Origin: Amphiscolops sp. MND2022
Taxonomy: Eukaryota
Assembly (NCBI GenBank): GCA_964187785.1
Contig: OZ076409.1
Coordinates: 38,256,001-38,320,000 of the forward strand
Reading direction: 5' to 3'
Length of the DNA stretch: 64,000 bases
Part shown: one piece after another, positions 1 to 64,000 of the stretch
How positions within the stretch are numbered: the stretch's first letter is position 1
Layout of the letters: the number at the start of each line of letters is the position of its first letter
Translations under genes and position numbers: made by a program
Notes under the pieces: generated by a model
The model's database searches: none
What the model saw: the letters and a program-made list of their open reading frames with translations, nothing else
Told to the model about the DNA's origin: nothing

Positions 1-964
1 CTGTTTTTTGGCCATTTTTGGGCTAATTTTGGCTATGTTTCTCACATCCCAGCCATACGATTTTGATGCCTTTGCACACGCAGGGGCCCCTTTGGGTGTA
101 GAATGACTGTGCAAAATTTCGTGAAAATCGTACGGACAGTTTTTGAGAAATTTGAAATTTTCATGAAAAGGTCGGGAGAAAAAAAAACAAAAAAAACAAC
201 ACGATTGCATAAGTAGTCGAAAATTTTTTCCGACTCCTAATAAATGAGACAATAAATGGGACATTAAATACAGCTCGTTTTACATGTATTTGTTATGTAA
301 TACCATAAAATCAACATCTCAAGAGTATCAAATGTAAAAATTTAGATTAGACATTATTTTGATTATTTGCGCTGAATTAAATGAAAAACAAAGAACAACA
401 AATGGAGCCCAATTGAGTGTGCACGAGTGTATACTTCCTACTATTGCATCATCATTACCATTTTCTGCTTGTTTACAAGTCTTTTTGTGAATAAAAACAT
501 TGAAATCGGTGGTATCTTTTAATTCAAGTCCTGTTCTTCGAAAATAAAATAATCTGAACTTTGAGTCGACTTGAGTTGGTATTGGCATTACGAGCTATAG
601 AGGGTAGTTCAAACAACTGTTGACAAATTTGTAACATTTCAGTATGCAGCCATGATATATTAGATCATTCTAAGCAATTCGTTCAGTGGTTTGATAAGTT
701 CGTAACTCTCATCATGTAATCGATCGTTACTTGATTTGTCAGTATTTATAATCATTCACTCAATTGCCATTGAAAAAAAAATATTTTCCTTTGCCTATTT
801 TATGCTTTTTGTTGTTACCAAAATTAACAAAAAGTCACAACTCCATGTGCTACTGAATCAAATTCTTAGCATAACTCCTTGTTTTTAACTCCATGAGAGT
901 ATCGAAGACTCTGTTTGGTTTATGAAGAAGAATTTAATTTCTCACTGAATCCTAGTGAACAAAA

Positions 965-3900
965 ATGACGTGGTGTACCATGGGGTTTTCAGGGAACCCA
1001 GACCCTATAATTGTATACCCTAAACCTAACAGTAAATACGTGGATGATACCATTTATTACAGTGGGCTACCAATTTGTTGTTTTGGATTGGTAAACAATT
1101 TGTTTGTTTTATGGGTGCTTATCAAACGGCAGCAGTCACCCCATCTGACTATTCTTAAGTCGATGGCTTTTGTGGATTTGTGTCTCATCGCCTTCTTCAT
1201 TTTGGTACTCAACTTTGGCAGTCAGTCGCTACCAGATACTTTTCTAGGAGGTCTCACTTGTCGGTAGGGGTGTGCTTGTTTGAAACAAGAAGCGCAATGG
1301 CAATGCTGAATTATTCAACTAACATTTGAACAATTAACAGCCCAAAAAAACTTTGAATTTGATCCGTAACCACTTGACCAATTTCTGAACGAAAATGGAT
1401 GAAAACAAAGGAAACATTGAAAACAATAGAAAATTACAGCATAGGATCTCATACACAAACAAGACTTGCAAACAACAAGACAACGTCTTTCAGTCGCCCA
1501 GAAGTTCGGAATGAATACGACGATCTCACTTTTTATGCAGGCTTCCGGCGTTTTCATTGGTTCATAGAAGTAGCATGGGACATCTGAATTTTGAAACCGC
1601 TCAAGTCTAAAAAAAAACAGGAACAAGATAAGGTAATAATACCCTGTCAGGTAATAAATAATTAGCGCCAAAAAACAAAGGGCGTACCCTTTTGTTCCGT
1701 CTAATCTTGTAAGGCGTGAATGCATATTGAATGCATTGAGACTCACTCAAGCAAAAATATGATATAGAACTAACCGATATGAGAAAATCGACAATTTAAT
1801 GTGAGGCTGGAATGGAAAACAAGCCCGGAAGGGCCCAGTTTCTTAAATATGCAAAAGATACTCTTGTTCAAAATTCATAAACTTTTCAGTGCCGGAAAAC
1901 GACCGAATGGATACGCATAAGAATCGAAAACCACTTTTCTCCAGCTGGAAACAACAAAAAACCATTTTTTGAGAAAAAATTCATTTTTTGGAAAAACTCT
2001 CTCAGTGCCGAAAAAAGCTTCAAACTTGCAAAACGCTTTGTTCAAGCGAAAACCGTTCATGAAAGTAGAGGCGATACACTTGGACCAAACAAAAATTCTT
2101 TCCGAAGAAAAGTCACACAGTACCGAGAAATACCGTAGTTCTTTTCACAATTATTGAGAAAACTCTCATCAGACCTAAAGAACCAAAAAAGCAATGAGGT
2201 CACCTTTAGGACTCGGAAAACGTTTTCCTTACAGAAAGCTTAAAAAAAACAAAATAAAAAGAATGTTTTGTAAATTTTTTCCACAAAAAATTTCTTTAAA
2301 ATCTTCGGTAAGTCGCATCGTGCCAAAAAGCCAAGGTATTATTGTTAAGCTTTGGCTTAACGAAAAGTACTAAAAAAGTACTTTCGGTTAAAAAAATATT
2401 GGACCTTTTGCTTTCCACTTAACTTTTGCCATCTTATAAATTTTTGATTTAGTGCGAGACTAGAACCCACGCACTCCTACTTCTCAGATCCGTCATCAAG
2501 CCTGGAAATCTGAGTTAACCCCTAGGGCAAGTGGCATTTAAAGGGTGTAAGTTAACTTAAAGAATTGCTTATAAAAATATGCGAGTTCGCTGGTCCTAAA
2601 AGAACAACAAAACTCAGACACAGCGCAATACTTTCCAAGCTCGGCATCCTCGTTAGTGAAACGCACTTTACATCAGATATGACGTCAAAATTCGAATATA
2701 GCATAGTAATTTCGAACCTCCTCTTCCTCTTTAGTAAAACGTATTTTACTTCGGATATATTACGCCTAACGTTCGGATATAGCGTGCTGGGACAAATGGC
2801 AGAGCTTTTTCGAATCTCCACTTCCTTCTTAGCTACTTCGGATAAAAGGTCAAAATTCGGATATAGCGCAATTCACGGGTACCATTTGACGTGGCGTACC
2901 TCTACAAGCACGAGAAAAATGCTAGCTAAAGCAGGGACTTAAACCTGCGACCGTTGGGTCACACTGAACTGATTAACCTCTACACAAAAAAGTGGTGATA
3001 CAGGAAAATATTTTCCTTCACAGAACTCCTCATAAAACTGAAAATTATGAAGAAAAAAATTTCCCAAACTTTTTTTCGACACATTAAAAAAATTGTAAAC
3101 TTGGGTGTTGAACATTGTGTTGCATTGTGTTGAGCAACAAACAAAAAACAAACCCTTTGGTCTCCCATTTACTTAAGGAAGTATTTAAAAAATTCGAGAA
3201 TGGAACGAACGTACGCTGCTTCCCAGATCTCAGAAAATCCGCATTAACCTCCAGGCCAAATGGCAGTTATATGTTCTTAAGTTACAGCTAAGTAGTAGTT
3301 TATAGTTATAGAATTGCTCAAAGAAATCTTTCAGTTCGCTGGTCTTTAAAAAGTCACTGCCATAGTCGGTTCTTTTCTTCGAAAAGATTCGACTAAAGTT
3401 CGACCTACGCGAGGTTTGAGTCCACAAACTCTTGCTCTCCAGCCCTGGACGCTTACCATTAGGCAGGGTAACAATTGTGTTTAGTAAGTTTCGATATGAG
3501 TGTGTTCAAAAAGTGGATAGCTCGAGTCTGAAGAGAAAAACGCCGTTTTTTGGTTGCTAACAAAAATGGAATTGAGGGGAACAACACAGGCAATAACACT
3601 GATATTTTCTAATCTCTTGAAATACCGCTTTTTAAATTCAAGAAATTAGCATTTACCAATGTATGAAGCGCGAACACGACTAGTAGGGACACTGTACGGA
3701 TACCGTTCATGAAAATGATTTCGTTCGAAAAAAAATATTTTCAGCCCTTTTTAGGCTGAAACATTCGTATAGCCGGGGGTAATCCGATTGCAACTCTATT
3801 ACGTTTTTCTACATTCTGGCTTCTGAAGTACTTTGCTGGTGTCATCCTTAAGAGGGCTTCTGTTGGTTGGTAAGAAACTTAAAACATTAGTTTAAACGTA

Positions 3901-6900
3901 AGAACTTTATTCAACAATTGCACACTTCAACTTACAGCTTTGTCGTCTCTGGTTTCCTCATCTACTTCTTTTCTGCCACTTCAGCCTGGCATGTAGTTAT
4001 TTTAGCCGTCGAGTTTTACGGAAGTTCTATGGAGTCTCCTTGGTACACATTTTTCACCAAAAACAAGTTACGAATCCGATGCAGCATCACAGTTTGCTGG
4101 TTTATTGGCTTCATCATTTGTGAGTTTTTCCGAAACAACCAAGATACATAAAAAAATACATACACGAAAATAACTTCAGAAAAAAAATCATCCTAATTGA
4201 TACAATGCGGGTGGTCAGAAATTGTTAATTTAAAATCAATTTTTCTGCCATTGGTTTCAGTTAAGTTTCAGAAAATTACCTTTGATGGCCCAAGTTACAT
4301 TTGAAAACGATTTTGAGAAATATCCTATTTTTATAGGCATCTAAAAGTTGTATGGATGCCGCAAATTTGGTAAGAACAAAAATATAGCATCTCGCTTCGT
4401 AACTCCCTGCTCTAAATCGATTTCGGAAAAACTCATAGCTTTCAATCGTTTATGGAACTTCCATGAGAACAACGGAGTGTGTTACCTGGATTATAAACAA
4501 CGCTTTTCCATTTTCTTCAATGACTTTGAAGAAATCATCTTCATACTAGTAGTACCCCTGTTCATCATGGTCTACTGCTACTGGCAGATTGTTAAAAGAC
4601 TACGGGAGGCTGCGAGGTGGAGACCAGATTGGGATAAAAATTAAATTAGAAACAACTGAGAAAATCGGTCAAAAATGGTTCATAAGTTTATAACAAGATG
4701 GTTCATAAGAACATTAAACAAGTTCATATAACAAGATGGTTCAGAAAACCAAAAGCGGAAGATAGAACAAGACGAGAACGCCTCAAGTCGGCGCTATATC
4801 TAAGGCTCAAAAAGCGCAAAACATTTTTTTTGGAAAAAAACTTGAAATTTTCGAAAAAAAAATTTCTTTCGAAAAATGTCGCAGTGCCGAAAAATGTAAA
4901 AGGGGGGACCCTTTTTGATTTATAAACACGCATTCTGTAGCAAAATAACAAAAAACTCAAAGGGGGGACCCTTTTGGGGACATTAAAAAAAATTCGAAAA
5001 AAAATCTCACAGCGCCGAAAAAAAATCGAAAGGGGGGGAGGTACGAAACTTTAGTCCCGTCCGGGCTTGTATGTAACGTTGAAAAAGTAAATGAATGCGC
5101 TCCCCGTTTGCCTTTAGCGGTCCAGTAGTTTAGTACTTATTTAGTAGTTGAAAGTTAATTTTAACGTTCGTCGCTTCGAGTCTGTCTTAAATAAAAAAAA
5201 AGAAAAAAAACGAGTGACTGTAATAGTCGGGCTCTTTTCTTAAGAAAAGCGCCGACTAAAAATCAATGCGCGAAATCTTTTGATACATTGATCTTACAAA
5301 AAGTCTCAGGAGCAAAAGTCACTCAAATTTTGATCAGCAATACAAATGTAATTTGTTTTGAAATCGCATCAGACATTAGAGCTTTATCATATTGTATTTT
5401 GAAGATTTTTGGAATTACTGTTCAGAAGAATAACCTCCTTCGATCATTTTTGTAACCGTGACACCATTATTTAACTGTAATAATTACCAACTATTCTGAA
5501 CAATTTTTCTTGAAAAATGAACAACCAAAAACACTTGTAATTTCGTCGAAACAATTTTTACACAGAGGCGAAGCCGTGCTTCGCAAACACTTGCGCAGAA
5601 TGTTGCGAACTTTTGAAGAAAACCAAATAAGCAAAATCATACGGAGAACCAAGTGTAAAATGACATTGTTAAAATTTCATCCATTTCACTGCGCCAAAAA
5701 ATACCCGAACGGATACGCATAAATCTCGAAAACCGTTCTTCCCCAACTGGAAACAGCAAAAAAAACCATCTCTCTCAACCGGAAACATTAAAAAAAAACA
5801 GAAAAATAAAAATAAAGATAGTTCTCGAAAAATTTTTTGAAGAAGGTCTCCGGTAAGTCGCATAGTGCCGAAAACCTTTAGCAGTCCTTCATGCTCGCAA
5901 AACGTTTCATTTCATGTAAAAAAACGAGGGGGGCTTCGATGAAAAAAATTAGTAAAAAGTAGCATACAAAAAACGCCGGTCTTTAAAAAAAAACAAAATT
6001 CGGATATAGCGTGCTGGGCCTCAGAAAACCTAATTTTAAGACAAAAATTATTCATTTTGAAATTTCTCACAATGCCGAAAGCTGTAAAAGGGGCCCTTTG
6101 AGATTTCTTAACAAGCATTCTATTGCAAAATTTCAAAAAATTGAAGGGGAACCTTTGGAGTCTTTGCAAAGTTTTCGAAAAAATGAGAATTTTTAACGGT
6201 CTCATAGTGCCGAAAAATTTGAAAGGGGCCCTTTGAGATTTTTTAACATTCATTCTGTTGCAAAATATTAAAACAAATTGAAGGGAGGACCCTTTGAGGA
6301 CATCAAAAAAATTTCGAAAAAAAGTCTCACAAAGCCGAAAAAAGGGAGGAGTCTAATAGTGCCGAAAAAGTGAGGACCTTCTGCTTCGCAATACTTGTAA
6401 AAAAAATTATGGCATACTCGCGGGTTCGAACACGAACCCTCTGGGTTGAAAAGCAAGCATCTTACCACTAGACCACGAACACCTGAACTATGCGACTTGC
6501 TGGCTGAAACGAGAGTTGTCGCGCGGAAAAAAAGCACCCGCACTTTCCCATAACACTTGCTTATCGCAAGTGTATTAAGGGGTAAAGATTGACAATTTCG
6601 CATTTCATGATTGCTGTATCAATTCTTAAGAATAGCGTTTTCCGAAAAAGTGCTAAATTCAAAAGAGATATGAATTAAATGTAAAAAACTTTGTTCCAAA
6701 CATTTTTTGTTCAGAACACTAGATCTCGAGATATTACATCACAAATTTCGCAAAAACGCAAACGTCAAAAATTAGCGAAGAATTTTGTTAGCTACTACCT
6801 TTCGCAGTTTTTGTGTGAGTTCAAACAAACAAGCCGAGAACGGCCAAAGTCGGCGCCATATCTAAGGCTCAAAATTGTAAAAAGTGGGACCCGTCGGGCT

Positions 6901-8893
6901 TTGCGGAACTCCAGCTGGTTGCAAAATATGAAAAAAATTGAAGGGGGGCCTTTGGGGACTAGAAACAATTTCCCAAAAAAGTGTAAAGAATGAGATTTTT
7001 GAACAGTGTCACAGTGCCGAAAAATGTAAAAGGGGGGACTCTTTGGGATTTTTTGACATCCATTGTGTTGCAAAATCTCGAAACAAATGAAGGGGGGACC
7101 CTTTGGTGCAATCCAAAAGGTTTCAAAAAAGTCGCATAGTACCGAAAAAAAAGTGGGGCTATGGGTGGGATCCTTAGTGTGATTTCGAAATTCTAGACGT
7201 GTTTTGTTTTTTCTTTTCGTTTTGGACGCGCTTTTGAGGTTCGAGTTGTTGAGGTTCGAAGTTGTTGAGGTTTGACGTTGTTGAACAAATGAACTGAACA
7301 AAAAAGTGGACCTTACGGGTCTAAAAAAACTACCCACTGTAAGAGTCGGGCACATTTTCTACTGAAATGCGCCGACTAAAAAATACCCGTGATTCTGGTT
7401 GAAATTTGGGATTTTGCTCCAATGAGTTTTTGAGATTTGAGATCAAGTGTCTTTAGCTTTTTGGTGACGTAGTGTAAGTCTAAAGTCGACACTTAAGGTC
7501 AAGTGGTGGGCCAAGCATACAGCGTTCAAAAAGTGGATCTTTCAATATGCGCTGTCATCTGGAGAAAAAAATGTCACTGAAATACTCTGGCTTATTTTTT
7601 TCAAAATGTGCCGACTAAAAACAAAGTCTTCATTATATGGGGTTTTATTGAAGCAGAAATGGTTTAATTCACATGCAACATACATGCCCATTGCCACCAA
7701 ACTACATCAATTGTCATTTTGTGATCATTAATCATATTAAATATAAAGTTCATGACATTAGAACCTCTGTCAATTCAGAAAAAAAAACATTACTTTTGAA
7801 ATGAATGCCCATCTTAGACTATCTGTCACATTTTCCGATAGATCGACAGTTTTCTTTAAAATGTCAATTCTGACCAATAGTTAAAATTGAAATGAAAAGA
7901 CAGAAAATTTGGTGGTTGGTGGTAAGCAATCGATCATGGTCTCTGTGGGCAGGTTCTACAAGGAGAAGATGGCGATAGATCCGACGACCCAGTTTGAGTT
8001 CCAAAAGGTCACCAAGTTCCAGAAGAGTGTCATGTGCAGAACTTCTTTCATATTTGCTGTTTACATGATCACGTGGATGCCCATCCAGGCACGGCTGCAA
8101 ACTCGTACATCAAAAGATATGGCAAAAAAAAGAGAAAGCACTCATGCGAGGTTACAATATCCAGATCTCTGGATATCGCTGCATTTTTAGATCAAAAGCG
8201 CATGTAACTCAAAACTTGTGATCACAAAATGAAAATATAGTCTTATAGTAACTGAATTCAGTAGTTCAAATTCAGAGCAGCTTTGACTAGAAAACTATCA
8301 AAATACTGAGCACACAGAAACACCATTTTTGACCAACTGCGGAATGCACGATTTATATCAAATATAAAACACCCACTGAAGAACAAAAACTACGTTTCAA
8401 TGATTTACAGGACAATAGAAATTGATATGAGACATTTTGGAAATTACTTTACTAGTTTTGCGTCAAGATTTTTTAATCATCATTTTCGATAACGTGACCT
8501 ATCAATTAACACTTGAAAATGAAACAGTGAAGAAACGACAGCCTTGCCGGAATGCAGGCTATTTACTTTATGTCGTTATGCAAACCCCCTCATAGCCCAG
8601 ACTCCCTAGAAGAGAAATACCGCTTTCTCACAGCTCAGTTCCTACCAATGATCAATTCAACCTTGAACCCAATTGTCTACAGCTGGACTTGGTTCGAGTT
8701 CAGAGAGGAAGCCTACAAACTGATCTCTCGAATCCGTCCTTCTCGAAAAAACAAGAATAACAAGCCTGTCAATGCAAGTGTGGGTGGTCCCACAACCAAT
8801 CAACCCGGACTGTCTTTGTTTGATGACTATCCGTCATGGAACACCAATAGATATGAGGACTTATCAGACGTTGAAACAATCAGCTCTGATTGA
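965..8893 (+). CDS. Class A (rhodopsin-like) GPCR, ~376 aa; exons 965-1263, 3938-4119, 4439-4616, 7953-8088, 8558-8893
   Basis: Exons join in frame (1131 nt). Motifs: TM1 GLVNN, TM2 MAFVDL, TM3 Cys and LAVEFY, TM4 Trp, ECL2 Cys, TM5 PLFIMVYCY, TM6 ITWMP, TM7 NSTLNPIVY. Intron 4 needs a GC donor. Confidence 0.85.
4766..5262. mobile_element. Non-autonomous Helentron/HINE-like repeat, full copy, in GPCR intron 3
   Basis: Head AACAAGACG..AAGTCGGCGC, tail AGTCGGGC..GCGCCGACT followed by an A-run, internal AGTGCCGAAAAA / GGGGGACCCTTT subrepeats shared with many copies in the window. Confidence 0.65.
6411..6484 (-). pseudogene. tRNA-like segment (Glu-like pseudo-tRNA or SINE head) inside repeat DNA
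   Basis: Minus strand has A-box GTGGTCTAGTGGT and B-box-like GTTCGAACCC; stems pair poorly. Confidence 0.4.
6827..7381. mobile_element. Helentron/HINE-like repeat, full copy
   Basis: Same AGTCGGCGC head, GCGCCGACT tail hairpin and internal subrepeats. Confidence 0.65.
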
Positions 8894-9268
8894 CCTAATT
8901 AGTCTAATATCTACTATTGCATAATTGTTTTTATTCAGTTTAAAATATTTTGATACGCAATAGAATTGTTGAGGAAACACTTTGCGATATTCTGAGAAAT
9001 AATCTATTTTTGAAAATTCTATAATCAAAACATGCGTCATCTTTGATCAAGACTGAGCTAGAGACTACATGCAGAGATGGTTTGAATTTTTAAAAAAAGT
9101 TATGACAAGTAGCTTGAAGCTTGCATTACTTCTGTCAGACAATTTGCAAAAAATATGTATATTTTTCCGCCCAAGCTCCAGGTTAGGGGAAAATTGATCC
9201 CAGGAGTATTTTGCCAAAGCCAAAAGGTTTCAACAAAAAAAATTACCCATAAAAAGCTGAAATTCTGC

Positions 9269-9950
9269 TAAACAAGCCGGGAAGGGCCTAGGTCGGCGCC
9301 CCGCTCAAGGTTTAAAAAAGTGAAAATTTTTTTAAATGCAAAAGGACACTTAAAATTTTATCAATTTCACAGTGCCAAAAAACCCCAAAGATTACACTGG
9401 GAAAGCCACTTTTTCACCAACTGGAGACAGAAAACAAAACCCATTTTGCTCCACAAAAAACCTCTCAAAAAACAAAAAACCTCTCAATTTTGATGAAGGT
9501 CTCCGGTAAATCGCAGAGTGCCGAAAACCCTAAAGAGTCCTCTATGTTCGCAGAACATTTTCTTTCTAGTAAAAATCGAGGGGGCTCCAATAAAAACTAA
9601 TTAGAAAAAAGTTGCATGGGAAAAAACCGGTCTAAAAAATTTGGATACAGCGTGCTGAGAAAACCTAATTTTCAACCGAAAACTATTCATTTTGAAAAAT
9701 CTCACAATGCCCAAAATTGTAAAGGGGAAGTTCGTTGCGAAATATCAAAAAATGATGGGGGAACTCTTCGGAGACATTAAAAAACTTTCTAATAAAAAGT
9801 CTCACAAAGTCGAAATAACAAGCATAAAAAATTTTGGCCAAGAGCGAGACTCGAACCCACGTCCTTCTCCTTCTCAGACTTCAAAGAATCCTGATTAACC
9901 TCTGTGCCATTAGGCGGAAGTTACAAGTTAGCTTATAAAGCGTCGAAAGC
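9269..9950. mobile_element. Degenerate copy of the HINE-like family (similar decayed copies at ~1816-2560 and ~34561-35290)
   Basis: Head AACAAGCCGGGAAGGGCCTAGGTCGGCGC and family subrepeats; end points approximate. Confidence 0.5.
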
Positions 9951-10675
9951 TTCTAAAATTTTGAGACCTCAATTCAAAATACTGCGTTTCAACAAAATTG
10001 ATAATTGAAAAATATAACAAAGTTGACAATTTTTAATTCATAAGTCAAACGCCAGTCAGTCGCTTCCCTTTTAGAATTTTTCAAACTATTGCACCACATC
10101 AAGGAACAGTGTTTTTTGTATGAAAAAAAGGTTTTGTATTTGATCAAACTTCGAACATCGCCCAAAATACTGAATTTGCGGTAAAGTGCTTAGTGGAAAA
10201 ACTTTATCTTATACTCATAGCGGTTTTAAGCACTAATTGGGAGCGGCAAAGTGCCATCCATTGGACGCACGAGGTTTTCTTTAACTCCCTGTCCCGAATT
10301 CAGCATGTATTCACACTTGGGATAGGGCAGAGAATCCAAAGAAACTTAAGGAACTTTTTCTAAGCTCAACCTGAATCATTCTTAAAGGTGATAATTTTAG
10401 TGAAAAATTAGGTTAGAAATTTTTCAACAGTCGATATTTGACACTTCTGCATTCATTGCCACATTTGGAACAGATCCCGGCAATAAAAGCAAAATTGGTA
10501 TTTATCCAATACTCTTTTGGAAACTTTTCCTCGACCGAAAATGATTCTAGAAAAAAGTCCCAAATATTCCAATGTCTTAATGAAAGCGAGCGCATTGACA
10601 CAGCGTCTGACAATTTCAAGACACGTCTTCTCACTGAAGAGTTGTAACTAATTCTGAAGATGGTATCGGTATATT

Positions 10676-12811
10676 TGTCACGACCCGCTCCCGGTCGGGA
10701 CTTTTCCTGTTGTGGAGGAATCCCAAAATTCGCAAGGGGGAGAGGTCACGGAAGAGTCACGCAATGTTAAGTATTGTACAATAACTTACCTTTTGTCTAG
10801 ACTGCAGCACGAATTAAAATCTACGGAAGCACTACGTGAAATATCCAAAATGATTTTAAGCAAAATAAGATTTCCGGTTTAAAGTTTTCACACGTAGACA
10901 TTTTTGTTACTTCCGGTTTCAACGGCTGAAAATTCCATGTCAATCTAAATATTAAGAAAGAAAGACATTCATAACACTGGGATCATTTTTCTCCCTTCCA
11001 CACTGAAATGAAAACACTAAAACAATTATTTAATTCCGCGATCCCAACGGAACTCATACGATCTAAAATGAAAAGAACATCAAAATAGTATAGCAGATTC
11101 AATTTGGAATCTAAAGTAGTTGTAAGAAAGCCTCTCAAATTACAGTCAAGTAATCTGAGCAAACTTTTACAACGTTATGACAGCGTCACTCAGATAAACA
11201 AGTAACAGGTATTTCTATTTTTACGGACCAATAGCGTCGCTGCTAAGACCGGTATATTTGCGCTCACACTAGTAAGAAACCATTCCGATGACGTCACTAA
11301 AAATGAATTTAAAGATGGCGAATTTACTCCGAGCTTGCTCCGCTAGCAGCTAAGAAAGCTATACTCAATCTTAATACGTACGGAGCGCTTACGGAGCGAA
11401 TTATAAACCGAGAAAGTTATAGCCAACCTTAATACATAGGGAGCATTTACGGAGCGTTTACGGAGCAAATTGTAATAGATGAAGCTATACCTAATGTTAA
11501 TACATGTAAAACAACCGTGGAAAATTCTAAGACTTAGAGAATATTCTAATACATCAGGACATTCCTGAGAACATGTAGAATCACACTAAAACATTCAAAA
11601 CACTACAAGTTTTCACTTTTTCCATCCGGATTTGTCCCGTTTCGTGATCAACTAGAACATTCGTGTTGCAGATCAGGACAGAAGAAAATATGTGAAACAG
11701 GTGCTCTCTGTTGTTGAAACGGTATTTTATGTTTGTTGTAGTTTGTGATGAATTATGTTTGTTATATTGTTTAAACCAATCGATGCATGTAAATTACAGC
11801 CAGAACATTTAGCTCAATTGTTGCATGTAAATTACAACCTGAAGTTGTGTTTTGTTACAATAACCCAATCCCCGATATGTGCTAATTACTCTCCAGCATC
11901 ATTTGTTTCTTTCTGAAATGTTTAGCACTTTAGTCTAAAATTCATCCGCGGTGTTTCCGTAACCATTTTTGCTTGTCATACTTTTGTTGCGAACGGATGT
12001 TCTTCGCTAGACAGAGAGTGAATCATTGTTCACGTCAGCGTGCCTTTTGCGATAGAAATTCAAACTAGGCATTTATTTTGCCGCCTTTTCCGTGATGAAA
12101 CCGGAAATGGGAGTGTTGAACAAAAATGATTTCAACAAGTACTCCGTAAGGGAATCGTAACTAGGAATTTAAAATTGTGAACAATTAATTAAAGGGTTGA
12201 AATAATATGGATGATTAAGCATTTTGGTTGAACAAAACCGATTTTTAGGATTCCTAGGAATTTTTAGGTGAGGAACAAATGATGCTGTGAAAGTATATAT
12301 ACCTAAGAATTTGTAAATCTGTTCAATCTGTTTCCTGATCTACTCCGTTAACACTTCGTTTCGAAAACCATTTTTCTTTGAAGAATTCAAACCTTTCCAA
12401 AGAACAGTCTCTCTCACGTTCTATCAAAAATGACTACTAGAAGTCAGAAGAGAAAAGCTGTTGAAGAACTAGTTTCCACTGAAATGGAGACCCCAATAAC
12501 TGAGGTTAATCAAAACCTAAATCCCGTAGCGGGGTCAAGTAAATCTCCTAGAGTAACCACTGAAAATCTAGAGGAAATCAAGTCTTCACTAAGAAAGGAA
12601 ATCATGTCTGATCTCACCAAAATTTTAGCCGAAAATCAAAAGGAGATGTTAAAACTAATAGCTGCTCCTGTTAAAAAACAAACTGTCATAGCTACTGCTG
12701 AAGAAACAGATTCTGAGTCCGAAAATATTCCGGAAAACATAACTTCGACACCAATCAAAAATAAAACCACTGCGACTAATCGAAAAATCACCCCGATAAA
12801 TAGTCGTAACA
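10676..12811 (+). repeat. 5' LTR (2136 bp)
   Basis: Near-identical to 24443-26579 (about 5 differences seen by eye); TG...CA ends; TATATATA 12294-12301; AATAAA 12760-12765. Confidence 0.97.
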
Positions 12812-13842
12812 TGGTGACAGGAGTCCTCAATGACTCAACGAACCTCGGAAAGAAGAAAACACGACCGCATCGCCCACAAAGTTTGCCACCCAACGAACGT
12901 CCTTCGACATCACGACTACTCTTCGCTCCCCAACCAGAAATACACCAGCTGCCCCACCTACCCCCAATGCCCAAAGCACTCACTGCATCACTGCCTGTAT
13001 TCGATGGTAAGTCAGAAAAATTCGAACTTTTCGAGGACTTATTCCGGAACAACATAAAAATGTACCCACATCTAACAGAAATCCAAAAAATCAACTACTT
13101 CCACTCACTACTACGAGGCAATGCACTACAGGCATATTGCAACTTAGATGATGCCAAAAAAGATAATTTAGAGGAAGTAATTACGGCGTTCAAACGACGC
13201 TTCGGAGATTTCCAATCTTCTGCCAAAGCGAGATGCGACTGGGACTCGCTACATTTTGACCCAACCAAACAAAAACTACATGAATTTTTGGATACACTGC
13301 AAAAAACGGCTAAAGAAGCGTTCGGCTCTGAAGCACAAAAATTTATAGACAAGGCCATATACGCCAAAATGCCAGACCACGTCAAAAAGATCCTCAACCG
13401 AGCCTACCTCGAGGACAAACCCTATAATGATATTGTCCTACATCTCGAACGAGAGATGCGCCTTAATGGCCTGGGAGCCCCAGACGAAACCACACTAGTA
13501 CCACTAAATACGGTCGACGTCGTCCCACCGGAACCAAAAAAGGAACTCACCCAACGAGGAAGTTGCTTCCACTGTGGCAAACAGGGGCATTATAAAGCAC
13601 AATGCCGCAAATTAAGAAAAGATCGTTACTACGAAACTAAAGCACAGAACGGTGTCCCCAAAACCATTGAACCACCCAAACCAAAGTGCGACACTTGCGG
13701 AAAGCTCCACAAAACCGAGAACTGCTGGTACGGAGCTAACGCGGCGAATGACCCCAGGAAGAAACGTCATGAATTCACAATCCCTACCAGCCAAATCAGT
13801 GAACAACCAATCCCCACTGTTGAAATCCAGCCAAAAAACTGA
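12430..13842 (+). CDS. gag: Gag, 470 aa
   Basis: Capsid-like LPVFDGK..F..FE..F; zinc knuckle CFHCGKQGHYKAQC and a second CDTCGKLHKTENC; starts inside the LTR. Confidence 0.92.
   Translation: MTTRSQKRKAVEELVSTEMETPITEVNQNLNPVAGSSKSPRVTTENLEEIKSSLRKEIMSDLTKILAENQKEMLKLIAAPVKKQTVIATAEETDSESENIPENITSTPIKNKTTATNRKITPINSRNMVTGVLNDSTNLGKKKTRPHRPQSLPPNERPSTSRLLFAPQPEIHQLPHLPPMPKALTASLPVFDGKSEKFELFEDLFRNNIKMYPHLTEIQKINYFHSLLRGNALQAYCNLDDAKKDNLEEVITAFKRRFGDFQSSAKARCDWDSLHFDPTKQKLHEFLDTLQKTAKEAFGSEAQKFIDKAIYAKMPDHVKKILNRAYLEDKPYNDIVLHLEREMRLNGLGAPDETTLVPLNTVDVVPPEPKKELTQRGSCFHCGKQGHYKAQCRKLRKDRYYETKAQNGVPKTIEPPKPKCDTCGKLHKTENCWYGANAANDPRKKRHEFTIPTSQISEQPIPTVEIQPKN
12812..12824 (+). other. Primer binding site, probably tRNA-Leu-like
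   Basis: TGGTGACAGGAGT directly after the 5' LTR; TGG complements tRNA CCA. The tRNA identity is from memory of Leu PBS sequences. Confidence 0.75.
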
Positions 13843-13886
13843 AAACGCCGCGCCTCGGCTTCGGGGAAACGGTAGACGCGAGGGCG
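13833..13886 (+). promoter_or_regulatory. -1 programmed ribosomal frameshift signal
   Basis: A_AAA_AAC at 13833-13839 just before the gag TGA, 6-nt spacer, GC-rich stem (CGCC..GGCG enclosing CCTCG-GCTT-CGGGG). The -1 frame is open into pol. Confidence 0.8.
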
Positions 13887-16800
13887 TACACAATAGAAGA
13901 CCCCCCAAATCGCTACGAAGAAGACTTCATGACGGAATGCAACGAAGAACCGACACAGGACTGGCAACGTCGTTGGAACGTAGGCATGATACTTAGACAC
14001 AATGCACGACACCCAGAAGACCCAACACCACTACCCCAATGGATAACAGAATCGCCCGATAACTACGCGACACTAAAAAGACCCCTACCAGAATCAAAGA
14101 CCGAACGCATTTACATATATGATAAAGACTATAGATGTGATCCATGGGATGAACCAACTATCTATGACACAAACAAACTCTCTTTTAAGATCCAAGTTTC
14201 AAATCCTCAAGCTCAAGTCACCGAGAGTACAACCCTACCAACACCTTTGTCACCAATCCTAAAAAAGACAACACAGTCCTCGCCAACACCCGTCACCACC
14301 ACGTCCACACCAATAGATGCAGAGAATATTATCTGCATTGAGGATAAAACAATATGGTCACAACAAGCAAAAGAACAACGCGGAGTAGCCGACCAAATAG
14401 TATCACCCCCAACAACAGCATCTGAATGGCCAAATCAGAACAACAATCATGAAGACGACGAAGTAACGGAATGCCCACAACAACTGCCATACGATCTCAA
14501 CATCATAAAAGAATTCATACAACATGATAAAGATGACGACTACATTCCGTTAATGTCGGCAATTACCCTCAAAAAGAAGAAAAGAATGCTCTTTATTCCT
14601 CTCGACTTTGAAAACACTAGAATTGATGCATTAGTCGACTCGGGAGCCTACATCAACGTCATCAGTGAAAGAGATGCAGACAAGATACAAACTGAAGCCA
14701 ACACAACCATAATCGCAAAAGCACCTCCGCCCCCTTTCAAGATACAATATGCCAACACAGAACTCGAAAAAGCCCGTGCAACATACACAATGCAATTCAA
14801 AATCGGGGATTACGCGTTCGAGGAGACCTTCATCATCATGACCAAAACATCTTACCCAATCATTGGCCTGGCATTCCTCCGGAAACATTCCGCAATCCTA
14901 GATACTGCACAAGGAACAATAGACTTTCCCAAAATACAAATCACTCTAGCCCTAAAAGATGAAAGACAGAAGTGCAATCCCAAACCCATCACTATCAAAA
15001 CGGAAGAAAAACACACCATACCAGCCCAAACCACACGAATCATCCACGCCTCCATCACCACAAGCAATGACCACTCAATAACTGGGACAGTCCAACCTTT
15101 ACCACAGTTCGACGAAAATGCAAAACTCATAGTAGCCCCAGCAATAACAACAGCCCGAGACAAACGAGTTGCGATAAAAATAGCGAACACCACAGACTTC
15201 CCCTATACAATAACGCCACATACGAAACTAGCAGAATTACAAATACTGAAACCCGAAGAAACGAAATTGATACGAGCAGTAGACATAGCAGCCCTCAATC
15301 TACTCACCGAACATGACGATGTTGTTGCGTACGTTAATGCACTGATGCAAGTTGATTCGTCAGAACAAATAGAAGAGAAATTCTGGTTCCCAACTCCTGA
15401 AAATCCCGGAGATGAATCGGAACACACACCCATCCAACAACGCATTCTACGAGAACTACGCGAACTACAAAGACTAGAAGAACTGGACCCCAAACAAGAC
15501 GAAAAATCTAGAACACAATTCCTCTCGCTATTCAAATGGAATGATTCACTAATAACGGGAGAAGACCGTGAAAACCTAGAGTCCACACTAGTCGAATTCA
15601 ATGACATTTTTGCACGTCACCGACTGGACATCGGAATGAACAACCAGTTCAAGGTATGCCTAACTCCCAAAAACGACAAACCGGTATATACACAGAGTCT
15701 CCCCGTACCCATCAACCTCAAAGACGACCTCACAGTAGAATTGGCACTGATGCACAAATACGGGATCATCACAACCCTCCCATTCTCGAAATATGCCAGC
15801 CCCATCTTCGCGCAACGCAAACCCAACGGAAAACTACGGCTCCTAGTAGACTTACGGAAAATCAACGCCCTCATCTCAGATGACTACATAAACAACAACC
15901 ACCCCATCAGCACCCTCTCAGATGCCGCACAACACCTAGCGGGGAAACAGCTGTTCTGCAAACTAGATTGCTCACAAGCCTATCACTAACTCCAAATGGC
16001 AGATCAAAGGTCAGTAGAACTCCTTGCATTTAATTTTGCTAGTAGAACGTTTGCCTATCGTAGGCTAGCCCAAGGCCTTAGTAGAGCCTTGTCAGCCTTT
16101 TCGAGCTTCATGCGGGAATACCTCGACACCGTCATCAAAGCAGACCAGTGTGCCCAATATGTAGACGACATCGGAATCGCCGCCAACACAACGGAACAAC
16201 TCATCAAGAACATCAGAGCAGTCTTCAAATGCATCCGCAAGGCAGGACTAAAACTCACAATTGAAAAATGCCACTTTGGTGTCACCCAAATCGAATTCCT
16301 AGGAAGAACCATCACACCCCACGGAGTAGCACCGCAAGAACACAAAATCACCAACTTCTTATCAAAAATCAGATTTCCCCGGTCAAAGAAACAAGTCCAG
16401 AAATACATTGGATTCATCAACTACTACCGAAACTACATACCAAGACTGTCTGAAAAAATGATTGGAATGTATGAACTCCTAAAAGCAGATGCCAAAATCA
16501 CCATATCAGAAGAATTAGTCGACAACTTCAAAGCCATCAACGCAAGCCTAGCGGAAGCATGTGGGCTAGCCCTCAGACAACCAGTTGCGGGAAAACAATA
16601 CGTGCTAATGACGGACGCAAGCTTCCGGGCATCAGGTTACGCCCTAATGATAGAAGAAAACGACGATAAAAACTACTCTCCAAACGGAAAACTTTCGCAC
16701 CGGTTGCTTTTGGTTCCCGCGTATTCTCGCCGTCACAACTGAAGATGTCGATATACTGTAAAGAATTCCTCGCAATATATCACGCATTCCTTGAATATAG

Positions 16801-19047
16801 TCACATTCTCTGGGAAACAACACTACCTACACTAGAACTGACAGACAACAGATCAGTAACAAGATTTTTCCAGACGAAAACAACGCCACCAGCTCTCTGG
16901 AATGCCTGTGACTACGTACTCCAGTTCAAATTCCGCATCATGCACGTAGCGGGCTCGCAAAATACAGCAGCCGACTTCCTGTCTCGACTCGAATTAACTC
17001 CAAAAGAGAGAATCCAACTCAAATTGCGAGACGACATCATAACGGCACCTATCGAGGTTAACCTACAGTCTACAGATGTTGCAGACGAAGAACAACTCTT
17101 TTTCCTGCCAGACGAAGAAGAGGAATCAGAACAAGAAATTTTCGCCAGGAAAGCCCTTAGCAAACAACGAGCAATCGACGAAAAGGAACAACAAAACTTG
17201 ACAACGGAAGTCACAGAAACAGTGCACATACCTCTCAACTCAGCAGTATACGCCTTTGGAGCCATCAAGGAAAACGCCCGCATCCGCAACGAACAGGACG
17301 CGGACCCGATATTGAAAGCATTGAAACTACGGCTGCTTCACGAAGAATACGACAAACACCTTCTCAAGACCGAACCCAGAGGACGAAACCTACTACGTCA
17401 CGAAGAAAGAATAATAGTCAAAGACGGAGTACTCATGCGTAAATACTACGGAGAAGATGGCACAGTAACACATCACCGAATCCTCATACCGAAACATATA
17501 GTACCAGAACTCCTATCGACGCTACATGGAAAAATGAACAAACACCCAGGAATAACCAAAATGATTCAGGAAAGCCGAGCAAAGTATTACTATCCGGGAC
17601 TTGCACGGAAAATTAGAGCCTGGGTAATCAACTGCCCAGATTGCATATCCAACAAACGAATCGACACGCGCCAAATACGTCCTAAAATGCTGAGTAATAC
17701 AGAATTCACATTCGGACCAGATGATTGTCTAGAAGTCGATATTCTACCCAATCTACCCTCATCAAACGGCTACAAACACATCATAACCATGATGGACGTT
17801 TTCTCCCGTTATTTGTTCGCATACCCCACTCAAGACATGACTGCCAGAACAGTAGGACGATGCATAATCGACGTTATGACACGTCACTGTTATCTGCCTA
17901 CAGTGATTCTGACTGATAAAGGATCACAATTCCGATCAGATGTCGTGAACCAAATAGCACAAACACTGGACATACGGATTAGTCACGCGTCAACAAAGCA
18001 TGCACAAACAATCGGCATACTCGAAAGAACGCATGCATCTCTAAAGACTTCCCTCAAGATATCAACGGGAGAACGCCGTTCAATGTGGCACAAATACGTA
18101 CAAATTGCAGTAATGAACTACAACACTAGTTACCACGAAAGCCTAGGATGCGAACCAACAACCGTATTTCACGGACGCATCCCGTACAACATCCTAGACA
18201 TCAAACTAGGACTCAAGCCAGAATGGAAAAAAGATGCCAACGAAGACCTAACGGATGAACTACAGAAACAAATAGCTGAGATACATCAATCAGCCAAGGA
18301 CAACCTTATGCAATCATATTTGAAATATAAGCGATACTACGATAAAAAAGCGACAGCAACGCCATTGAAAGTCAATGACTATTGCTATGTCCTGAATCCG
18401 AAGGCTGATAACCAGTCAATGAAGTTCGCTTTCAAAGATTGCATTTGGACAGGACCATATATAGTGGTCAAAGTCCTTTCCAATAACAACTACGTCGTAA
18501 GACGAACAGGAACAAGATACACTCAAACCCTCCATAGAATTCGCCTAAGGCTATATGCGCCCAATCAACGAGTACCTGACGTCACAGTCAAAGTGGAAGA
18601 TCAGCTTCCAGATCCTGAGGTTAAAACAACCCATGATGATTGGTACGCGCAAGCTTGGGAAACCGAATTCGGAGAAGTTCTGTTCGGAAACACATCGGAA
18701 AGAGAAAACGAGGAAGCTACCATCACAGAACTGCCAGCGGATGACGGAGCTACGACGGAACAAGATACAGTTATAACAACTGCAGATGAAAACTTGACGG
18801 CAGAGAACCTCCCTCTGGAAATGAAACGTCACTTAATCTAGATGTCAGCGATAACCCTTTCATAATGACTCCGCCGCCTATAGAAAGCCCTCCCATACCA
18901 CCTACACTACCGCCTATAGTTGTTGGATACAATCCGAGGAAAACGGAAAGATATAATCTACGACCTAATCCTAGACCTAATGTACACCCAGATTTTCGGA
19001 TGCTTGACGCAGTCATCACAGAAGACACATCTCACACTCAAAATTGA
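13833..19047 (+). pseudogene. pol: Pol (protease, dUTPase-like, RT, RNase H, integrase), disrupted
   Basis: LVDSGA, YVDD, TDAS, H..HPG..CPDC, D/TDKG/ER. In-frame TAA at 15987-15989, frameshift in the A-run at 16668-16672, probable frameshift at ~18790-18838 before the RYNLRP tail. Confidence 0.92.
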
Positions 19048-19212
19048 ATGAAAACACTCGACAAGCCAAACCGAACCGGAGAGGCTACGTTAAATTTTTC
19101 AACATCCGACTAAAACTATCTAAACAACAATCGGACAACTGAAGTGCCCAGAAATAATACATGAAGATAATAAATCACATAAAATTGAATACAATAAATT
19201 CAATACAAATGT

Positions 19213-22200
19213 TCAACGGCCAAGAGGCTTACTAAGTCGATGCTTCACGTCCGGATCAACATCGCGTTTCCCAGACTTCTTTTTCTTCTTGGGCGTAACT
19301 CCCACGTCCGCGGAGGGAGAAGTATTTTTCGTAGACTGCCCCTTACGAGAATTGGCCGCACCCTTCCCAGAGGACTTCCAACTCACACTAACTTCCTTAC
19401 TTGTCTGCGCAACAGTAGAACCTGTCTGACTGACTGAAACTTTCTCTTTTTGTGATCCCGCAGGAAGAGGGCAACGTGACACCTGACTGGGAGACTTCAC
19501 TCCTGACTGTACCCGCGATAGACGATTTGTCACATTACGGGCATTATACTCCACATCGAACTCTTTCCGTCGCTCATCTAGATAGGCCAAATACAAAGAC
19601 ACATATCGCTCAGAAAAAGCGTCAGGATCTGCCCGATAGAAATCCTCCCACATGCTGAACCCACCCGAAACGAAGAACGTCCCAGCAGTAGACACGGCTT
19701 TACGTACAGAGCCTAGAGCTTGATCGCTGAAGAGGCCCTGAGCGGAGTAACCAGCACTCATCACATATGATTGTACCAATCGCAAGCAGTCATAAAAAGA
19801 TCTCGGATCCAGGGCACTACCACTCAAATCGAAATCCAAAGCGGGGCAACTCCGAACAGGCATCCCAATGAAAAGACAGCAAAGTTTGAACACACGGAAG
19901 ACCCGATGCCGAGCTTGAAAACCGAAGTCCAACAGAAGATACGCCACCACATCATCAATATTGGTTGCAGACTGCTTCGAACTCGCATGGCTCCTTCGCC
20001 TTTCAACAATAAAGCTAGAATACTCATCTAATGCGCCTTTCGACTCATCCGACGCCAACACTCCGCAAGTTTCCAGAATGCTACACAACCCCGCAAACAG
20101 AGCAAAAGCAGTGCTATTGTCACCCTCAAGCATCAACTCCGGGCAGAAGCTATAAATCCCTTTGCTCACAGCTGATGTTGCACTAGGATTTTTCAACAGA
20201 GTGACAACTAAGCAGTCCAGAAATTCACGACATCGCACCCGAAAAGTAGTGAAATTACTCGTCTTCTTTTCGTTCAGCAAGCGCCCCAACTCATAATTTT
20301 CCAAAAATTCATCGTCAGGAATACTGGGAAACGCTTTCACCTTTTCGACATCCATATATTCCTCCCACTCATGGATCCCGGGGAGACTAGTAGATACGCG
20401 GGTCTTCAATAGCAGGCAATAGACGAAGTTACACACTTCCCCGTAACAATGAAATGCGTAGTCACTCCGTCCTTTCTCCATTTTTCCAAAGTTGATAAAG
20501 ACTAAAACATCAAGAAGCGTCAAAACAGCCCCATACAACATACAATATCCAAGCAATCCAACAAGCCAAGAAGACACACACGGATAGAAGGCGCAAAAAG
20601 ACATAACTCAAAAGGTCGCGTGCAACCAAACCAAATACTCACATGTATCCAGAACGAAACGGAAAAGTCTAAACCGATAGACAATCAAGTCATCGGCCAC
20701 CAACAGCCAATCAGTCCCCTGCATCTGCAAAAACAACATACCAGTAAAAAAAACAAACTCGAACCAACAAGAACAACTCCACGGAGCAACTACGCAAACC
20801 ACAACACTACTATGTACAAAACATAACAAGGAAGAAACAATAACAAAACTAACCCTGTCGGAAGATCCCTTTGCCTCAGGGTTCCCAGTACACCGAATAT
20901 AGGGCCGAATCGAAGACCAAAGATCAATCAAGTCAGTGAGCAGTGCCCGCAAATCTTTGAACTCCACGAAACCCTGGCGGACACATCGACGTAGCACCAC
21001 TTTAGATTCCGTCCATTCTTCGTAGAGAGCACTCTTCAACCGCTGTAGGGTGTAATCGACCACAGTGGTAATCTCGACCATGCCGAAAACATCTTGGTAA
21101 GATTGGCGAATACACTGCAAAATTGTCTCTAAGACGAAAGGCTGGTACACAATAAAACGGTGACTGTCCTTGCGATTGTCGCTCAAAACCCGGAGAAGTG
21201 ACGGACTGACACCCAAGATCGAAAGAGGCATCTTTTCACCTTCCAAACAGCAGATAAATCGAGATAACGGAGTGACTTCAGAATAAGGCACTGGCTGCTC
21301 CAACGACTCACTCCCGATGCAGACCTTTTTCAAATGTTCATCTTCCCAAAATAGAACAAAACATCGTTCTTCAAAGGTGTCCTTTTCAAATTGCACGGAG
21401 TACTCCCGGAAACTGGATATTCCACGAAGCATAGCCCGCATCACGCGAGGAACAATGCCCTGACACAACACTGCCTATAACACCACAGCATACAGTTATA
21501 ACCAGACTCTCTTCAAAAGAAAAGACAGAATGAAGAAACAGAAAATGGGAACTGTCTCCTATTCAAAAAAAAAAGAGAGAGAAAAAGAAGAAACGAAACA
21601 CAAACCATGACTCAGCAAAAAGCTCAAAAAATACTCACCGCAGTCTCTGAACGACTCCATTTCAGTTTGAATTCTGGCTCACGACTACCTAACGTAGCCA
21701 GAAAGTGTCCCCAGAGACGCTGTACTAAGGAAAAGCTACCACCGCTCCGCAACCACTCGCAGATACTGGACACCAGAGTCATAAAGGGCACTTTCGACTC
21801 CACCTTCGCGTGTTTTGGTAGCAAGTCTTCGGGAAACGGATACTCTTCTCCCAAGTCCACAAAAGGCCGCGACCTGAAATCTGCCTCCTGATTGGCGGAC
21901 AGAGTCATGGGCTCCATCAGCTTGTTCAGCACGGGCCAACCCATGTGCAGACGGTACACCACGTCCTGCTCCCAATGCATCCTAGACTCGAAGTGACGAC
22001 TGAACTCTCCGGCGCCCTGAGCTTTCATCGCAACGTCCCGTCTACAGATCCGGCAAAAGAAAAATTTACCGCTTCCACATCTCGAACCGGTAACGAAGTC
22101 ACCAAACACAGGATGAAGTGCCAACATGCGCCGATGTAACAAATTACGGCTACTATATTTCTTTGGAGGCTTCGGTCTGTCCAAACGACTTTCTACCTTC

Positions 22201-23279
22201 TCCACCAGATCGTTAAAGCCTACAACACACAAACCAAAGTTGCCGGGATACTGACGTTATTCTACCGAAACAGACTCCTCTCATAACTGCTACAACTTCT
22301 GCAACAAAATTACCATACGGAAACAATTCGCAAAGCACTCAAACCATGGCTAACCTGATTGCAACTGAACCAACGCCCGCTCCTCCACCTCAGACACCAA
22401 ATGCCGGCCAAATTGAGCAATCTCAGGTGACACAATGCCCACTTCTATCATTGGCGGCACAGTATCGTTCCCCCGAGCACCCTCACATTCCGAAGAAGCC
22501 CGTGCCCACACAGATGAAACCTTCTTCCGTTGCAATTGAGGCGGCGTCTCGAATCTCACGGCAGATCCCCGGAAAGGAAACACTCTCGATCCTATAACAA
22601 CAACCACAATACGAATACCAAAATAAGGACAACCACCCATACCATCGCAACACATACACTCAAAAAGCGGAAACTCTGGAGAAAACTAACCGCTAGGAGC
22701 GTCTTCCTCTTCGTCGCCTCCTTCATTTTCAGACGAGGAGGTGCCTGCCTCACCTCCATGAGGCTCCTTTTCCAGACCAAGCCCAGACGAAAGCATCCCG
22801 GACAACTCTGGGAGTGCAGTCCTCGAAACAGAAACAGAAGCATCTGGCTCAGCTACATCTTGGCCAGAGAGCGGTGTCGTCAGCGTCTCGTTAACAGTAT
22901 TGCCTTCAGGCAAAGAGAACACAGAACTAACGGGAGGTAAAGCCGAGGAAGAAGCCAACAAAGGCAATTCCACAGCCCCGTCAGGAAGACGAGCAGAAGA
23001 CACGACAACCGAACTGCTACCAGGTTGAGCTACTGAAAATCAAGATCTGGTTTGACGCGTCAGAGTTACGGGTAAGACTATAAAAGGCTGATCACCAAAA
23101 GAGTAGTCCAATTGCCCATGAGAGTCAGAAAGATTTTACCAACCTGAAGAAGTAACTGGTATCTCAGCCTCAGAGTGGAAGGCATCATTGTCAGTGAAAC
23201 AAAAAGTGGTTTCATTACCACTAACATGTCCAGACTGAGGAGCAGGAGTAAGCGGAGGAAGGTCGGAATTATCTTCCAT
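19213..23279 (-). CDS. Antisense spliced accessory gene, ~1095 aa, zinc finger plus hAT-transposase-like body; exons 23279-23144, 23032-22691, 22591-22355, 22219-21639, 21474-20854, 20724-20643, 20501-19213
   Basis: Six GT-AG introns (111, 99, 135, 164, 129, 141 nt), all phase-compatible, give one stop-free 3288-nt frame. CRIC-x16-H-x5-H finger; C-terminal PKKKKK. Confidence 0.85.
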
Positions 23280-23808
23280 TCGTCAACAGCAATCTGAAAA
23301 AGAAAGAAACAATCCTCACTACCCTGCTATAGCAAAAGGAAAGAAACATCAACCCCGGGGATGCATCGGAAAAGATATTAAGAAGAACACTAGAGATTGA
23401 AGAAAGAAAATGCATCATCCTTTTTCCCTCGCATTTAAGCAAGATATGATATTGACGGAAGTATATCGCTTCCAAAAGGAAAAAGAAATCAAAGATTAAA
23501 TTTGACCTTTCAAATGTCCTAAAAAGAAAAAGATCATTTCCCTAATTAATGACGTCACACGGATCGCTCTCGGAAAAGAATTGGTGACGCCATGATGAAG
23601 TTCAAAATTAGAAACTTTATTCATATCGGTTCAGCAAATCACAGCGCAGATAGAAGCGAAACGTTTCCGAAGGAAAACGAACCGGAATAAAAGAAAAATA
23701 ACAGCCAATAGGAATGCAGGAAAATTACGAACGAAAAGGAAGTTGACTTTTTCATTTGCCGCATCCCGAACGTGAAGTTAAGATAGCTGAAATCTTCAGA
23801 ATTCAAAA

Positions 23809-24537
23809 ATGAGCAATTACGAACTCGTAATTGATATCTCTTCTGATGAAGAAGAAAACGAAGTCAGGCAGAGCACACCCATCAAAACCCTCCCACTAAA
23901 TGGGATCACAGTTCTGAACCTCTCCGAAGCCTCCTTAGAAGCTACAAAAGGCAGCGCAGAAGAGATGATGGACTCAATCAATAGTCTAAATTTATCCGGC
24001 ATCTCAGCGTCTACATTTGAGACTATCGGTTCACCAAGAAAAATAAACTTCGTCACTACAAGCCCTGGCGAAGCTTTCATAGTGGAAGGGCATAGTACTG
24101 AAACGTCTGAAGAAAGCTATTTTGAAGAGCCTGACACTCCCCGTCAACTGCCCCCATTACAGCCTGCCCCAGTCTTACGGGATATGACCAACGGAGAACT
24201 TTCGCTCAACGAGCCGCCTACAAAAATTGATCGGCTTGACGATCTAACGGAGCCTACTATGGAAGATATAGAGAATGTCTATGGCATCGTTTTGCAGAGC
24301 AGCTCAGAGTTCAACTCACTATGCGGACGTGGGGCCCGTTTCACCTCCACAAAGCTGACAAGAGCTCGCAAGCAGCCTGTGCTCATCACAAGAGAGATTC
24401 CGCACTGCCCCCGTCCCGTGTCAACAGGCTATAGAGGCGCCCTGTCACGACCCGCTCCCGGTCGGGACTTTTCCTGTTGTGGAGGAATCCCAAAATTCGC
24501 AAGGGGGAGAGGTCACGGAAGAGCCACGCAATGTTAA
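23809..24537 (+). CDS. Accessory ORF, 242 aa, acidic and S/T/P-rich, function unknown, ends inside the 3' LTR
   Basis: ATG in A-rich context, long open frame, N-terminal LVIDISSDEEE, last 95 nt inside the LTR. Confidence 0.65.
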   Translation: MSNYELVIDISSDEEENEVRQSTPIKTLPLNGITVLNLSEASLEATKGSAEEMMDSINSLNLSGISASTFETIGSPRKINFVTTSPGEAFIVEGHSTETSEESYFEEPDTPRQLPPLQPAPVLRDMTNGELSLNEPPTKIDRLDDLTEPTMEDIENVYGIVLQSSSEFNSLCGRGARFTSTKLTRARKQPVLITREIPHCPRPVSTGYRGALSRPAPGRDFSCCGGIPKFARGRGHGRATQC

Positions 24538-26579
24538 GTATTGTACAATAACTTACCTATTTGTCTAGACTGCAGCACGTATTAAAATCTACGGAAGCAC
24601 TACGTGAAATATCCAAAATGATTTTAAGCAAAATAAGATTTCCGGTTTAAAGTTTTCACACGTAGACATTTTTGTTACTTCCGGTTTCAACGGCTGAAAA
24701 TTCCATGTCAATCTAAATATTAAGAAAGAAAGACATTCATAACACTGGGATCATTTTTCTCCCTTCCACACTGAAATGAAAACACTAAAACAATTATTTA
24801 ATTCCGCGATCCCAACGGAACTCATACGATCTAAAATGAAAAGAACATCAAAATAGTATAGCAGATTCAATTTGGAATCTAAAGTAGTTGTAAGAAAGCC
24901 TCTCAAATTACAGTCAAGTAATCTGAGCAAACTTTTACAACGTTATGACAGCGTCACTCAGATAAACAAGTAACAGGTATTTCTATTTTTACGGACCAAT
25001 AGCGTCGCTGCTAAGACCGGTATATTTGCGCTCACACTAGTAAGAAACCATTCCGATGACGTCACTAAGAATGAATTTAAAGATGGCGAATTTACTCCGA
25101 GCTTGCTCCGCTAGCAGCTAAGAAAGCTATACTCAATCTTAATACGTACGGAGCGCTTACGGAGCGAATTATAAACCGAGAAAGTTATAGCCAACCTTAA
25201 TACATAGGGAGCATTTACGGAGCGTTTACGGAGCAAATTGTAATAGATGAAGCTATACCTAATGTTAATACATGTAAAACAACCGTGGAAAATTCTAAGA
25301 CTTAGAGAATATTCTAATACATCAGGACATTCCTGAGAACATGTAGAATCACACTAAAACATTCAAAACACTACAAGTTTTCACTTTTTCCATCCGGATT
25401 TGTCCCGTTTCGTGATCAACTAGAACATTCGTGTTGCAGATCAGGACAGAAGAAAATATGTGAAACAGGTGCTCTCTGTTGTTGAAACGGTATTTTATGT
25501 TTGTTGTAGTTTGTGATGAATTATGTTTGTTATATTGTTTAAACCAATCGATGCATGTAAATTACAGCCAGAACATTTAGCTCAATTGTTGCATGTAAAT
25601 TACAACCTGAAGTTGTGTTTTGTTACAATAACCCAATCCCCGATATGTGCTAATTACTCTCCAGCATCATTTGTTTCTTTCTGAAATGTTTAGCACTTTA
25701 GTCTAAAATTCATCCGCGGTGTTTCCGTAACCATTTTTGCTTGTCATACTTTTGTTGCGAACGGATGTTCTTCGCTAGACAGAGAGTGAATCATTGTTCA
25801 CGTCAGCGTGCCTTTTGCGATAGAAATTCAAACTAGGCATTTATTTTGCCGCCTTTTCCGTGATGAAACCGGAAATGGGAGTGTTGAACAAAAATGATTT
25901 CAACAAGTACTCCGTAAGGGAATCGTAACTAGGAATTTAAAATTGTGAACAATTAATTAAAGGGTTGAAATAATATGGATGATTAAGCATTTTGGTTGAA
26001 CAAAACCGATTTTTAGGATTCCTAGGAATTTTTAGGTGAGGAACAAATGATGCTGTGAAAGTATATATACCTAAGAATTTGTAAATCTGTTCAATCTGTT
26101 TCCTGATCTACTCCGTTAACACTTCGTTTCGAAAACCATTTTTCTTTGAAGAATTCAAACCTTTCCAAAGAACAGTCTCTCTCACGTTCTATCAAAAATG
26201 ACTACTAGAAGTCAGAAGAGAAAAGCTGTTGAAGAACTAGTTTCCACTGAAATGGAGACCCCAATAACTGAGGTTAATCAAAACCTAAATCCCGTAGCGG
26301 GGTCAAGTAAATCTCCTAGAGTAACCACTGAAAATCTAGAGGAAATCAAGTCTTCACTAAGAAAGGAAATCATGTTTGATCTCACCAAAATTTTAGCCGA
26401 AAATCAAAAGGAGATGTTAAAACTAATAGCTGCTCCTGTTAAAAAACAAACTGTCATAGCTACTGCTGAAGAAACAGATTCTGAGTCCGAAAATATTCCG
26501 GAAAACATAACTTCGACACCAATCAAAAATAAAACCACTGCGACTAATCGAAAAATCACCCCGATAAATAGTCGTAACA
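24443..26579 (+). repeat. 3' LTR (2137 bp)
   Basis: Direct repeat of 10676-12811, followed by the TSD ATATT. Confidence 0.97.
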
Positions 26580-29422
26580 ATATTCAATACCTTCGAAGTA
26601 ATTATACAATGCTTTCGAAGGAAAGACTTTTTCGGACAATGATTCTTTTTCCACCCTACCCCCCTTTAATACACCTCGATTCGGATGCCCATAAAAAGAG
26701 CATTTTATTCGTGAAAAGATTGTTTCACGGATAACAGATAAAAGCACTTTTTATGGTTACAAAGACTTAAATACTTCGATGATTGTCTCTACAGCTGTGT
26801 TGGCGCATCGAACTAGATTCAGAAAAACTAGAAAGAAATAGGCCAATTTACCTAACTCCAAAAGGCTGTAAAATCGTGTAAAACTGCATTTGAGCGCTAC
26901 TTTCAACCCAATGGACATATTTTGACCCAAATGAAAGATTTAGACTGAAAAAGTAAAAATCGATAACAAAACATTTTAAATTCTTGTCTTCCGTCCCATT
27001 TTGGATTCCCTTTCGAAAGTCAGTGTATATTCGGACTTTATTCTGTTTATTGTACCTAACTTGTTATGAACACCAAATTTGAGCTACGTGGGTGTCAGCA
27101 AGACACATGAGTATTATTTGCAAACCTCGTTGATTACTTGTGTATATAACATGTGTAAACCTATGCCTAAATCATGCTTAAATGTCTGCTTTTCGTATTA
27201 ACTTTTACATATATTGATACATGCCTACAACTCAGATAAGTATTTTGTTCCAACTCACTTTACATATCAAGGCGCTTGTATGATGATAGTAAAGTTAACT
27301 GCAAACATTCGTCATGAGTTATTTACTGTGTGCTAAAGTAACCAGAGTTGACTCCAAAATTCAAAACCAAGTAGAGATCCAAATCGGTCGACTTTCCTAC
27401 TCAGGTATTGAAGAAAGTGGAAGCTTGGAAGTTTCTCGTGCAACCAATTCAGTTAACTCTGGCTATTGAAGAGCTTTTTCAGAGTTGAACAAGTGATATA
27501 CTGTTTCGAAATTCCAAAATCAATGAACTTATATTGCATTAATTTGCTATATTTTGGCTTGAGAAAGTTATCGTGGACGCAAGGATTTGGTCTTATCGTT
27601 TGGTTTAGCAGATCAATCACACTACCGCAGATCGAAACGCCTAAGTTGATTCTTATAGTCACGGTTTGGAAATTCAAAGTTACTTCGTTTGTGAAACAAT
27701 AAGTGCAAAGTCAAAGATGCAGTATTTGCTTCACGGACTTCAGAAACTTATTCAAAGTAACGCCAGCTCATCTTTCAATTCGAGCTAGATGCGATTTCAT
27801 CTATTCAAAGTCTCGAAAACCAGAAACCTGTTAATTCCTGATAGCCAAGGAAGAGGGCTCGAAATAGCTATTTTTCATTGCTTTATCACTGCCGGGAGCT
27901 AAGGAAGAACAAATTTACAATGTTATTCCCAAAACGTATCTTCATATCATCGTCCTATCCATAGGAGGTAACAATTTATTTGCTGTAACGTCAGAAAACT
28001 TTGTTCGACAGATATCAGATCTTGCAAATCTTTATTAACCAAAACCAAAAGGGTTTTTGTACTTGGTATACCTTTAAGCCACTCTCAACCTCATCTACTA
28101 GTAGCAAAAAATAATTCTTCACTGACTTCTCGTCTAGGAGGCTGGGAATTAACAGTTTCCAGTTACGTGTTTAGTAATATGCATTTAAAAAATAATAACG
28201 TTCATTTGAACTCCAACGCATTGAGTTTAATCACTTATATTCTGAAAAGCAAGATACTTTACAACAGATATTGCCCAGAGATTGCAAAGGACATCTCAAA
28301 GTTATTGTGTGATTGTGTGTAGTGGATTTTGCGAATGACTTTCCTGGACAAATCAGTTTTAGAATTGTTCGCAAGTTGTCAACCAAATTATCCAGACGGA
28401 TATTTTTCTGACAAAATAGCAAAAAATCACGCCTTGAACAAGCCGAAATTGCATGGAAAGGCACCTATTTCAACGCAAATTTTCCGGCGCAACTTCCGGC
28501 GTAAATTAAAATTAGCGATTTTCAACTGTGAATCAATGTCAAAGATAGGATTATGTCGACATCGATTATAGTGGACCAAAATTTCATCGCAAAACGATGC
28601 CGACATGGTATTCCCAGCGTGTTTCTTACCCCAATCGCCCCAAGACCGCTTGGGGGAATAAAAAACACAGCCCGCTTTTTCTCGTCGGCTTACTTTTTTT
28701 CAAATATAGATGGAAAATGTTTTAGCGCATTGCGTCCTGATCAATGTCAAATCTTGAACCGAAACAAACTTGGTCGCTTCTTTGACAGCCCAAACGGTTG
28801 TGCAGTTTCTAGTCCATTAAATTGATTGCGAAGGTCATTTGATGATATTAATTTTGTGGTAAAACATCAAAATATATGCTACTCGATAATTTACGCCGAT
28901 GAAAATTTAATTTTGAATCAATGTTATATAAACCATACTACTAGAAGAAACGTGTTTCAACTCCAATAACCAAGAGGTTTCTCAGTATCTATGAACTGAC
29001 TGAAGTTGAGCCAGATTTGTGGCAAATGTGCTTGATTACGTAATTGATTCCCAGCTATTGTCGAGTTGGAGTTCAGATGTAACGGTGGAAACTTCGCGAT
29101 GCAATCACTCGAAGGTAAGAAACTTTAAATATAAAACCTTTTATTCAAAATAACCTCGAAGTAAATTTACCTACCCGCAAACCCGATGAAGACAAATGAC
29201 TGACAATCATTACGTAACTCCAGCTACAAGGAAATCTTGTTCAATTATCATCAGCAAAAATAAGTCATTTTCAAACAATCTAATTAAGTAGTAACAGAAG
29301 TAAATTCTTCATTTGCGGTGAGCTGAGTTGATAATTGTGACACTTCGAAAAAGCTTGGAAGATTTCATGGTGGAATTAATCTATTTTTACACAATTTACA
29401 AAAAATCCTCCATCTTCATGGG

Positions 29423-29875
29423 CAGGGGTGTTCAATAAATAATTACGGGTAAGAATAATTATAATAAATAAAGTAAAATAATTTATTTTTACACTCAAAT
29501 GAATAAAAATAATAATTTTTGGACCTGTTAAAATAAAAATACTTATTGTTGAGATAACTGAAACTAGAAGCGTTCAGTTCAACATATCGTCAGCCAATTA
29601 AATTCGAAAATACTGAAATCTTGAGCTAATTGCTAGAAATACATTTGTCAAGTACCTTGGGCTACTGGCTCAAAAGGTCGAAGAGTTATTTAAAAAGCCA
29701 TGTCGCCGCCTTTTGGCCTGATTATGGACAACCAATTTAAGTTTTTGTTGATATCCGGTTTTCGCTGAGAATAAAAATAATTATTTTAGCAAAAAAATTA
29801 TTCTTTCCACAATGAAAATAAAATAATTCATTTTTAGGCAATAATAATATTTGAATAAAATATTGAACACCCCTG
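29423..29875. mobile_element. hAT-type MITE
   Basis: Perfect 15-bp TIR CAGGGGTGTTCAATA; 8-bp TSD TTCATGGG at 29415-29422 and 29876-29883. Confidence 0.92.
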
Positions 29876-29887
29876 TTCATGGGTGTT

Positions 29888-32800
29888 TCAGTCTCGGATC
29901 TGATCGGTGATGAAGGACACGTTCATATCTCTCAGGAAATGTTTCTTCTCCGCTTTATTTACAGTCCAGGCAACTACATTAACTCCTCCGCGGTCGTTCC
30001 ACCAGGTTGGGTACTTTCTGTGAAGTGGGAAATGAATTAATGTCAAAACGTGATACAGTAGGCCCTAATATCTCTGCTGGCAATTTGGAACATCATGACC
30101 ACGTTGAAACGTCAAAAACGTGTGACATTGTTTCCGCTATATGACTTTTAGATTCACATACAGCCAAATACCAGACATATTTCATGTCAAACAAACGCGC
30201 AATTTTTGCTGCCATACGGGAACACAAATATTACGTTAGATTCCTTTCAGAATTCCAAAATTTGCGCTTCAGCAGGATAATGTGTACCTAAAAAAGGTTA
30301 TTTTCATCTCTCAATATCAAAGTCAATTTTACCGAGACTCATATTTGTGTAACAAGGTACTATAGTTTTGTGATTGATCCATGAAACCTCTATTTGATAA
30401 TATTTTTTGGAACACTATTGTCTGATAAACTCTTAAGAAACTATTGATTTAAAAAACACTGTATTGACCTTTGTTACTAAAATCATGAAAGTTTCAGTCA
30501 AAAAGTAGTGTACACATACAATTAAAAAATATTGAGGTTGAAATTAAAAAGAAAAACATTTATCTAAATTGATAATCCCTTCAACATTTTTTATTTTTTA
30601 CCGTAATCGGGTGTATCTACTCTTTCAAGTTGTTTGAGGAAAAAAGCTTTGGTCTTGTGCTTTATAGTTATATATGAATACCATTTAGTTTTCAAGTTTT
30701 TCGGCAAGGTGTTCCATAGAGGAACTGTTTTCTTAAAAAAGCTGTTTCTCATAAAAGTACCCTCACAGCGCCTAGTATATACAAGTAAATCTGTTCTTTC
30801 AAGAAATCTGAGCTGAGCGGTTGATGGTTCATTTTCACCGACAACAGCTGGGGTCATTTTATTTTTATATTTCCAAAGATAAAGTACCTATTTCATGTTG
30901 AGCAAATATCGTACCGGTAAAATTTTATACTGTAATTTAATATCTGAGGAAAGATCGTATTTAGTGCAAAAAAGCATGCCTCAATAGCCCCGTTAAGTTG
31001 TTTCTCTAACGTTGTCATTAGATTCTCAGTAATTCCGTTCAATAGAACAGCCGAGTACTGTAGATGACTAACTACCAATGCAATTAACAGCATCTATCGT
31101 GTTTTTTCAGGAAACAGATCTCGTATTGAGTATAGACATTTGATACAACTCATTTCCTGCAAAATATTTTTTACTTCATTTTGAAATGTAAGATTCTGAT
31201 CAAGCATAAGTTCAAAAAAAGCTTAAGTTGTTCGATATCTTTTTCCAACTTGTTGAGAGCATGATTATCATCTTCATCAGAACATTGTATCATGGTATCG
31301 TTTGCATATTGTACCAATTTACATTGATTGGAGATGGTCTGTTTCACGCTATTTACATGAATATTGAAAAGGAGTGGCCCTAATACGGTGCCTTGAGGAA
31401 CACCTTGATATAATTCAATCATATCAGAATTACATGAATCTAGTGTGACTTTCTGAATTCTTCCTGTGATATAGTTCTTTACAACTGAAATTGCTTTGTC
31501 CTCGAAATTGCTTTAATTTTTCAAAAAGGATGCAGTGTGATATTGAATTAAAGGCCTTTGATAGATCAAGGAAAGCGGCCGCTACAGTGTTTTTTCATCA
31601 ATTTGTTTTCGAATGGTCTGTGTTGCTAAAACCAGCGCATCTGTTGATGAAAAATGAGAGCGAAAACCGAACTGACTGTAACTTAAAGGATTATTTTAGT
31701 TCAAAAATTCGACGATTTGACCCTTCAAAACGGTTTCAAAGATCTTTGATAGAGCCGAAGTGATGGAAATTGGTCGGTAGTTGTTAGGTTCTTCGATATC
31801 GCCTTTTTTGTAAATTGGTACAAGAAATGCTTATTTCTGATTGAACTCACCTATATCTAAGAAACTGTTTATCATAAAGCATAGAGGTTCAGGAACAACA
31901 TTTAGGCAATCTTTCAGAGCCCATGCAGGGATAGATGATGGGCCCAAAGCTTTATTGATGTTTAACTTTTTGATCAGTTTTATGCATTGGAATTGAAACC
32001 TTTTTTGACAAAAAACTTCTATCGATTTGGAAATGATTTTCGTTTCACCAAGGTAGTCACCCAATTTGGAGAAGCGATAGTTCAAAATGTTGGCAACTTG
32101 TTTTCTTAAAGGTTGGCAATTTCTTAAGCTTCTTATTTCTGTTTTGGTTCGTTTCTCATTCCTAACTTCATTGATAAAATTCCATTTTCCCTTTTCAGTC
32201 GTGAAAATATTTTTTTGATCGTTCATTCGATCGTCCTGAATGTTGTCGAGAAACTGACTTTTTAGTGCTGTGTAGACTGTGCTGTTAGGTTTCATATTCG
32301 ATGTTATTCCATTATAAAGTCTTTTCGTTTCATTTTTGATCCATTTCTGACGTATGACTAAGTCACTTTTGTCGTTCCTGATGAATACCTTTTTTCGGAG
32401 CACACTTTCGAAGCGCAATTTCAATAATGTCATTGAAAACAGATAACATTCCTTCTGGGCAACTCTGACTATAAAAATTACTCCAGTTGCTTTCGGATAT
32501 TAATTGACAGAAACTGTGTTTATCATAATTTGTTTTATCGTAGACTTCTTTGATAGTAACTTTTGATTTCTCCTTCATTTGAATCTACGTTATTGTTGAT
32601 GTTACCCAGTGGTCTATTTCAAAATACTATCGTTTCAAAACACTTAGAATTCGGGAGATTAGTAATAATAAAGTCAAATAATGATTGACTGTTTCCTTTT
32701 ACCCGAGTTGGTTGCTCAGTATTCATAATCTGCAGACCATATGGTAAAAGTATTGCTTCAAGATTTTCTTTCTCTTTGAGGTTCAGATAATCTATGTTAT

Positions 32801-35800
32801 AATCACCCATGAGTGTAATCGGTTTGTTTTCTACAATAGCTGAGTCAATGCTTGTAGATAATTCTTCCAAAAAAATTATTAGAGATTTATTCGGATTGTA
32901 ACTGATAATAATCAATTGCTTCTTTTTGTTTGTTCCATTATTAATTTTACACTCGACCATTATTAATAATATTCCATTATTATTAATATTATTCCATTAT
33001 TCATATTACACTTGAATATCAAGTCAAATGCCTTCGATAAGAGTTTCTTCAATTTTAGCAAATTTATATTTGTGCTTATTTGAAAAACTTCAGTTAGCAA
33101 GTAGCACCTCTTTGTGTATTAATGTTAAGACTTGGTTTGCAATTCAGAAACAATTTGAATTGGCTTTCTTTTCTATTCAAGTTCCAACTTATCATTGTCT
33201 ACTGATGGTACAGCCGAATTATGAGGCCCTCGGTGTCGAATGAAGCAATTCGACATTTTCAGAGGGTCAAACTTTTGGAAAATAGAGGAATATAAACAAA
33301 GCTAAGATACAAGGAACTTTGTTTTTTTGGAAAGACTGAAAAAAATTTTAGGCGTTCCAAACCCTATGACCAAACAGAGGTCCAATCATTTTATCGCAGG
33401 ACTCTAAAGAGAAAGATACACAACAACCGCTTGGGCAGAAGACGAGATTTTTGGGTTACATGACATTTCGTCCTATACACTTTCGACCTATGCAATTTCA
33501 ACCGTTGCCATTTCAACCGCTCACAATTTCAACCTATTGCATTTTCAACTGTCCGCAATTTCGACCTAGACTAATTTTGGCTACTTAGTCTTCATTCAGT
33601 TGAGCTATTATTTCAGTACAATAATTAATAATGAATCAAACATCCCTAACTATTGGTAATTATTGATGAAAAAAGCCAAAACATCAAAACTGGCGTGAAA
33701 ATTAGCACATTTGAATTTAGAAATGTATGAAAAATAAAACCACCATAATAATTATGTAACTAATTAGGATCCATTAGCCAAAATTAGTTTAGGTCGAAAT
33801 TGTGGACGGTTGAAAATGCAATAGGTTGAAATTGTGAGCGGTTGAAATGGCAACGGTTGAAAGTGTATAGGACGAAATGTCCTGACAACGATTTTTGATA
33901 CATCTCACATCAAACTTAAACCAAACTGACTGAATTGGCAAAAAAGGCACGGTGTCCCTCTAACTCTGGCAAATTGGTAAATATGTAATTAGGAGGAATA
34001 CGCCTAAGCTTACAGTCGAGTGGTGTCATCTGTTCCACAGTGAAAAAAGATTCATTAAAACATTCAATGTGCAATATAACATATAGTGTTCTCAGTAAAA
34101 AATGAATTCAAGTTCTACATTCGATACCTTATATGAGACCGTACATCAAAAATTGACAGAGTTGTCTTATATCCGAAACACATCTTTTGGAAGAAGGGAC
34201 ATAGTAGTACTGTGTTGCTCCTATTAAAGGCAAATTATTTACTCGCTTCAATTATAAGACACCCCGCAAATCAAAGGCTCAATATTCTTTCACTGCCAAA
34301 AAGACTGAGTATGATGAGAGAATGAGCTGATTCGACAATCAAAAATGTCTTTTTGATTTTTTATCGGTCTCAATTTCGTTTGGAAGGAAAAAGTCGGTTT
34401 GAAATTTGAATTCAAAAATTGTTCATAAATTCCAAAAATTTTACTCAAATGAGGAATTATAAACACTTATACGCACTCGCCCCAATTCGAATGAAAATCA
34501 TCCCTGTTAATAATGTGTAATTTGGCACATGGAGCGGATGTTGAGGCGGTATTATAACAGAACAAGACGGGAACGTCTCAAGTCTGCGCCCCGTTAAAGG
34601 CTCAAAAAGGCGAAGTTTTCAGAAAATGCTTGAGGCGTTTTCAAGGAAAATCTTAAACACAGAGGCGAAGCGGTGCTTCGCAACACATGACGAAGACATC
34701 GAATATTTTAATATGCGTATATATATTATTTTAATCGGATGCGTATATATTCAACAGTTCAACTTTATTCAATAACGTCCTTATGGCACAGTGGTTAACA
34801 CTTATGCCGCGCAATCGGGAGGCTGCAGGTTCGAATCTCTCAGGGGTTTTGGCTTTTCTCTAAAAGGCGCTCATTATGAAGTTGGCTATTGTGGAAAAAA
34901 AAACTTTCTTAGCTGGACTGCAATGCACATTGACTTCGTCATGTGCAATACATACGAGTGCCTAAAATACACAAAGTGATGCTCGGAAAAGCTTTTCCCT
35001 AACTGAAAACATTAAAAGAAACAAAATTGACAAAAATTTTTATCGTAATTTTTTTTTCGAAAGTCGCCGACAAATCTGCAGGACTCTTGCCCTTTTTTAA
35101 AAAGCAAAGAGGGGCTCTCTTGAAGTCGGACAGTGCCGAAAAAACCGTTCGGTTCCATGAAGTTTCGCGAATAGAGTGAAACTAAGAAAAACTCATAGGC
35201 AGACCCTTTGGCCTACCCTTTAGAACTTAGGCGTAACAAAAAAAACTTGCCATTGTAAGATTCCGGCACTTGTTTCAAAACCATCTGACTAAAAACACGG
35301 TATTAATGAGAGGGATACAGAGAAGCGAAATTACTTGTCAATGACATCTTGTGAGACGGATACAGCGTTGAAGGGGATCAAGAGGCGGTTCACGTAGTAG
35401 AACATGAAGTAAGCCAACAGTTGCACAATGGATGCAGGAATAGGGGCATATGGGTAGTTGCCAAAGTAGTCCGTCGTGACGTCGTAACCAGCATACAGCG
35501 GAACCAGCTCTATCTTTGGGTTCGTGTATTTCATCTGCAATGACATCATAATCAACTTCAACTGTTCCAAAATTATACCAATTAATCAAAGTGCAGAGTC
35601 TCGAGACGTGACAAGATGACGCGACACCGGGTTTAATTCAACAGACCCGAAGATGCCAGTTGTTGACATGACTACGGATCAGATGATATCGGACACGACG
35701 GTGAATGGCGACTAAAATTGTGGGTGGCTTCTATGTGCCAGAAAACGCTCCAGTGGTGTTTCATTCGTTTGAGAATTTTAAAAAAAATCAGCTAAATTGG

Positions 35801-38800
35801 ATCTCCGTCTCTCAGCTAGTTTGAGATGACAATTTAGCCTCCGGTTTCCTTTGGATAATTTTGTTTTGAGATTAATCTGATCGAGAAGGCTATTGTTAAA
35901 GAAGAGGAACAGTTAGAAAATGGAGATTTAGTTGGCTAAAAACATCTTCAAAAACTGCAAAAGTTCCAAATTTTTGTAGTTTTGAAAAACATTCGGAAAC
36001 CCAGTAAGTACGACTAAAATCATCCGAATCTGGAAGAACCGAACCAAACCGAACCGTTTTGACTTGAATGAAAGAGAATGAGAGATTGGACGCTCTTTGC
36101 TTTGAAGCTACAGTGCAAGCACTGTTTGGCGCCCTATTAATCAGTCAGTAGTTTATACTTCCTTTATGTCGAAAATTTCTACCTCACTGTTGTAAACGGA
36201 ATAAGTGTTTGATTCCCGACAAGCAAATTATTTCTGATAAATATCATGACAAGAGTAACCCAGGATAAAAAGGTGCACTTTTCAGATTCAAATAACATTC
36301 CGACTAAATCAAAAGAATTATTACTAGAAAAGATTTCACACTAGATACCAAGGTTAAGTCATGAACACTTCGGAAATTCTTCTTGAAATTTTGCAAGTGT
36401 GTTGGCATTTTCGTCAAAGTGCCTGCTTAGAAAACCGAAAAAAAAATCATCTCAAACCGAACAATGAGATGAGGAATTTTTGGAAGATGTAATTTTAGAA
36501 GACTTTGAGTTGATTGAGTCCGAATAATCCATGTTTTACCAAATTAGCGTATCTCGACTATCTCACTCGATGAGACCTTTTAAAAGAATCGTGAAGTTGA
36601 GACTTTGTATATTTCAAACTGGGTTCATACTCATTTTTCAACTGCATTTACATGTGTAATCAAAGCTGTATAAAATGTTTTAGTTAACGATTCTATCTTT
36701 AAACACTTTCATTTCCGTGGGTAAAGAGAAATACAGAACTAGAGCGAAGTTCCACAACAAATCATTTGATCAAACCAATATGACTTGATGTTTCCCACGG
36801 AACTATATTAAATAGATACAGGGGAGTTAACCAAAAATTATCTAAGGTTTGATTTCATTTCATGTCTTTTGTAACATTTGTCGGTTGTAATGACTCATTT
36901 CTCTTTTCAGCTTTTCAGAGACTGCGAGCCGTGTTGCGAGTAAGGCACCTTTAGGGTGGAAATACTGCCAGTGTCAATTCTGTCTGTTATGATGGATATT
37001 CTCTGGTTGACGAAATCTATTTTTATATCGCCATCATTAACAGTCCAAGCGACTACATGTTTCTTCTTCTTATGCCACCATCTCACAAATTTCCTGGTAA
37101 ATCAAATCAATAATCATACATGAAGTTCAAGAATCTCGTATTACCATTTAATAAAATATGAAGTTACCGTAAAAATTCATTCTATTGGGTGCGCCATGTA
37201 GATGTCATTATTGGGATGACCTAAATTTTTACTATTCAGTCAACAAACTTGGCATTGCTTTTCACATTCGGTGGCTACGCGAACTCAATTATATCAACAG
37301 TAACATCACAAGTAACATTGCAACATGGGAAAACCGAAAAGTTTCCAAAATGATCAGACGGAGATTAGCAAAAGAAGTAAGTGACGATCACTTCAATCGA
37401 AAGAAAAGGATGAGAAAAGTTTGTAGACCAGTGAACTTACTTAGTGATCAGGGAATATTCCACAGAAACGACATCAAATGTCAAGAACAAGCGATTGACG
37501 TAGAAAAAGAGAATGTAGGATAGCAGTAGAGAAAAGAAAAGCTTGATTGTTTCAATTAGATCTCGAAACGATTCGATGTTGGTTTCTCTCAAGGGCGTGA
37601 ATCCTTCGTAGATAGGAACTACCTTGATAGCTTTTTTCGCTGCAAAGGTTACCTGAAAAAGCGAGCTTTAGAGGTCGTGATTCAACCTCACGAAACAGAT
37701 TTGTGATTGAAGTAAAAGCTTCAAATCAGAGCTTGGTGAACCGCAGAAAAAAACTTTAGAATTTTGTTTTCACACTTGAAAATTGTCAACAAATTTTCAC
37801 ACTTGAAAATTGTCAACAAATTGTTTCTCCAAGTCAGAATACATCCTTTTAATTTTTACAGGTGATCTCGAATAAGACCCTACCCAGTTATAAACAGGCC
37901 TTAGTTATTATCAGTTTCCCAGGCACGCATCGATTCACTGCTCGAATCACAACTCGCCAGAACAACTAACGTGTGTTGTATTGCATCACGATTTAAAACT
38001 CAAAAAACTTCTAACGAGACCTTATTGCGGAAGTTTGACTCTGAAATAAACCATCCAAAGCTATCGTACCTTTCCTTTAAAAGATTCGAAAATGCTATCA
38101 GAGTTTCTTTTGAATCACTAATTCAAACTGTGTTCAATTTTTCGACCCACTGGCAAAGTCTAAGCACGCACTGAAACCCCCTTTGAAGTACGCCATGAAC
38201 ATAATGTTAGCATATCATGTTTTGAAAACGCCAACCACCTTGTTTGACCGCTTTTAAATTGCTAAGTAAGATATTCGTTAAAAGGCTCTTCAGACGCCCA
38301 ACTTTTTAAATTTCGCTAGGTAAAATGAGAATTACTATTGAAATGGGTACTAGAGAGAAGAAAGAAAACAGCGATACCTTTGGATTATTAGATAACTTAC
38401 TCTGTAGAGGAAAGAATAATTGAAGGCACATATGGCAGATCGTGAGTACATTTGGGGGTAGCGCTCAAACAAGTCCAAGATCTCTTCAATAGTCTAAAAA
38501 ACAGATCGGTTCCACATTCGAAAGAATAAGTGTTTGAAACTCGTCTAACACAACTATATGCTTTCTGTGTAGGTCGAAATTGTGGTAAGGGGACTTCAGT
38601 AAAATTGAGAGATCTTTTCAGCGATTTAATAGCTGGGCATCCTTCATTACACAGAACACATTACTTCATTGTGCTTCTACTCCTGAATTTTATTAATTAC
38701 TATACTTGACACACTGGCAGACTTTGTATATATGATTTTCACAGTGTGTGGAAATCTTTCTGAATTTTTTTTGATGTATCAAACAAGATATTGGTGGCCA

Positions 38801-40051
38801 GGTTGAAGTTTGATGCCAACTTGGACAACTCTGTATTGTTTTGGTCAGAAGTGCCCATGACACAAAAAATGGCAAGATACGAACCCCGGAGCTGACATCC
38901 TTCACGTCCAGGAAGATGAACATGTTGTTATCCAGTGCAATCTTCACTGCATCCTCCATCAGAGGAACAGGTTCTTTTTCATTCCATTCTCTGCAACCAA
39001 AAATTAATTTGGGTTAATGCAAAACGTCTAAAAACGGTGTTGGGAAGCTAATGCATTTTTTCGTTGTACAAAAACGATGGTCAGTGAAAAACATCATACA
39101 TCAAGGATATCTATCTACAAAAAACAGAAAGCAGCAATTTTGCGTTAAATTTTGTAGACTTGTTATCTTACAAGTATTAGTAAAAAGATGAATTTTATGA
39201 TGTCCTCTCCTACTTTTCAGACACGTTTTGAGTGTATTATGAGTTACCCTTCGAATTTTGAAGCAGCGTCCAATTTGTTGATTTCCTCGAAGGTGAAGTC
39301 CTTCACTCGGCCTTGTCCGTCGGTGGTCCTGTCCACAGTGTAGTCATGCATGAGTACTGCTCGCTTATCCTTGGTCAGCATGATGTCCATCTCAATACCA
39401 TCTGCCCCGTTCGCGGCTGCCTGCAACACGATACTTCATCAACACAAGTGACAACAACAAGTCTAATGCGAAAGATGTGTCAAACATCAAAACAAGCTGA
39501 TTCTAGATTTTCAAGAGTGTAGCTGGAAGCGCCGAAACTTCCTTCAGCTTTTATCAGGGATCAACAATTAAATTACAGGGTTCCGAAAGAAAGTTTTCAA
39601 CTGATTAATACATAAAAAAATCAAAGTAACGCAGGATTTTAATTGAAAAATTAGACATCACAACATAACTTTTCTGCTGCAAACTTCTATTCAGGATTGT
39701 ATAATGTCTGGTTATGACATATAAATTCGAACAACTCCTATTTCTCATGTAAAAGCAATCGACCAGCTCAACTGATGAAATTATGACACGAACCTTCCGA
39801 ATAGCTCCCAGTGTGTTTTCGGGTCCGTCGAGAGCGGCTCCTTTGTGAGCTATCACCTGCGACTTGTCAGACATGACAGAGACGATCGAGTTCCTGTCTC
39901 CGTTCTTTGGAAATGGTCTTCGTTTGGAAAACTTGTAACATATGAACAGCCCAGAACCCAGACCCAGCATAAAACTCACTGGCACCCACACAAACGAAGA
40001 TTCCACCAGATCTGGATAATTTAAAAAGCCCAAGTTAAATACAATTTCCAT
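29888..40051 (-). CDS. GDE1: GDE1-like glycerophosphodiester phosphodiesterase; exons 40051-39794, 39420-39248, 38990-38885, 38493-38401, [37652-37441 or 35534-35335], 30017-29888 (323 or 319 aa)
   Basis: N-terminal TM, IAHKG..PENTL, GIEMDI..TKD..VLMHD..VDRTT, FLDVK, VVAWTVN, FITD; GT-AG junctions in phase. Orthology inferred. Confidence 0.88.
30590..33100 (-). mobile_element. Decayed non-LTR retrotransposon (APE endonuclease plus RT; CR1/L2/Jockey-type) in the last GDE1 intron
   Basis: LMGDYNID, PTRV..SLFDFII, KALGPSSIP, GVPQGTVLGPLLF, QYANDT spread over broken frames. Confidence 0.88.
33454..33889. mobile_element. Foldback/MITE with ~130-bp inverted arms built of ~15-bp TTTCAACC subrepeats
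   Basis: GACATTTCGTCCTATACACTTTC... is mirrored by ...GAAAGTGTATAGGACGAAATGTC; GATTTTTG direct repeat at 33446-33453 and 33890-33897. Confidence 0.85.
34657..34950 (+). repeat. Repeat module with tRNA-like A/B boxes; second copy at ~41946-42266
   Basis: Starts CACAGAGGCGAAGCGGTGCTTCGC; contains TGGCACAGTGG and GGTTCGAATC; two similar copies, each inside a HINE-like element. Confidence 0.65.
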
Positions 40052-41721
40052 GTTAGATTACAGTGATATTTTGGACCTATTACTAGAACTTACTTGCGTC
40101 TTCAGGTAGCGCGAAAGCCGATGTGAACTTTTTCATGAACAGGAAGAAAGCCTATCAAGAATAAAGTTTTGAACGCAACAATCACTTTTAGTCAATGGTG
40201 GAGTGGACCCACTCAAACAGAAAGTCTATTTCCCCAACTCCTAAGTGGGTGCTCTTTTCGGATACTATCTCCACACAGCAAGCTATGGTACCACATTTGC
40301 AGCCAAGTGGTCAAACAATGGTCGGCTTGAAGAAGTGTTTTCAAAGTGACTTGCTAAAGGTCACAAAGGTCCGACTGATCAAAATACCGCCAAAATGCGT
40401 TATTTTTTGTCACTGGCTATACCTCAAAGCTAGAGATGCTTAGGGTCGAACGAAGGTGAGTTGAGAGAGATTCGAACCGGAGACCGCCCCAGTACAGGCC
40501 GGATGCTATAACGAGTACACCATGCTCCCAAAAGTACCGTTGAAAAGTCCGCGCAATTCCACAGAAAAATCTGCAACATGAACAGTTTGTTCCAAGGAGC
40601 TCGCTCAAAAAGTGTTGTCATAAAAAACGATAGTCTGATTCACAAGTTTTTCGAAACATCTCTTGATCAGGCAACGTGAGTTTCCCGCCAATGAAGGTTA
40701 AAGAACTATTTCTTTGCAAAAAAGTTGTAAAGAAAGTTGATCTGATTTGAGATTTCAATTGAAAAACCAATGTTTCTGACAAAATTCTGACAAAAACAAA
40801 TTCTGGAAATAAAAATGAGAAAACTGCTGTAGCTGTCAATTTTTTGCTTGACACACGAGCTGAAAATACAAGCTGAAAATACAGTCTAGTATCAGCTGAT
40901 CCGAGAAATGATGAGTGTTTGCAAGAGGGCTACTATTCTAGATATCTTTGTGTCAAAATAGCACACTGACGAAGAACAGGTGAAGTTATTCAGGTACTGT
41001 TAAAAATAGAATTAGCTCTATGACTCGGTCCTGAATTTTCTTGGGGCTTTCCATCATGCCCTTTTAAGTAAGACTTCGTCAGAGCTTGACGCTGCTCAAG
41101 TAATAGTAGCTTCTGCATTTGGGCCACAAAAGGAACGCAATGGCGCAATGTTTCTAGCTTGACCAGGATGTATGTCGACACTTTGCAAGAGAAGCTCTTT
41201 GTTGAAATTCAATACAGGTCAAGCTATTTTGAGAGAAAAGCAATAGCTACAGATCAGAGACAAGTGGAAGATTTAACTCACCCAAGAATAAGTCAAAAAG
41301 ATGCTCGACGATCCTTTGTCGCTCAAAAATTCCGTCTAAAAGGAGCGCAAAAGAGTTCACTAAGAACCAACCCAATAAAACTTGGAGAGCCGATGCGCAA
41401 GCACGTGACAGTTTTATCATAAAAGAACAACAAAATTGGCGGTCCCAACAGATTTCAGGAAAGAACGCAACAACCCTGATAGGATCAAGAATTTATTTTT
41501 AAAAAAAAACATTTTCCAAGGTTCACTAAAAATTGGCAGGACAGAAATTTTGATAATGATTCAATAACTAACCCATTGTTGAAAGTGTCTTGTGCAGTGT
41601 CTCCAACAAAGAAAGTGTGCACTCGAAGTTTGGGGTGTTTGTCGAATGATTAAAGCATGTTTTGTGGATACAAGTTTCTTTGACCTTTTTTCAAATGACA
41701 ACAGATGGCATTGTTACTCTG

Positions 41722-43573
41722 AAACAAGACGGGAACGTCCCAAGTCGGCGCCATATCTAAGGCTCAAATATATTCAAGGAACAACTATTGGAAACATTTG
41801 GAAAAAAAATGATTTTTTTTCCAAAAAAAGTATTTTCGGGAAAAATTTTTTCGAAAAAAGTATTTTTTAAAGTCGCACAATGCCGAAAAACTCAAAAAGA
41901 GGCCATTCAGGCTCATTAAACGTTTTCACAAACCGACAACTTTTAACACAGAGGCGAAGCGGTGCTTCGCAACACATGACGAAGACATAGATTTTAATAT
42001 GCGTAAATATATTATTTTAATCGCATGCGTATATATTCAACAGTTCAACTTTGTTCAATTGGTATATATTCAACAGTTCAACTTTCTTCAATAACGTCCC
42101 TATAGCACAGTGGTCAACACTTATGCCGTGCAATCGGGAGGCTGCAGGTTCGAATCTCTCTGGGGTTTTGGCTTTATTCTAAAAAGCGCTCATTATGAAG
42201 TTGACTATTGTGGAAAAAAAAACTTTCTTAGCTGGACTGCAATGCACATTGACTTCGTCATGTGCAAAAATGCCAGGGGGTACCCTTTGCTAGAATTCGA
42301 AAATTTTCGGAAAAAAGTCGCATAGTGCCGAAAAAAAACCCAAAGGGAGGCGGGGACCCTTTGGTCTCGACTCTACTTTTGGAAGCATTAAAAACTGTGG
42401 TTTAGTGCGAGAATCGAACCCACGATCTCCTGCTTCTCAGAAAATTAGTTGAACAAATGAACAAAAGATTGTAAAAAAGTGGACCATTCAGAGTGAGATT
42501 GTCAGCTGAAAAAGAAAACAAGCCGGGATCGGCCCAAGTCGGCGCCATATCTAAGGCTCAAAAATACCAAAAGGACTTCAAAATGTCAAAGTATTGGTGA
42601 ATTGGGGACCCTTTTATGGAAATTTTTTCCGAAACAAAGTATCACAATGCCGAAAAAACTGAAAGGGGGGACCATTTGGGATTTTTCAAAATCCATTCTG
42701 TCCGACAATATCAAAAAAATGAAGGTGGGACCCTTCGGTGAAAAATTTTTTTTCGAAAAAAGTCTCACAGAACCGAAAATACTCTTTGGCCCCGTTGAGT
42801 TTCTTAAATGATATAAAAATACTATTTCGTAAGCTAAGAATTGTAAGAAATTGAGAAATTGTAAGATTGTAAGAATTGTAAGAAAAGTGGACCATTCAGA
42901 GTGAGATTGTCAGCTGAAAAAGAAAAACAAGACGGGATCGTCTCAAGTCGGCGCCATATCTAAGGCTCAAAAATATTCAAAGAACAACTATTGGAAACAT
43001 TTGGAAAAATTATTTTTTTCAAAAAAAATTGAATTTTTTTTTCGAAAAAAAGTATTTTTCAGAATGTCGCACAATGCCGAAAAACTCAAAACGAGGCCAT
43101 TCAGGCTCATTAAACGTTTTTACAAACCGAAAACTTCAAAGAAATGCAAGGGGTTACCCTTTGATAGAATCCGAAAATTTTCGAAAAAAAGTCGCATAGT
43201 GCCGAAAAAAAACGAAAAAAAAATCAAACGAAAGAAAACCTTTGGTCTCGCATCTACTTTTGGAAGCATAAAAAATTTGTGGTTTAGTGCGAGAATCGAA
43301 CCCACTATCTCCGGCTTCTCAGAAAATTAGTTGAACAAATGAACAAAGATTGTAAGAAAAGTGGACCATTCAGAGTGAGATTGTAGGCTGAAAAAGAAAA
43401 AAAACTACCCACTGTAATAGTCGGGCTTTTTTCCTTAAGGGAAAAGGCGCCGACTAAAAACTACCCACTGTAATAGTCGGGCTTTTTTCCTTAAGGGAAA
43501 AGGCGCCGACTAAAAAACTACCCACTGTAATAGTCGGGCTTTTTTCCGTAAGGGAAAAGGCGCCGACTAAAAA
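41722..43573. mobile_element. Three nested HINE-like elements (3 heads, then 3 tandem tails)
   Basis: Heads at ~41722, ~42516, ~42925; tails CTACCCACTGTAATAGTCGGGC..GCGCCGACT three times at 43405-43573. Confidence 0.75.
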
Positions 43574-43704
43574 TAACGAAAATTTCGAAAACAAATCAAT
43601 GGATGCGTTTCAAAATATACACCAATTTCGAAATATGGATTTAGATCTGTAAAGCGGTCTCAATACTGATGCCAAGCCACGTTTAAGGCTCAAAAAATAT
43701 TTAT

Positions 43705-44293
43705 TTTTAGTCGGCGCTTCATGAAGTGAAACGCGACTATTATAGTGACTCTTTTTTTAGTCGACGCTTCATGAAGTGAAACGCGACTATTATAGTGACT
43801 CTTTTTTTCTATCCACACGAACTGACCAAAATAGTTCTTAAAAGTTCTACAAAATATTATTGCACCAAATTGCACTAGTTGGCCTAGCGAACTGAACCAA
43901 AAAGGTTTTTCCTGTTTTTCCGCGTAACATACCGGTCCCCCCCCCCCCTTTCATTTTTTTCGGCACTGCGAGACTTTTTTTCGGAAAATATTTTTCTCCA
44001 AAGGGTCCCCCCTGCATTTTTTTTGATGTTTTGCGACAGAATGGATGTTGAAAAATCCCAAAGGGTCCCCCTTCAGTTTTTCGGCATTGTGAGACTTTAG
44101 CGCGCCAGGGGCTCGCGCTAGCGGGCCCCGGCGCGCCACTCGGTCCATTTTTTTGAGTATGTAATTTTTTCGAAAATTTTCAAAAAAAATCGATTTTCGA
44201 GTACTGTAAAAGAGAATACTTGACACTTGGAAGTCTTTTTGCTATTTTTGAGCCTTGGATATGGCGCCGACTTGGGCCGGTCCCAGCTTGTTA
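43705..44293. mobile_element. Opposite-orientation HINE-like element with duplicated tail
   Basis: TTTAGTCG(G/A)CGCTTCATGAAGTGAAACGCGACT twice; other end GGCGCCGACTTGGGCCGGTCCCAGCTTGTT. Confidence 0.65.
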
Positions 44294-45125
44294 CAGGAGC
44301 TTTTTTATAAAAAAAACCTCGATTATTCTCAATGCAAAAAAAGCAATCCCAAAGGCTTTTTGAACGGAAAAGGAAAACATCAAAAAAGGATGAAAGGAAA
44401 AAATCGTAAAAACTAAATTCCGAAAAAAACCCTTTGGTCTCATCTGATTTTGAATTTCATGTAGAATTGTGAATTTTGGTCTTATTCAATGCCATGTTGA
44501 TTAAGAAAAATGAAATTGGTAGGCACACTCAGTGTTTCATCCCAGAAAGTAGAAAAGGTTGAATTATTGCATTCAAATACGCTTAAATGATTACTACGTT
44601 CACCCAAAAAAAACTGATGGCTTCGTAAGTTGGAAAGCCATTTTGAAACAGCGGTTTCTGTTAGTAATAGTCGCCACCGGAAAAACTCATCATCTTGAAC
44701 AAACGAAGTTCAAATGAACCAGCTTGTATATTAGCAATGCCTGATAGTCAAAGGGTAGTAATTGTTACAGTAGTGAAATAGCTAATCCACACAAACATAT
44801 GGTTCCTACTTCGCCAGGTTTGTGCATACTTTAAAGGGTGCCAATTTGAGTCGTTTAGTACTTGTTACCTTTATCCATTGGGTCGAAACGTTCAACTTGC
44901 CAAGATATTGAAGTTGATTAAGTAAGAAAAGTCACAATCAACATAGGAATATATTACACAATAATATCTATTTTCAACATCAACAACTAAATACAGACAA
45001 GTCAAGGAGCAAAAAAAAAGAAACGAAATGTTTCTGTACACATAATGGAAGTCCGCAGAACCCAGTAATGATACCAAATAATCGATCAGGACTGAGAAGA
45101 GTCCTAACAACAACACGAATCAATT

Positions 45126-48100
45126 TCAGACAACAGTGAGTCGAGGTATTTCCACCGGATTGGCCGCTTGTATGACGAGCCCCTCGTATTCCTGGATTTG
45201 TCGTCTTAGAGATTCAGCCGCCTCCTGCATCAGTACAACATCCATGCCGTCTATCCTGAAAAATATGTGATATTTAAGGTCAACATATTGAACTCTAGTC
45301 AAAATATTTCAAGTCAAACATAGCTGAGGTTTGTCGAGTCCGTTTGGAAAGTGATAAATATGTTTAGTAATAACCGAAAAATAAAACCACTTGAAAATAA
45401 AAACTACCGCCACATCAACTATTAACAGACCGATACTGCTGCTATCATAGTTGCCATCTTCTGGTCACTTCGGAACAGAGGCTTGTAAACTACGTGAACA
45501 CTAAATACAACTCCAAGAATAGAAGGAACAAGAAAAGAATGATTTAGTCGCATGCAACATTTTCTAGCATTTGTATTGCCATCTCAAAATCCCTGATTTT
45601 CAAAACTTGATTTGAGTTAAATTTGAATAGTTGATTGTATTTACTCTTCATACCTTTTTCGTCTAGTAGTAGAATTATTCACTGACAAAGAAGGCTTCAT
45701 GATTTCTTGCAGTTGCTTTTAAAATCAAAATTGGCTTGAGAAACATAAAAGCTCAATTATTTGGAGCATCGAATTTGGTGTGATACTGCAGTGGTGATAG
45801 GCATCACAGTCACATTACAAAACACCTACAAAAGCACTCATGATTATATTGTAAAAAAGACCAAAAAACATCCCAAAAACTTGAAAACCTTCGAAAAAGT
45901 TTTACGTGATAGAAATAAATCCACAACATGTATTACAGCAACTGAATATTCTGATTAAAAATTACTGAATTAAAAATATTAAATTTAAACTTGAAGTCAA
46001 GCAAGTAACTTAACTGGGAAAACCCTTGATTCGAATGCTGGTGAAATTATAACGAAATAGCGGAGCACCAAGGCCCAGAAAAAATTATAATTGCGCATAC
46101 AGTGAAACACGTAATTGCAACTCGCCTAATTGCATACTTTGCTTTATTACAAACAAGGTGAAATCCCCAGGTGAAATTTTTGCTTAACTTGTTACTTTGG
46201 CTAATAACAAACTTCGTCTCATAGTGGGTTTTCCGCTCAGTCCCAAGGTGTTGCAATTCCCCGAGTTCCACTGTACCGCTCTTGATGGTACGAAAACCAA
46301 CAACGTGCATGGTATTGTCGAGGGTCAGTTGAAAGTTGATGTAAGGGGGTAAATTTATCGAGATGTAAGATGTGTAAAAATCATTTCTAGCCGCGCGAAA
46401 AACCAAACCATGTTCAATATTGATTATTGAAGAGAAGCGTTGAACTAACTTGGTGTAATGATGAAGGTTTGCTTTTCTGCGATACAACTTCATGAATCTG
46501 TTCTCAAGGTTCTCGAACGTGTGTCTGATGCAAAGATTGTTTGACAGATTCAAAAGACTGTAAGGAAGTCCAACTGGGGGAACCGAACAAATTCCAGTCT
46601 TCCAGCCTTCTTCATTCCAGTAAATGAACCGTGTTTGCTTCCTCATTCTGCGAAGTATCAAAATACAAGTAAAAAAAGATGCTGTCATGTTTTTCGATCT
46701 TTCAGGTTTCGGGACTTTCATTGACAAAGGAATAAATCATCACTTCTATTTTTTAAACTCTCCGTGTCAAAATAGTTAGCTTTCAACGGTAGAGTTATGA
46801 CAGTAATTTCATGAGTTTAAACGGCAATCAATTTCACACCGAAAAAGTTTTGGAACATCGAAGGGACGAGAGTGTTTGAATGGAACCTTTCAATGTTTCT
46901 TCTCATATCTGACAGAGTAACATTGGATCCGCGAACCAGGAGAGCACAGGCCAGGTAAGTGTTATGCTTGGGGTCAGCTTCTAGCAAATGATACTCGCGG
47001 GAAAAAGAGTTCGTGAACATCAGATCCAAATTGCGCGAAGGTAGCTGCAAACAAAATAAGCTATACTGTTTCTACTTTTCGCATCAATTTAAAAATTCTC
47101 ATCGGTTTTATGACAAAAAAATGCAAGTAAAAGTTCTCATTTATTGTTCAGGGTTAACAGCCTCAAGTTTGTCGAATTCCTTGGCAATCAATAGATTCTA
47201 GGCTTTACAAAATGAAAGTTGGAAATTTTTTTCGAACATCTTGTTTCGAAACGACAAATAGTCTTTGTCCGGGAAACGTTGCTCTTGTTCACGCTAAAAA
47301 TTACAATTTTGTAGGAACACAGAGATTTATCGCCAAACAGTAAATTCAAAGAAAAACGTTCGAATACACTTCAATACATTTAATACTGATTCAAAACGTT
47401 TGGGATCGAAGACTTGAATTCAAATTCCGAGAAAAAAAATCAGAATTCGGCGGAGGCCAATTCAGCAATCGCATACTATTTTCTATGTAGTGTGAGAGTG
47501 GTATTATTTAGTGAAACATGGACGCCGATCAGCAACAGAGGAGGACACTCCCAAACAAATCCTTCCTATTCCCGGAACGTATATTCACCGACAAAAGTTC
47601 TGCTCTTCATGACTTTTAGTTGAAGACAGAAAGTATGTCTTTTTTGCGAAGAGAAAAGTTGACCGTCAGAAATGAGAAATGTGGAATTTACAGCTGCAGA
47701 AAGAATTTATTCACACTTTTATCTTGAACAACTGCTGTCATGCTGATAAAAACTAATTGAAAGTGAACTTTTTTAACCCGTTCTCGCCACAAATAACGGC
47801 ACTGATGGCAATTATCAAGAAACTTTTGTCATTTTCAGTGTTTCCAAAAAATCTCTAGAAAACGAACTTTTCAGAACAGCAATGTTTCGTAAGAACTTCC
47901 ACATAAAGAAAAGCCACTATGCCCATCTTAAAACATGGGACGATAAGGACAATTCAGTTTCTTCTCATTTTTTTTGTTTCGATATATTTTTTGAAAAACT
48001 TGTGAAAAAGAACTTGTAGGTTAGATTGAGAGCTGCCGGAGGTATATTATCAAAGTGGCATTCCTTGCTTCAGCAACAAAAATTATCACTGAAACATCGC

Positions 48101-51100
48101 AATGTTGTCGAAAATGGTCAAATACGAAGTTTCTATCATTTGTTGAAATTGCTTGAATTTTTGGAGTTGCCGGCAACTTTTATTATGATTTTCTAAAACT
48201 GTGTGAAAATGATATACTTGTTGTATTCGACTTTTATCGCGCTGCTTGAAAGAAACGTGCTAAATTGGGCGGCAATTTTAGGCCTTGAATGTTTGCAGGT
48301 TTCAGTAGAAACAGTTTTCATTTTAAATGCACGTTGCGGGGACGGTTCAAATCGTAGAATATTCAAAGCGTCGAAAGCAGTTTACACGCAGTAAATACTG
48401 CGCGTCATAGTCATGTGACCAAACTTTCATTCAATGAACCAATCAAATTCAGTAAAATGAATACAGCACAAGCGACGAACTAATTACGATAACGTATTCA
48501 GCTATGTCCACATACTCCTAGTGCCATAAATGCAGGAGCGAAGCGAAGCGGAGCGACGTGCCATATGGCCATGCCTCAATGTTGCTACTTGGCGAAGGGA
48601 GCGAAGCGACCGAGCCATACAACAAATATGCTAACCTCTTCAAATTATAACCTGAAAATATTAGCTGCTATGGAATTCTTTCGACGCTTTGAATAGCTTT
48701 GATGTTTTCGACGGTTTGAATATTCTACGATTTGAATAGTCACCGCAAGTTGCTATGAGTTGGACCGTCATGTTCAGCGTGTTATTTCAGAAGCGGTGGT
48801 CACTCGGGCGATCAAAGCAAAACTTTTCATATTGTTCCTATAGGTCTTATTAGGTTAGCTGTGCAAATAAACCAAATGCAGATTGCGCGCGTGTTTTGTA
48901 CTCATATTTTGCTTGTTTGTTCATCAGAATACGGTCATATTCCAAACATTACGTGGAATATTACAGTTTACAAAGGCAAAAACCCAAATCTGCGGTCACA
49001 TTTGAACACAAGTGGTGAGACTTCAGGAAATTTATCAGCAATGTTCACAGCTAACCATTTATGTGCCTGCGAAACATTGCACTGAACAAAGAGGAGAGCA
49101 TGCGGAGTTTCTTCAGGAAGAATGTGGATAAAAATTTGCCGCGTGAGGCATCATGCCGTATAATAGTTTCCGAATTAGCCAACACGATGGGTAAATGCGA
49201 CATTGTGGTACTCAAAAATTAGGATTTGGTCAAAGAAAGTATCCTCGGATTAGAAGGAGCGGGCGTTCTTGTGACGAAGACTATAGCTGCCGCAAGCGAT
49301 TCGACAGTACCCGTTGCACTTACCAAAACTGAGACCTTTTGAAGAATTGCCCGCGATAATTTTGAAGTAGGAATTTCAAAATGTTTTTTTATTCAAGGTT
49401 TGGATCGTATCAAAAAATGTCAAGATCAGAGAAAAACAGACACAGACATTCAACGAATTGATTTTTATCTAACTCGACGCCTTACAGGCATGAAACATCT
49501 TCATGAAATTGTTGACTGCTCTCGACACTTCGATCCTCACGAATAGACTCTTCAACAAAATATTTTTGCTTCCGATGCCTTTGTTGAACGATATTTGCCA
49601 AAATTGAAGAACTTAGTTACTAGCAATCGACATTTTGCAGATGAAAACAATAAAGCGACGTCAATGGTTTAATAAACTTCTGATTTTGGTTTGTCATATA
49701 ATATCAGGGTCAGTTTTTGATGTCATATTTGCTGTTTTTCTAGTTATATTGTTAGCGCTAAAAACAGAATAAAAGAGTCAAAAACTGATTCGTACCAAGT
49801 GATCAAAACAACAGATGAACGTGATCGTGTCGGCAACCAGTTGAAAATTTTCTAATTATGAAAAGTAACCCTGCATTCACGCCTGCAGCGTGTAAAAAGT
49901 TCCAGCAGTCTCGACAAGGGATGACTTTACAAGTTCTGTAAGGAATGGATTTTAAATCATTTGAGAACTCTTCTGATATGGACGCACTGTATTTTTGAGC
50001 AAAGTTCTAGTTTTCAGTTTTCGTGAAACATTTAGAGGCAATTGGACTAATTCAGTCAGGGACATTTGTCGGTAAGTGTATAATCGTGCTGAAAGAAACT
50101 TAGTTGAATGGGACTAACTTTCATATCTTTCAAAGAGAACAGAGGACACTGACTGCTGGTGAGATATTGCATTCTTGGATAAGGTACCATATTCATCGTG
50201 ATTTCATTCAAGTCCACATTCAAACTGCCTTCAAATCTGCTAGACGCTGTCAGATTCAGAAGCAGATGAGCCACCAAATTGTTCATAGCATCAAACGCCA
50301 TTTCGTCCTTCTGCAAAGTACCTACAAAAAAGAAAACTTCACATTTCTTCAAGATTTCTTTCTATTCACCAATCAAACCCAGCAACCCAAATAGTGTTAT
50401 GAAATATATCATTCCAAATTGCAGTTTCAGCTCATATAGAAAGACAAAGCATTCCGTTTTATTTAGGCTTCAATTTCAACAGAACAATCACCAACTGTTA
50501 CCAAGCATTTATGATGAAAGCCATTCATCATATTTTGTTACCACGCTTATTGGGGGGAAAACTGCGGATCTTATTTTTTGTACCCCTGCAAAAAGAAGGT
50601 TGATCTTATGGCGACTGTTTTCTTGATTACAGCAAGCAACATAGACACTATTTTGAGCATTATCGCTTTTGGGCTCACTAATATTTCAACTGCTAGGAAT
50701 TTGGAAAGAATTTGAAAAATGTCATCTATCAATTTCATTATTTTAATCTTTTAATTCCAAGCATACAAAACGAATGATACTAATACTAAAAATGAAAACG
50801 CATGTCAATCTAAAAAATCAAAAGTTTTCCAAGTCTGAAAAATGTTCAGGAAAAACGTTTATAAAAAACTTCGCAGAATGAGGGCATTTAGCATGTGTCT
50901 GAGGGATTCTCTTCAGCGCCAATACAGCGTAGTATATTTTAAAGAAAAAAATCAAACTTTCACAAAAATGTACAAAACAAACTCCCATTTCAACGAATTC
51001 GAATTTTAATGGAATGAGTACTTTTAGCATGCCCAGAATCGCGAGTCCTTTGTCTCTATACCAACATCGTAGAGTTGTAAGAACATTTACTAAACTACAA

Positions 51101-51417
51101 ATTCAAAGAATATTCGAAACTTTGTGACTAAAACTCAGACACTTCTACCTGCCATATTCTAACCTGCATTACTGGTTACTGCTGTGTCCCTCTTCACATC
51201 GCCTTTAGAGGTTGCACTAGCAGGTCGACTCTTAGTGTCTCCCGTAGAAGAGCTGGAATGTTTGAGGACGTTGTTGACGATTCTGTCGAGAGAAGTATTT
51301 TCGATAGGGAGCACAACGTCTGCGTGTTCTGTCAGCTGGTTCATGGCTAGGACCGAATTGTACGGTGACGTCACTACATCGTCCTGTTCGAACGAGGGGT
51401 AAACAGGCAGAACGAAC
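45126..51417 (-). CDS. TUBE1: Epsilon-tubulin, 3' exons only: 51417-51164, 50321-50119, 47044-46887, 46647-46450, 45255-45126; 5' exons not found in the window
   Basis: DDVVTSPYNSVLAM..L.EHAD.VLPIEN, FDAMNNLVA.LLLNLT.S.RFEGSLNVDLNEI.MN, WNEEGWKTG.CSVPP, LHHY; junctions in phase. Confidence 0.93.
48330..48752. mobile_element. MITE-like element with ~50-bp imperfect TIRs in a TUBE1 intron
   Basis: TTCAAATCGTAGAATATTCAAA..CGTCGAAA is inverted as TTTCGACG..TTTGAATATTCTACGATTTGAA; no clear TSD. Confidence 0.65.
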
Positions 51418-51499
51418 CTTGAACAGTAAAGCAAAATCATTCGAACACATATCCAGATAGAATAAAATGATTGTCAAAACAGCTTGGTTCCAAATTAAA

Positions 51500-53010
51500 A
51501 TGTACCCATTCCGAAACATTTGTACAAACATTCGGACCATAAAGCATTATTGTCAGTATTGAAACCGAATAGAGGAAACAAAACGTTTTCAAGTAGATTA
51601 ACAAGATGGGTAGATAGATTGTTGCCATTTGAATTTAAAGTAGTACATGCAGCAGGGAGAACCCTGGGTATGGCAGATTAATTATCTAGACACCCATCCG
51701 AACTACAAGGGGCATCATTGAAGTCAGAAGCAATATGGAATGAATGGTTCACGGTAAACAAAGTAATCAGTTCGAAAGATGTTTTAGAGGACGGTGAAGC
51801 AACCAGCAAGGCGAGCGAGAGTGAAAGAAATACTGTCAAACAAGTAGTTGAAGCGAATTCGCGTCAGCCAATCAGAAAGCAGGACGAGCGCAATCCGCGG
51901 GATTCAAGTAAGAATCAGTGTAGCATTACCAAACCTGAAGTGAAAATGAGCGAGACTTCAGCAATTAAGCTATTAAATGAAAAGCTTTTGCCAGCAAATT
52001 ATTCGGCGGATAAGCTTATCCAACGTGCTATCTCAATCGTGAAAGGTTATAACCGCACGTCGGTAAGCAGGTTACCTTCACCCTGGCGGAAAAAATTCCA
52101 GTCATTTTTGATCGACAACGACGACTTCTTATACATGGATAATCGGCTTGTCAACCCTCAACCAATGAGGCAGATGATCATGTGCTCCTTACATTACGGC
52201 CACCCCGGGTGCGACGCAATGCTGGCAATGATAGGAGACATCTGGTGGCCCCGGATGAATCAGGAAACGATAGATCAGGCGCGTTTGTGCGAACAATGCC
52301 TGCAATCAGGTGAGAATTTAAAATACATACAAAGTCCAAAAGAAAGTGGAACAATTCCGAAACCAAAAGAATAAAATGAGGAAATTGCGGTAGATTTTGT
52401 GGGGCCCTTCCAAGACGCGGGCGGAGGAAAGAAATATTTGCTAGAGTCTGTAGATCATTTGTCAGGACGGCCGGATGCGATATTTTTACATATTACGACA
52501 ACGAAAAAGTGATAGAATTCCTAAAACAGTATATATCGCAATACGGTGTACCTAAGAGAATAAGAACAGACATCGTGACGGTATTCGTGGGCGAAGAGTT
52601 CCTTTGGTTTTGTAAACAATCTGGAATAGAGCAAATAACCTGTCCAGTGAGAAACCACAGGGGTAATGGTAAAACAGAGCGATTAATAAGAACTATTAAC
52701 GAGCGACTACGCACGAATAAACAGATAATACTAAGGAAGGACCAACCCGAGTTATTAGAAATTTTGTACGCGTTACGAATCAGCAAGAAGAAGGACGGCA
52801 GATCAGCATTCGAAAAGCAGATGGAAAAGGAAGATGTGCGCAAAACCCTGCAAGTGGATCAATCCCGATTGTAGGCCTGCCAAATGGGAAGTGGAGAGAA
52901 AGCCGTAGCCCCCAACAAGTTATCGAGAGAACAAGAGTACCCACGAAGAACGAAGAAGTACGGAATTGATTACATCCAAGTCGATACGAAATCCGACAAA
53001 GAGTAGAATC
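51500..53010 (+). pseudogene. Decayed Gypsy RNase H/integrase fragment (different family from the 10676 element); partial copies at 55838-56858 and 59702-60722
   Basis: SDHKAL..RLTRW..MAD.LSRHP, LHYGHPG..WWP..CEQC, RTD.G..F, GNGKTER, with stops and frameshifts. Confidence 0.85.
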
Positions 53011-56000
53011 CAACAAGACGGAAGAAAAAAAAGTCGGCGCTATATCTAAGGCTTAAAAAGCGCAAAAGACTTTTTTTGAAAAAACTTGAAATTTTTGAAT
53101 TTTTTTCTTTCAGAAACCGTCGCATAGTGCCGAAAAATGTGAAAGGGGGACCCTTTGGGCTTTATTAACATATATTCTGTTGCAAAATATGAAAAAACTC
53201 GAAGGGGGACCCTTTTGAGACATTAAAAATTTTTTCGAAAAAAGTCGCACAGTGCCGAAAAAATCCAAAGGGGGGACCCTTTAGGCACGTCCGGCTTTGT
53301 AGGTTACGTTGAAATAGTAAAAAATGAAAGGAGGGACCCTTTTGCACTAATTTTCGCTGACCGGGCTTGGCCTTATGGTAGTAGTTTTAGTAGTTTCGAT
53401 TGTAAGAAAAGTGGCCCAAAGAGAGTGACATTGTAGTCTGACGAAAAAAAAACAAGACGGGAACGTCTAAAGTCGGCGCTATATCTAAGGCTCAAAAAGC
53501 GCAAAAAAAAAATTTGAATATTTTTTCTTTCAGAAAATGTCGCATAGTGCCAAAAAATGTAAAAGGGGGGACCCTTTGGGCTTTATCAACATATATTCTG
53601 TTGCAAAATATCAAAAAACTCGAAAGGGGGACTCTTTTGATACATTAAAAAAATTTTGAAAAAAAAGTCGCACAATGCCGAAACAAAATTGAAAGAGGGG
53701 ACCCTTTAGTCTCGTCCGGTTTTGCAGGCTACGGTAAAATAGTAAAATATGAAGGGGGGACCCTTTTGCACTAATTTCCGCTGACCGGACTTGGCCTTAT
53801 GCTAGTAGTTTCAGTAAGTTTCGATTGTAAGAAAAGTGGCCCAATCAGAGTGAGATTGTAGTCTGACAAAAAAAGAAAAAAAACTAGCCACTGTAAGTGT
53901 CGGGCACTTTTCACTAGAAAAGCGCCGACAAAAAACTAGCCACTGTAAGTGTCGGGCACTTTTCCCTAGAAAAGCGCCGACTAAAAACTAGTAAACTGTA
54001 CCAGTTTTAGTAATGTGAAACTGTATTTAACCAGTTTGTTTGAGTGTTAGTATCCACCAGCTAAATGTTATTGTAAAAACATGAGGATTTGATGTATATA
54101 AAAATTTCTCCTAAAATGGGGAATGTAGTAGATGTGTGAAAGCAGTTTGTAAATAGTGTCAAAGTACCTGTCAACAGTTGTGACATTTCTGCGTACGGCT
54201 TTTGCCATTTGCCTGAGAGCCTTGGTAAAAAGCAGCGTATCATCAAAACAGTTAATTCACGTCAACGAAATACACTCTTAATCCTCTGCATCTTTTCAAT
54301 TTCAATTCAAGTTAGCTCCACGTCAACACCAACATTCTACATTCAAGAAAAAGTTGGTTTGCTCAAAAGATTCTCGAATGGATAAAGCAAGCAATGTAAG
54401 GATTTCCAGAACCAATTCGAAACTTGGTTTCACTAATCAAATCAATAACCAATTTGGAGGTCAACGAGTTCTATAAAATTGGCAACACTGGCTTTCCAAT
54501 GCGCGAAGCATTCATAGTTTTACACTGATGTGCTCTGAAACTGAAATCCGTTGTTTCTGTCATACCTTCTGTAAAATTCGATTCAGTTAGATCATGAAGC
54601 TGATGAATTTACCGCTTGCCCAAGTGTCGTATATACTCTGAAATTATTCACATTCATTTGATTCGTACATAATTCTGAATTTAAAAAGGGAATGAAAATG
54701 TAACGAAGGTTTCCGAGATTAACAAACTAATGCTGAAAATGTCTAACAATTTGACACCATAAAATTATGTAGAACTTGTAGAACTATTTTGGTCACTTCA
54801 GGTGTATCGAAAAAACAGTGACGAAAAGCCATGACTATAGTCGGCTGTTTTCAAGAAAAGCGCCGACTAAAAAAAGTAATTTGCATGATCTAATTGGACT
54901 AGGTCCGACAATTTACCATTTTTTGCATAATGATACGTAAATAACTACTTACGAAGAAGTTCCACAATGTCTTGAAAATCATTTTCACGACACATTGAAT
55001 GTTGTTTTTGGAAAGCATACTTTTGGGAGCATATCCGCTCAAAGATACGCAAACATACAAATTCGGCAATGTTCTGGATATTTCTTTGCGAGATCAATCA
55101 ATAAGAAGAGTACGAGAAACTCCAATACGCGACGGTACACTCCAAGAGTTTCTGGACGAACCAGTAAAAGTTCCACAAGGGATTGAAGCGGGATAATCTA
55201 CATTTACGATACTCAAGAACTCCGATTATACTGAAAGGACTTCGGTTAATGCTTACACAGTGCAACGATTCACTTCAAAATTCAGTCAATTCTGAATCGA
55301 TTCTGAATCTCTTGGTTAAGCAAAAAGTTTTGTGTTGTCATGTCATCAACGATTGATGAAAAGAATCCTTAAGTAATTGCTAATGCACGCCCTCTTCCTC
55401 TTATGAGTGAAGATCACGTACAGATGAAAACTTTATGCATTGAGTGTTCTTGATACCTGCACTAATGCTGGACAAGTTCTTGTGCTGTCTCGTGGAGAAA
55501 AAAAATTCGACTGTGTTTAGGTCTTAAGGAAATGGACGGGGCAATAAAAACGATCCAGCGCCTTTACCTGATACTGAGTGATCAATCATTTCGATCACTA
55601 ATTCACTAAGTATTCGAAAAAAATATCTAACGTTTACCATCAAGTACCGGTCGATTCCAAAAGTCAACGTTTGCTAAGTTTTTTCTACCTTCGGGTCTTT
55701 GCCCATTTAGGCTGAGATATCCCTCTAAAATTTCAAAACTCCTGGTCATCCTACTGGCTGCTTCAGGGCTTTTGGACGACACCATGGTTTATGGTTCTAC
55801 GATGGAAGAGGACAGTGCAAAACTGAGTGCTGTTCTGCCAGCAAATTATTCGGCGGATAAGCTTATCCAACGTGCTATCTCAATCGTGAAAGGTTATAAC
55901 CGCACGGCGGTAAGCCGGTTACCTTCACCCTGGCGGAAAAAATTCCAGTCATTTTTGACCGACAACGACGACTTCTTATACATGGATAATCGGCTTGTCA

Positions 56001-59000
56001 ACCCTCAACCAATGAGGCAGATGATCATGTGCTCCTTACATTACGGCCACCCCGGGTGCGACGCAATGCTGGCAATGATAGGAGACATCTGGGTGCCCCG
56101 GATGAATCGGGAAACGATAGATCGGGCGCGTTTGTGCGAATAATGCCTGCAATCAGGTGAGAATTTAAAATACATACAAAGTCCAAAAGAAAGTGGAACA
56201 ATTCCGAAACCAAAAGAATAAAATGAGGAAATTGCGGTAGATTTTGCGGGGCCCTTCCAAGACGCGGGCGAAGGAAAGAAATATTTGCTAGAGTCTGTAG
56301 ATCATTTGTCAGGATGGCCGGATGCGATATTTTTACATATTCCGACAACGAAAAAGTGATTGAATTCCTAAAACAGTATATATCGCAATACGGTGTACCT
56401 AAGAGAATAAGAACAGACACCGGGACGGTATTCGTGGGCGAAGAGTTCCTTAGGTTTTGTAAACAATCTGGAATAGAGCAAATAACCTGTCCAGTGCGCG
56501 ACCACAGGGGTAATGGTAAAACAGAGCGATTAATAAGAACTATTAACGAGCGACTACGCACGAATAAACAGATAATACTAAGGAAGGATCAACCCGAGTT
56601 ATTAGAAATTTTGTACGCGTTACGAATCAGCAAGAAGAAGGACGGCAGATCAGCATTCGAAAAGCAAATGGGAAAGGAAGGGAATGCGCAAAACCCTGCA
56701 AGTGGATCAATCCCGATTGTAGGCCTGCCAAATGGGAAGTGGAGAGAAAGCCGTAGCCCCCAACAAGTTATCGAGAGAACAAAAGCACCCACGAAGAACG
56801 AAGAAGTACGGAATTAATTACATCCAAGTCGATACGAAATCCGACAAAGAGTAGAATCCAACAAGACGGGAAGAAAAAAAGTCGGCGCTATATCTAAGGC
56901 TTAAAAAGCGCAACAAACTTTTTTTTGAAAAAACTTGAAATTTTTGAAATTTTTTCTTTCAGAAACCGTCGCATAGTGCCGAAAAATGTGAAACGGGGGA
57001 CCCTTTGGGCTTTATTAACATATATTCTGTTGCAAAATATGAAAAAACTCGAAGGGGGACCCTTTTGAGACAATAAAAATTTTTTCGAAAAAAGTCGCAC
57101 AGTGCCGAAAAAATCCAAAGGGGGGACCCTTTAGGCACGTCCGGCTTTGTAGGTTACGTTGAAATAGTAAAAAATGAAAGGGTGGACCCTTTTGCACTAA
57201 TTTCCGCTGACCGGGCTTGGCCTTATGGTAGTAGTTTTAGTAGTTTCGATTGTAAGAAAAGTGGCCCAATCAGAGTGAGATTGTAGTCTGACGAAAAAAA
57301 AAACAAGACGGGAACGTTTAAAGTCGACGCTATATCTAAGGCTCAAAAAGCGCAAACAAAATTTTTTAAAAAAATTTGAATATTTTTTCTTTCAGAAAAT
57401 GTCGCATAGTGCCAAAAAATGTAAAAGGGGCGGGCCTTTGGGCTTTATCAACATATATTCTGTTGCAAAATATCAAAAAACTCGAAAGGGGGACTCTTTT
57501 GATACATTAAAAAATTTTTGAAAAAAAAGTCGCACAATGCCGAAAAAAATTGAAAGGGGGGACCCTTTAGTCTCGTCCGGTTTTGTAGGCTACGGTAAAA
57601 TAGTAAAATATGAAAGGGGGACCCTTTTGCACTAATTTCCGCTGACCGGACTTGGCCTTATGCTAGTAGTTTTAGTAGTTTCGATTGTAAGAAAAGTGGC
57701 CCAATCAGAGTGAGATTGTAGTCTGACGAAAAAAAAAGAAAAAAAAACTAGCCACTAAGTGTCGGGCACTTTTCACTAGAAAAGCGCCGACAAAAAACTA
57801 GCCACTGTAAGTGTCGGGCACTTTTCCCTAGAAAAGCGCCGACTAAAAACTAGTAAACTGTACCAGTTTTAGTAATGTGAAACTGTATTTAACCAGTTTG
57901 TTTGAGTGTTAGTATCCACCAGCTAAATGTTATTGTAAAAACATGAGGATTTGATGTATATAAAAATTTCTCCTAAAATGGGGAATGTAGTAGATGTGTG
58001 AAAGCAGTTTGTAAATAGTGTTAAAGTACCTGTCAACAGTTGTGACATTTCTGCGTACGGCTTTTGCCATTTGCCTGAGAGCCTTGGTAAAAAGCAGCGT
58101 ATCATCAAAACAGTTAATTCACATCAACGAAATACACTCTTAATCCTCTGCATCTTTTCAATTTCAATTCAAGTTAGCTCCACGTCAACACCGACATTCT
58201 ACATTCAAGAAAAAGTTGGTTTGCTCAAAAGATTCTCCAATGGATAAAGCAAGCAATGTAAGGATTTCCAGAACCAATTCGAAACTTGGTTTCACTAATC
58301 AAATCAATAACCAATTTGGAGGTCAACGAGTTCTATAAAATTGGCAACACTGTGGCTTTCCAATGCGCGGAGCATTCATAGTTTTACCTTGATGTGCTCT
58401 GAAACTGAAATCCGTTGTTTCTGTCATACCTTCTGTAAAATTCGATTCAGTTAGATCATGAAGCTGATGAATTTACCGCTTGCCCAAGTGTCGTATATAC
58501 TCTGAAATTATTCACATTCATTTGATTCGTACATAATTCTGAATTTAAAAAGGGAATGAAAATGTAACGAAGGTTTCCGAGATTAACAAACTAATGCTGA
58601 AAATGTCTAACAATTTGACACCATAAAATTATGTAGAACTTGTAGAACTATTTTGGTCACTTCAGGTGTATCGAAAAAACAGTGACGAAAAGCCATGACT
58701 ATAGTCGGCTGTTTTCAAGAAAAGCGCCGACTAAAAAAAGTAATTTGCATGATCTAATTGGACTAGGTCCGACAATTTACCATTTTTTGCATAATGATAC
58801 GTAAATAACTACTTACGAAGAAGTTCCACAATGTCTTGAAAATCATTTTCACGACACATTGAATGTTGTTTTTGGAAAGCATACTTTTGGGAGCATATCC
58901 GCTCAAAGATACGCAAACATACAAATTCGGCAATGTTCTGGATATTTCTTTGCGAGATCAATCAATAAGAAGAGTACGAGAAACTCCAATACGCGACGGT

Positions 59001-62000
59001 ACACTCCAAGAGTTTCTGGACGAACCAGTAAAAGTTCCACAAGGGATTGAAGCGGGATAATCTACATTTACGATACTCAAGAACTCCGATTATACTGAAA
59101 GGACTTCGGTTAATGCTTACACAGTGCAACGATTCACTTCAAAATTCAGTCAATTCTGAATCGATTCTGAATCTCTTGGTTAAGCAAAAAGTTTTGTGTT
59201 GTCATGTCATCAACGATTGATGAAAAGAATCCTTAAGTAATTGCTAATGCACGCCCTCTTCCTCTTATGAGTGAAGATCACGTACAGATGAAAACTTTAT
59301 GCATTGAGTGTTCTTGATACCTGCACTAATGCTGGACAAGTTCTTGTGCTGTCTCGTGGAGAAAAAAAATTCGACTGTGTTTAGGTCTTAAGGAAATGGA
59401 CGGGGCAATAAAAACGATCCAGCGCCTTTACCTGATACTGAGTGATCAATCATTTCGATCACTAATTCACTAAGTATTCGAAAAAAATATCTAACGTTTA
59501 CCATCAAGTACCGGTCGATTCCAAAAGTCAACGTTTGCTAAGTTTTTTCTACCTTCGGGTCTTTGCCCATTTAGGCTGAGATATCCCTCTAAAATTTCAA
59601 AACTCCTGGTCATCCTACTGGCTGCTTCAGGGCTTTTGGACGACACCATGGTTTATGGTTCTACGATGGAAGAGGACAGTGCAAAACTGAGTGCTGTTCT
59701 GCCAGCAAATTATTCGGCGGATAAGCTTATCCAACGTGCTATCTCAATCGTGAAAGGTTATAACCGCACGGCGGTAAGCCGGTTACCTTCACCCTGGCGG
59801 AAAAAATTCCAGTCATTTTTGACCGACAACGACGACTTCTTATACATGGATAATCGGCTTGTCAACCCTCAACCAATGAGGCAGATGATCATGTGCTCCT
59901 TACATTACGGCCACCCCGGGTGCGACGCAATGCTGGCAATGATAGGAGACATCTGGGTGCCCCGGATGAATCGGGAAACGATAGATCGGGCGCGTTTGTG
60001 CGAATAATGCCTGCAATCAGGTGAGAATTTAAAATACATACAAAGTCCAAAAGAAAGTGGAACAATTCCGAAACCAAAAGAATAAAATGAGGAAATTGCG
60101 GTAGATTTTGCGGGGCCCTTCCAAGACGCGGGCGAAGGAAAGAAATATTTGCTAGAGTCTGTAGATCATTTGTCAGGATGGCCGGATGCGATATTTTTAC
60201 ATATTCCGACAACGAAAAAGTGATTGAATTCCTAAAACAGTATATATCGCAATACGGTGTACCTAAGAGAATAAGAACAGACACCGGGACGGTATTCGTG
60301 GGCGAAGAGTTCCTTAGGTTTTGTAAACAATCTGGAATAGAGCAAATAACCTGTCCAGTGCGCGACCACAGGGGTAATGGTAAAACAGAGCGATTAATAA
60401 GAACTATTAACGAGCGACTACGCACGAATAAACAGATAATACTAAGGAAGGATCAACCCGAGTTATTAGAAATTTTGTACGCGTTACGAATCAGCAAGAA
60501 GAAGGACGGCAGATCAGCATTCGAAAAGCAAATGGGAAAGGAAGGGAATGCGCAAAACCCTGCAAGTGGATCAATCCCGATTGTAGGCCTGCCAAATGGG
60601 AAGTGGAGAGAAAGCCGTAGCCCCCAACAAGTTATCGAGAGAACAAAAGCACCCACGAAGAACGAAGAAGTACGGAATTAATTACATCCAAGTCGATACG
60701 AAATCCGACAAAGAGTAGAATCCAACAAGACGGGAAGAAAAAAAGTCGGCGCTATATCTAAGGCTTAAAAAGCGCAACAAACTTTTTTTTGAAAAAACTT
60801 GAAATTTTTGAAATTTTTTCTTTCAGAAACCGTCGCATAGTGCCGAAAAATGTGAAACGGGGGACCCTTTGGGCTTTATTAACATATATTCTGTTGCAAA
60901 ATATGAAAAAACTCGAAGGGGGACCCTTTTGAGACAATAAAAATTTTTTCGAAAAAAGTCGCACAGTGCCGAAAAAATCCAAAGGGGGGACCCTTTAGGC
61001 ACGTCCGGCTTTGTAGGTTACGTTGAAATAGTAAAAAATGAAAGGGTGGACCCTTTTGCACTAATTTCCGCTGACCGGGCTTGGCCTTATGGTAGTAGTT
61101 TTAGTAGTTTCGATTGTAAGAAAAGTGGCCCAATCAGAGTGAGATTGTAGTCTGACGAAAAAAAAAACAAGACGGGAACGTTTAAAGTCGACGCTATATC
61201 TAAGGCTCAAAAAGCGCAAACAAAATTTTTTAAAAAAATTTGAATATTTTTTCTTTCAGAAAATGTCGCATAGTGCCAAAAAATGTAAAAGGGGCGGGCC
61301 TTTGGGCTTTATCAACATATATTCTGTTGCAAAATATCAAAAAACTCGAAAGGGGGACTCTTTTGATACATTAAAAAATTTTTGAAAAAAAAGTCGCACA
61401 ATGCCGAAAAAAATTGAAAGGGGGGACCCTTTAGTCTCGTCCGGTTTTGTAGGCTACGGTAAAATAGTAAAATATGAAAGGGGGACCCTTTTGCACTAAT
61501 TTCCGCTGACCGGACTTGGCCTTATGCTAGTAGTTTTAGTAGTTTCGATTGTAAGAAAAGTGGCCCAATCAGAGTGAGATTGTAGTCTGACGAAAAAAAA
61601 AGAAAAAAAAACTAGCCACTAAGTGTCGGGCACTTTTCACTAGAAAAGCGCCGACAAAAAACTAGCCACTGTAAGTGTCGGGCACTTTTCCCTAGAAAAG
61701 CGCCGACTAAAAACTAGTAAACTGTACCAGTTTTAGTAATGTGAAACTGTATTTAACCAGTTTGTTTGAGTGTTAGTATCCACCAGCTAAATGTTATTGT
61801 AAAAACATGAGGATTTGATGTATATAAAAATTTCTCCTAAAATGGGGAATGTAGTAGATGTGTGAAAGCAGTTTGTAAATAGTGTTAAAGTACCTGTCAA
61901 CAGTTGTGACATTTCTGCGTACGGCTTTTGCCATTTGCCTGAGAGCCTTGGTAAAAAGCAGCGTATCATCAAAACAGTTAATTCACATCAACGAAATACA

Positions 62001-63542
62001 CTCTTAATCCTCTGCATCTTTTCAATTTCAATTCAAGTTAGCTCCACGTCAACACCGACATTCTACATTCAAGAAAAAGTTGGTTTGCTCAAAAGATTCT
62101 CCAATGGATAAAGCAAGCAATGTAAGGATTTCCAGAACCAATTCGAAACTTGGTTTCACTAATCAAATCAATAACCAATTTGGAGGTCAACGAGTTCTAT
62201 AAAATTGGCAACACTGTGGCTTTCCAATGCGCGGAGCATTCATAGTTTTACCTTGATGTGCTCTGAAACTGAAATCCGTTGTTTCTGTCATACCTTCTGT
62301 AAAATTCGATTCAGTTAGATCATGAAGCTGATGAATTTACCGCTTGCCCAAGTGTCGTATATACTCTGAAATTATTCACATTCATTTGATTCGTACATAA
62401 TTCTGAATTTAAAAAGGGAATGAAAATGTAACGAAGGTTTCCGAGATTAACAAACTAATGCTGAAAATGTCTAACAATTTGACACCATAAAATTATGTAG
62501 AACTTGTAGAACTATTTTGGTCACTTCAGGTGTATCAAAGAAACACTGACGAAATGCCATGACTATAGTCGGCTCTTTTCAAGAAAAGCGCCGACTAAAA
62601 AAAGTATTTTGCATGATCTTATTGGACTAAGTCCAACAATTTACCATTTTTTGCATAATGATACGTAAATAACTACTTACGAAGAAGTTCCACAATGTCT
62701 TGAAAATCATTTTCACGACACATTGGATGTTGTTTTTGGACAGCATACTTTTGGGAGCATATCCGCTCAAAGATAAGCAAACATACAAATTCGGCAATGT
62801 TCTGGATATTTCTTTGCGAGATCAATCAATAAGAAGAGTAAGAGAAACTCCAATACGCGACGGTACACTCCAAGAGTTTCTGGACGAACCAGTAAAAGTT
62901 CCACAAGGGATTGAAGCGGGATAATCTACATTTACGATACTCAAGAACTCCGGTTATACTGGAAGGACTTCGGGTAATGCTTACACAGTGCAACGATTCA
63001 CTTCAAAATTCAGTCGATTCTGAATCGATTCTGAATCTCTTGGTTAGGCAAAAAGTTTTGTGTTGTCATGTCATCAGCGATTGATGAAAAGAATCCTTAA
63101 GTAATTGCTAATGCACGCCCTCTTCCTCTTATGAGTGAAGATCACGTACAGATGAAAACTTTATGCATTGAGTGTTCTTGATACCTGCACTAATGCTGGA
63201 CAAGTTCTTGTGCTGTCTCGTGGAGAGAAAAATTCGACTGTGTTTAGGTCTTAAGGAAATGGACGGGGCAATAAAAAGGATCCAGCGCCTTTACCTGATA
63301 CTGAGTGATCAATCATTTCGATCACTAATTCACTGTGTATTCGAAAAAAATATCTAACGTTTACCATCAAGTACCGGTCGATACCAAAAGTCAACGTTTG
63401 CTAAGTTTTTTCTACCTTTGGGTCTTTCTCTAAAATTTCAAAACTCCTGGTCATCCTACTGGCTGCTTCAGGGCTTTTGGACGACGTCATAGTTTATGGT
63501 TCTACGATGGAAGAGGACAATGCAAAACTGAGTGCTGTTCTG
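51989..63542. repeat. Tandem triplication, unit ~3.85-3.86 kb
   Basis: Identical ORFs recur at +3864 (54995/58859, 55772/59636, 57923/61787). Junction GTGCTGTTCTG|CCAGCAAAT at ~55837 and ~59701. Confidence 0.95.
53012..53987. mobile_element. Two nested HINE-like elements, repeated at ~56860-57849 and ~60724-61713
   Basis: Heads at ~53012 and ~53451; two tandem tails at 53884-53987. Confidence 0.7.
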
Positions 63543-63650
63543 AAATGATTCGAATACAATAGTTTGATAACCAATTTTGACGAAAGTGATTTTGCTGGAA
63601 ACATTGAAAAGGTGGGTTTAAAAGTGTGTAAACGAGTTGGGATACGGGAT
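63170..63650 (+). pseudogene. Highly decayed Gypsy RT remnant (truncated copies end at 55837 and 59701)
   Basis: KIRLCL.....AIKR and LDD..VYGST.EE resemble the RT RLCLD and YxDD regions. Confidence 0.55.
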
Positions 63651-64000
63651 ACTAACTTCGCTAACAAAAATGCAAAAATTCCCTCTGCTAAGCAATCCTT
63701 TAGCTTCTGCTTGTAATTCATTCGGTCACTACCGTAAATTTTTTAAACCTTGAAATTCCTCAAAAGCTGCGTAGATCATGAAATTGTTTTCAAGTGGTCA
63801 GAACACCACGAGCCGTTCGAAAACTTTGCAATATGTTAAACAGTGATAAAATCTCTAGCACTGTATAATGCTTTGGGTAGAACAATTGTAACATGGGATG
63901 TTTCTTAAATTGGAATCAGTGGAGAAGTGTCTCAGTTTCAGGAAAACAGAGAGTACAAGACATGTTTCTTGTCAACAAGATATGTTTCTTTTCTCGTTCA

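Follow-up and report, generated by a model that had tools for sequence, protein, structure and literature searches.

The window analysed here, a 64,000-nt stretch of the Amphiscolops sp. MND2022 genome (contig OZ076409.1, positions 38,256,001 to 38,320,000), carries on its forward strand a rhodopsin-type G protein-coupled receptor (GPCR) gene whose five exons (965-1263, 3938-4119, 4439-4616, 7953-8088 and, including the stop codon, 8558-8893) join into an open frame of 376 amino acids. Homology to paralogs places the four predicted junctions, and would give three GT-AG introns (1264-3937, 2674 nt; 4120-4438, 319 nt; 4617-7952, 3336 nt) followed by a GC-AG intron (8089-8557, 469 nt). Exons 1, 2 and 4 are supported by the open frame and by paralog alignment (for exon 1, with intronless paralogs), exon 5 by the open frame, and exon 3 by a match to the 7tm_1 profile (PF00001; E 6e-6) that falls under the curated cut-off, as do all single window exons; the related protein P0001 (62% identical) scores 51.6 bits, above the cut-off. 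Relatives of P0001 were sought in metagenome contigs and none was found. Given only three intronless paralog ORFs as input, a spliced aligner recovered every junction when splice sites were weighted and three of the four when they were not, and a generic GPCR profile recovered three, missing intron 2. Two of the paralogs are full-length intronless ORFs and a third is uninterrupted across all four receptor intron sites. Three introns interrupt the nearest paralog, none at the receptor positions, so that the two genes together hold seven introns at seven different positions.

The ends of all four receptor introns are complementary to one another, as the original prediction had claimed, and this is confirmed. 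End-to-end pairing reaches -18.8 to -23.6 kcal/mol; when the first 25 nt are paired with the last 35 nt, introns 1 to 4 give -18.9, -22.3, -18.9 and -15.1 kcal/mol, with dinucleotide-shuffle p values of 0.018, 0.002, 0.004 and 0.13, and each donor end pairs better with its own acceptor than with any of the 11 mismatched acceptors in the window. Once three exon bases are added, introns at least as stable as introns 1 to 4 number only 1, 0, 1 and 1, respectively, among the 370 other GT introns, and all four receptor introns belong to the most stable 1% of 403. The three introns of the nearest paralog are paired as well (-14.8, -17.2 and -26.0), and the third has a direct repeat matching at 7 of 7 bases. 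In detail, 4121-4135 of intron 2 is the exact reverse complement of 4421-4435, and the arms of intron 3 (about 4617-4632 and 7929-7946) pair as had been described. The pairing reported for introns 1 and 4 stands with amendments: the strings given for intron 1, now bounded at 1264 and 3937, had left out a T bulge and a TT loop, and the stem of intron 4 (arms 8086-8098 and 8538-8550), corrected to a GC-AG intron, contains one C-T mismatch. The description of the introns as long and filled with transposable elements applies to introns 1 and 3, not to introns 2 and 4. That each stem differs in sequence is true; the conclusion once drawn from it, that no single repeat family is involved, is no argument against transposons, because this genome holds many distinct element families with 8-bp target duplications.

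Intron 1 provides the clearest link to such a family. Its 5' arm (1265-1275) exactly reproduces the 11-bp terminal repeat of an element family with many copies. Its 3' arm (3920-3930), which ends 7 nt before the intron end, still forms Watson-Crick pairs with the 5' arm at 8 of 11 positions, and G-U pairs result from two of the changes. The intron can be read as the last base of a first target duplication (putatively 1257-1264, identical to 3931-3938 at 4 of 8 positions), an element spanning 1265-3930, and seven bases of the second duplication. The 5' arm occurs 591 times in the genome against 102 for a control, many of these occurrences lying in one tandem array, and seven inward-facing pairs less than 1 kb apart are found among 100 places listed. 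Six of the seven fetched copies that carry the repeat are flanked by 8-bp duplications matching at 8, 8, 4, 7, 7 and 7 of 8 bases, that is, at 7 or 8 of 8 in five of the six. Such 8-bp target duplications surround intact elements of the hAT superfamily. One copy of the repeat motif lies 111 bp from a match to the hAT dimerisation domain (PF05699, with 76 matches among 150 scored), an observation of adjacency only. Beyond the 11-bp repeat, intron 1 fits the interior ends of the living family poorly (12-15 of 20), and nested repeats occur within it. The window also contains an intact 453-bp miniature element (29423-29875, no strand assigned), whose terminal repeats are related and whose 8-bp target duplication is perfect; it serves as a reference insertion.

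The remaining introns differ in how closely they follow this pattern. Intron 4 has a direct repeat (8082-8089 and 8551-8558, 6 of 8), and an intron in an AAA-ATPase (AAA-lid) gene, unrelated to the receptor, carries its 12-base 5' end and its 11-base 3' arm as well; the two introns have their ends alone in common, their interiors not being linked by BLAST. Intron 3 has the 7-nt-tail geometry of intron 1, with 7 of 11 Watson-Crick pairs and a duplication of 4 of 8. The repeat deduced for it is not enriched in the genome (277 occurrences against 288 for the control) and forms no inward pairs among 100 places listed, and a transposon origin fits it less securely than introns 1 and 4. It counts against this reading that none of 403 other introns shows the geometry at a threshold of at least 8 of 11. 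For intron 2, the 15-mer has 36 genome copies against 8 for the control. The possibility that this intron is a multi-copy miniature element was considered and rejected, its sequence having a single genome match and 20 fetched copies of the 15-mer showing no paired ends outside the window; none of the 18 other fetched copies has a partner within two mismatches, and the intron shows no direct repeat in any fitting target-duplication geometry. Genome searches found no intact copy with a duplication for the ends of introns 2, 3 or 4. The suggestion that the paired ends are relics of intron-generating elements thus has strong support in introns 1 and 4 and purely geometric support in intron 3, with intron 2 left unassigned.

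The original prediction had put first, ahead of relics of intron-generating elements, a structure-assisted system in which RNA stems define long introns throughout the genome. Paired ends in all four receptor introns and in all three of the nearest paralog are what such a system would give. Among other GPCRs 6 of 22 usable introns (50 called in 19 loci) lie at or below -12, a sample too small and noisy to show enrichment in GPCRs at large. Put to the test that the original prediction itself had set, the dynein introns speak plainly against a genome-wide system. In 235 high-confidence introns true ends average -6.27 kcal/mol and mismatched ends -6.47 (mean Z +0.11); there is no excess over mismatched pairs at any of three end-window sizes (p 0.94-0.99), no trend with length over five bins, and no intron with a pairing Z below -2 among 92 longer than 800 nt. 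This run covered GT and GC donors only, GA and GG donors being added later with the 230 GT introns unchanged. Neither the 409 introns on which two passes concur (p 0.95) nor a fixed-tail register scan of 320 dynein introns at 7 of 10 (47 observed, 50 expected) shows an excess, the window's three tubulin introns give no end-pairing signal, and its five phosphodiesterase-like introns reach p 0.07-0.09 at best. The genome-wide system is accordingly rejected for the dynein introns, and we regard it as very improbable. Even less credible is chance complementarity in one gene picked among very many windows. It would accommodate intron 4, which alone is not significant against shuffles, and a value of -12 is reached by 30 of 370 GT introns; against this stand the top-1% ranks of all four receptor introns, and chance is contradicted by the family matches, that of intron 1 to a real element end and that of intron 4 to a second intron.

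A transposon origin gains further from a distinct class of donors. Among the 403 usable introns (176 of 579 called introns were dropped by flank-score, gap, length or N filters), 16 have donors of the form AG/GVAYG (slash, junction; V, A, C or G; Y, C or T), including seven GG-AG introns, and GG-AG accounts for 7 of 381 usable dynein introns. Fourteen of the 16 lie at or below -12, as against the 30 of 370 GT introns (p 4e-9), and 15 of the 16 reach at least 8 of 13 end pairs (null, 18%). The class rule was set after the data had been seen, with only the GGATG/GCATG form noted before a later set of 49 introns was analysed; the four class members in that set are all stable. The modal tail is 11 nt (6 of 15), and the six introns with this tail retain residual duplications at 22 of 48 bases (p 0.001 against 25%). 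All eight GG or GA junctions either outscore or lack an in-frame GT or GC alternative, one by a margin of only 2 points, and one of these junctions falls inside a P-loop. An intact element with a GG-class end and an 8/8 duplication is present in the fetched DNA. About 2% of the introns tested probably owe a GG or GA start, in place of GT, to this same process.

We consider it quite probable that the intron ends are the worn terminal inverted repeats of mainly hAT-type transposons, inserted into a probably once-intronless GPCR gene and spliced as introns. The stems, the junction homology, the family match of intron 1, the recurrence of the intron 4 ends in a second gene and the dynein class are direct observations; the insertion events, the intronless ancestry and splicing at these sites we infer from sequence. 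By one route, which would account for introns 1 and 3, an element would insert at a target whose last bases are AGG. Its first base, together with the final G of the first 8-bp duplication, would make up the GT or GC donor, and the AG of the second duplication would supply the acceptor, so that the 3' arm would stop 7 nt short of the intron end and the message would be left without a scar. By a second route, proposed for the 16 class introns, the first three bases of the element would become exon, the donor would lie within the repeat (GG, GC or GA after AG) and the acceptor would be an AG about 11 nt past the element. Intron 4 would be similar, with a tail of 7 nt where this route predicts 11. 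A separate element family would stand behind each insertion, and so every stem would differ. Introns 1 and 3 would have been lengthened by later nested insertions. Positions shared with a dynein paralog are as frequent in the class (3 of 9) as among GT introns (102 of 313), and the position-sharing test therefore lends no support to recent gain.

Whether the stems also serve splicing is a separate matter. A transposon origin is compatible with stems that have since been kept by selection, joining the splice sites and compensating for donors that are weak or not GT and for absent pyrimidine tracts; we hold this added function, and it alone is at stake here, to be possible and rather unlikely. 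Window splice sites are weak (0-26th percentile of dynein splice-site scores), pairing in introns 1 and 3 is stronger for the sense than for the antisense strand (-19.9 against -13.6 and -18.9 against -14.1), and class pairing at +6 to +12 is intron-specific, with 4.3 of 7 bases paired to the intron's own end and 1.9 to those of other members. Over the class as a whole an RNA-level signal is wanting, mismatches comprising 7 G-U and 7 A-C with no bias of strand, and sense minus antisense energy being +0.2 (p 0.90). In the six introns with 11-nt tails, repeats are paired at 57 of 78 bases and duplications identical at 22 of 48 (Fisher p 0.003); choosing the register on the repeat inflates this contrast, as does the position of the second duplication in a region under selection for pyrimidines. 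Read in frame, the end of intron 2 resembles the first 14 residues of P0001, hinting at an arm conserved in a relative, with 4 of 403 intron ends scoring equally high. With 42 of 17,560 candidates scored, the 23 U1 genes include none that reads a GG, GA or GC donor, which favours a role for the stems. Among 235 dynein introns, stem strength does not vary with splice-site (acceptor) weakness (rho 0.10, p 0.13), the 3' arm may instead persist as a branch point, and it is well established that stems overlapping U1 and pyrimidine-tract sites should hinder rather than help. A bolder form of the idea, that hAT ends act as a second splicing code in which repeat pairing removes GG, GA and weak-donor introns with no U1 variant, selection preserving the stems past the decay of interiors and duplications, is in our view a shade less likely still.

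The preferred reading, worn transposon ends, offers a base-level account of intron gain in an intronless animal receptor family, and would link a rare donor type (GG-AG introns are given as 0.014% of human introns in PMC5714493) to hAT end sequence. Gene models in this genome should allow GG and GA donors and, if the stems are needed for splicing, transposon ends would have been turned into splicing signals. Introner surveys need sequence-similar introns and would miss old, single-copy cases like these, so that counts of transposon-driven intron gain in animals may be too low; signatures confined to the ends, such as tails of 7 and 11 nt, are a way to count old introns of this kind. Introner-like gain is already known, and hAT ends serving as GG donors in an animal are apparently unreported: literature outside subscription papers yielded no report of hAT-derived GG-AG introns in animals or of this pattern in acoels, and four acoel genus names are absent from the 12 supplementary files of PMC12130899, out of 14, that were searched.

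Comparison with known systems is instructive. Introners are by definition groups of sequence-similar introns, and include families classified as hAT (PMC12130899, PMC11282704), some with 8-bp duplications, one of them in the tunicate Styela clava (PMC12130899). They share with the present introns terminal inverted repeats, target duplications, and splice sites drawn from duplication or element (PMC12130899, PMC11282704), and differ in that interiors here are single-copy or unalignable and the ends alone remain; inverted repeats at or near the ends are present in all four receptor introns, and whole-length similarity among many introns is absent for introns 2 and 4, which find only themselves in genome searches. 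The hAT introner rows listed in the accessible part of PMC12130899 have gt, gc, ga or NC donors, as against the GG donors found here. In the dinoflagellates Polarella glacialis (introner-like class 12) and Symbiodinium, the donor comprises the last G of the duplication and the first base of the element and the acceptor comes from the duplication, as proposed for introns 1 and 3, and many unrelated families coexist in one genome, as they do here; class 12 has a 5-nt duplication and thousands of young copies (bioRxiv 10.1101/2020.10.14.339549), whereas the present case is an animal with 8-bp duplications and concerns a few percent of introns. In the copepod Eurytemora affinis too, GG and GA donors follow an exonic AG that is obligate, mostly have A at +3 and are apparently recent gains; they make up about 12% of introns there and are mostly GA, compared with about 2% and mostly GG here, and the available part of that account names no inverted repeats or transposon origin (PMC5714493). 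Finally, the non-canonical introns of Fritillaria borealis and the nonconventional introns of euglenids also have paired ends from miniature transposons at lineage-specific positions, yet lack GT-AG at both ends, as summarised in PMC11282704, whereas the introns of the present genome invariably retain the AG acceptor and the first G, and the majority of them are of the ordinary kind.

The receptor gene of the window has five exons with an open frame of 376 aa, and by sequence comparison it is a rhodopsin-type receptor, its homolog P0001 from a relative being 62% identical and collinear with it across junctions 3 and 4. Its four introns (1264-3937, 4120-4438, 4617-7952 and 8089-8557, the last GC-AG; all on the plus strand) have homology-predicted junctions, called by a purpose-written spliced aligner that received intronless paralog ORFs only, without pairing information, and that recovered 4/4 junctions with splice-site weights and 3/4 without them. 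The complementary stems that the original prediction placed at all four pairs of intron ends are present, with minor bulges that it omitted. Each true end pair is more stable than pairings with all 11 mismatched acceptors of the window, and only 1, 0, 1 and 1 of 370 GT introns are as stable as stems 1-4, respectively. The receptor gene is an outlier in end pairing.

The further proposal, that such stems form a general system of structure-assisted intron definition, did not survive a genome-wide comparison. Eighteen dynein heavy-chain genes were located and parts of 17 used; against 44 full-length proteins among 150 representatives, and with GG and GA donors excluded in this first run, 471 introns were called; a strict filter left 253, of which 235 had sufficient length for the pairing test. 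True ends were no better paired than mismatched ones (-6.27 vs -6.47 kcal/mol), with no length trend over five length bins, and no significant end pairing was found in the window's eight non-receptor introns. These controls belong to a tubulin gene (Pfam match; presumably epsilon type) and a phosphodiesterase-like gene, which we take to be glycerophosphodiester phosphodiesterase-like, at 46400-51400 and 37000-40050 (minus strand). Since both sets lack the signal, the idea of stems serving introns in general is rejected, and the receptor gene stands apart. Dynein introns are seldom short: their length has a median of 569 nt and a 5th percentile of 80. Of 261 high-confidence ones, 9 have a GC donor.

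The intron ends themselves point to transposons. The 11 bases after the first G of intron 1 occur 591 times, many within one tandem array, vs 102 for a control, and among 100 places listed there are seven inward-facing pairs less than 1 kb apart. Six of these were examined, and their 8-bp flanking duplications match at 8, 8, 4, 7, 7 and 7 of 8 positions; an 8-bp target duplication is a mark of hAT elements, and at one place the motif and a hAT dimerisation-domain match are 111 bp apart. At G000:C1:98957077-98960468 the motif runs head to tail with a 52-bp period, apparently a satellite grown from the element end. In intron 1 itself the putative duplications are 4/8 identical and the second arm stops 7 nt short of the intron end, a tail to be expected if the donor combines the final G of the upstream duplication with the base that opens the element, and if an AG within the second duplication serves as acceptor. 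Intron 3 has the same geometry (7/11 pairs, putative duplication 4/8), with no enriched family found for its terminal repeat in a genome motif count. The 12-mer of intron 4 recurs at 22 other places, one of them a 602-nt GC-AG intron (L261:908-1509, minus strand) of an AAA-lid gene, presumably FtsH-like, in which both ends match and the internal mismatch and 7-nt tail are shared while the interiors are unrelated. Intron 2 has the best stem of the four, is single-copy in the genome search and fits none of the duplication models tried. The ~2 Mb examined, in which overlapping stretches are counted twice, contain some 20 different intact elements that begin with CAG or TAG and have duplications of 7-8 of 8, one of them in the window. 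At 29423-29875 the window holds an intact 453-bp miniature element whose terminal repeats are 13 bp long and whose 8-bp duplication is perfect. The window also contains an LTR retrotransposon-like element (~10700-26700). It carries gag frames, its pol frames are broken, its ends are repeated, with identical ORFs at 11343-11793 and 25111-25561, and 19213-22256 holds long ORFs in antisense. At ~52000-64000 lie tandem units of ~3864 bp with integrase-like ORF fragments.

Among the GPCR paralogs, ORFs L135 and L137 are intronless and full-length, and L136, whose start is missing, is uninterrupted across all four intron sites. The nearest paralog (L132-L134, G000:C4, minus strand) has three introns at three positions differing from those of the receptor gene. 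In the model that fits best none of them has a GT donor, the donors being GA, GC and GG; the ends are all paired (-14.8, -17.2 and -26.0 kcal/mol), and the junctions carry direct repeats. Its GC and GA junctions are aligner output from separate runs, and the GG junction was picked by eye, backed by protein length in the alignment, where the aligner picked others. That seven introns occupy seven positions in the two genes suggests independent gains.

When GG and GA donors were allowed in the dynein run, introns starting AG/GGATG emerged, with the complement shortly upstream of the acceptor. In a survey of 579 called introns (403 usable), 16 have AG/G[GCA]A[TC]G donors, and 14 of these 16 reach an end pairing of -12 kcal/mol or below vs 30 of 370 GT introns. 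These 14 include 4/4 class members among 49 introns whose stretches were analysed only once the GGATG/GCATG form had been recognised. For all seven GG junctions and the one GA junction an in-frame GT or GC alternative is absent or lower-scoring, by a narrow margin in one case; one of the eight lies within a P-loop. The tail is 11 nt in 6/15, a length that an 8-bp duplication would give together with the three bases displaced by the start of the element, and an intact element bearing a GG-class end and a perfect duplication was found in the examined DNA. In the six introns with this tail 22/48 duplication bases are retained. A position in common with a paralog was found for 3/9 class introns vs 102/313 GT introns, and this equal sharing does not favor recent gain.

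It may be asked whether the stems, whatever their origin, aid splicing, a predicted function that we consider rather improbable. In its favor, the terminal repeats of the six introns with 11-nt tails are better kept (57/78) than their duplications (22/48; p 0.003), a comparison biased by the choice of register, and the start of P0001 may reflect an arm of intron 2 that has been conserved, 4/403 intron ends scoring as high. Also in its favor, splice sites in the window are weak and none of 23 U1 genes reads GG, GA or GC donors. At least 21 U1 genes lie above the cut-off, in several divergent types whose 5' ends read AAG/GTAAGT (6), CAG/GTTAGT (3) and others, and 66/185 dynein donors have T at +3. 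Against a role in splicing, G-U and A-C are equally frequent among the mismatches of class stems (7:7), the sense strand has no pairing advantage in the class, and stem strength showed no correlation with splice-site weakness. Three U1 genes of different types have in common an altered 5' end and 75 nearly identical upstream bases, and one U1 gene, L222, is located within a dynein gene.

The complementary intron ends are a real feature, and transposon-derived intron gain is probably their main explanation. A literature search found no report of hAT ends linked to GG-AG introns in an animal. One copepod is described as commonly using GA and GG donors (PMC5714493; PMC7072748), hAT-classified introner families are on record (PMC12130899), and the route by which a donor arises from the last G of the duplication and the element's first base, with the acceptor AG in the second duplication, is reported for Polarella class 12 (10.1101/2020.10.14.339549). 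It is established that introners can have inverted repeats and take their splice sites from the duplication (PMC11282704); the introns described here work alike but lack the similarity over the whole length by which introners are defined.

Follow-up and report, generated by a model that had tools for sequence, protein, structure and literature searches.

A probable spliced antisense gene between pol and the 3′ LTR of a Ty3/gypsy-type retrotransposon in Amphiscolops

In the genome of Amphiscolops sp. MND2022, an LTR retrotransposon contains a long frame that is interrupted by six introns and runs antisense to the genes of the element, which raises the question of whether this frame is a genuine gene and, if so, whether it belongs to the retrotransposon itself, to a DNA transposon nested within it, or to the host. 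We analysed a stretch of 64,000 nt (hereafter the window; assembly GCA_964187785.1, contig OZ076409.1, positions 38,256,001–38,320,000), and all coordinates given here are relative to the window.

A six-intron frame antisense to a Ty3/gypsy-type element

Seven minus-strand exons, extending from 23279 to 19213, join across six GT-AG introns into a single frame of 1095 aa (Table 1). The joined exons comprise 3288 nt, that is 1095 codons and one stop, with no internal stops, and the acceptor is AG in every case, preceded by a T-rich tract. An earlier note on this DNA had proposed an in-phase frame of this length with introns of 99–164 nt, and our reconstruction reproduced it exactly, with the same donors and intron lengths. 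Because exons 1–3 look nearly neutral (pN/pS 0.5–1.2, from few changes), the true start of the gene could be further downstream. A putative 5′-UTR acceptor located 14 nt upstream of the ATG was dropped from the model; it is not kept in distant relatives. No AATAAA or ATTAAA was found on the minus strand within 500 nt past the stop codon.

The antisense gene sits inside an element of 15.9 kb (10676–26579) whose LTRs (10676–12811 and 24443–26579) are 99.77% identical across 2137 nt by self-BLAST. The TG...CA ends of the LTRs, the 5-bp duplication, and the Pfam order gag–protease–RT–RNase H–integrase across 12382–18841 identify this element as Ty3/gypsy-type. The pol of the window copy is broken, by an in-frame stop at 15987–15989 and by a one-base frame change near 16670; neither defect is present in 29 sibling copies, 19 of which are open throughout the 4.1 kb fetched. 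The junction with the 3′ LTR, together with at least 957 nt of that LTR, was found again in 18 other copies. Rfam and tRNA scans of the 64-kb window gave no matches, and the only tandem repeats in the element form one small array in pol. The earlier note had also held that the gene occupies the env position without being env, and this agrees with what we find: the gene is antisense between pol and the 3′ LTR, has no env-type Pfam match and, judged by its sequence, is not env.

Table 1 Features of the retrotransposon and of the antisense gene, with window-relative positions
Feature	Position	Strand	Remarks
Left target-site duplication	10671..10675	.	ATATT; same 5 bases at 26580-26584
5′ LTR	10676..12811	+	2137 nt, TG...CA ends; AATAAA at 12760
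gag frame	12382..13842	+	stop-to-stop frame beginning within 5′ LTR; Pfam DUF1759 E 1.8e-9, Retrotrans_gag E 1.3e-3; CCHC knuckle in translation
Probable primer-binding site	12812..12829	+	TGG start, abuts 5′ LTR; read from sequence
pol (protease, RT, RNase H, integrase)	13824..18841	+	Pfam Asp_protease, RVT_1, RT_RNaseH, Integrase_H2C2, rve
Antisense exon 7	19213..20501	-	428 codons and stop; all-helical domain; basic C-terminal tail with KKKKK run; pN/pS 0.20
Antisense intron 6	20502..20642	-	141 nt, GTGAGT...AG
Antisense exon 6	20643..20724	-	82 nt
Antisense intron 5	20725..20853	-	129 nt, GTTAGT...AG
Antisense exon 5	20854..21474	-	207 codons; RNase H-like strand/helix order in model; pN/pS 0.04
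Antisense intron 4	21475..21638	-	164 nt, GTGAGT...AG
Antisense exon 4	21639..22219	-	most conserved part; CxxC-x16-H-x5-H zinc-finger motif; pN/pS 0.06
Antisense intron 3	22220..22354	-	135 nt, GTTAGC...AG
Antisense exon 3	22355..22591	-	low-complexity N-terminal region; weak constraint, pN/pS ~0.5
Antisense intron 2	22592..22690	-	99 nt, GTTAGT...AG
Antisense exon 2	22691..23032	-	Ser/Pro-rich, acidic; pN/pS ~1.2 from 13 changes
Antisense intron 1	23033..23143	-	111 nt, GTTGGT...AG; unusually conserved
Antisense exon 1	23144..23279	-	start codon at 23279-23277
Spacer between divergent starts of antisense gene and orfX	23280..23808	.	candidate promoter region; palindrome TGACGTCA at 23550-23557
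orfX	23791..24537	+	248-codon frame, first ATG 23809; enters 3′ LTR by 95 nt
3′ LTR	24443..26579	+	directly followed by right target-site duplication
Right target-site duplication	26580..26584	.	ATATT, directly past 3′ LTR

The 0.5-kb spacer that separates the antisense gene from orfX is the likely site of the promoter of the antisense gene. The octamer TGACGTCA lies ~278 nt upstream of the antisense ATG in 11 of 12 close copies, and ~297–305 nt upstream of it in four of six distant relatives. Although orfX itself has no Pfam match, it adjoins the antisense gene in all six of these relatives, at 30–58% identity by tblastn; in 5 of the 12 close copies DNA similarity ends at 23900, inside orfX.

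Conservation and selection among copies

Copies of exon 7 with 96% identity or more occur at 34 places in the genome, the window's own included, and the junction between pol and the antisense gene is retained at 34 places too. Comparison of 12 full sibling copies of the antisense gene, which are dispersed over other chromosomes as well, indicated that all 12 splice sites are kept in every copy and that the spliced frame is open in 9 of them. Between subfamilies, substitutions at codon positions 1, 2 and 3 number 27, 19 and 68, respectively (chi-square p = 1e-8), and pN/pS is 0.20 in the proposed frame as compared with 1.27 and 1.50 when the frame is shifted. Measured against the 96% subfamily, dN/dS is 0.18–0.22 (45 non-synonymous and 69 synonymous changes; binomial p = 6e-17); the pairs share ancestry, and the eight 96% copies are worth about a single comparison. 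Divergence between the subfamilies is 5% in the introns and 3.4% in the exons, and dN/dS between subfamilies in exons 4–5 (0.04–0.07) is as low as that of pol, for which the same elements give a pN/pS of 0.03–0.05 in five of six pairs. Intron conservation across the family and a dN/dS below 1, which the earlier note had put forward as a check, are both seen (the latter at ~0.2), and where siblings without the region, or in neutral decay, would have spoken against the gene, all 12 hold it, and the comparison between subfamilies indicates purifying selection.

The arrangement persists over larger distances. In six relatives with 66–68% DNA identity, 68 of 72 splice-site dinucleotides fall at the same aligned positions, so that all six intron positions persist, and the intron sequences themselves differ. 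Each exon length in one of these relatives (L024) differs from that of the window by 0 or by a multiple of 3, exon 6 is 82 nt in five of the six (81 nt in L025), and the ATG is kept in five of the six. Each of the six distant copies fetched is damaged: the frame is lost in five, and the sixth contains an internal stop. In all six, pol, antisense to the gene, lies on one side of it and orfX on the other. Exon 1 and intron 1 are together 75–82% identical to those of the distant relatives, as compared with 54–58% for introns overall, and no covariation emerged from a consensus fold of this segment, in which both partners had changed in 1 of 63 pairs.

More remote sequences are encoded in this genome as well. 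A homologue that is 47% identical to exon 7 (P0001) has 7396 first-look candidates in this genome, with 80 of 97 scored matches stop-free, and one that is 36% identical (P0012) has 7088, with 75 of 98 scored matches stop-free. The homologues found come from ENA contigs and both of those tested, P0001 and P0012, map to this same genome; the conservation is therefore known within this genome. A weak search for a longer, annotated homologue of exon 7 found none.

The introns and third codon positions of the antisense gene have a strand bias like that of the third positions of pol, being A- and C-rich on the sense strand of the element, and this shared bias suggests long residence of the gene in the element. 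We accept the gene model because of the conservation from copy to copy, the purifying selection, and the conserved intron positions. Taken together, these sequence comparisons make it very likely that the frame is a selected, spliced coding gene, and we are just as confident that the gene is an integral module of this clade of elements.

The predicted protein and its possible ancestry

No exon frame of the antisense gene matches a Pfam family at E 0.01, and PDB sequence profiles for exons 4, 5 and 7 had no match below E 0.1. In an alignment of 41 sequences, each of the four CCHH residues of exon 4 (C55, C58, H75 and H81) is present in 90% or more, and matches of exon-4 members to C2H2-type Pfam families are weak (5 of 41, best E 0.039). 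Among the homologue ORFs listed, similarity ends at the exon 4/intron 4 boundary in 16 of 20. A weak Claudin_2 match (E 0.008) lies where the frame reads through intron 6, outside the exons.

The structural model of exon 5 (pLDDT 62) has the order beta1-2-3, alpha, beta4, alpha, beta5, which is RNase H-like. Its best Foldseek match is the Hermes transposase (E 5.7e-4), chains of which make up 10 of the 14 best rows; in rigid-body comparison with VIA-align, general RNase H-like folds rather than Hermes come out on top (Z 5–6.6). Exon 7, modelled separately, has a pLDDT of 75.8, exceeding 90 across residues 10–210, and aligns weakly with Hermes by VIA-align (Z 4.8 over 181 residues, the overall maximum being Z 5.0); it has no Foldseek match in PDB or BFVD, and ESM Atlas returned nothing useful for it (best score 0.79). 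No acidic residue is conserved just past strand 4 of the exon-5 domain, a position mapped on a low-confidence model, and a SER-like motif of exon 7, whose position was likewise mapped from a low-confidence model, is shared by just 5 of 42 sequences. Pfam families for hAT dimerisation and BED domains gave no match at E 0.01 or below in the exons, and none up to E 5 in 41 exon-4 and 47 exon-5 homologues. Around the antisense gene (18700–24500) we found neither terminal inverted repeats nor an 8-bp duplication, the inverted matches being short and of low complexity. Derivation of the protein from a hAT-like transposase, which the models hint at, is a possibility that we take seriously while leaning somewhat against it.

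Antisense genes between pol and the 3′ LTR have been described in the plant elements Grande, RIRE2, Retand and PvRetro13 and, as brtn, in the fungal element Boty (PMC7264820), such that the earlier note's term, an undescribed system, was too strong. The plant genes (gene23 of Grande and those of RIRE2, Retand (TRP28) and PvRetro13) share with ours their position, their orientation, and their presence in most copies of the family; their function is given as unknown with a regulatory role proposed, and an own promoter and a nuclear protein are reported for Grande (PMC7264820, PMC11963269). The gene described here differs in that its host is an animal, that it has no match to Transposase_28 or another Pfam family, that its product is far larger (1095 aa), and that it contains six conserved introns, whereas neither PMC7264820 nor PMC11963269 uses the word 'intron'. 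In Botrytis and Sclerotinia, too, Boty-like gypsy elements carry an additional antisense gene, brtn; these Ty3/gypsy elements are outside plants as well, but their hosts are fungi and not animals (Zhao et al. 2011, Virology 417:248; PMC7264820, PMC8365987). Like the aORF-3R class, the Amphiscolops gene is an antisense frame between pol and the 3′ LTR, kept at 34 places, in 12 of 12 full copies and in 6 of 6 distant relatives. By Pfam, the exons and their homologues (41 for exon 4, 47 for exon 5) have no sequence relation to described aORF proteins (TRP28/PF04195, SMC-like), and brtn is likened to it by description only. As far as sequence can tell, then, the gene works like the aORF-3R class without homology to a described member. 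In the literature searched we found no animal example of an antisense extra gene with this layout, and no multi-intron example of such a gene. What appears to be new here is a multi-intron antisense gene of this position in an animal element, the position itself being known in plants and fungi.

HBZ of HTLV-1 and other retroviral antisense genes are similar in that they lie antisense near the 3′ LTR and encode a nuclear regulatory protein, as the Amphiscolops gene may do. The main HBZ mRNA is spliced. HBZ, however, has one intron, a bZIP product and an LTR promoter (an antisense promoter in the HTLV 3′ LTR is described in PMC7264820), whereas the gene described here has six introns and encodes an unrelated protein.

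Whose gene it is, and what it may do

The explanation that we consider probable is that the retrotransposon has a genuine protein-coding gene of its own here, placed antisense between pol and the 3′ LTR. The region might instead be a nested hAT-like DNA transposon that inserted backwards in an ancestral element, its transposase gene being a passenger or still acting but of no service to the retrotransposon. In favour of this, a zinc finger would be followed by an RNase H-like core and a large helical domain, as in Hermes; Foldseek ranks Hermes first for exon 5, VIA-align gives a weak match to it for exon 7, and DNA transposase genes commonly bear introns. The gene is nevertheless unlike that of a hAT transposon in that it has no conserved DDE-like acidic residues, no hAT Pfam domains, no flanking terminal inverted repeats and no 8-bp duplication, and in that it moves within a retrotransposon; moreover, its exons 4–5 are as constrained as pol, the gene is linked with pol in each lineage examined, and such constraint is unexpected of a mere passenger across lineages 36–60% identical in protein. 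A multi-exon transposase gene within putative LTRs has been reported once, in beet (PMC2426827): Coe1 of Beta vulgaris has this gene between its putative LTRs along with remains of a retroelement, but is described as a one-off plant composite whose transposase is of En/Spm type and whose RT is pseudogenised, whereas here a multi-copy, recently transposing family shows conserved linkage. We therefore regard a nested transposon as unlikely, while as an account of origin only it is compatible with a gene that now belongs to the retrotransposon.

Recent antisense capture of a host gene, with no role for the element, is more improbable still. Capture of genes by LTR elements is known (PMC7264820), and the protein has no retroelement-type domain, but captured genes are described there as present in one or a few copies, whereas here there are at least 34 near-identical copies, lineages that reach down to 36% protein identity, and thousands of first-look candidates. 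In addition, the silent sites carry the strand bias of the element, scored genomic copies with readable flanks adjoin pol in six of six cases, and, as weaker evidence, no annotated cellular homologue of greater length was found. We give least credence, and very little, to the idea that the region acts as antisense RNA only, for example in small-RNA silencing through pairing with genomic RNA, the long frame being incidental. Any antisense transcript would be fully complementary to the genomic RNA of the element, and antisense non-coding RNAs are on record for other retrotransposons, micropia among them (PMC7264820); however, the codon-position pattern, the low pN/pS in one frame, the frame-preserving indels and the conserved zinc-binding residues are signals at the level of protein. 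The region may have an RNA role besides the protein.

If the gene is the retrotransposon's own, it would be transcribed leftward from its own promoter, likely in the spacer shared head-to-head with orfX, and the host spliceosome would excise the six introns. The mRNA would encode a protein of 1095 aa. Exons 1–3 would supply a low-complexity N-terminus under loose constraint, exon 4 the CCHH zinc finger, exon 5 an alpha/beta domain of RNase H-like topology, and exon 7 a large helical domain; at the end would come a basic tail resembling a nuclear-localisation signal. The packaged RNA would be the sense strand, in which the introns are present as their reverse complement and remain unspliced, so that every new copy would inherit them. 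The earlier note had argued that antisense introns can pass through retrotransposition in this way; consistent with this argument, dispersed copies on other chromosomes all keep the introns. The protein may help the element to spread, for instance by binding nucleic acids as a regulator, by targeting, or by countering silencing, although we infer its transcription, splicing, nuclear location and role in this spread. More speculatively, and with considerable doubt on our part, a large, still active animal Ty3/gypsy clade may have permanently recruited a catalytically silent, hAT-derived zinc-finger protein as a spliced antisense accessory gene, such that spread depends on the protein (for example through integration-site choice or counter-silencing) and the cassette is swapped between lineages by recombination at the end of the transcription unit.

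The extra genes of retrotransposons are rare windows onto the dealings between element and host, and the role of the antisense ones is unsettled after decades, even in plants. The family described here offers useful material, as it is young (LTRs 99.8% identical), present in many copies, and housed in an animal; the core of its gene is constrained like pol, its six introns provide ready splice-junction assays, and its product has a zinc finger and a possible transposase ancestry. The family also demonstrates in nature that introns placed in reverse orientation can outlast retrotransposition, a device that is used in engineered retroviral vectors. If the link to transposases is true, then one class of mobile element would have domesticated the enzyme of another.

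The antisense gene and its element

The antisense gene lies in a Ty3/gypsy-type LTR retrotransposon whose long terminal repeats (10676-12811 and 24443-26579; 2137 nt, 99.77% identical by self-BLAST) begin with TG and finish with CA; a perfect duplication of 5 bp (ATATT) borders it on both sides. A probable primer-binding site starting with TGG lies directly 3′ of the 5′ LTR, and the sense strand encodes gag (DUF1759) and then pol, with protease, reverse transcriptase (RT), RNase H and integrase in Ty3/gypsy order. The element is 15.9 kb long (10676-26579) and young, and its 3′ junction is kept in 18 other copies through at least 957 nt of the LTR. The gag frame already spans the last 430 nt of the 5′ LTR (12382-12811) and continues without a stop past the LTR boundary and the primer-binding site; it therefore recurs where the 3′ LTR ends (26150-26734). 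Pol of this copy is broken despite LTRs that are 99.8% identical: it carries an in-frame stop (15987-15989) and a one-base frame change near 16670, both absent from all 29 sibling copies, 19 of which are open across the 4.1 kb fetched. Either this copy was damaged soon after insertion or it was templated on a defective element with help in trans.

Rebuilding the gene from the minus strand of 19100-23700 reproduced exactly the model proposed in an earlier note (six introns of 99-164 nt, their donors and a frame of 1095 aa). The joined frame is 3288 nt, or 1095 codons, and its sole stop is terminal. Introns 1-6 (111, 99, 135, 164, 129 and 141 nt) have the donors GTTGGT, GTTAGT, GTTAGC, GTGAGT, GTTAGT and GTGAGT, the acceptor being AG in all six, and they are T-rich with a G+C content of 34-43%, against 49.5% for the exons.

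Exons of the antisense gene and the neighboring sense-strand frame, orfX
Feature	Position	Strand	Remark
Exon 1	23279-23144	-	joined by coordinates
Exon 2	23032-22691	-	joined by coordinates
Exon 3	22591-22355	-	joined by coordinates
Exon 4	22219-21639	-	joined by coordinates
Exon 5	21474-20854	-	joined by coordinates
Exon 6	20724-20643	-	joined by coordinates
Exon 7	20501-19213	-	joined by coordinates
orfX	23791-24537	+	beyond a 0.5-kb spacer from the antisense gene start; enters 3′ LTR

Elsewhere in the window, 51986-63542 holds a 3.86-kb unit repeated three times in tandem (copies 96.5-98.2% identical) with integrase-like frames (Integrase_H2C2, rve), which is part of another retroelement that has been amplified in tandem, and a 229-codon minus-strand frame at 46047-46736 with a short tubulin C-terminal domain match (E 3e-8) is possibly an exon or pseudogene fragment.

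Selection and depth of conservation

The host genome (1.07 Gb, 1929 contigs) is that of an animal, with 43 matches to the zinc-finger domain of nuclear receptors and no WRKY match. Across it, exon 7 occurs at 96% identity or more in 34 places, window included, and the pol-to-gene junction at the same number. Frames were checked in 12 copies (ranks 11-22 of the exon-7 list, 98-96% identical), leaving out nine closer copies that are partial loci. All 12 align along the entire 4.3 kb and keep all 12 splice sites letter for letter; the joined frame is open in nine (eight of 1095 aa, one of 1097 aa) and lost in three (one premature stop, two frame shifts). These siblings neither lack the region nor decay neutrally, two of the outcomes that the earlier note had set against its own reading.

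Divergence between the window's copy and the 96% subfamily is 3.0-3.5% in exons and 4.7-5.7% in introns, and the changes fall 27/19/68 at codon positions 1/2/3 (chi-square p = 1e-8). The dN/dS below one anticipated for siblings is indeed what we find: 0.18-0.22 in the proposed frame (binomial p = 6e-17), against 1.27 and 1.50 for the same alignment columns in two shifted frames, the pairs having common ancestry and counting as about a single comparison. Computed exon by exon, pN/pS is lowest in exons 5 (0.04) and 4 (0.06), rises to 0.20 in exon 7 and reaches 0.5-1.2, from few changes, in exons 1-3; for pol of the same elements it is 0.03-0.05 in five of six pairs and 0.50 in the sixth, a copy with a frame-shifting indel. 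Exons 4 and 5 match pol: the core of the gene is constrained like pol, and its N-terminal third shows hardly any constraint. Selection in a transposon family acts solely on lineages still copying, so the low dN/dS between subfamilies indicates that the elements which spread are those with a working gene.

Six distant relatives (66-68% DNA identity) carry the gene at the same place, where it lies between antisense pol (80-90% protein identity) and orfX in every case. Intron positions are conserved at this distance, as had been asked of family members: splice-site dinucleotides stand at the window's aligned positions in 68 of 72 cases in the DNA alignment, the exceptions being a GC donor, a TT donor, a deletion and a CG acceptor, while intron interiors have diverged. 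In one relative, L024, exon lengths each differ from the window's by zero or a multiple of three and intron lengths vary freely. All six copies are damaged, five by loss of the frame and one by an internal stop. orfX, which encodes 248 codons and is acidic with no Pfam match, is very variable among them (30-58% identity). DNA similarity ends about 90 nt into orfX in five of the 12 copies with a 96%-identical antisense gene.

An exhaustive HMMER search with exon 7 gave 516 proteins with E no higher than 0.001, and no match listed exceeds 500 aa. The ten exon 7 clusters looked up consist solely of ENA records, and so do the 57 homologues of exon 5 and the 99 of exon 4. The homologues of exons 4, 5 and 7 are single-exon ORF calls, and among the 20 rows displayed for exon 4, 16 lose similarity exactly where that exon's donor lies. 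Two distant exon 7 homologues, sharing 47% and 36% identity with exon 7 of the window, map back to this genome (100% and 98% identity). First-look candidates for them number 7396 and 7088 here, and 80 of 97 and 75 of 98 scored matches, respectively, are stop-free. This abundance of divergent homologues makes the antisense gene a hallmark of a large, diverse set of elements in this genome. Taken together, the comparisons support a selected coding gene with predicted splicing.

The encoded protein

A Pfam scan of each exon matched no family. Exon 4 contains the motif CxxC-x16-H-x5-H, whose four ligands each persist in 90% or more of the 41 sequences aligned; five of these give weak C2H2-type finger hits (best E 0.039). 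The model of exon 5 (47 sequences; pLDDT 62, moderate confidence) has its strands and helices in RNase H-like order. Foldseek ranks chains of Hermes, a hAT transposase, first (best E 5.7e-4; 10 of the 14 best rows), whereas the rigid geometry of VIA-align places general RNase H-like folds on top (Pelota, sugar kinases, Hsp70, Argonaute and RT RNase H; Z 5-6.6, residues 23-112), with Hermes absent from its first 50. Exon 7, modeled separately, is all-helical (pLDDT 75.8, above 90 for residues 10-210) with no clear structural match; Hermes stands at rank 7 (Z 4.8, 181 residues aligned, rmsd 8.4). The C-terminus is disordered and basic. We read these models as those of a putative nucleic-acid-binding protein with a domain order like that of a hAT transposase. 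No acidic residues are conserved at the places where the low-confidence model would put a DDE triad, no inverted repeats were found flanking the gene, and the protein is probably without catalysis. Descent from a hAT-like transposase is a tentative proposal, to which we give somewhat less than an even chance.

Origin, expression and known parallels

The sense strand of the element (12000-24000) is strongly enriched in A and C (AT skew 0.25-0.36, GC skew -0.12 to -0.29) and the host flanks are free of base-composition bias. Read on that strand, third positions of A, C, G and T are 0.40, 0.27, 0.16 and 0.17 in pol and 0.34, 0.31, 0.19 and 0.16 in the antisense gene; the bias runs unbroken across the gene and peaks in its introns (0.46, 0.25, 0.14 and 0.15), at 46% A. 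Silent sites of the gene have thus reached the same mutational balance as the element itself, an argument against its having been captured recently. Exchange between element lineages is suggested by other observations: six elements match the end of pol at 93% to about 19100, some 110 nt past the antisense stop, and then lose similarity, and one element (G000:C4:75893897-75898575) has an RT region 98% identical to the window's and, as far away as expected, a different exon-7 type with a frame of 422 aa. The elements look like mosaics among which the antisense gene may have moved as a cassette.

The gene and orfX are read away from each other, and a spacer of 529 bp separates their starts. It contains a palindrome, TGACGTCA, located some 278 nt upstream of the antisense ATG in 11 of 12 close copies and about 297-305 nt upstream in four of six distant relatives, in which the rest of the spacer is not BLAST-alignable. 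We infer an internal, perhaps bidirectional promoter here, from which the antisense strand would be transcribed, spliced and translated. The sense-strand genomic RNA would carry the introns as reverse complements, which would therefore be retained and copied into every new insertion; that antisense introns survive retrotransposition in this way, as the earlier note argued, is consistent with dispersed copies keeping all of them. Candidate roles for the protein are regulation, targeting or counter-silencing. The stretch 23020-23279, from exon 1 through intron 1 into the first bases of exon 2, has 75-82% identity with distant relatives, against 54-58% for introns overall, and synonymous change in exons 1-2 is one third of that in exons 4-7. 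This suggests that one strand or the other has a function at the nucleotide level. A donor-like GGTAAG is conserved there on the sense strand, and the alignment of the exon 1/intron 1 stretch shows no covariation.

The layout, an antisense gene between pol and the 3′ LTR, is of a known kind. Antisense additional ORFs of unknown function are described at this position in plant Grande (a nuclear protein), RIRE2, Retand and PvRetro13, and an antisense additional ORF also in Boty of Botrytis and Sclerotinia (PMC7264820, PMC11963269); the word 'intron' is absent from these texts. A loose parallel comes from beet, where a composite carries an eight-exon transposase gene of En/Spm type between putative LTRs (PMC2426827). 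The accessible literature on rotifer, annelid and metazoan env-carrying elements mentions no antisense gene of such a kind, and we found no animal example in a search that had most subscription journals outside its scope. Of the claim to an undescribed system, the absence of an animal equivalent thus stands within the literature searched and the novelty of the layout does not; the reading of the gene itself is supported on sequence grounds. What sets this gene apart is its animal host, its six deeply conserved introns, the size of its protein, a possible transposase-like nature and the scale of the family, and an antisense gene in an animal element is worth following up.
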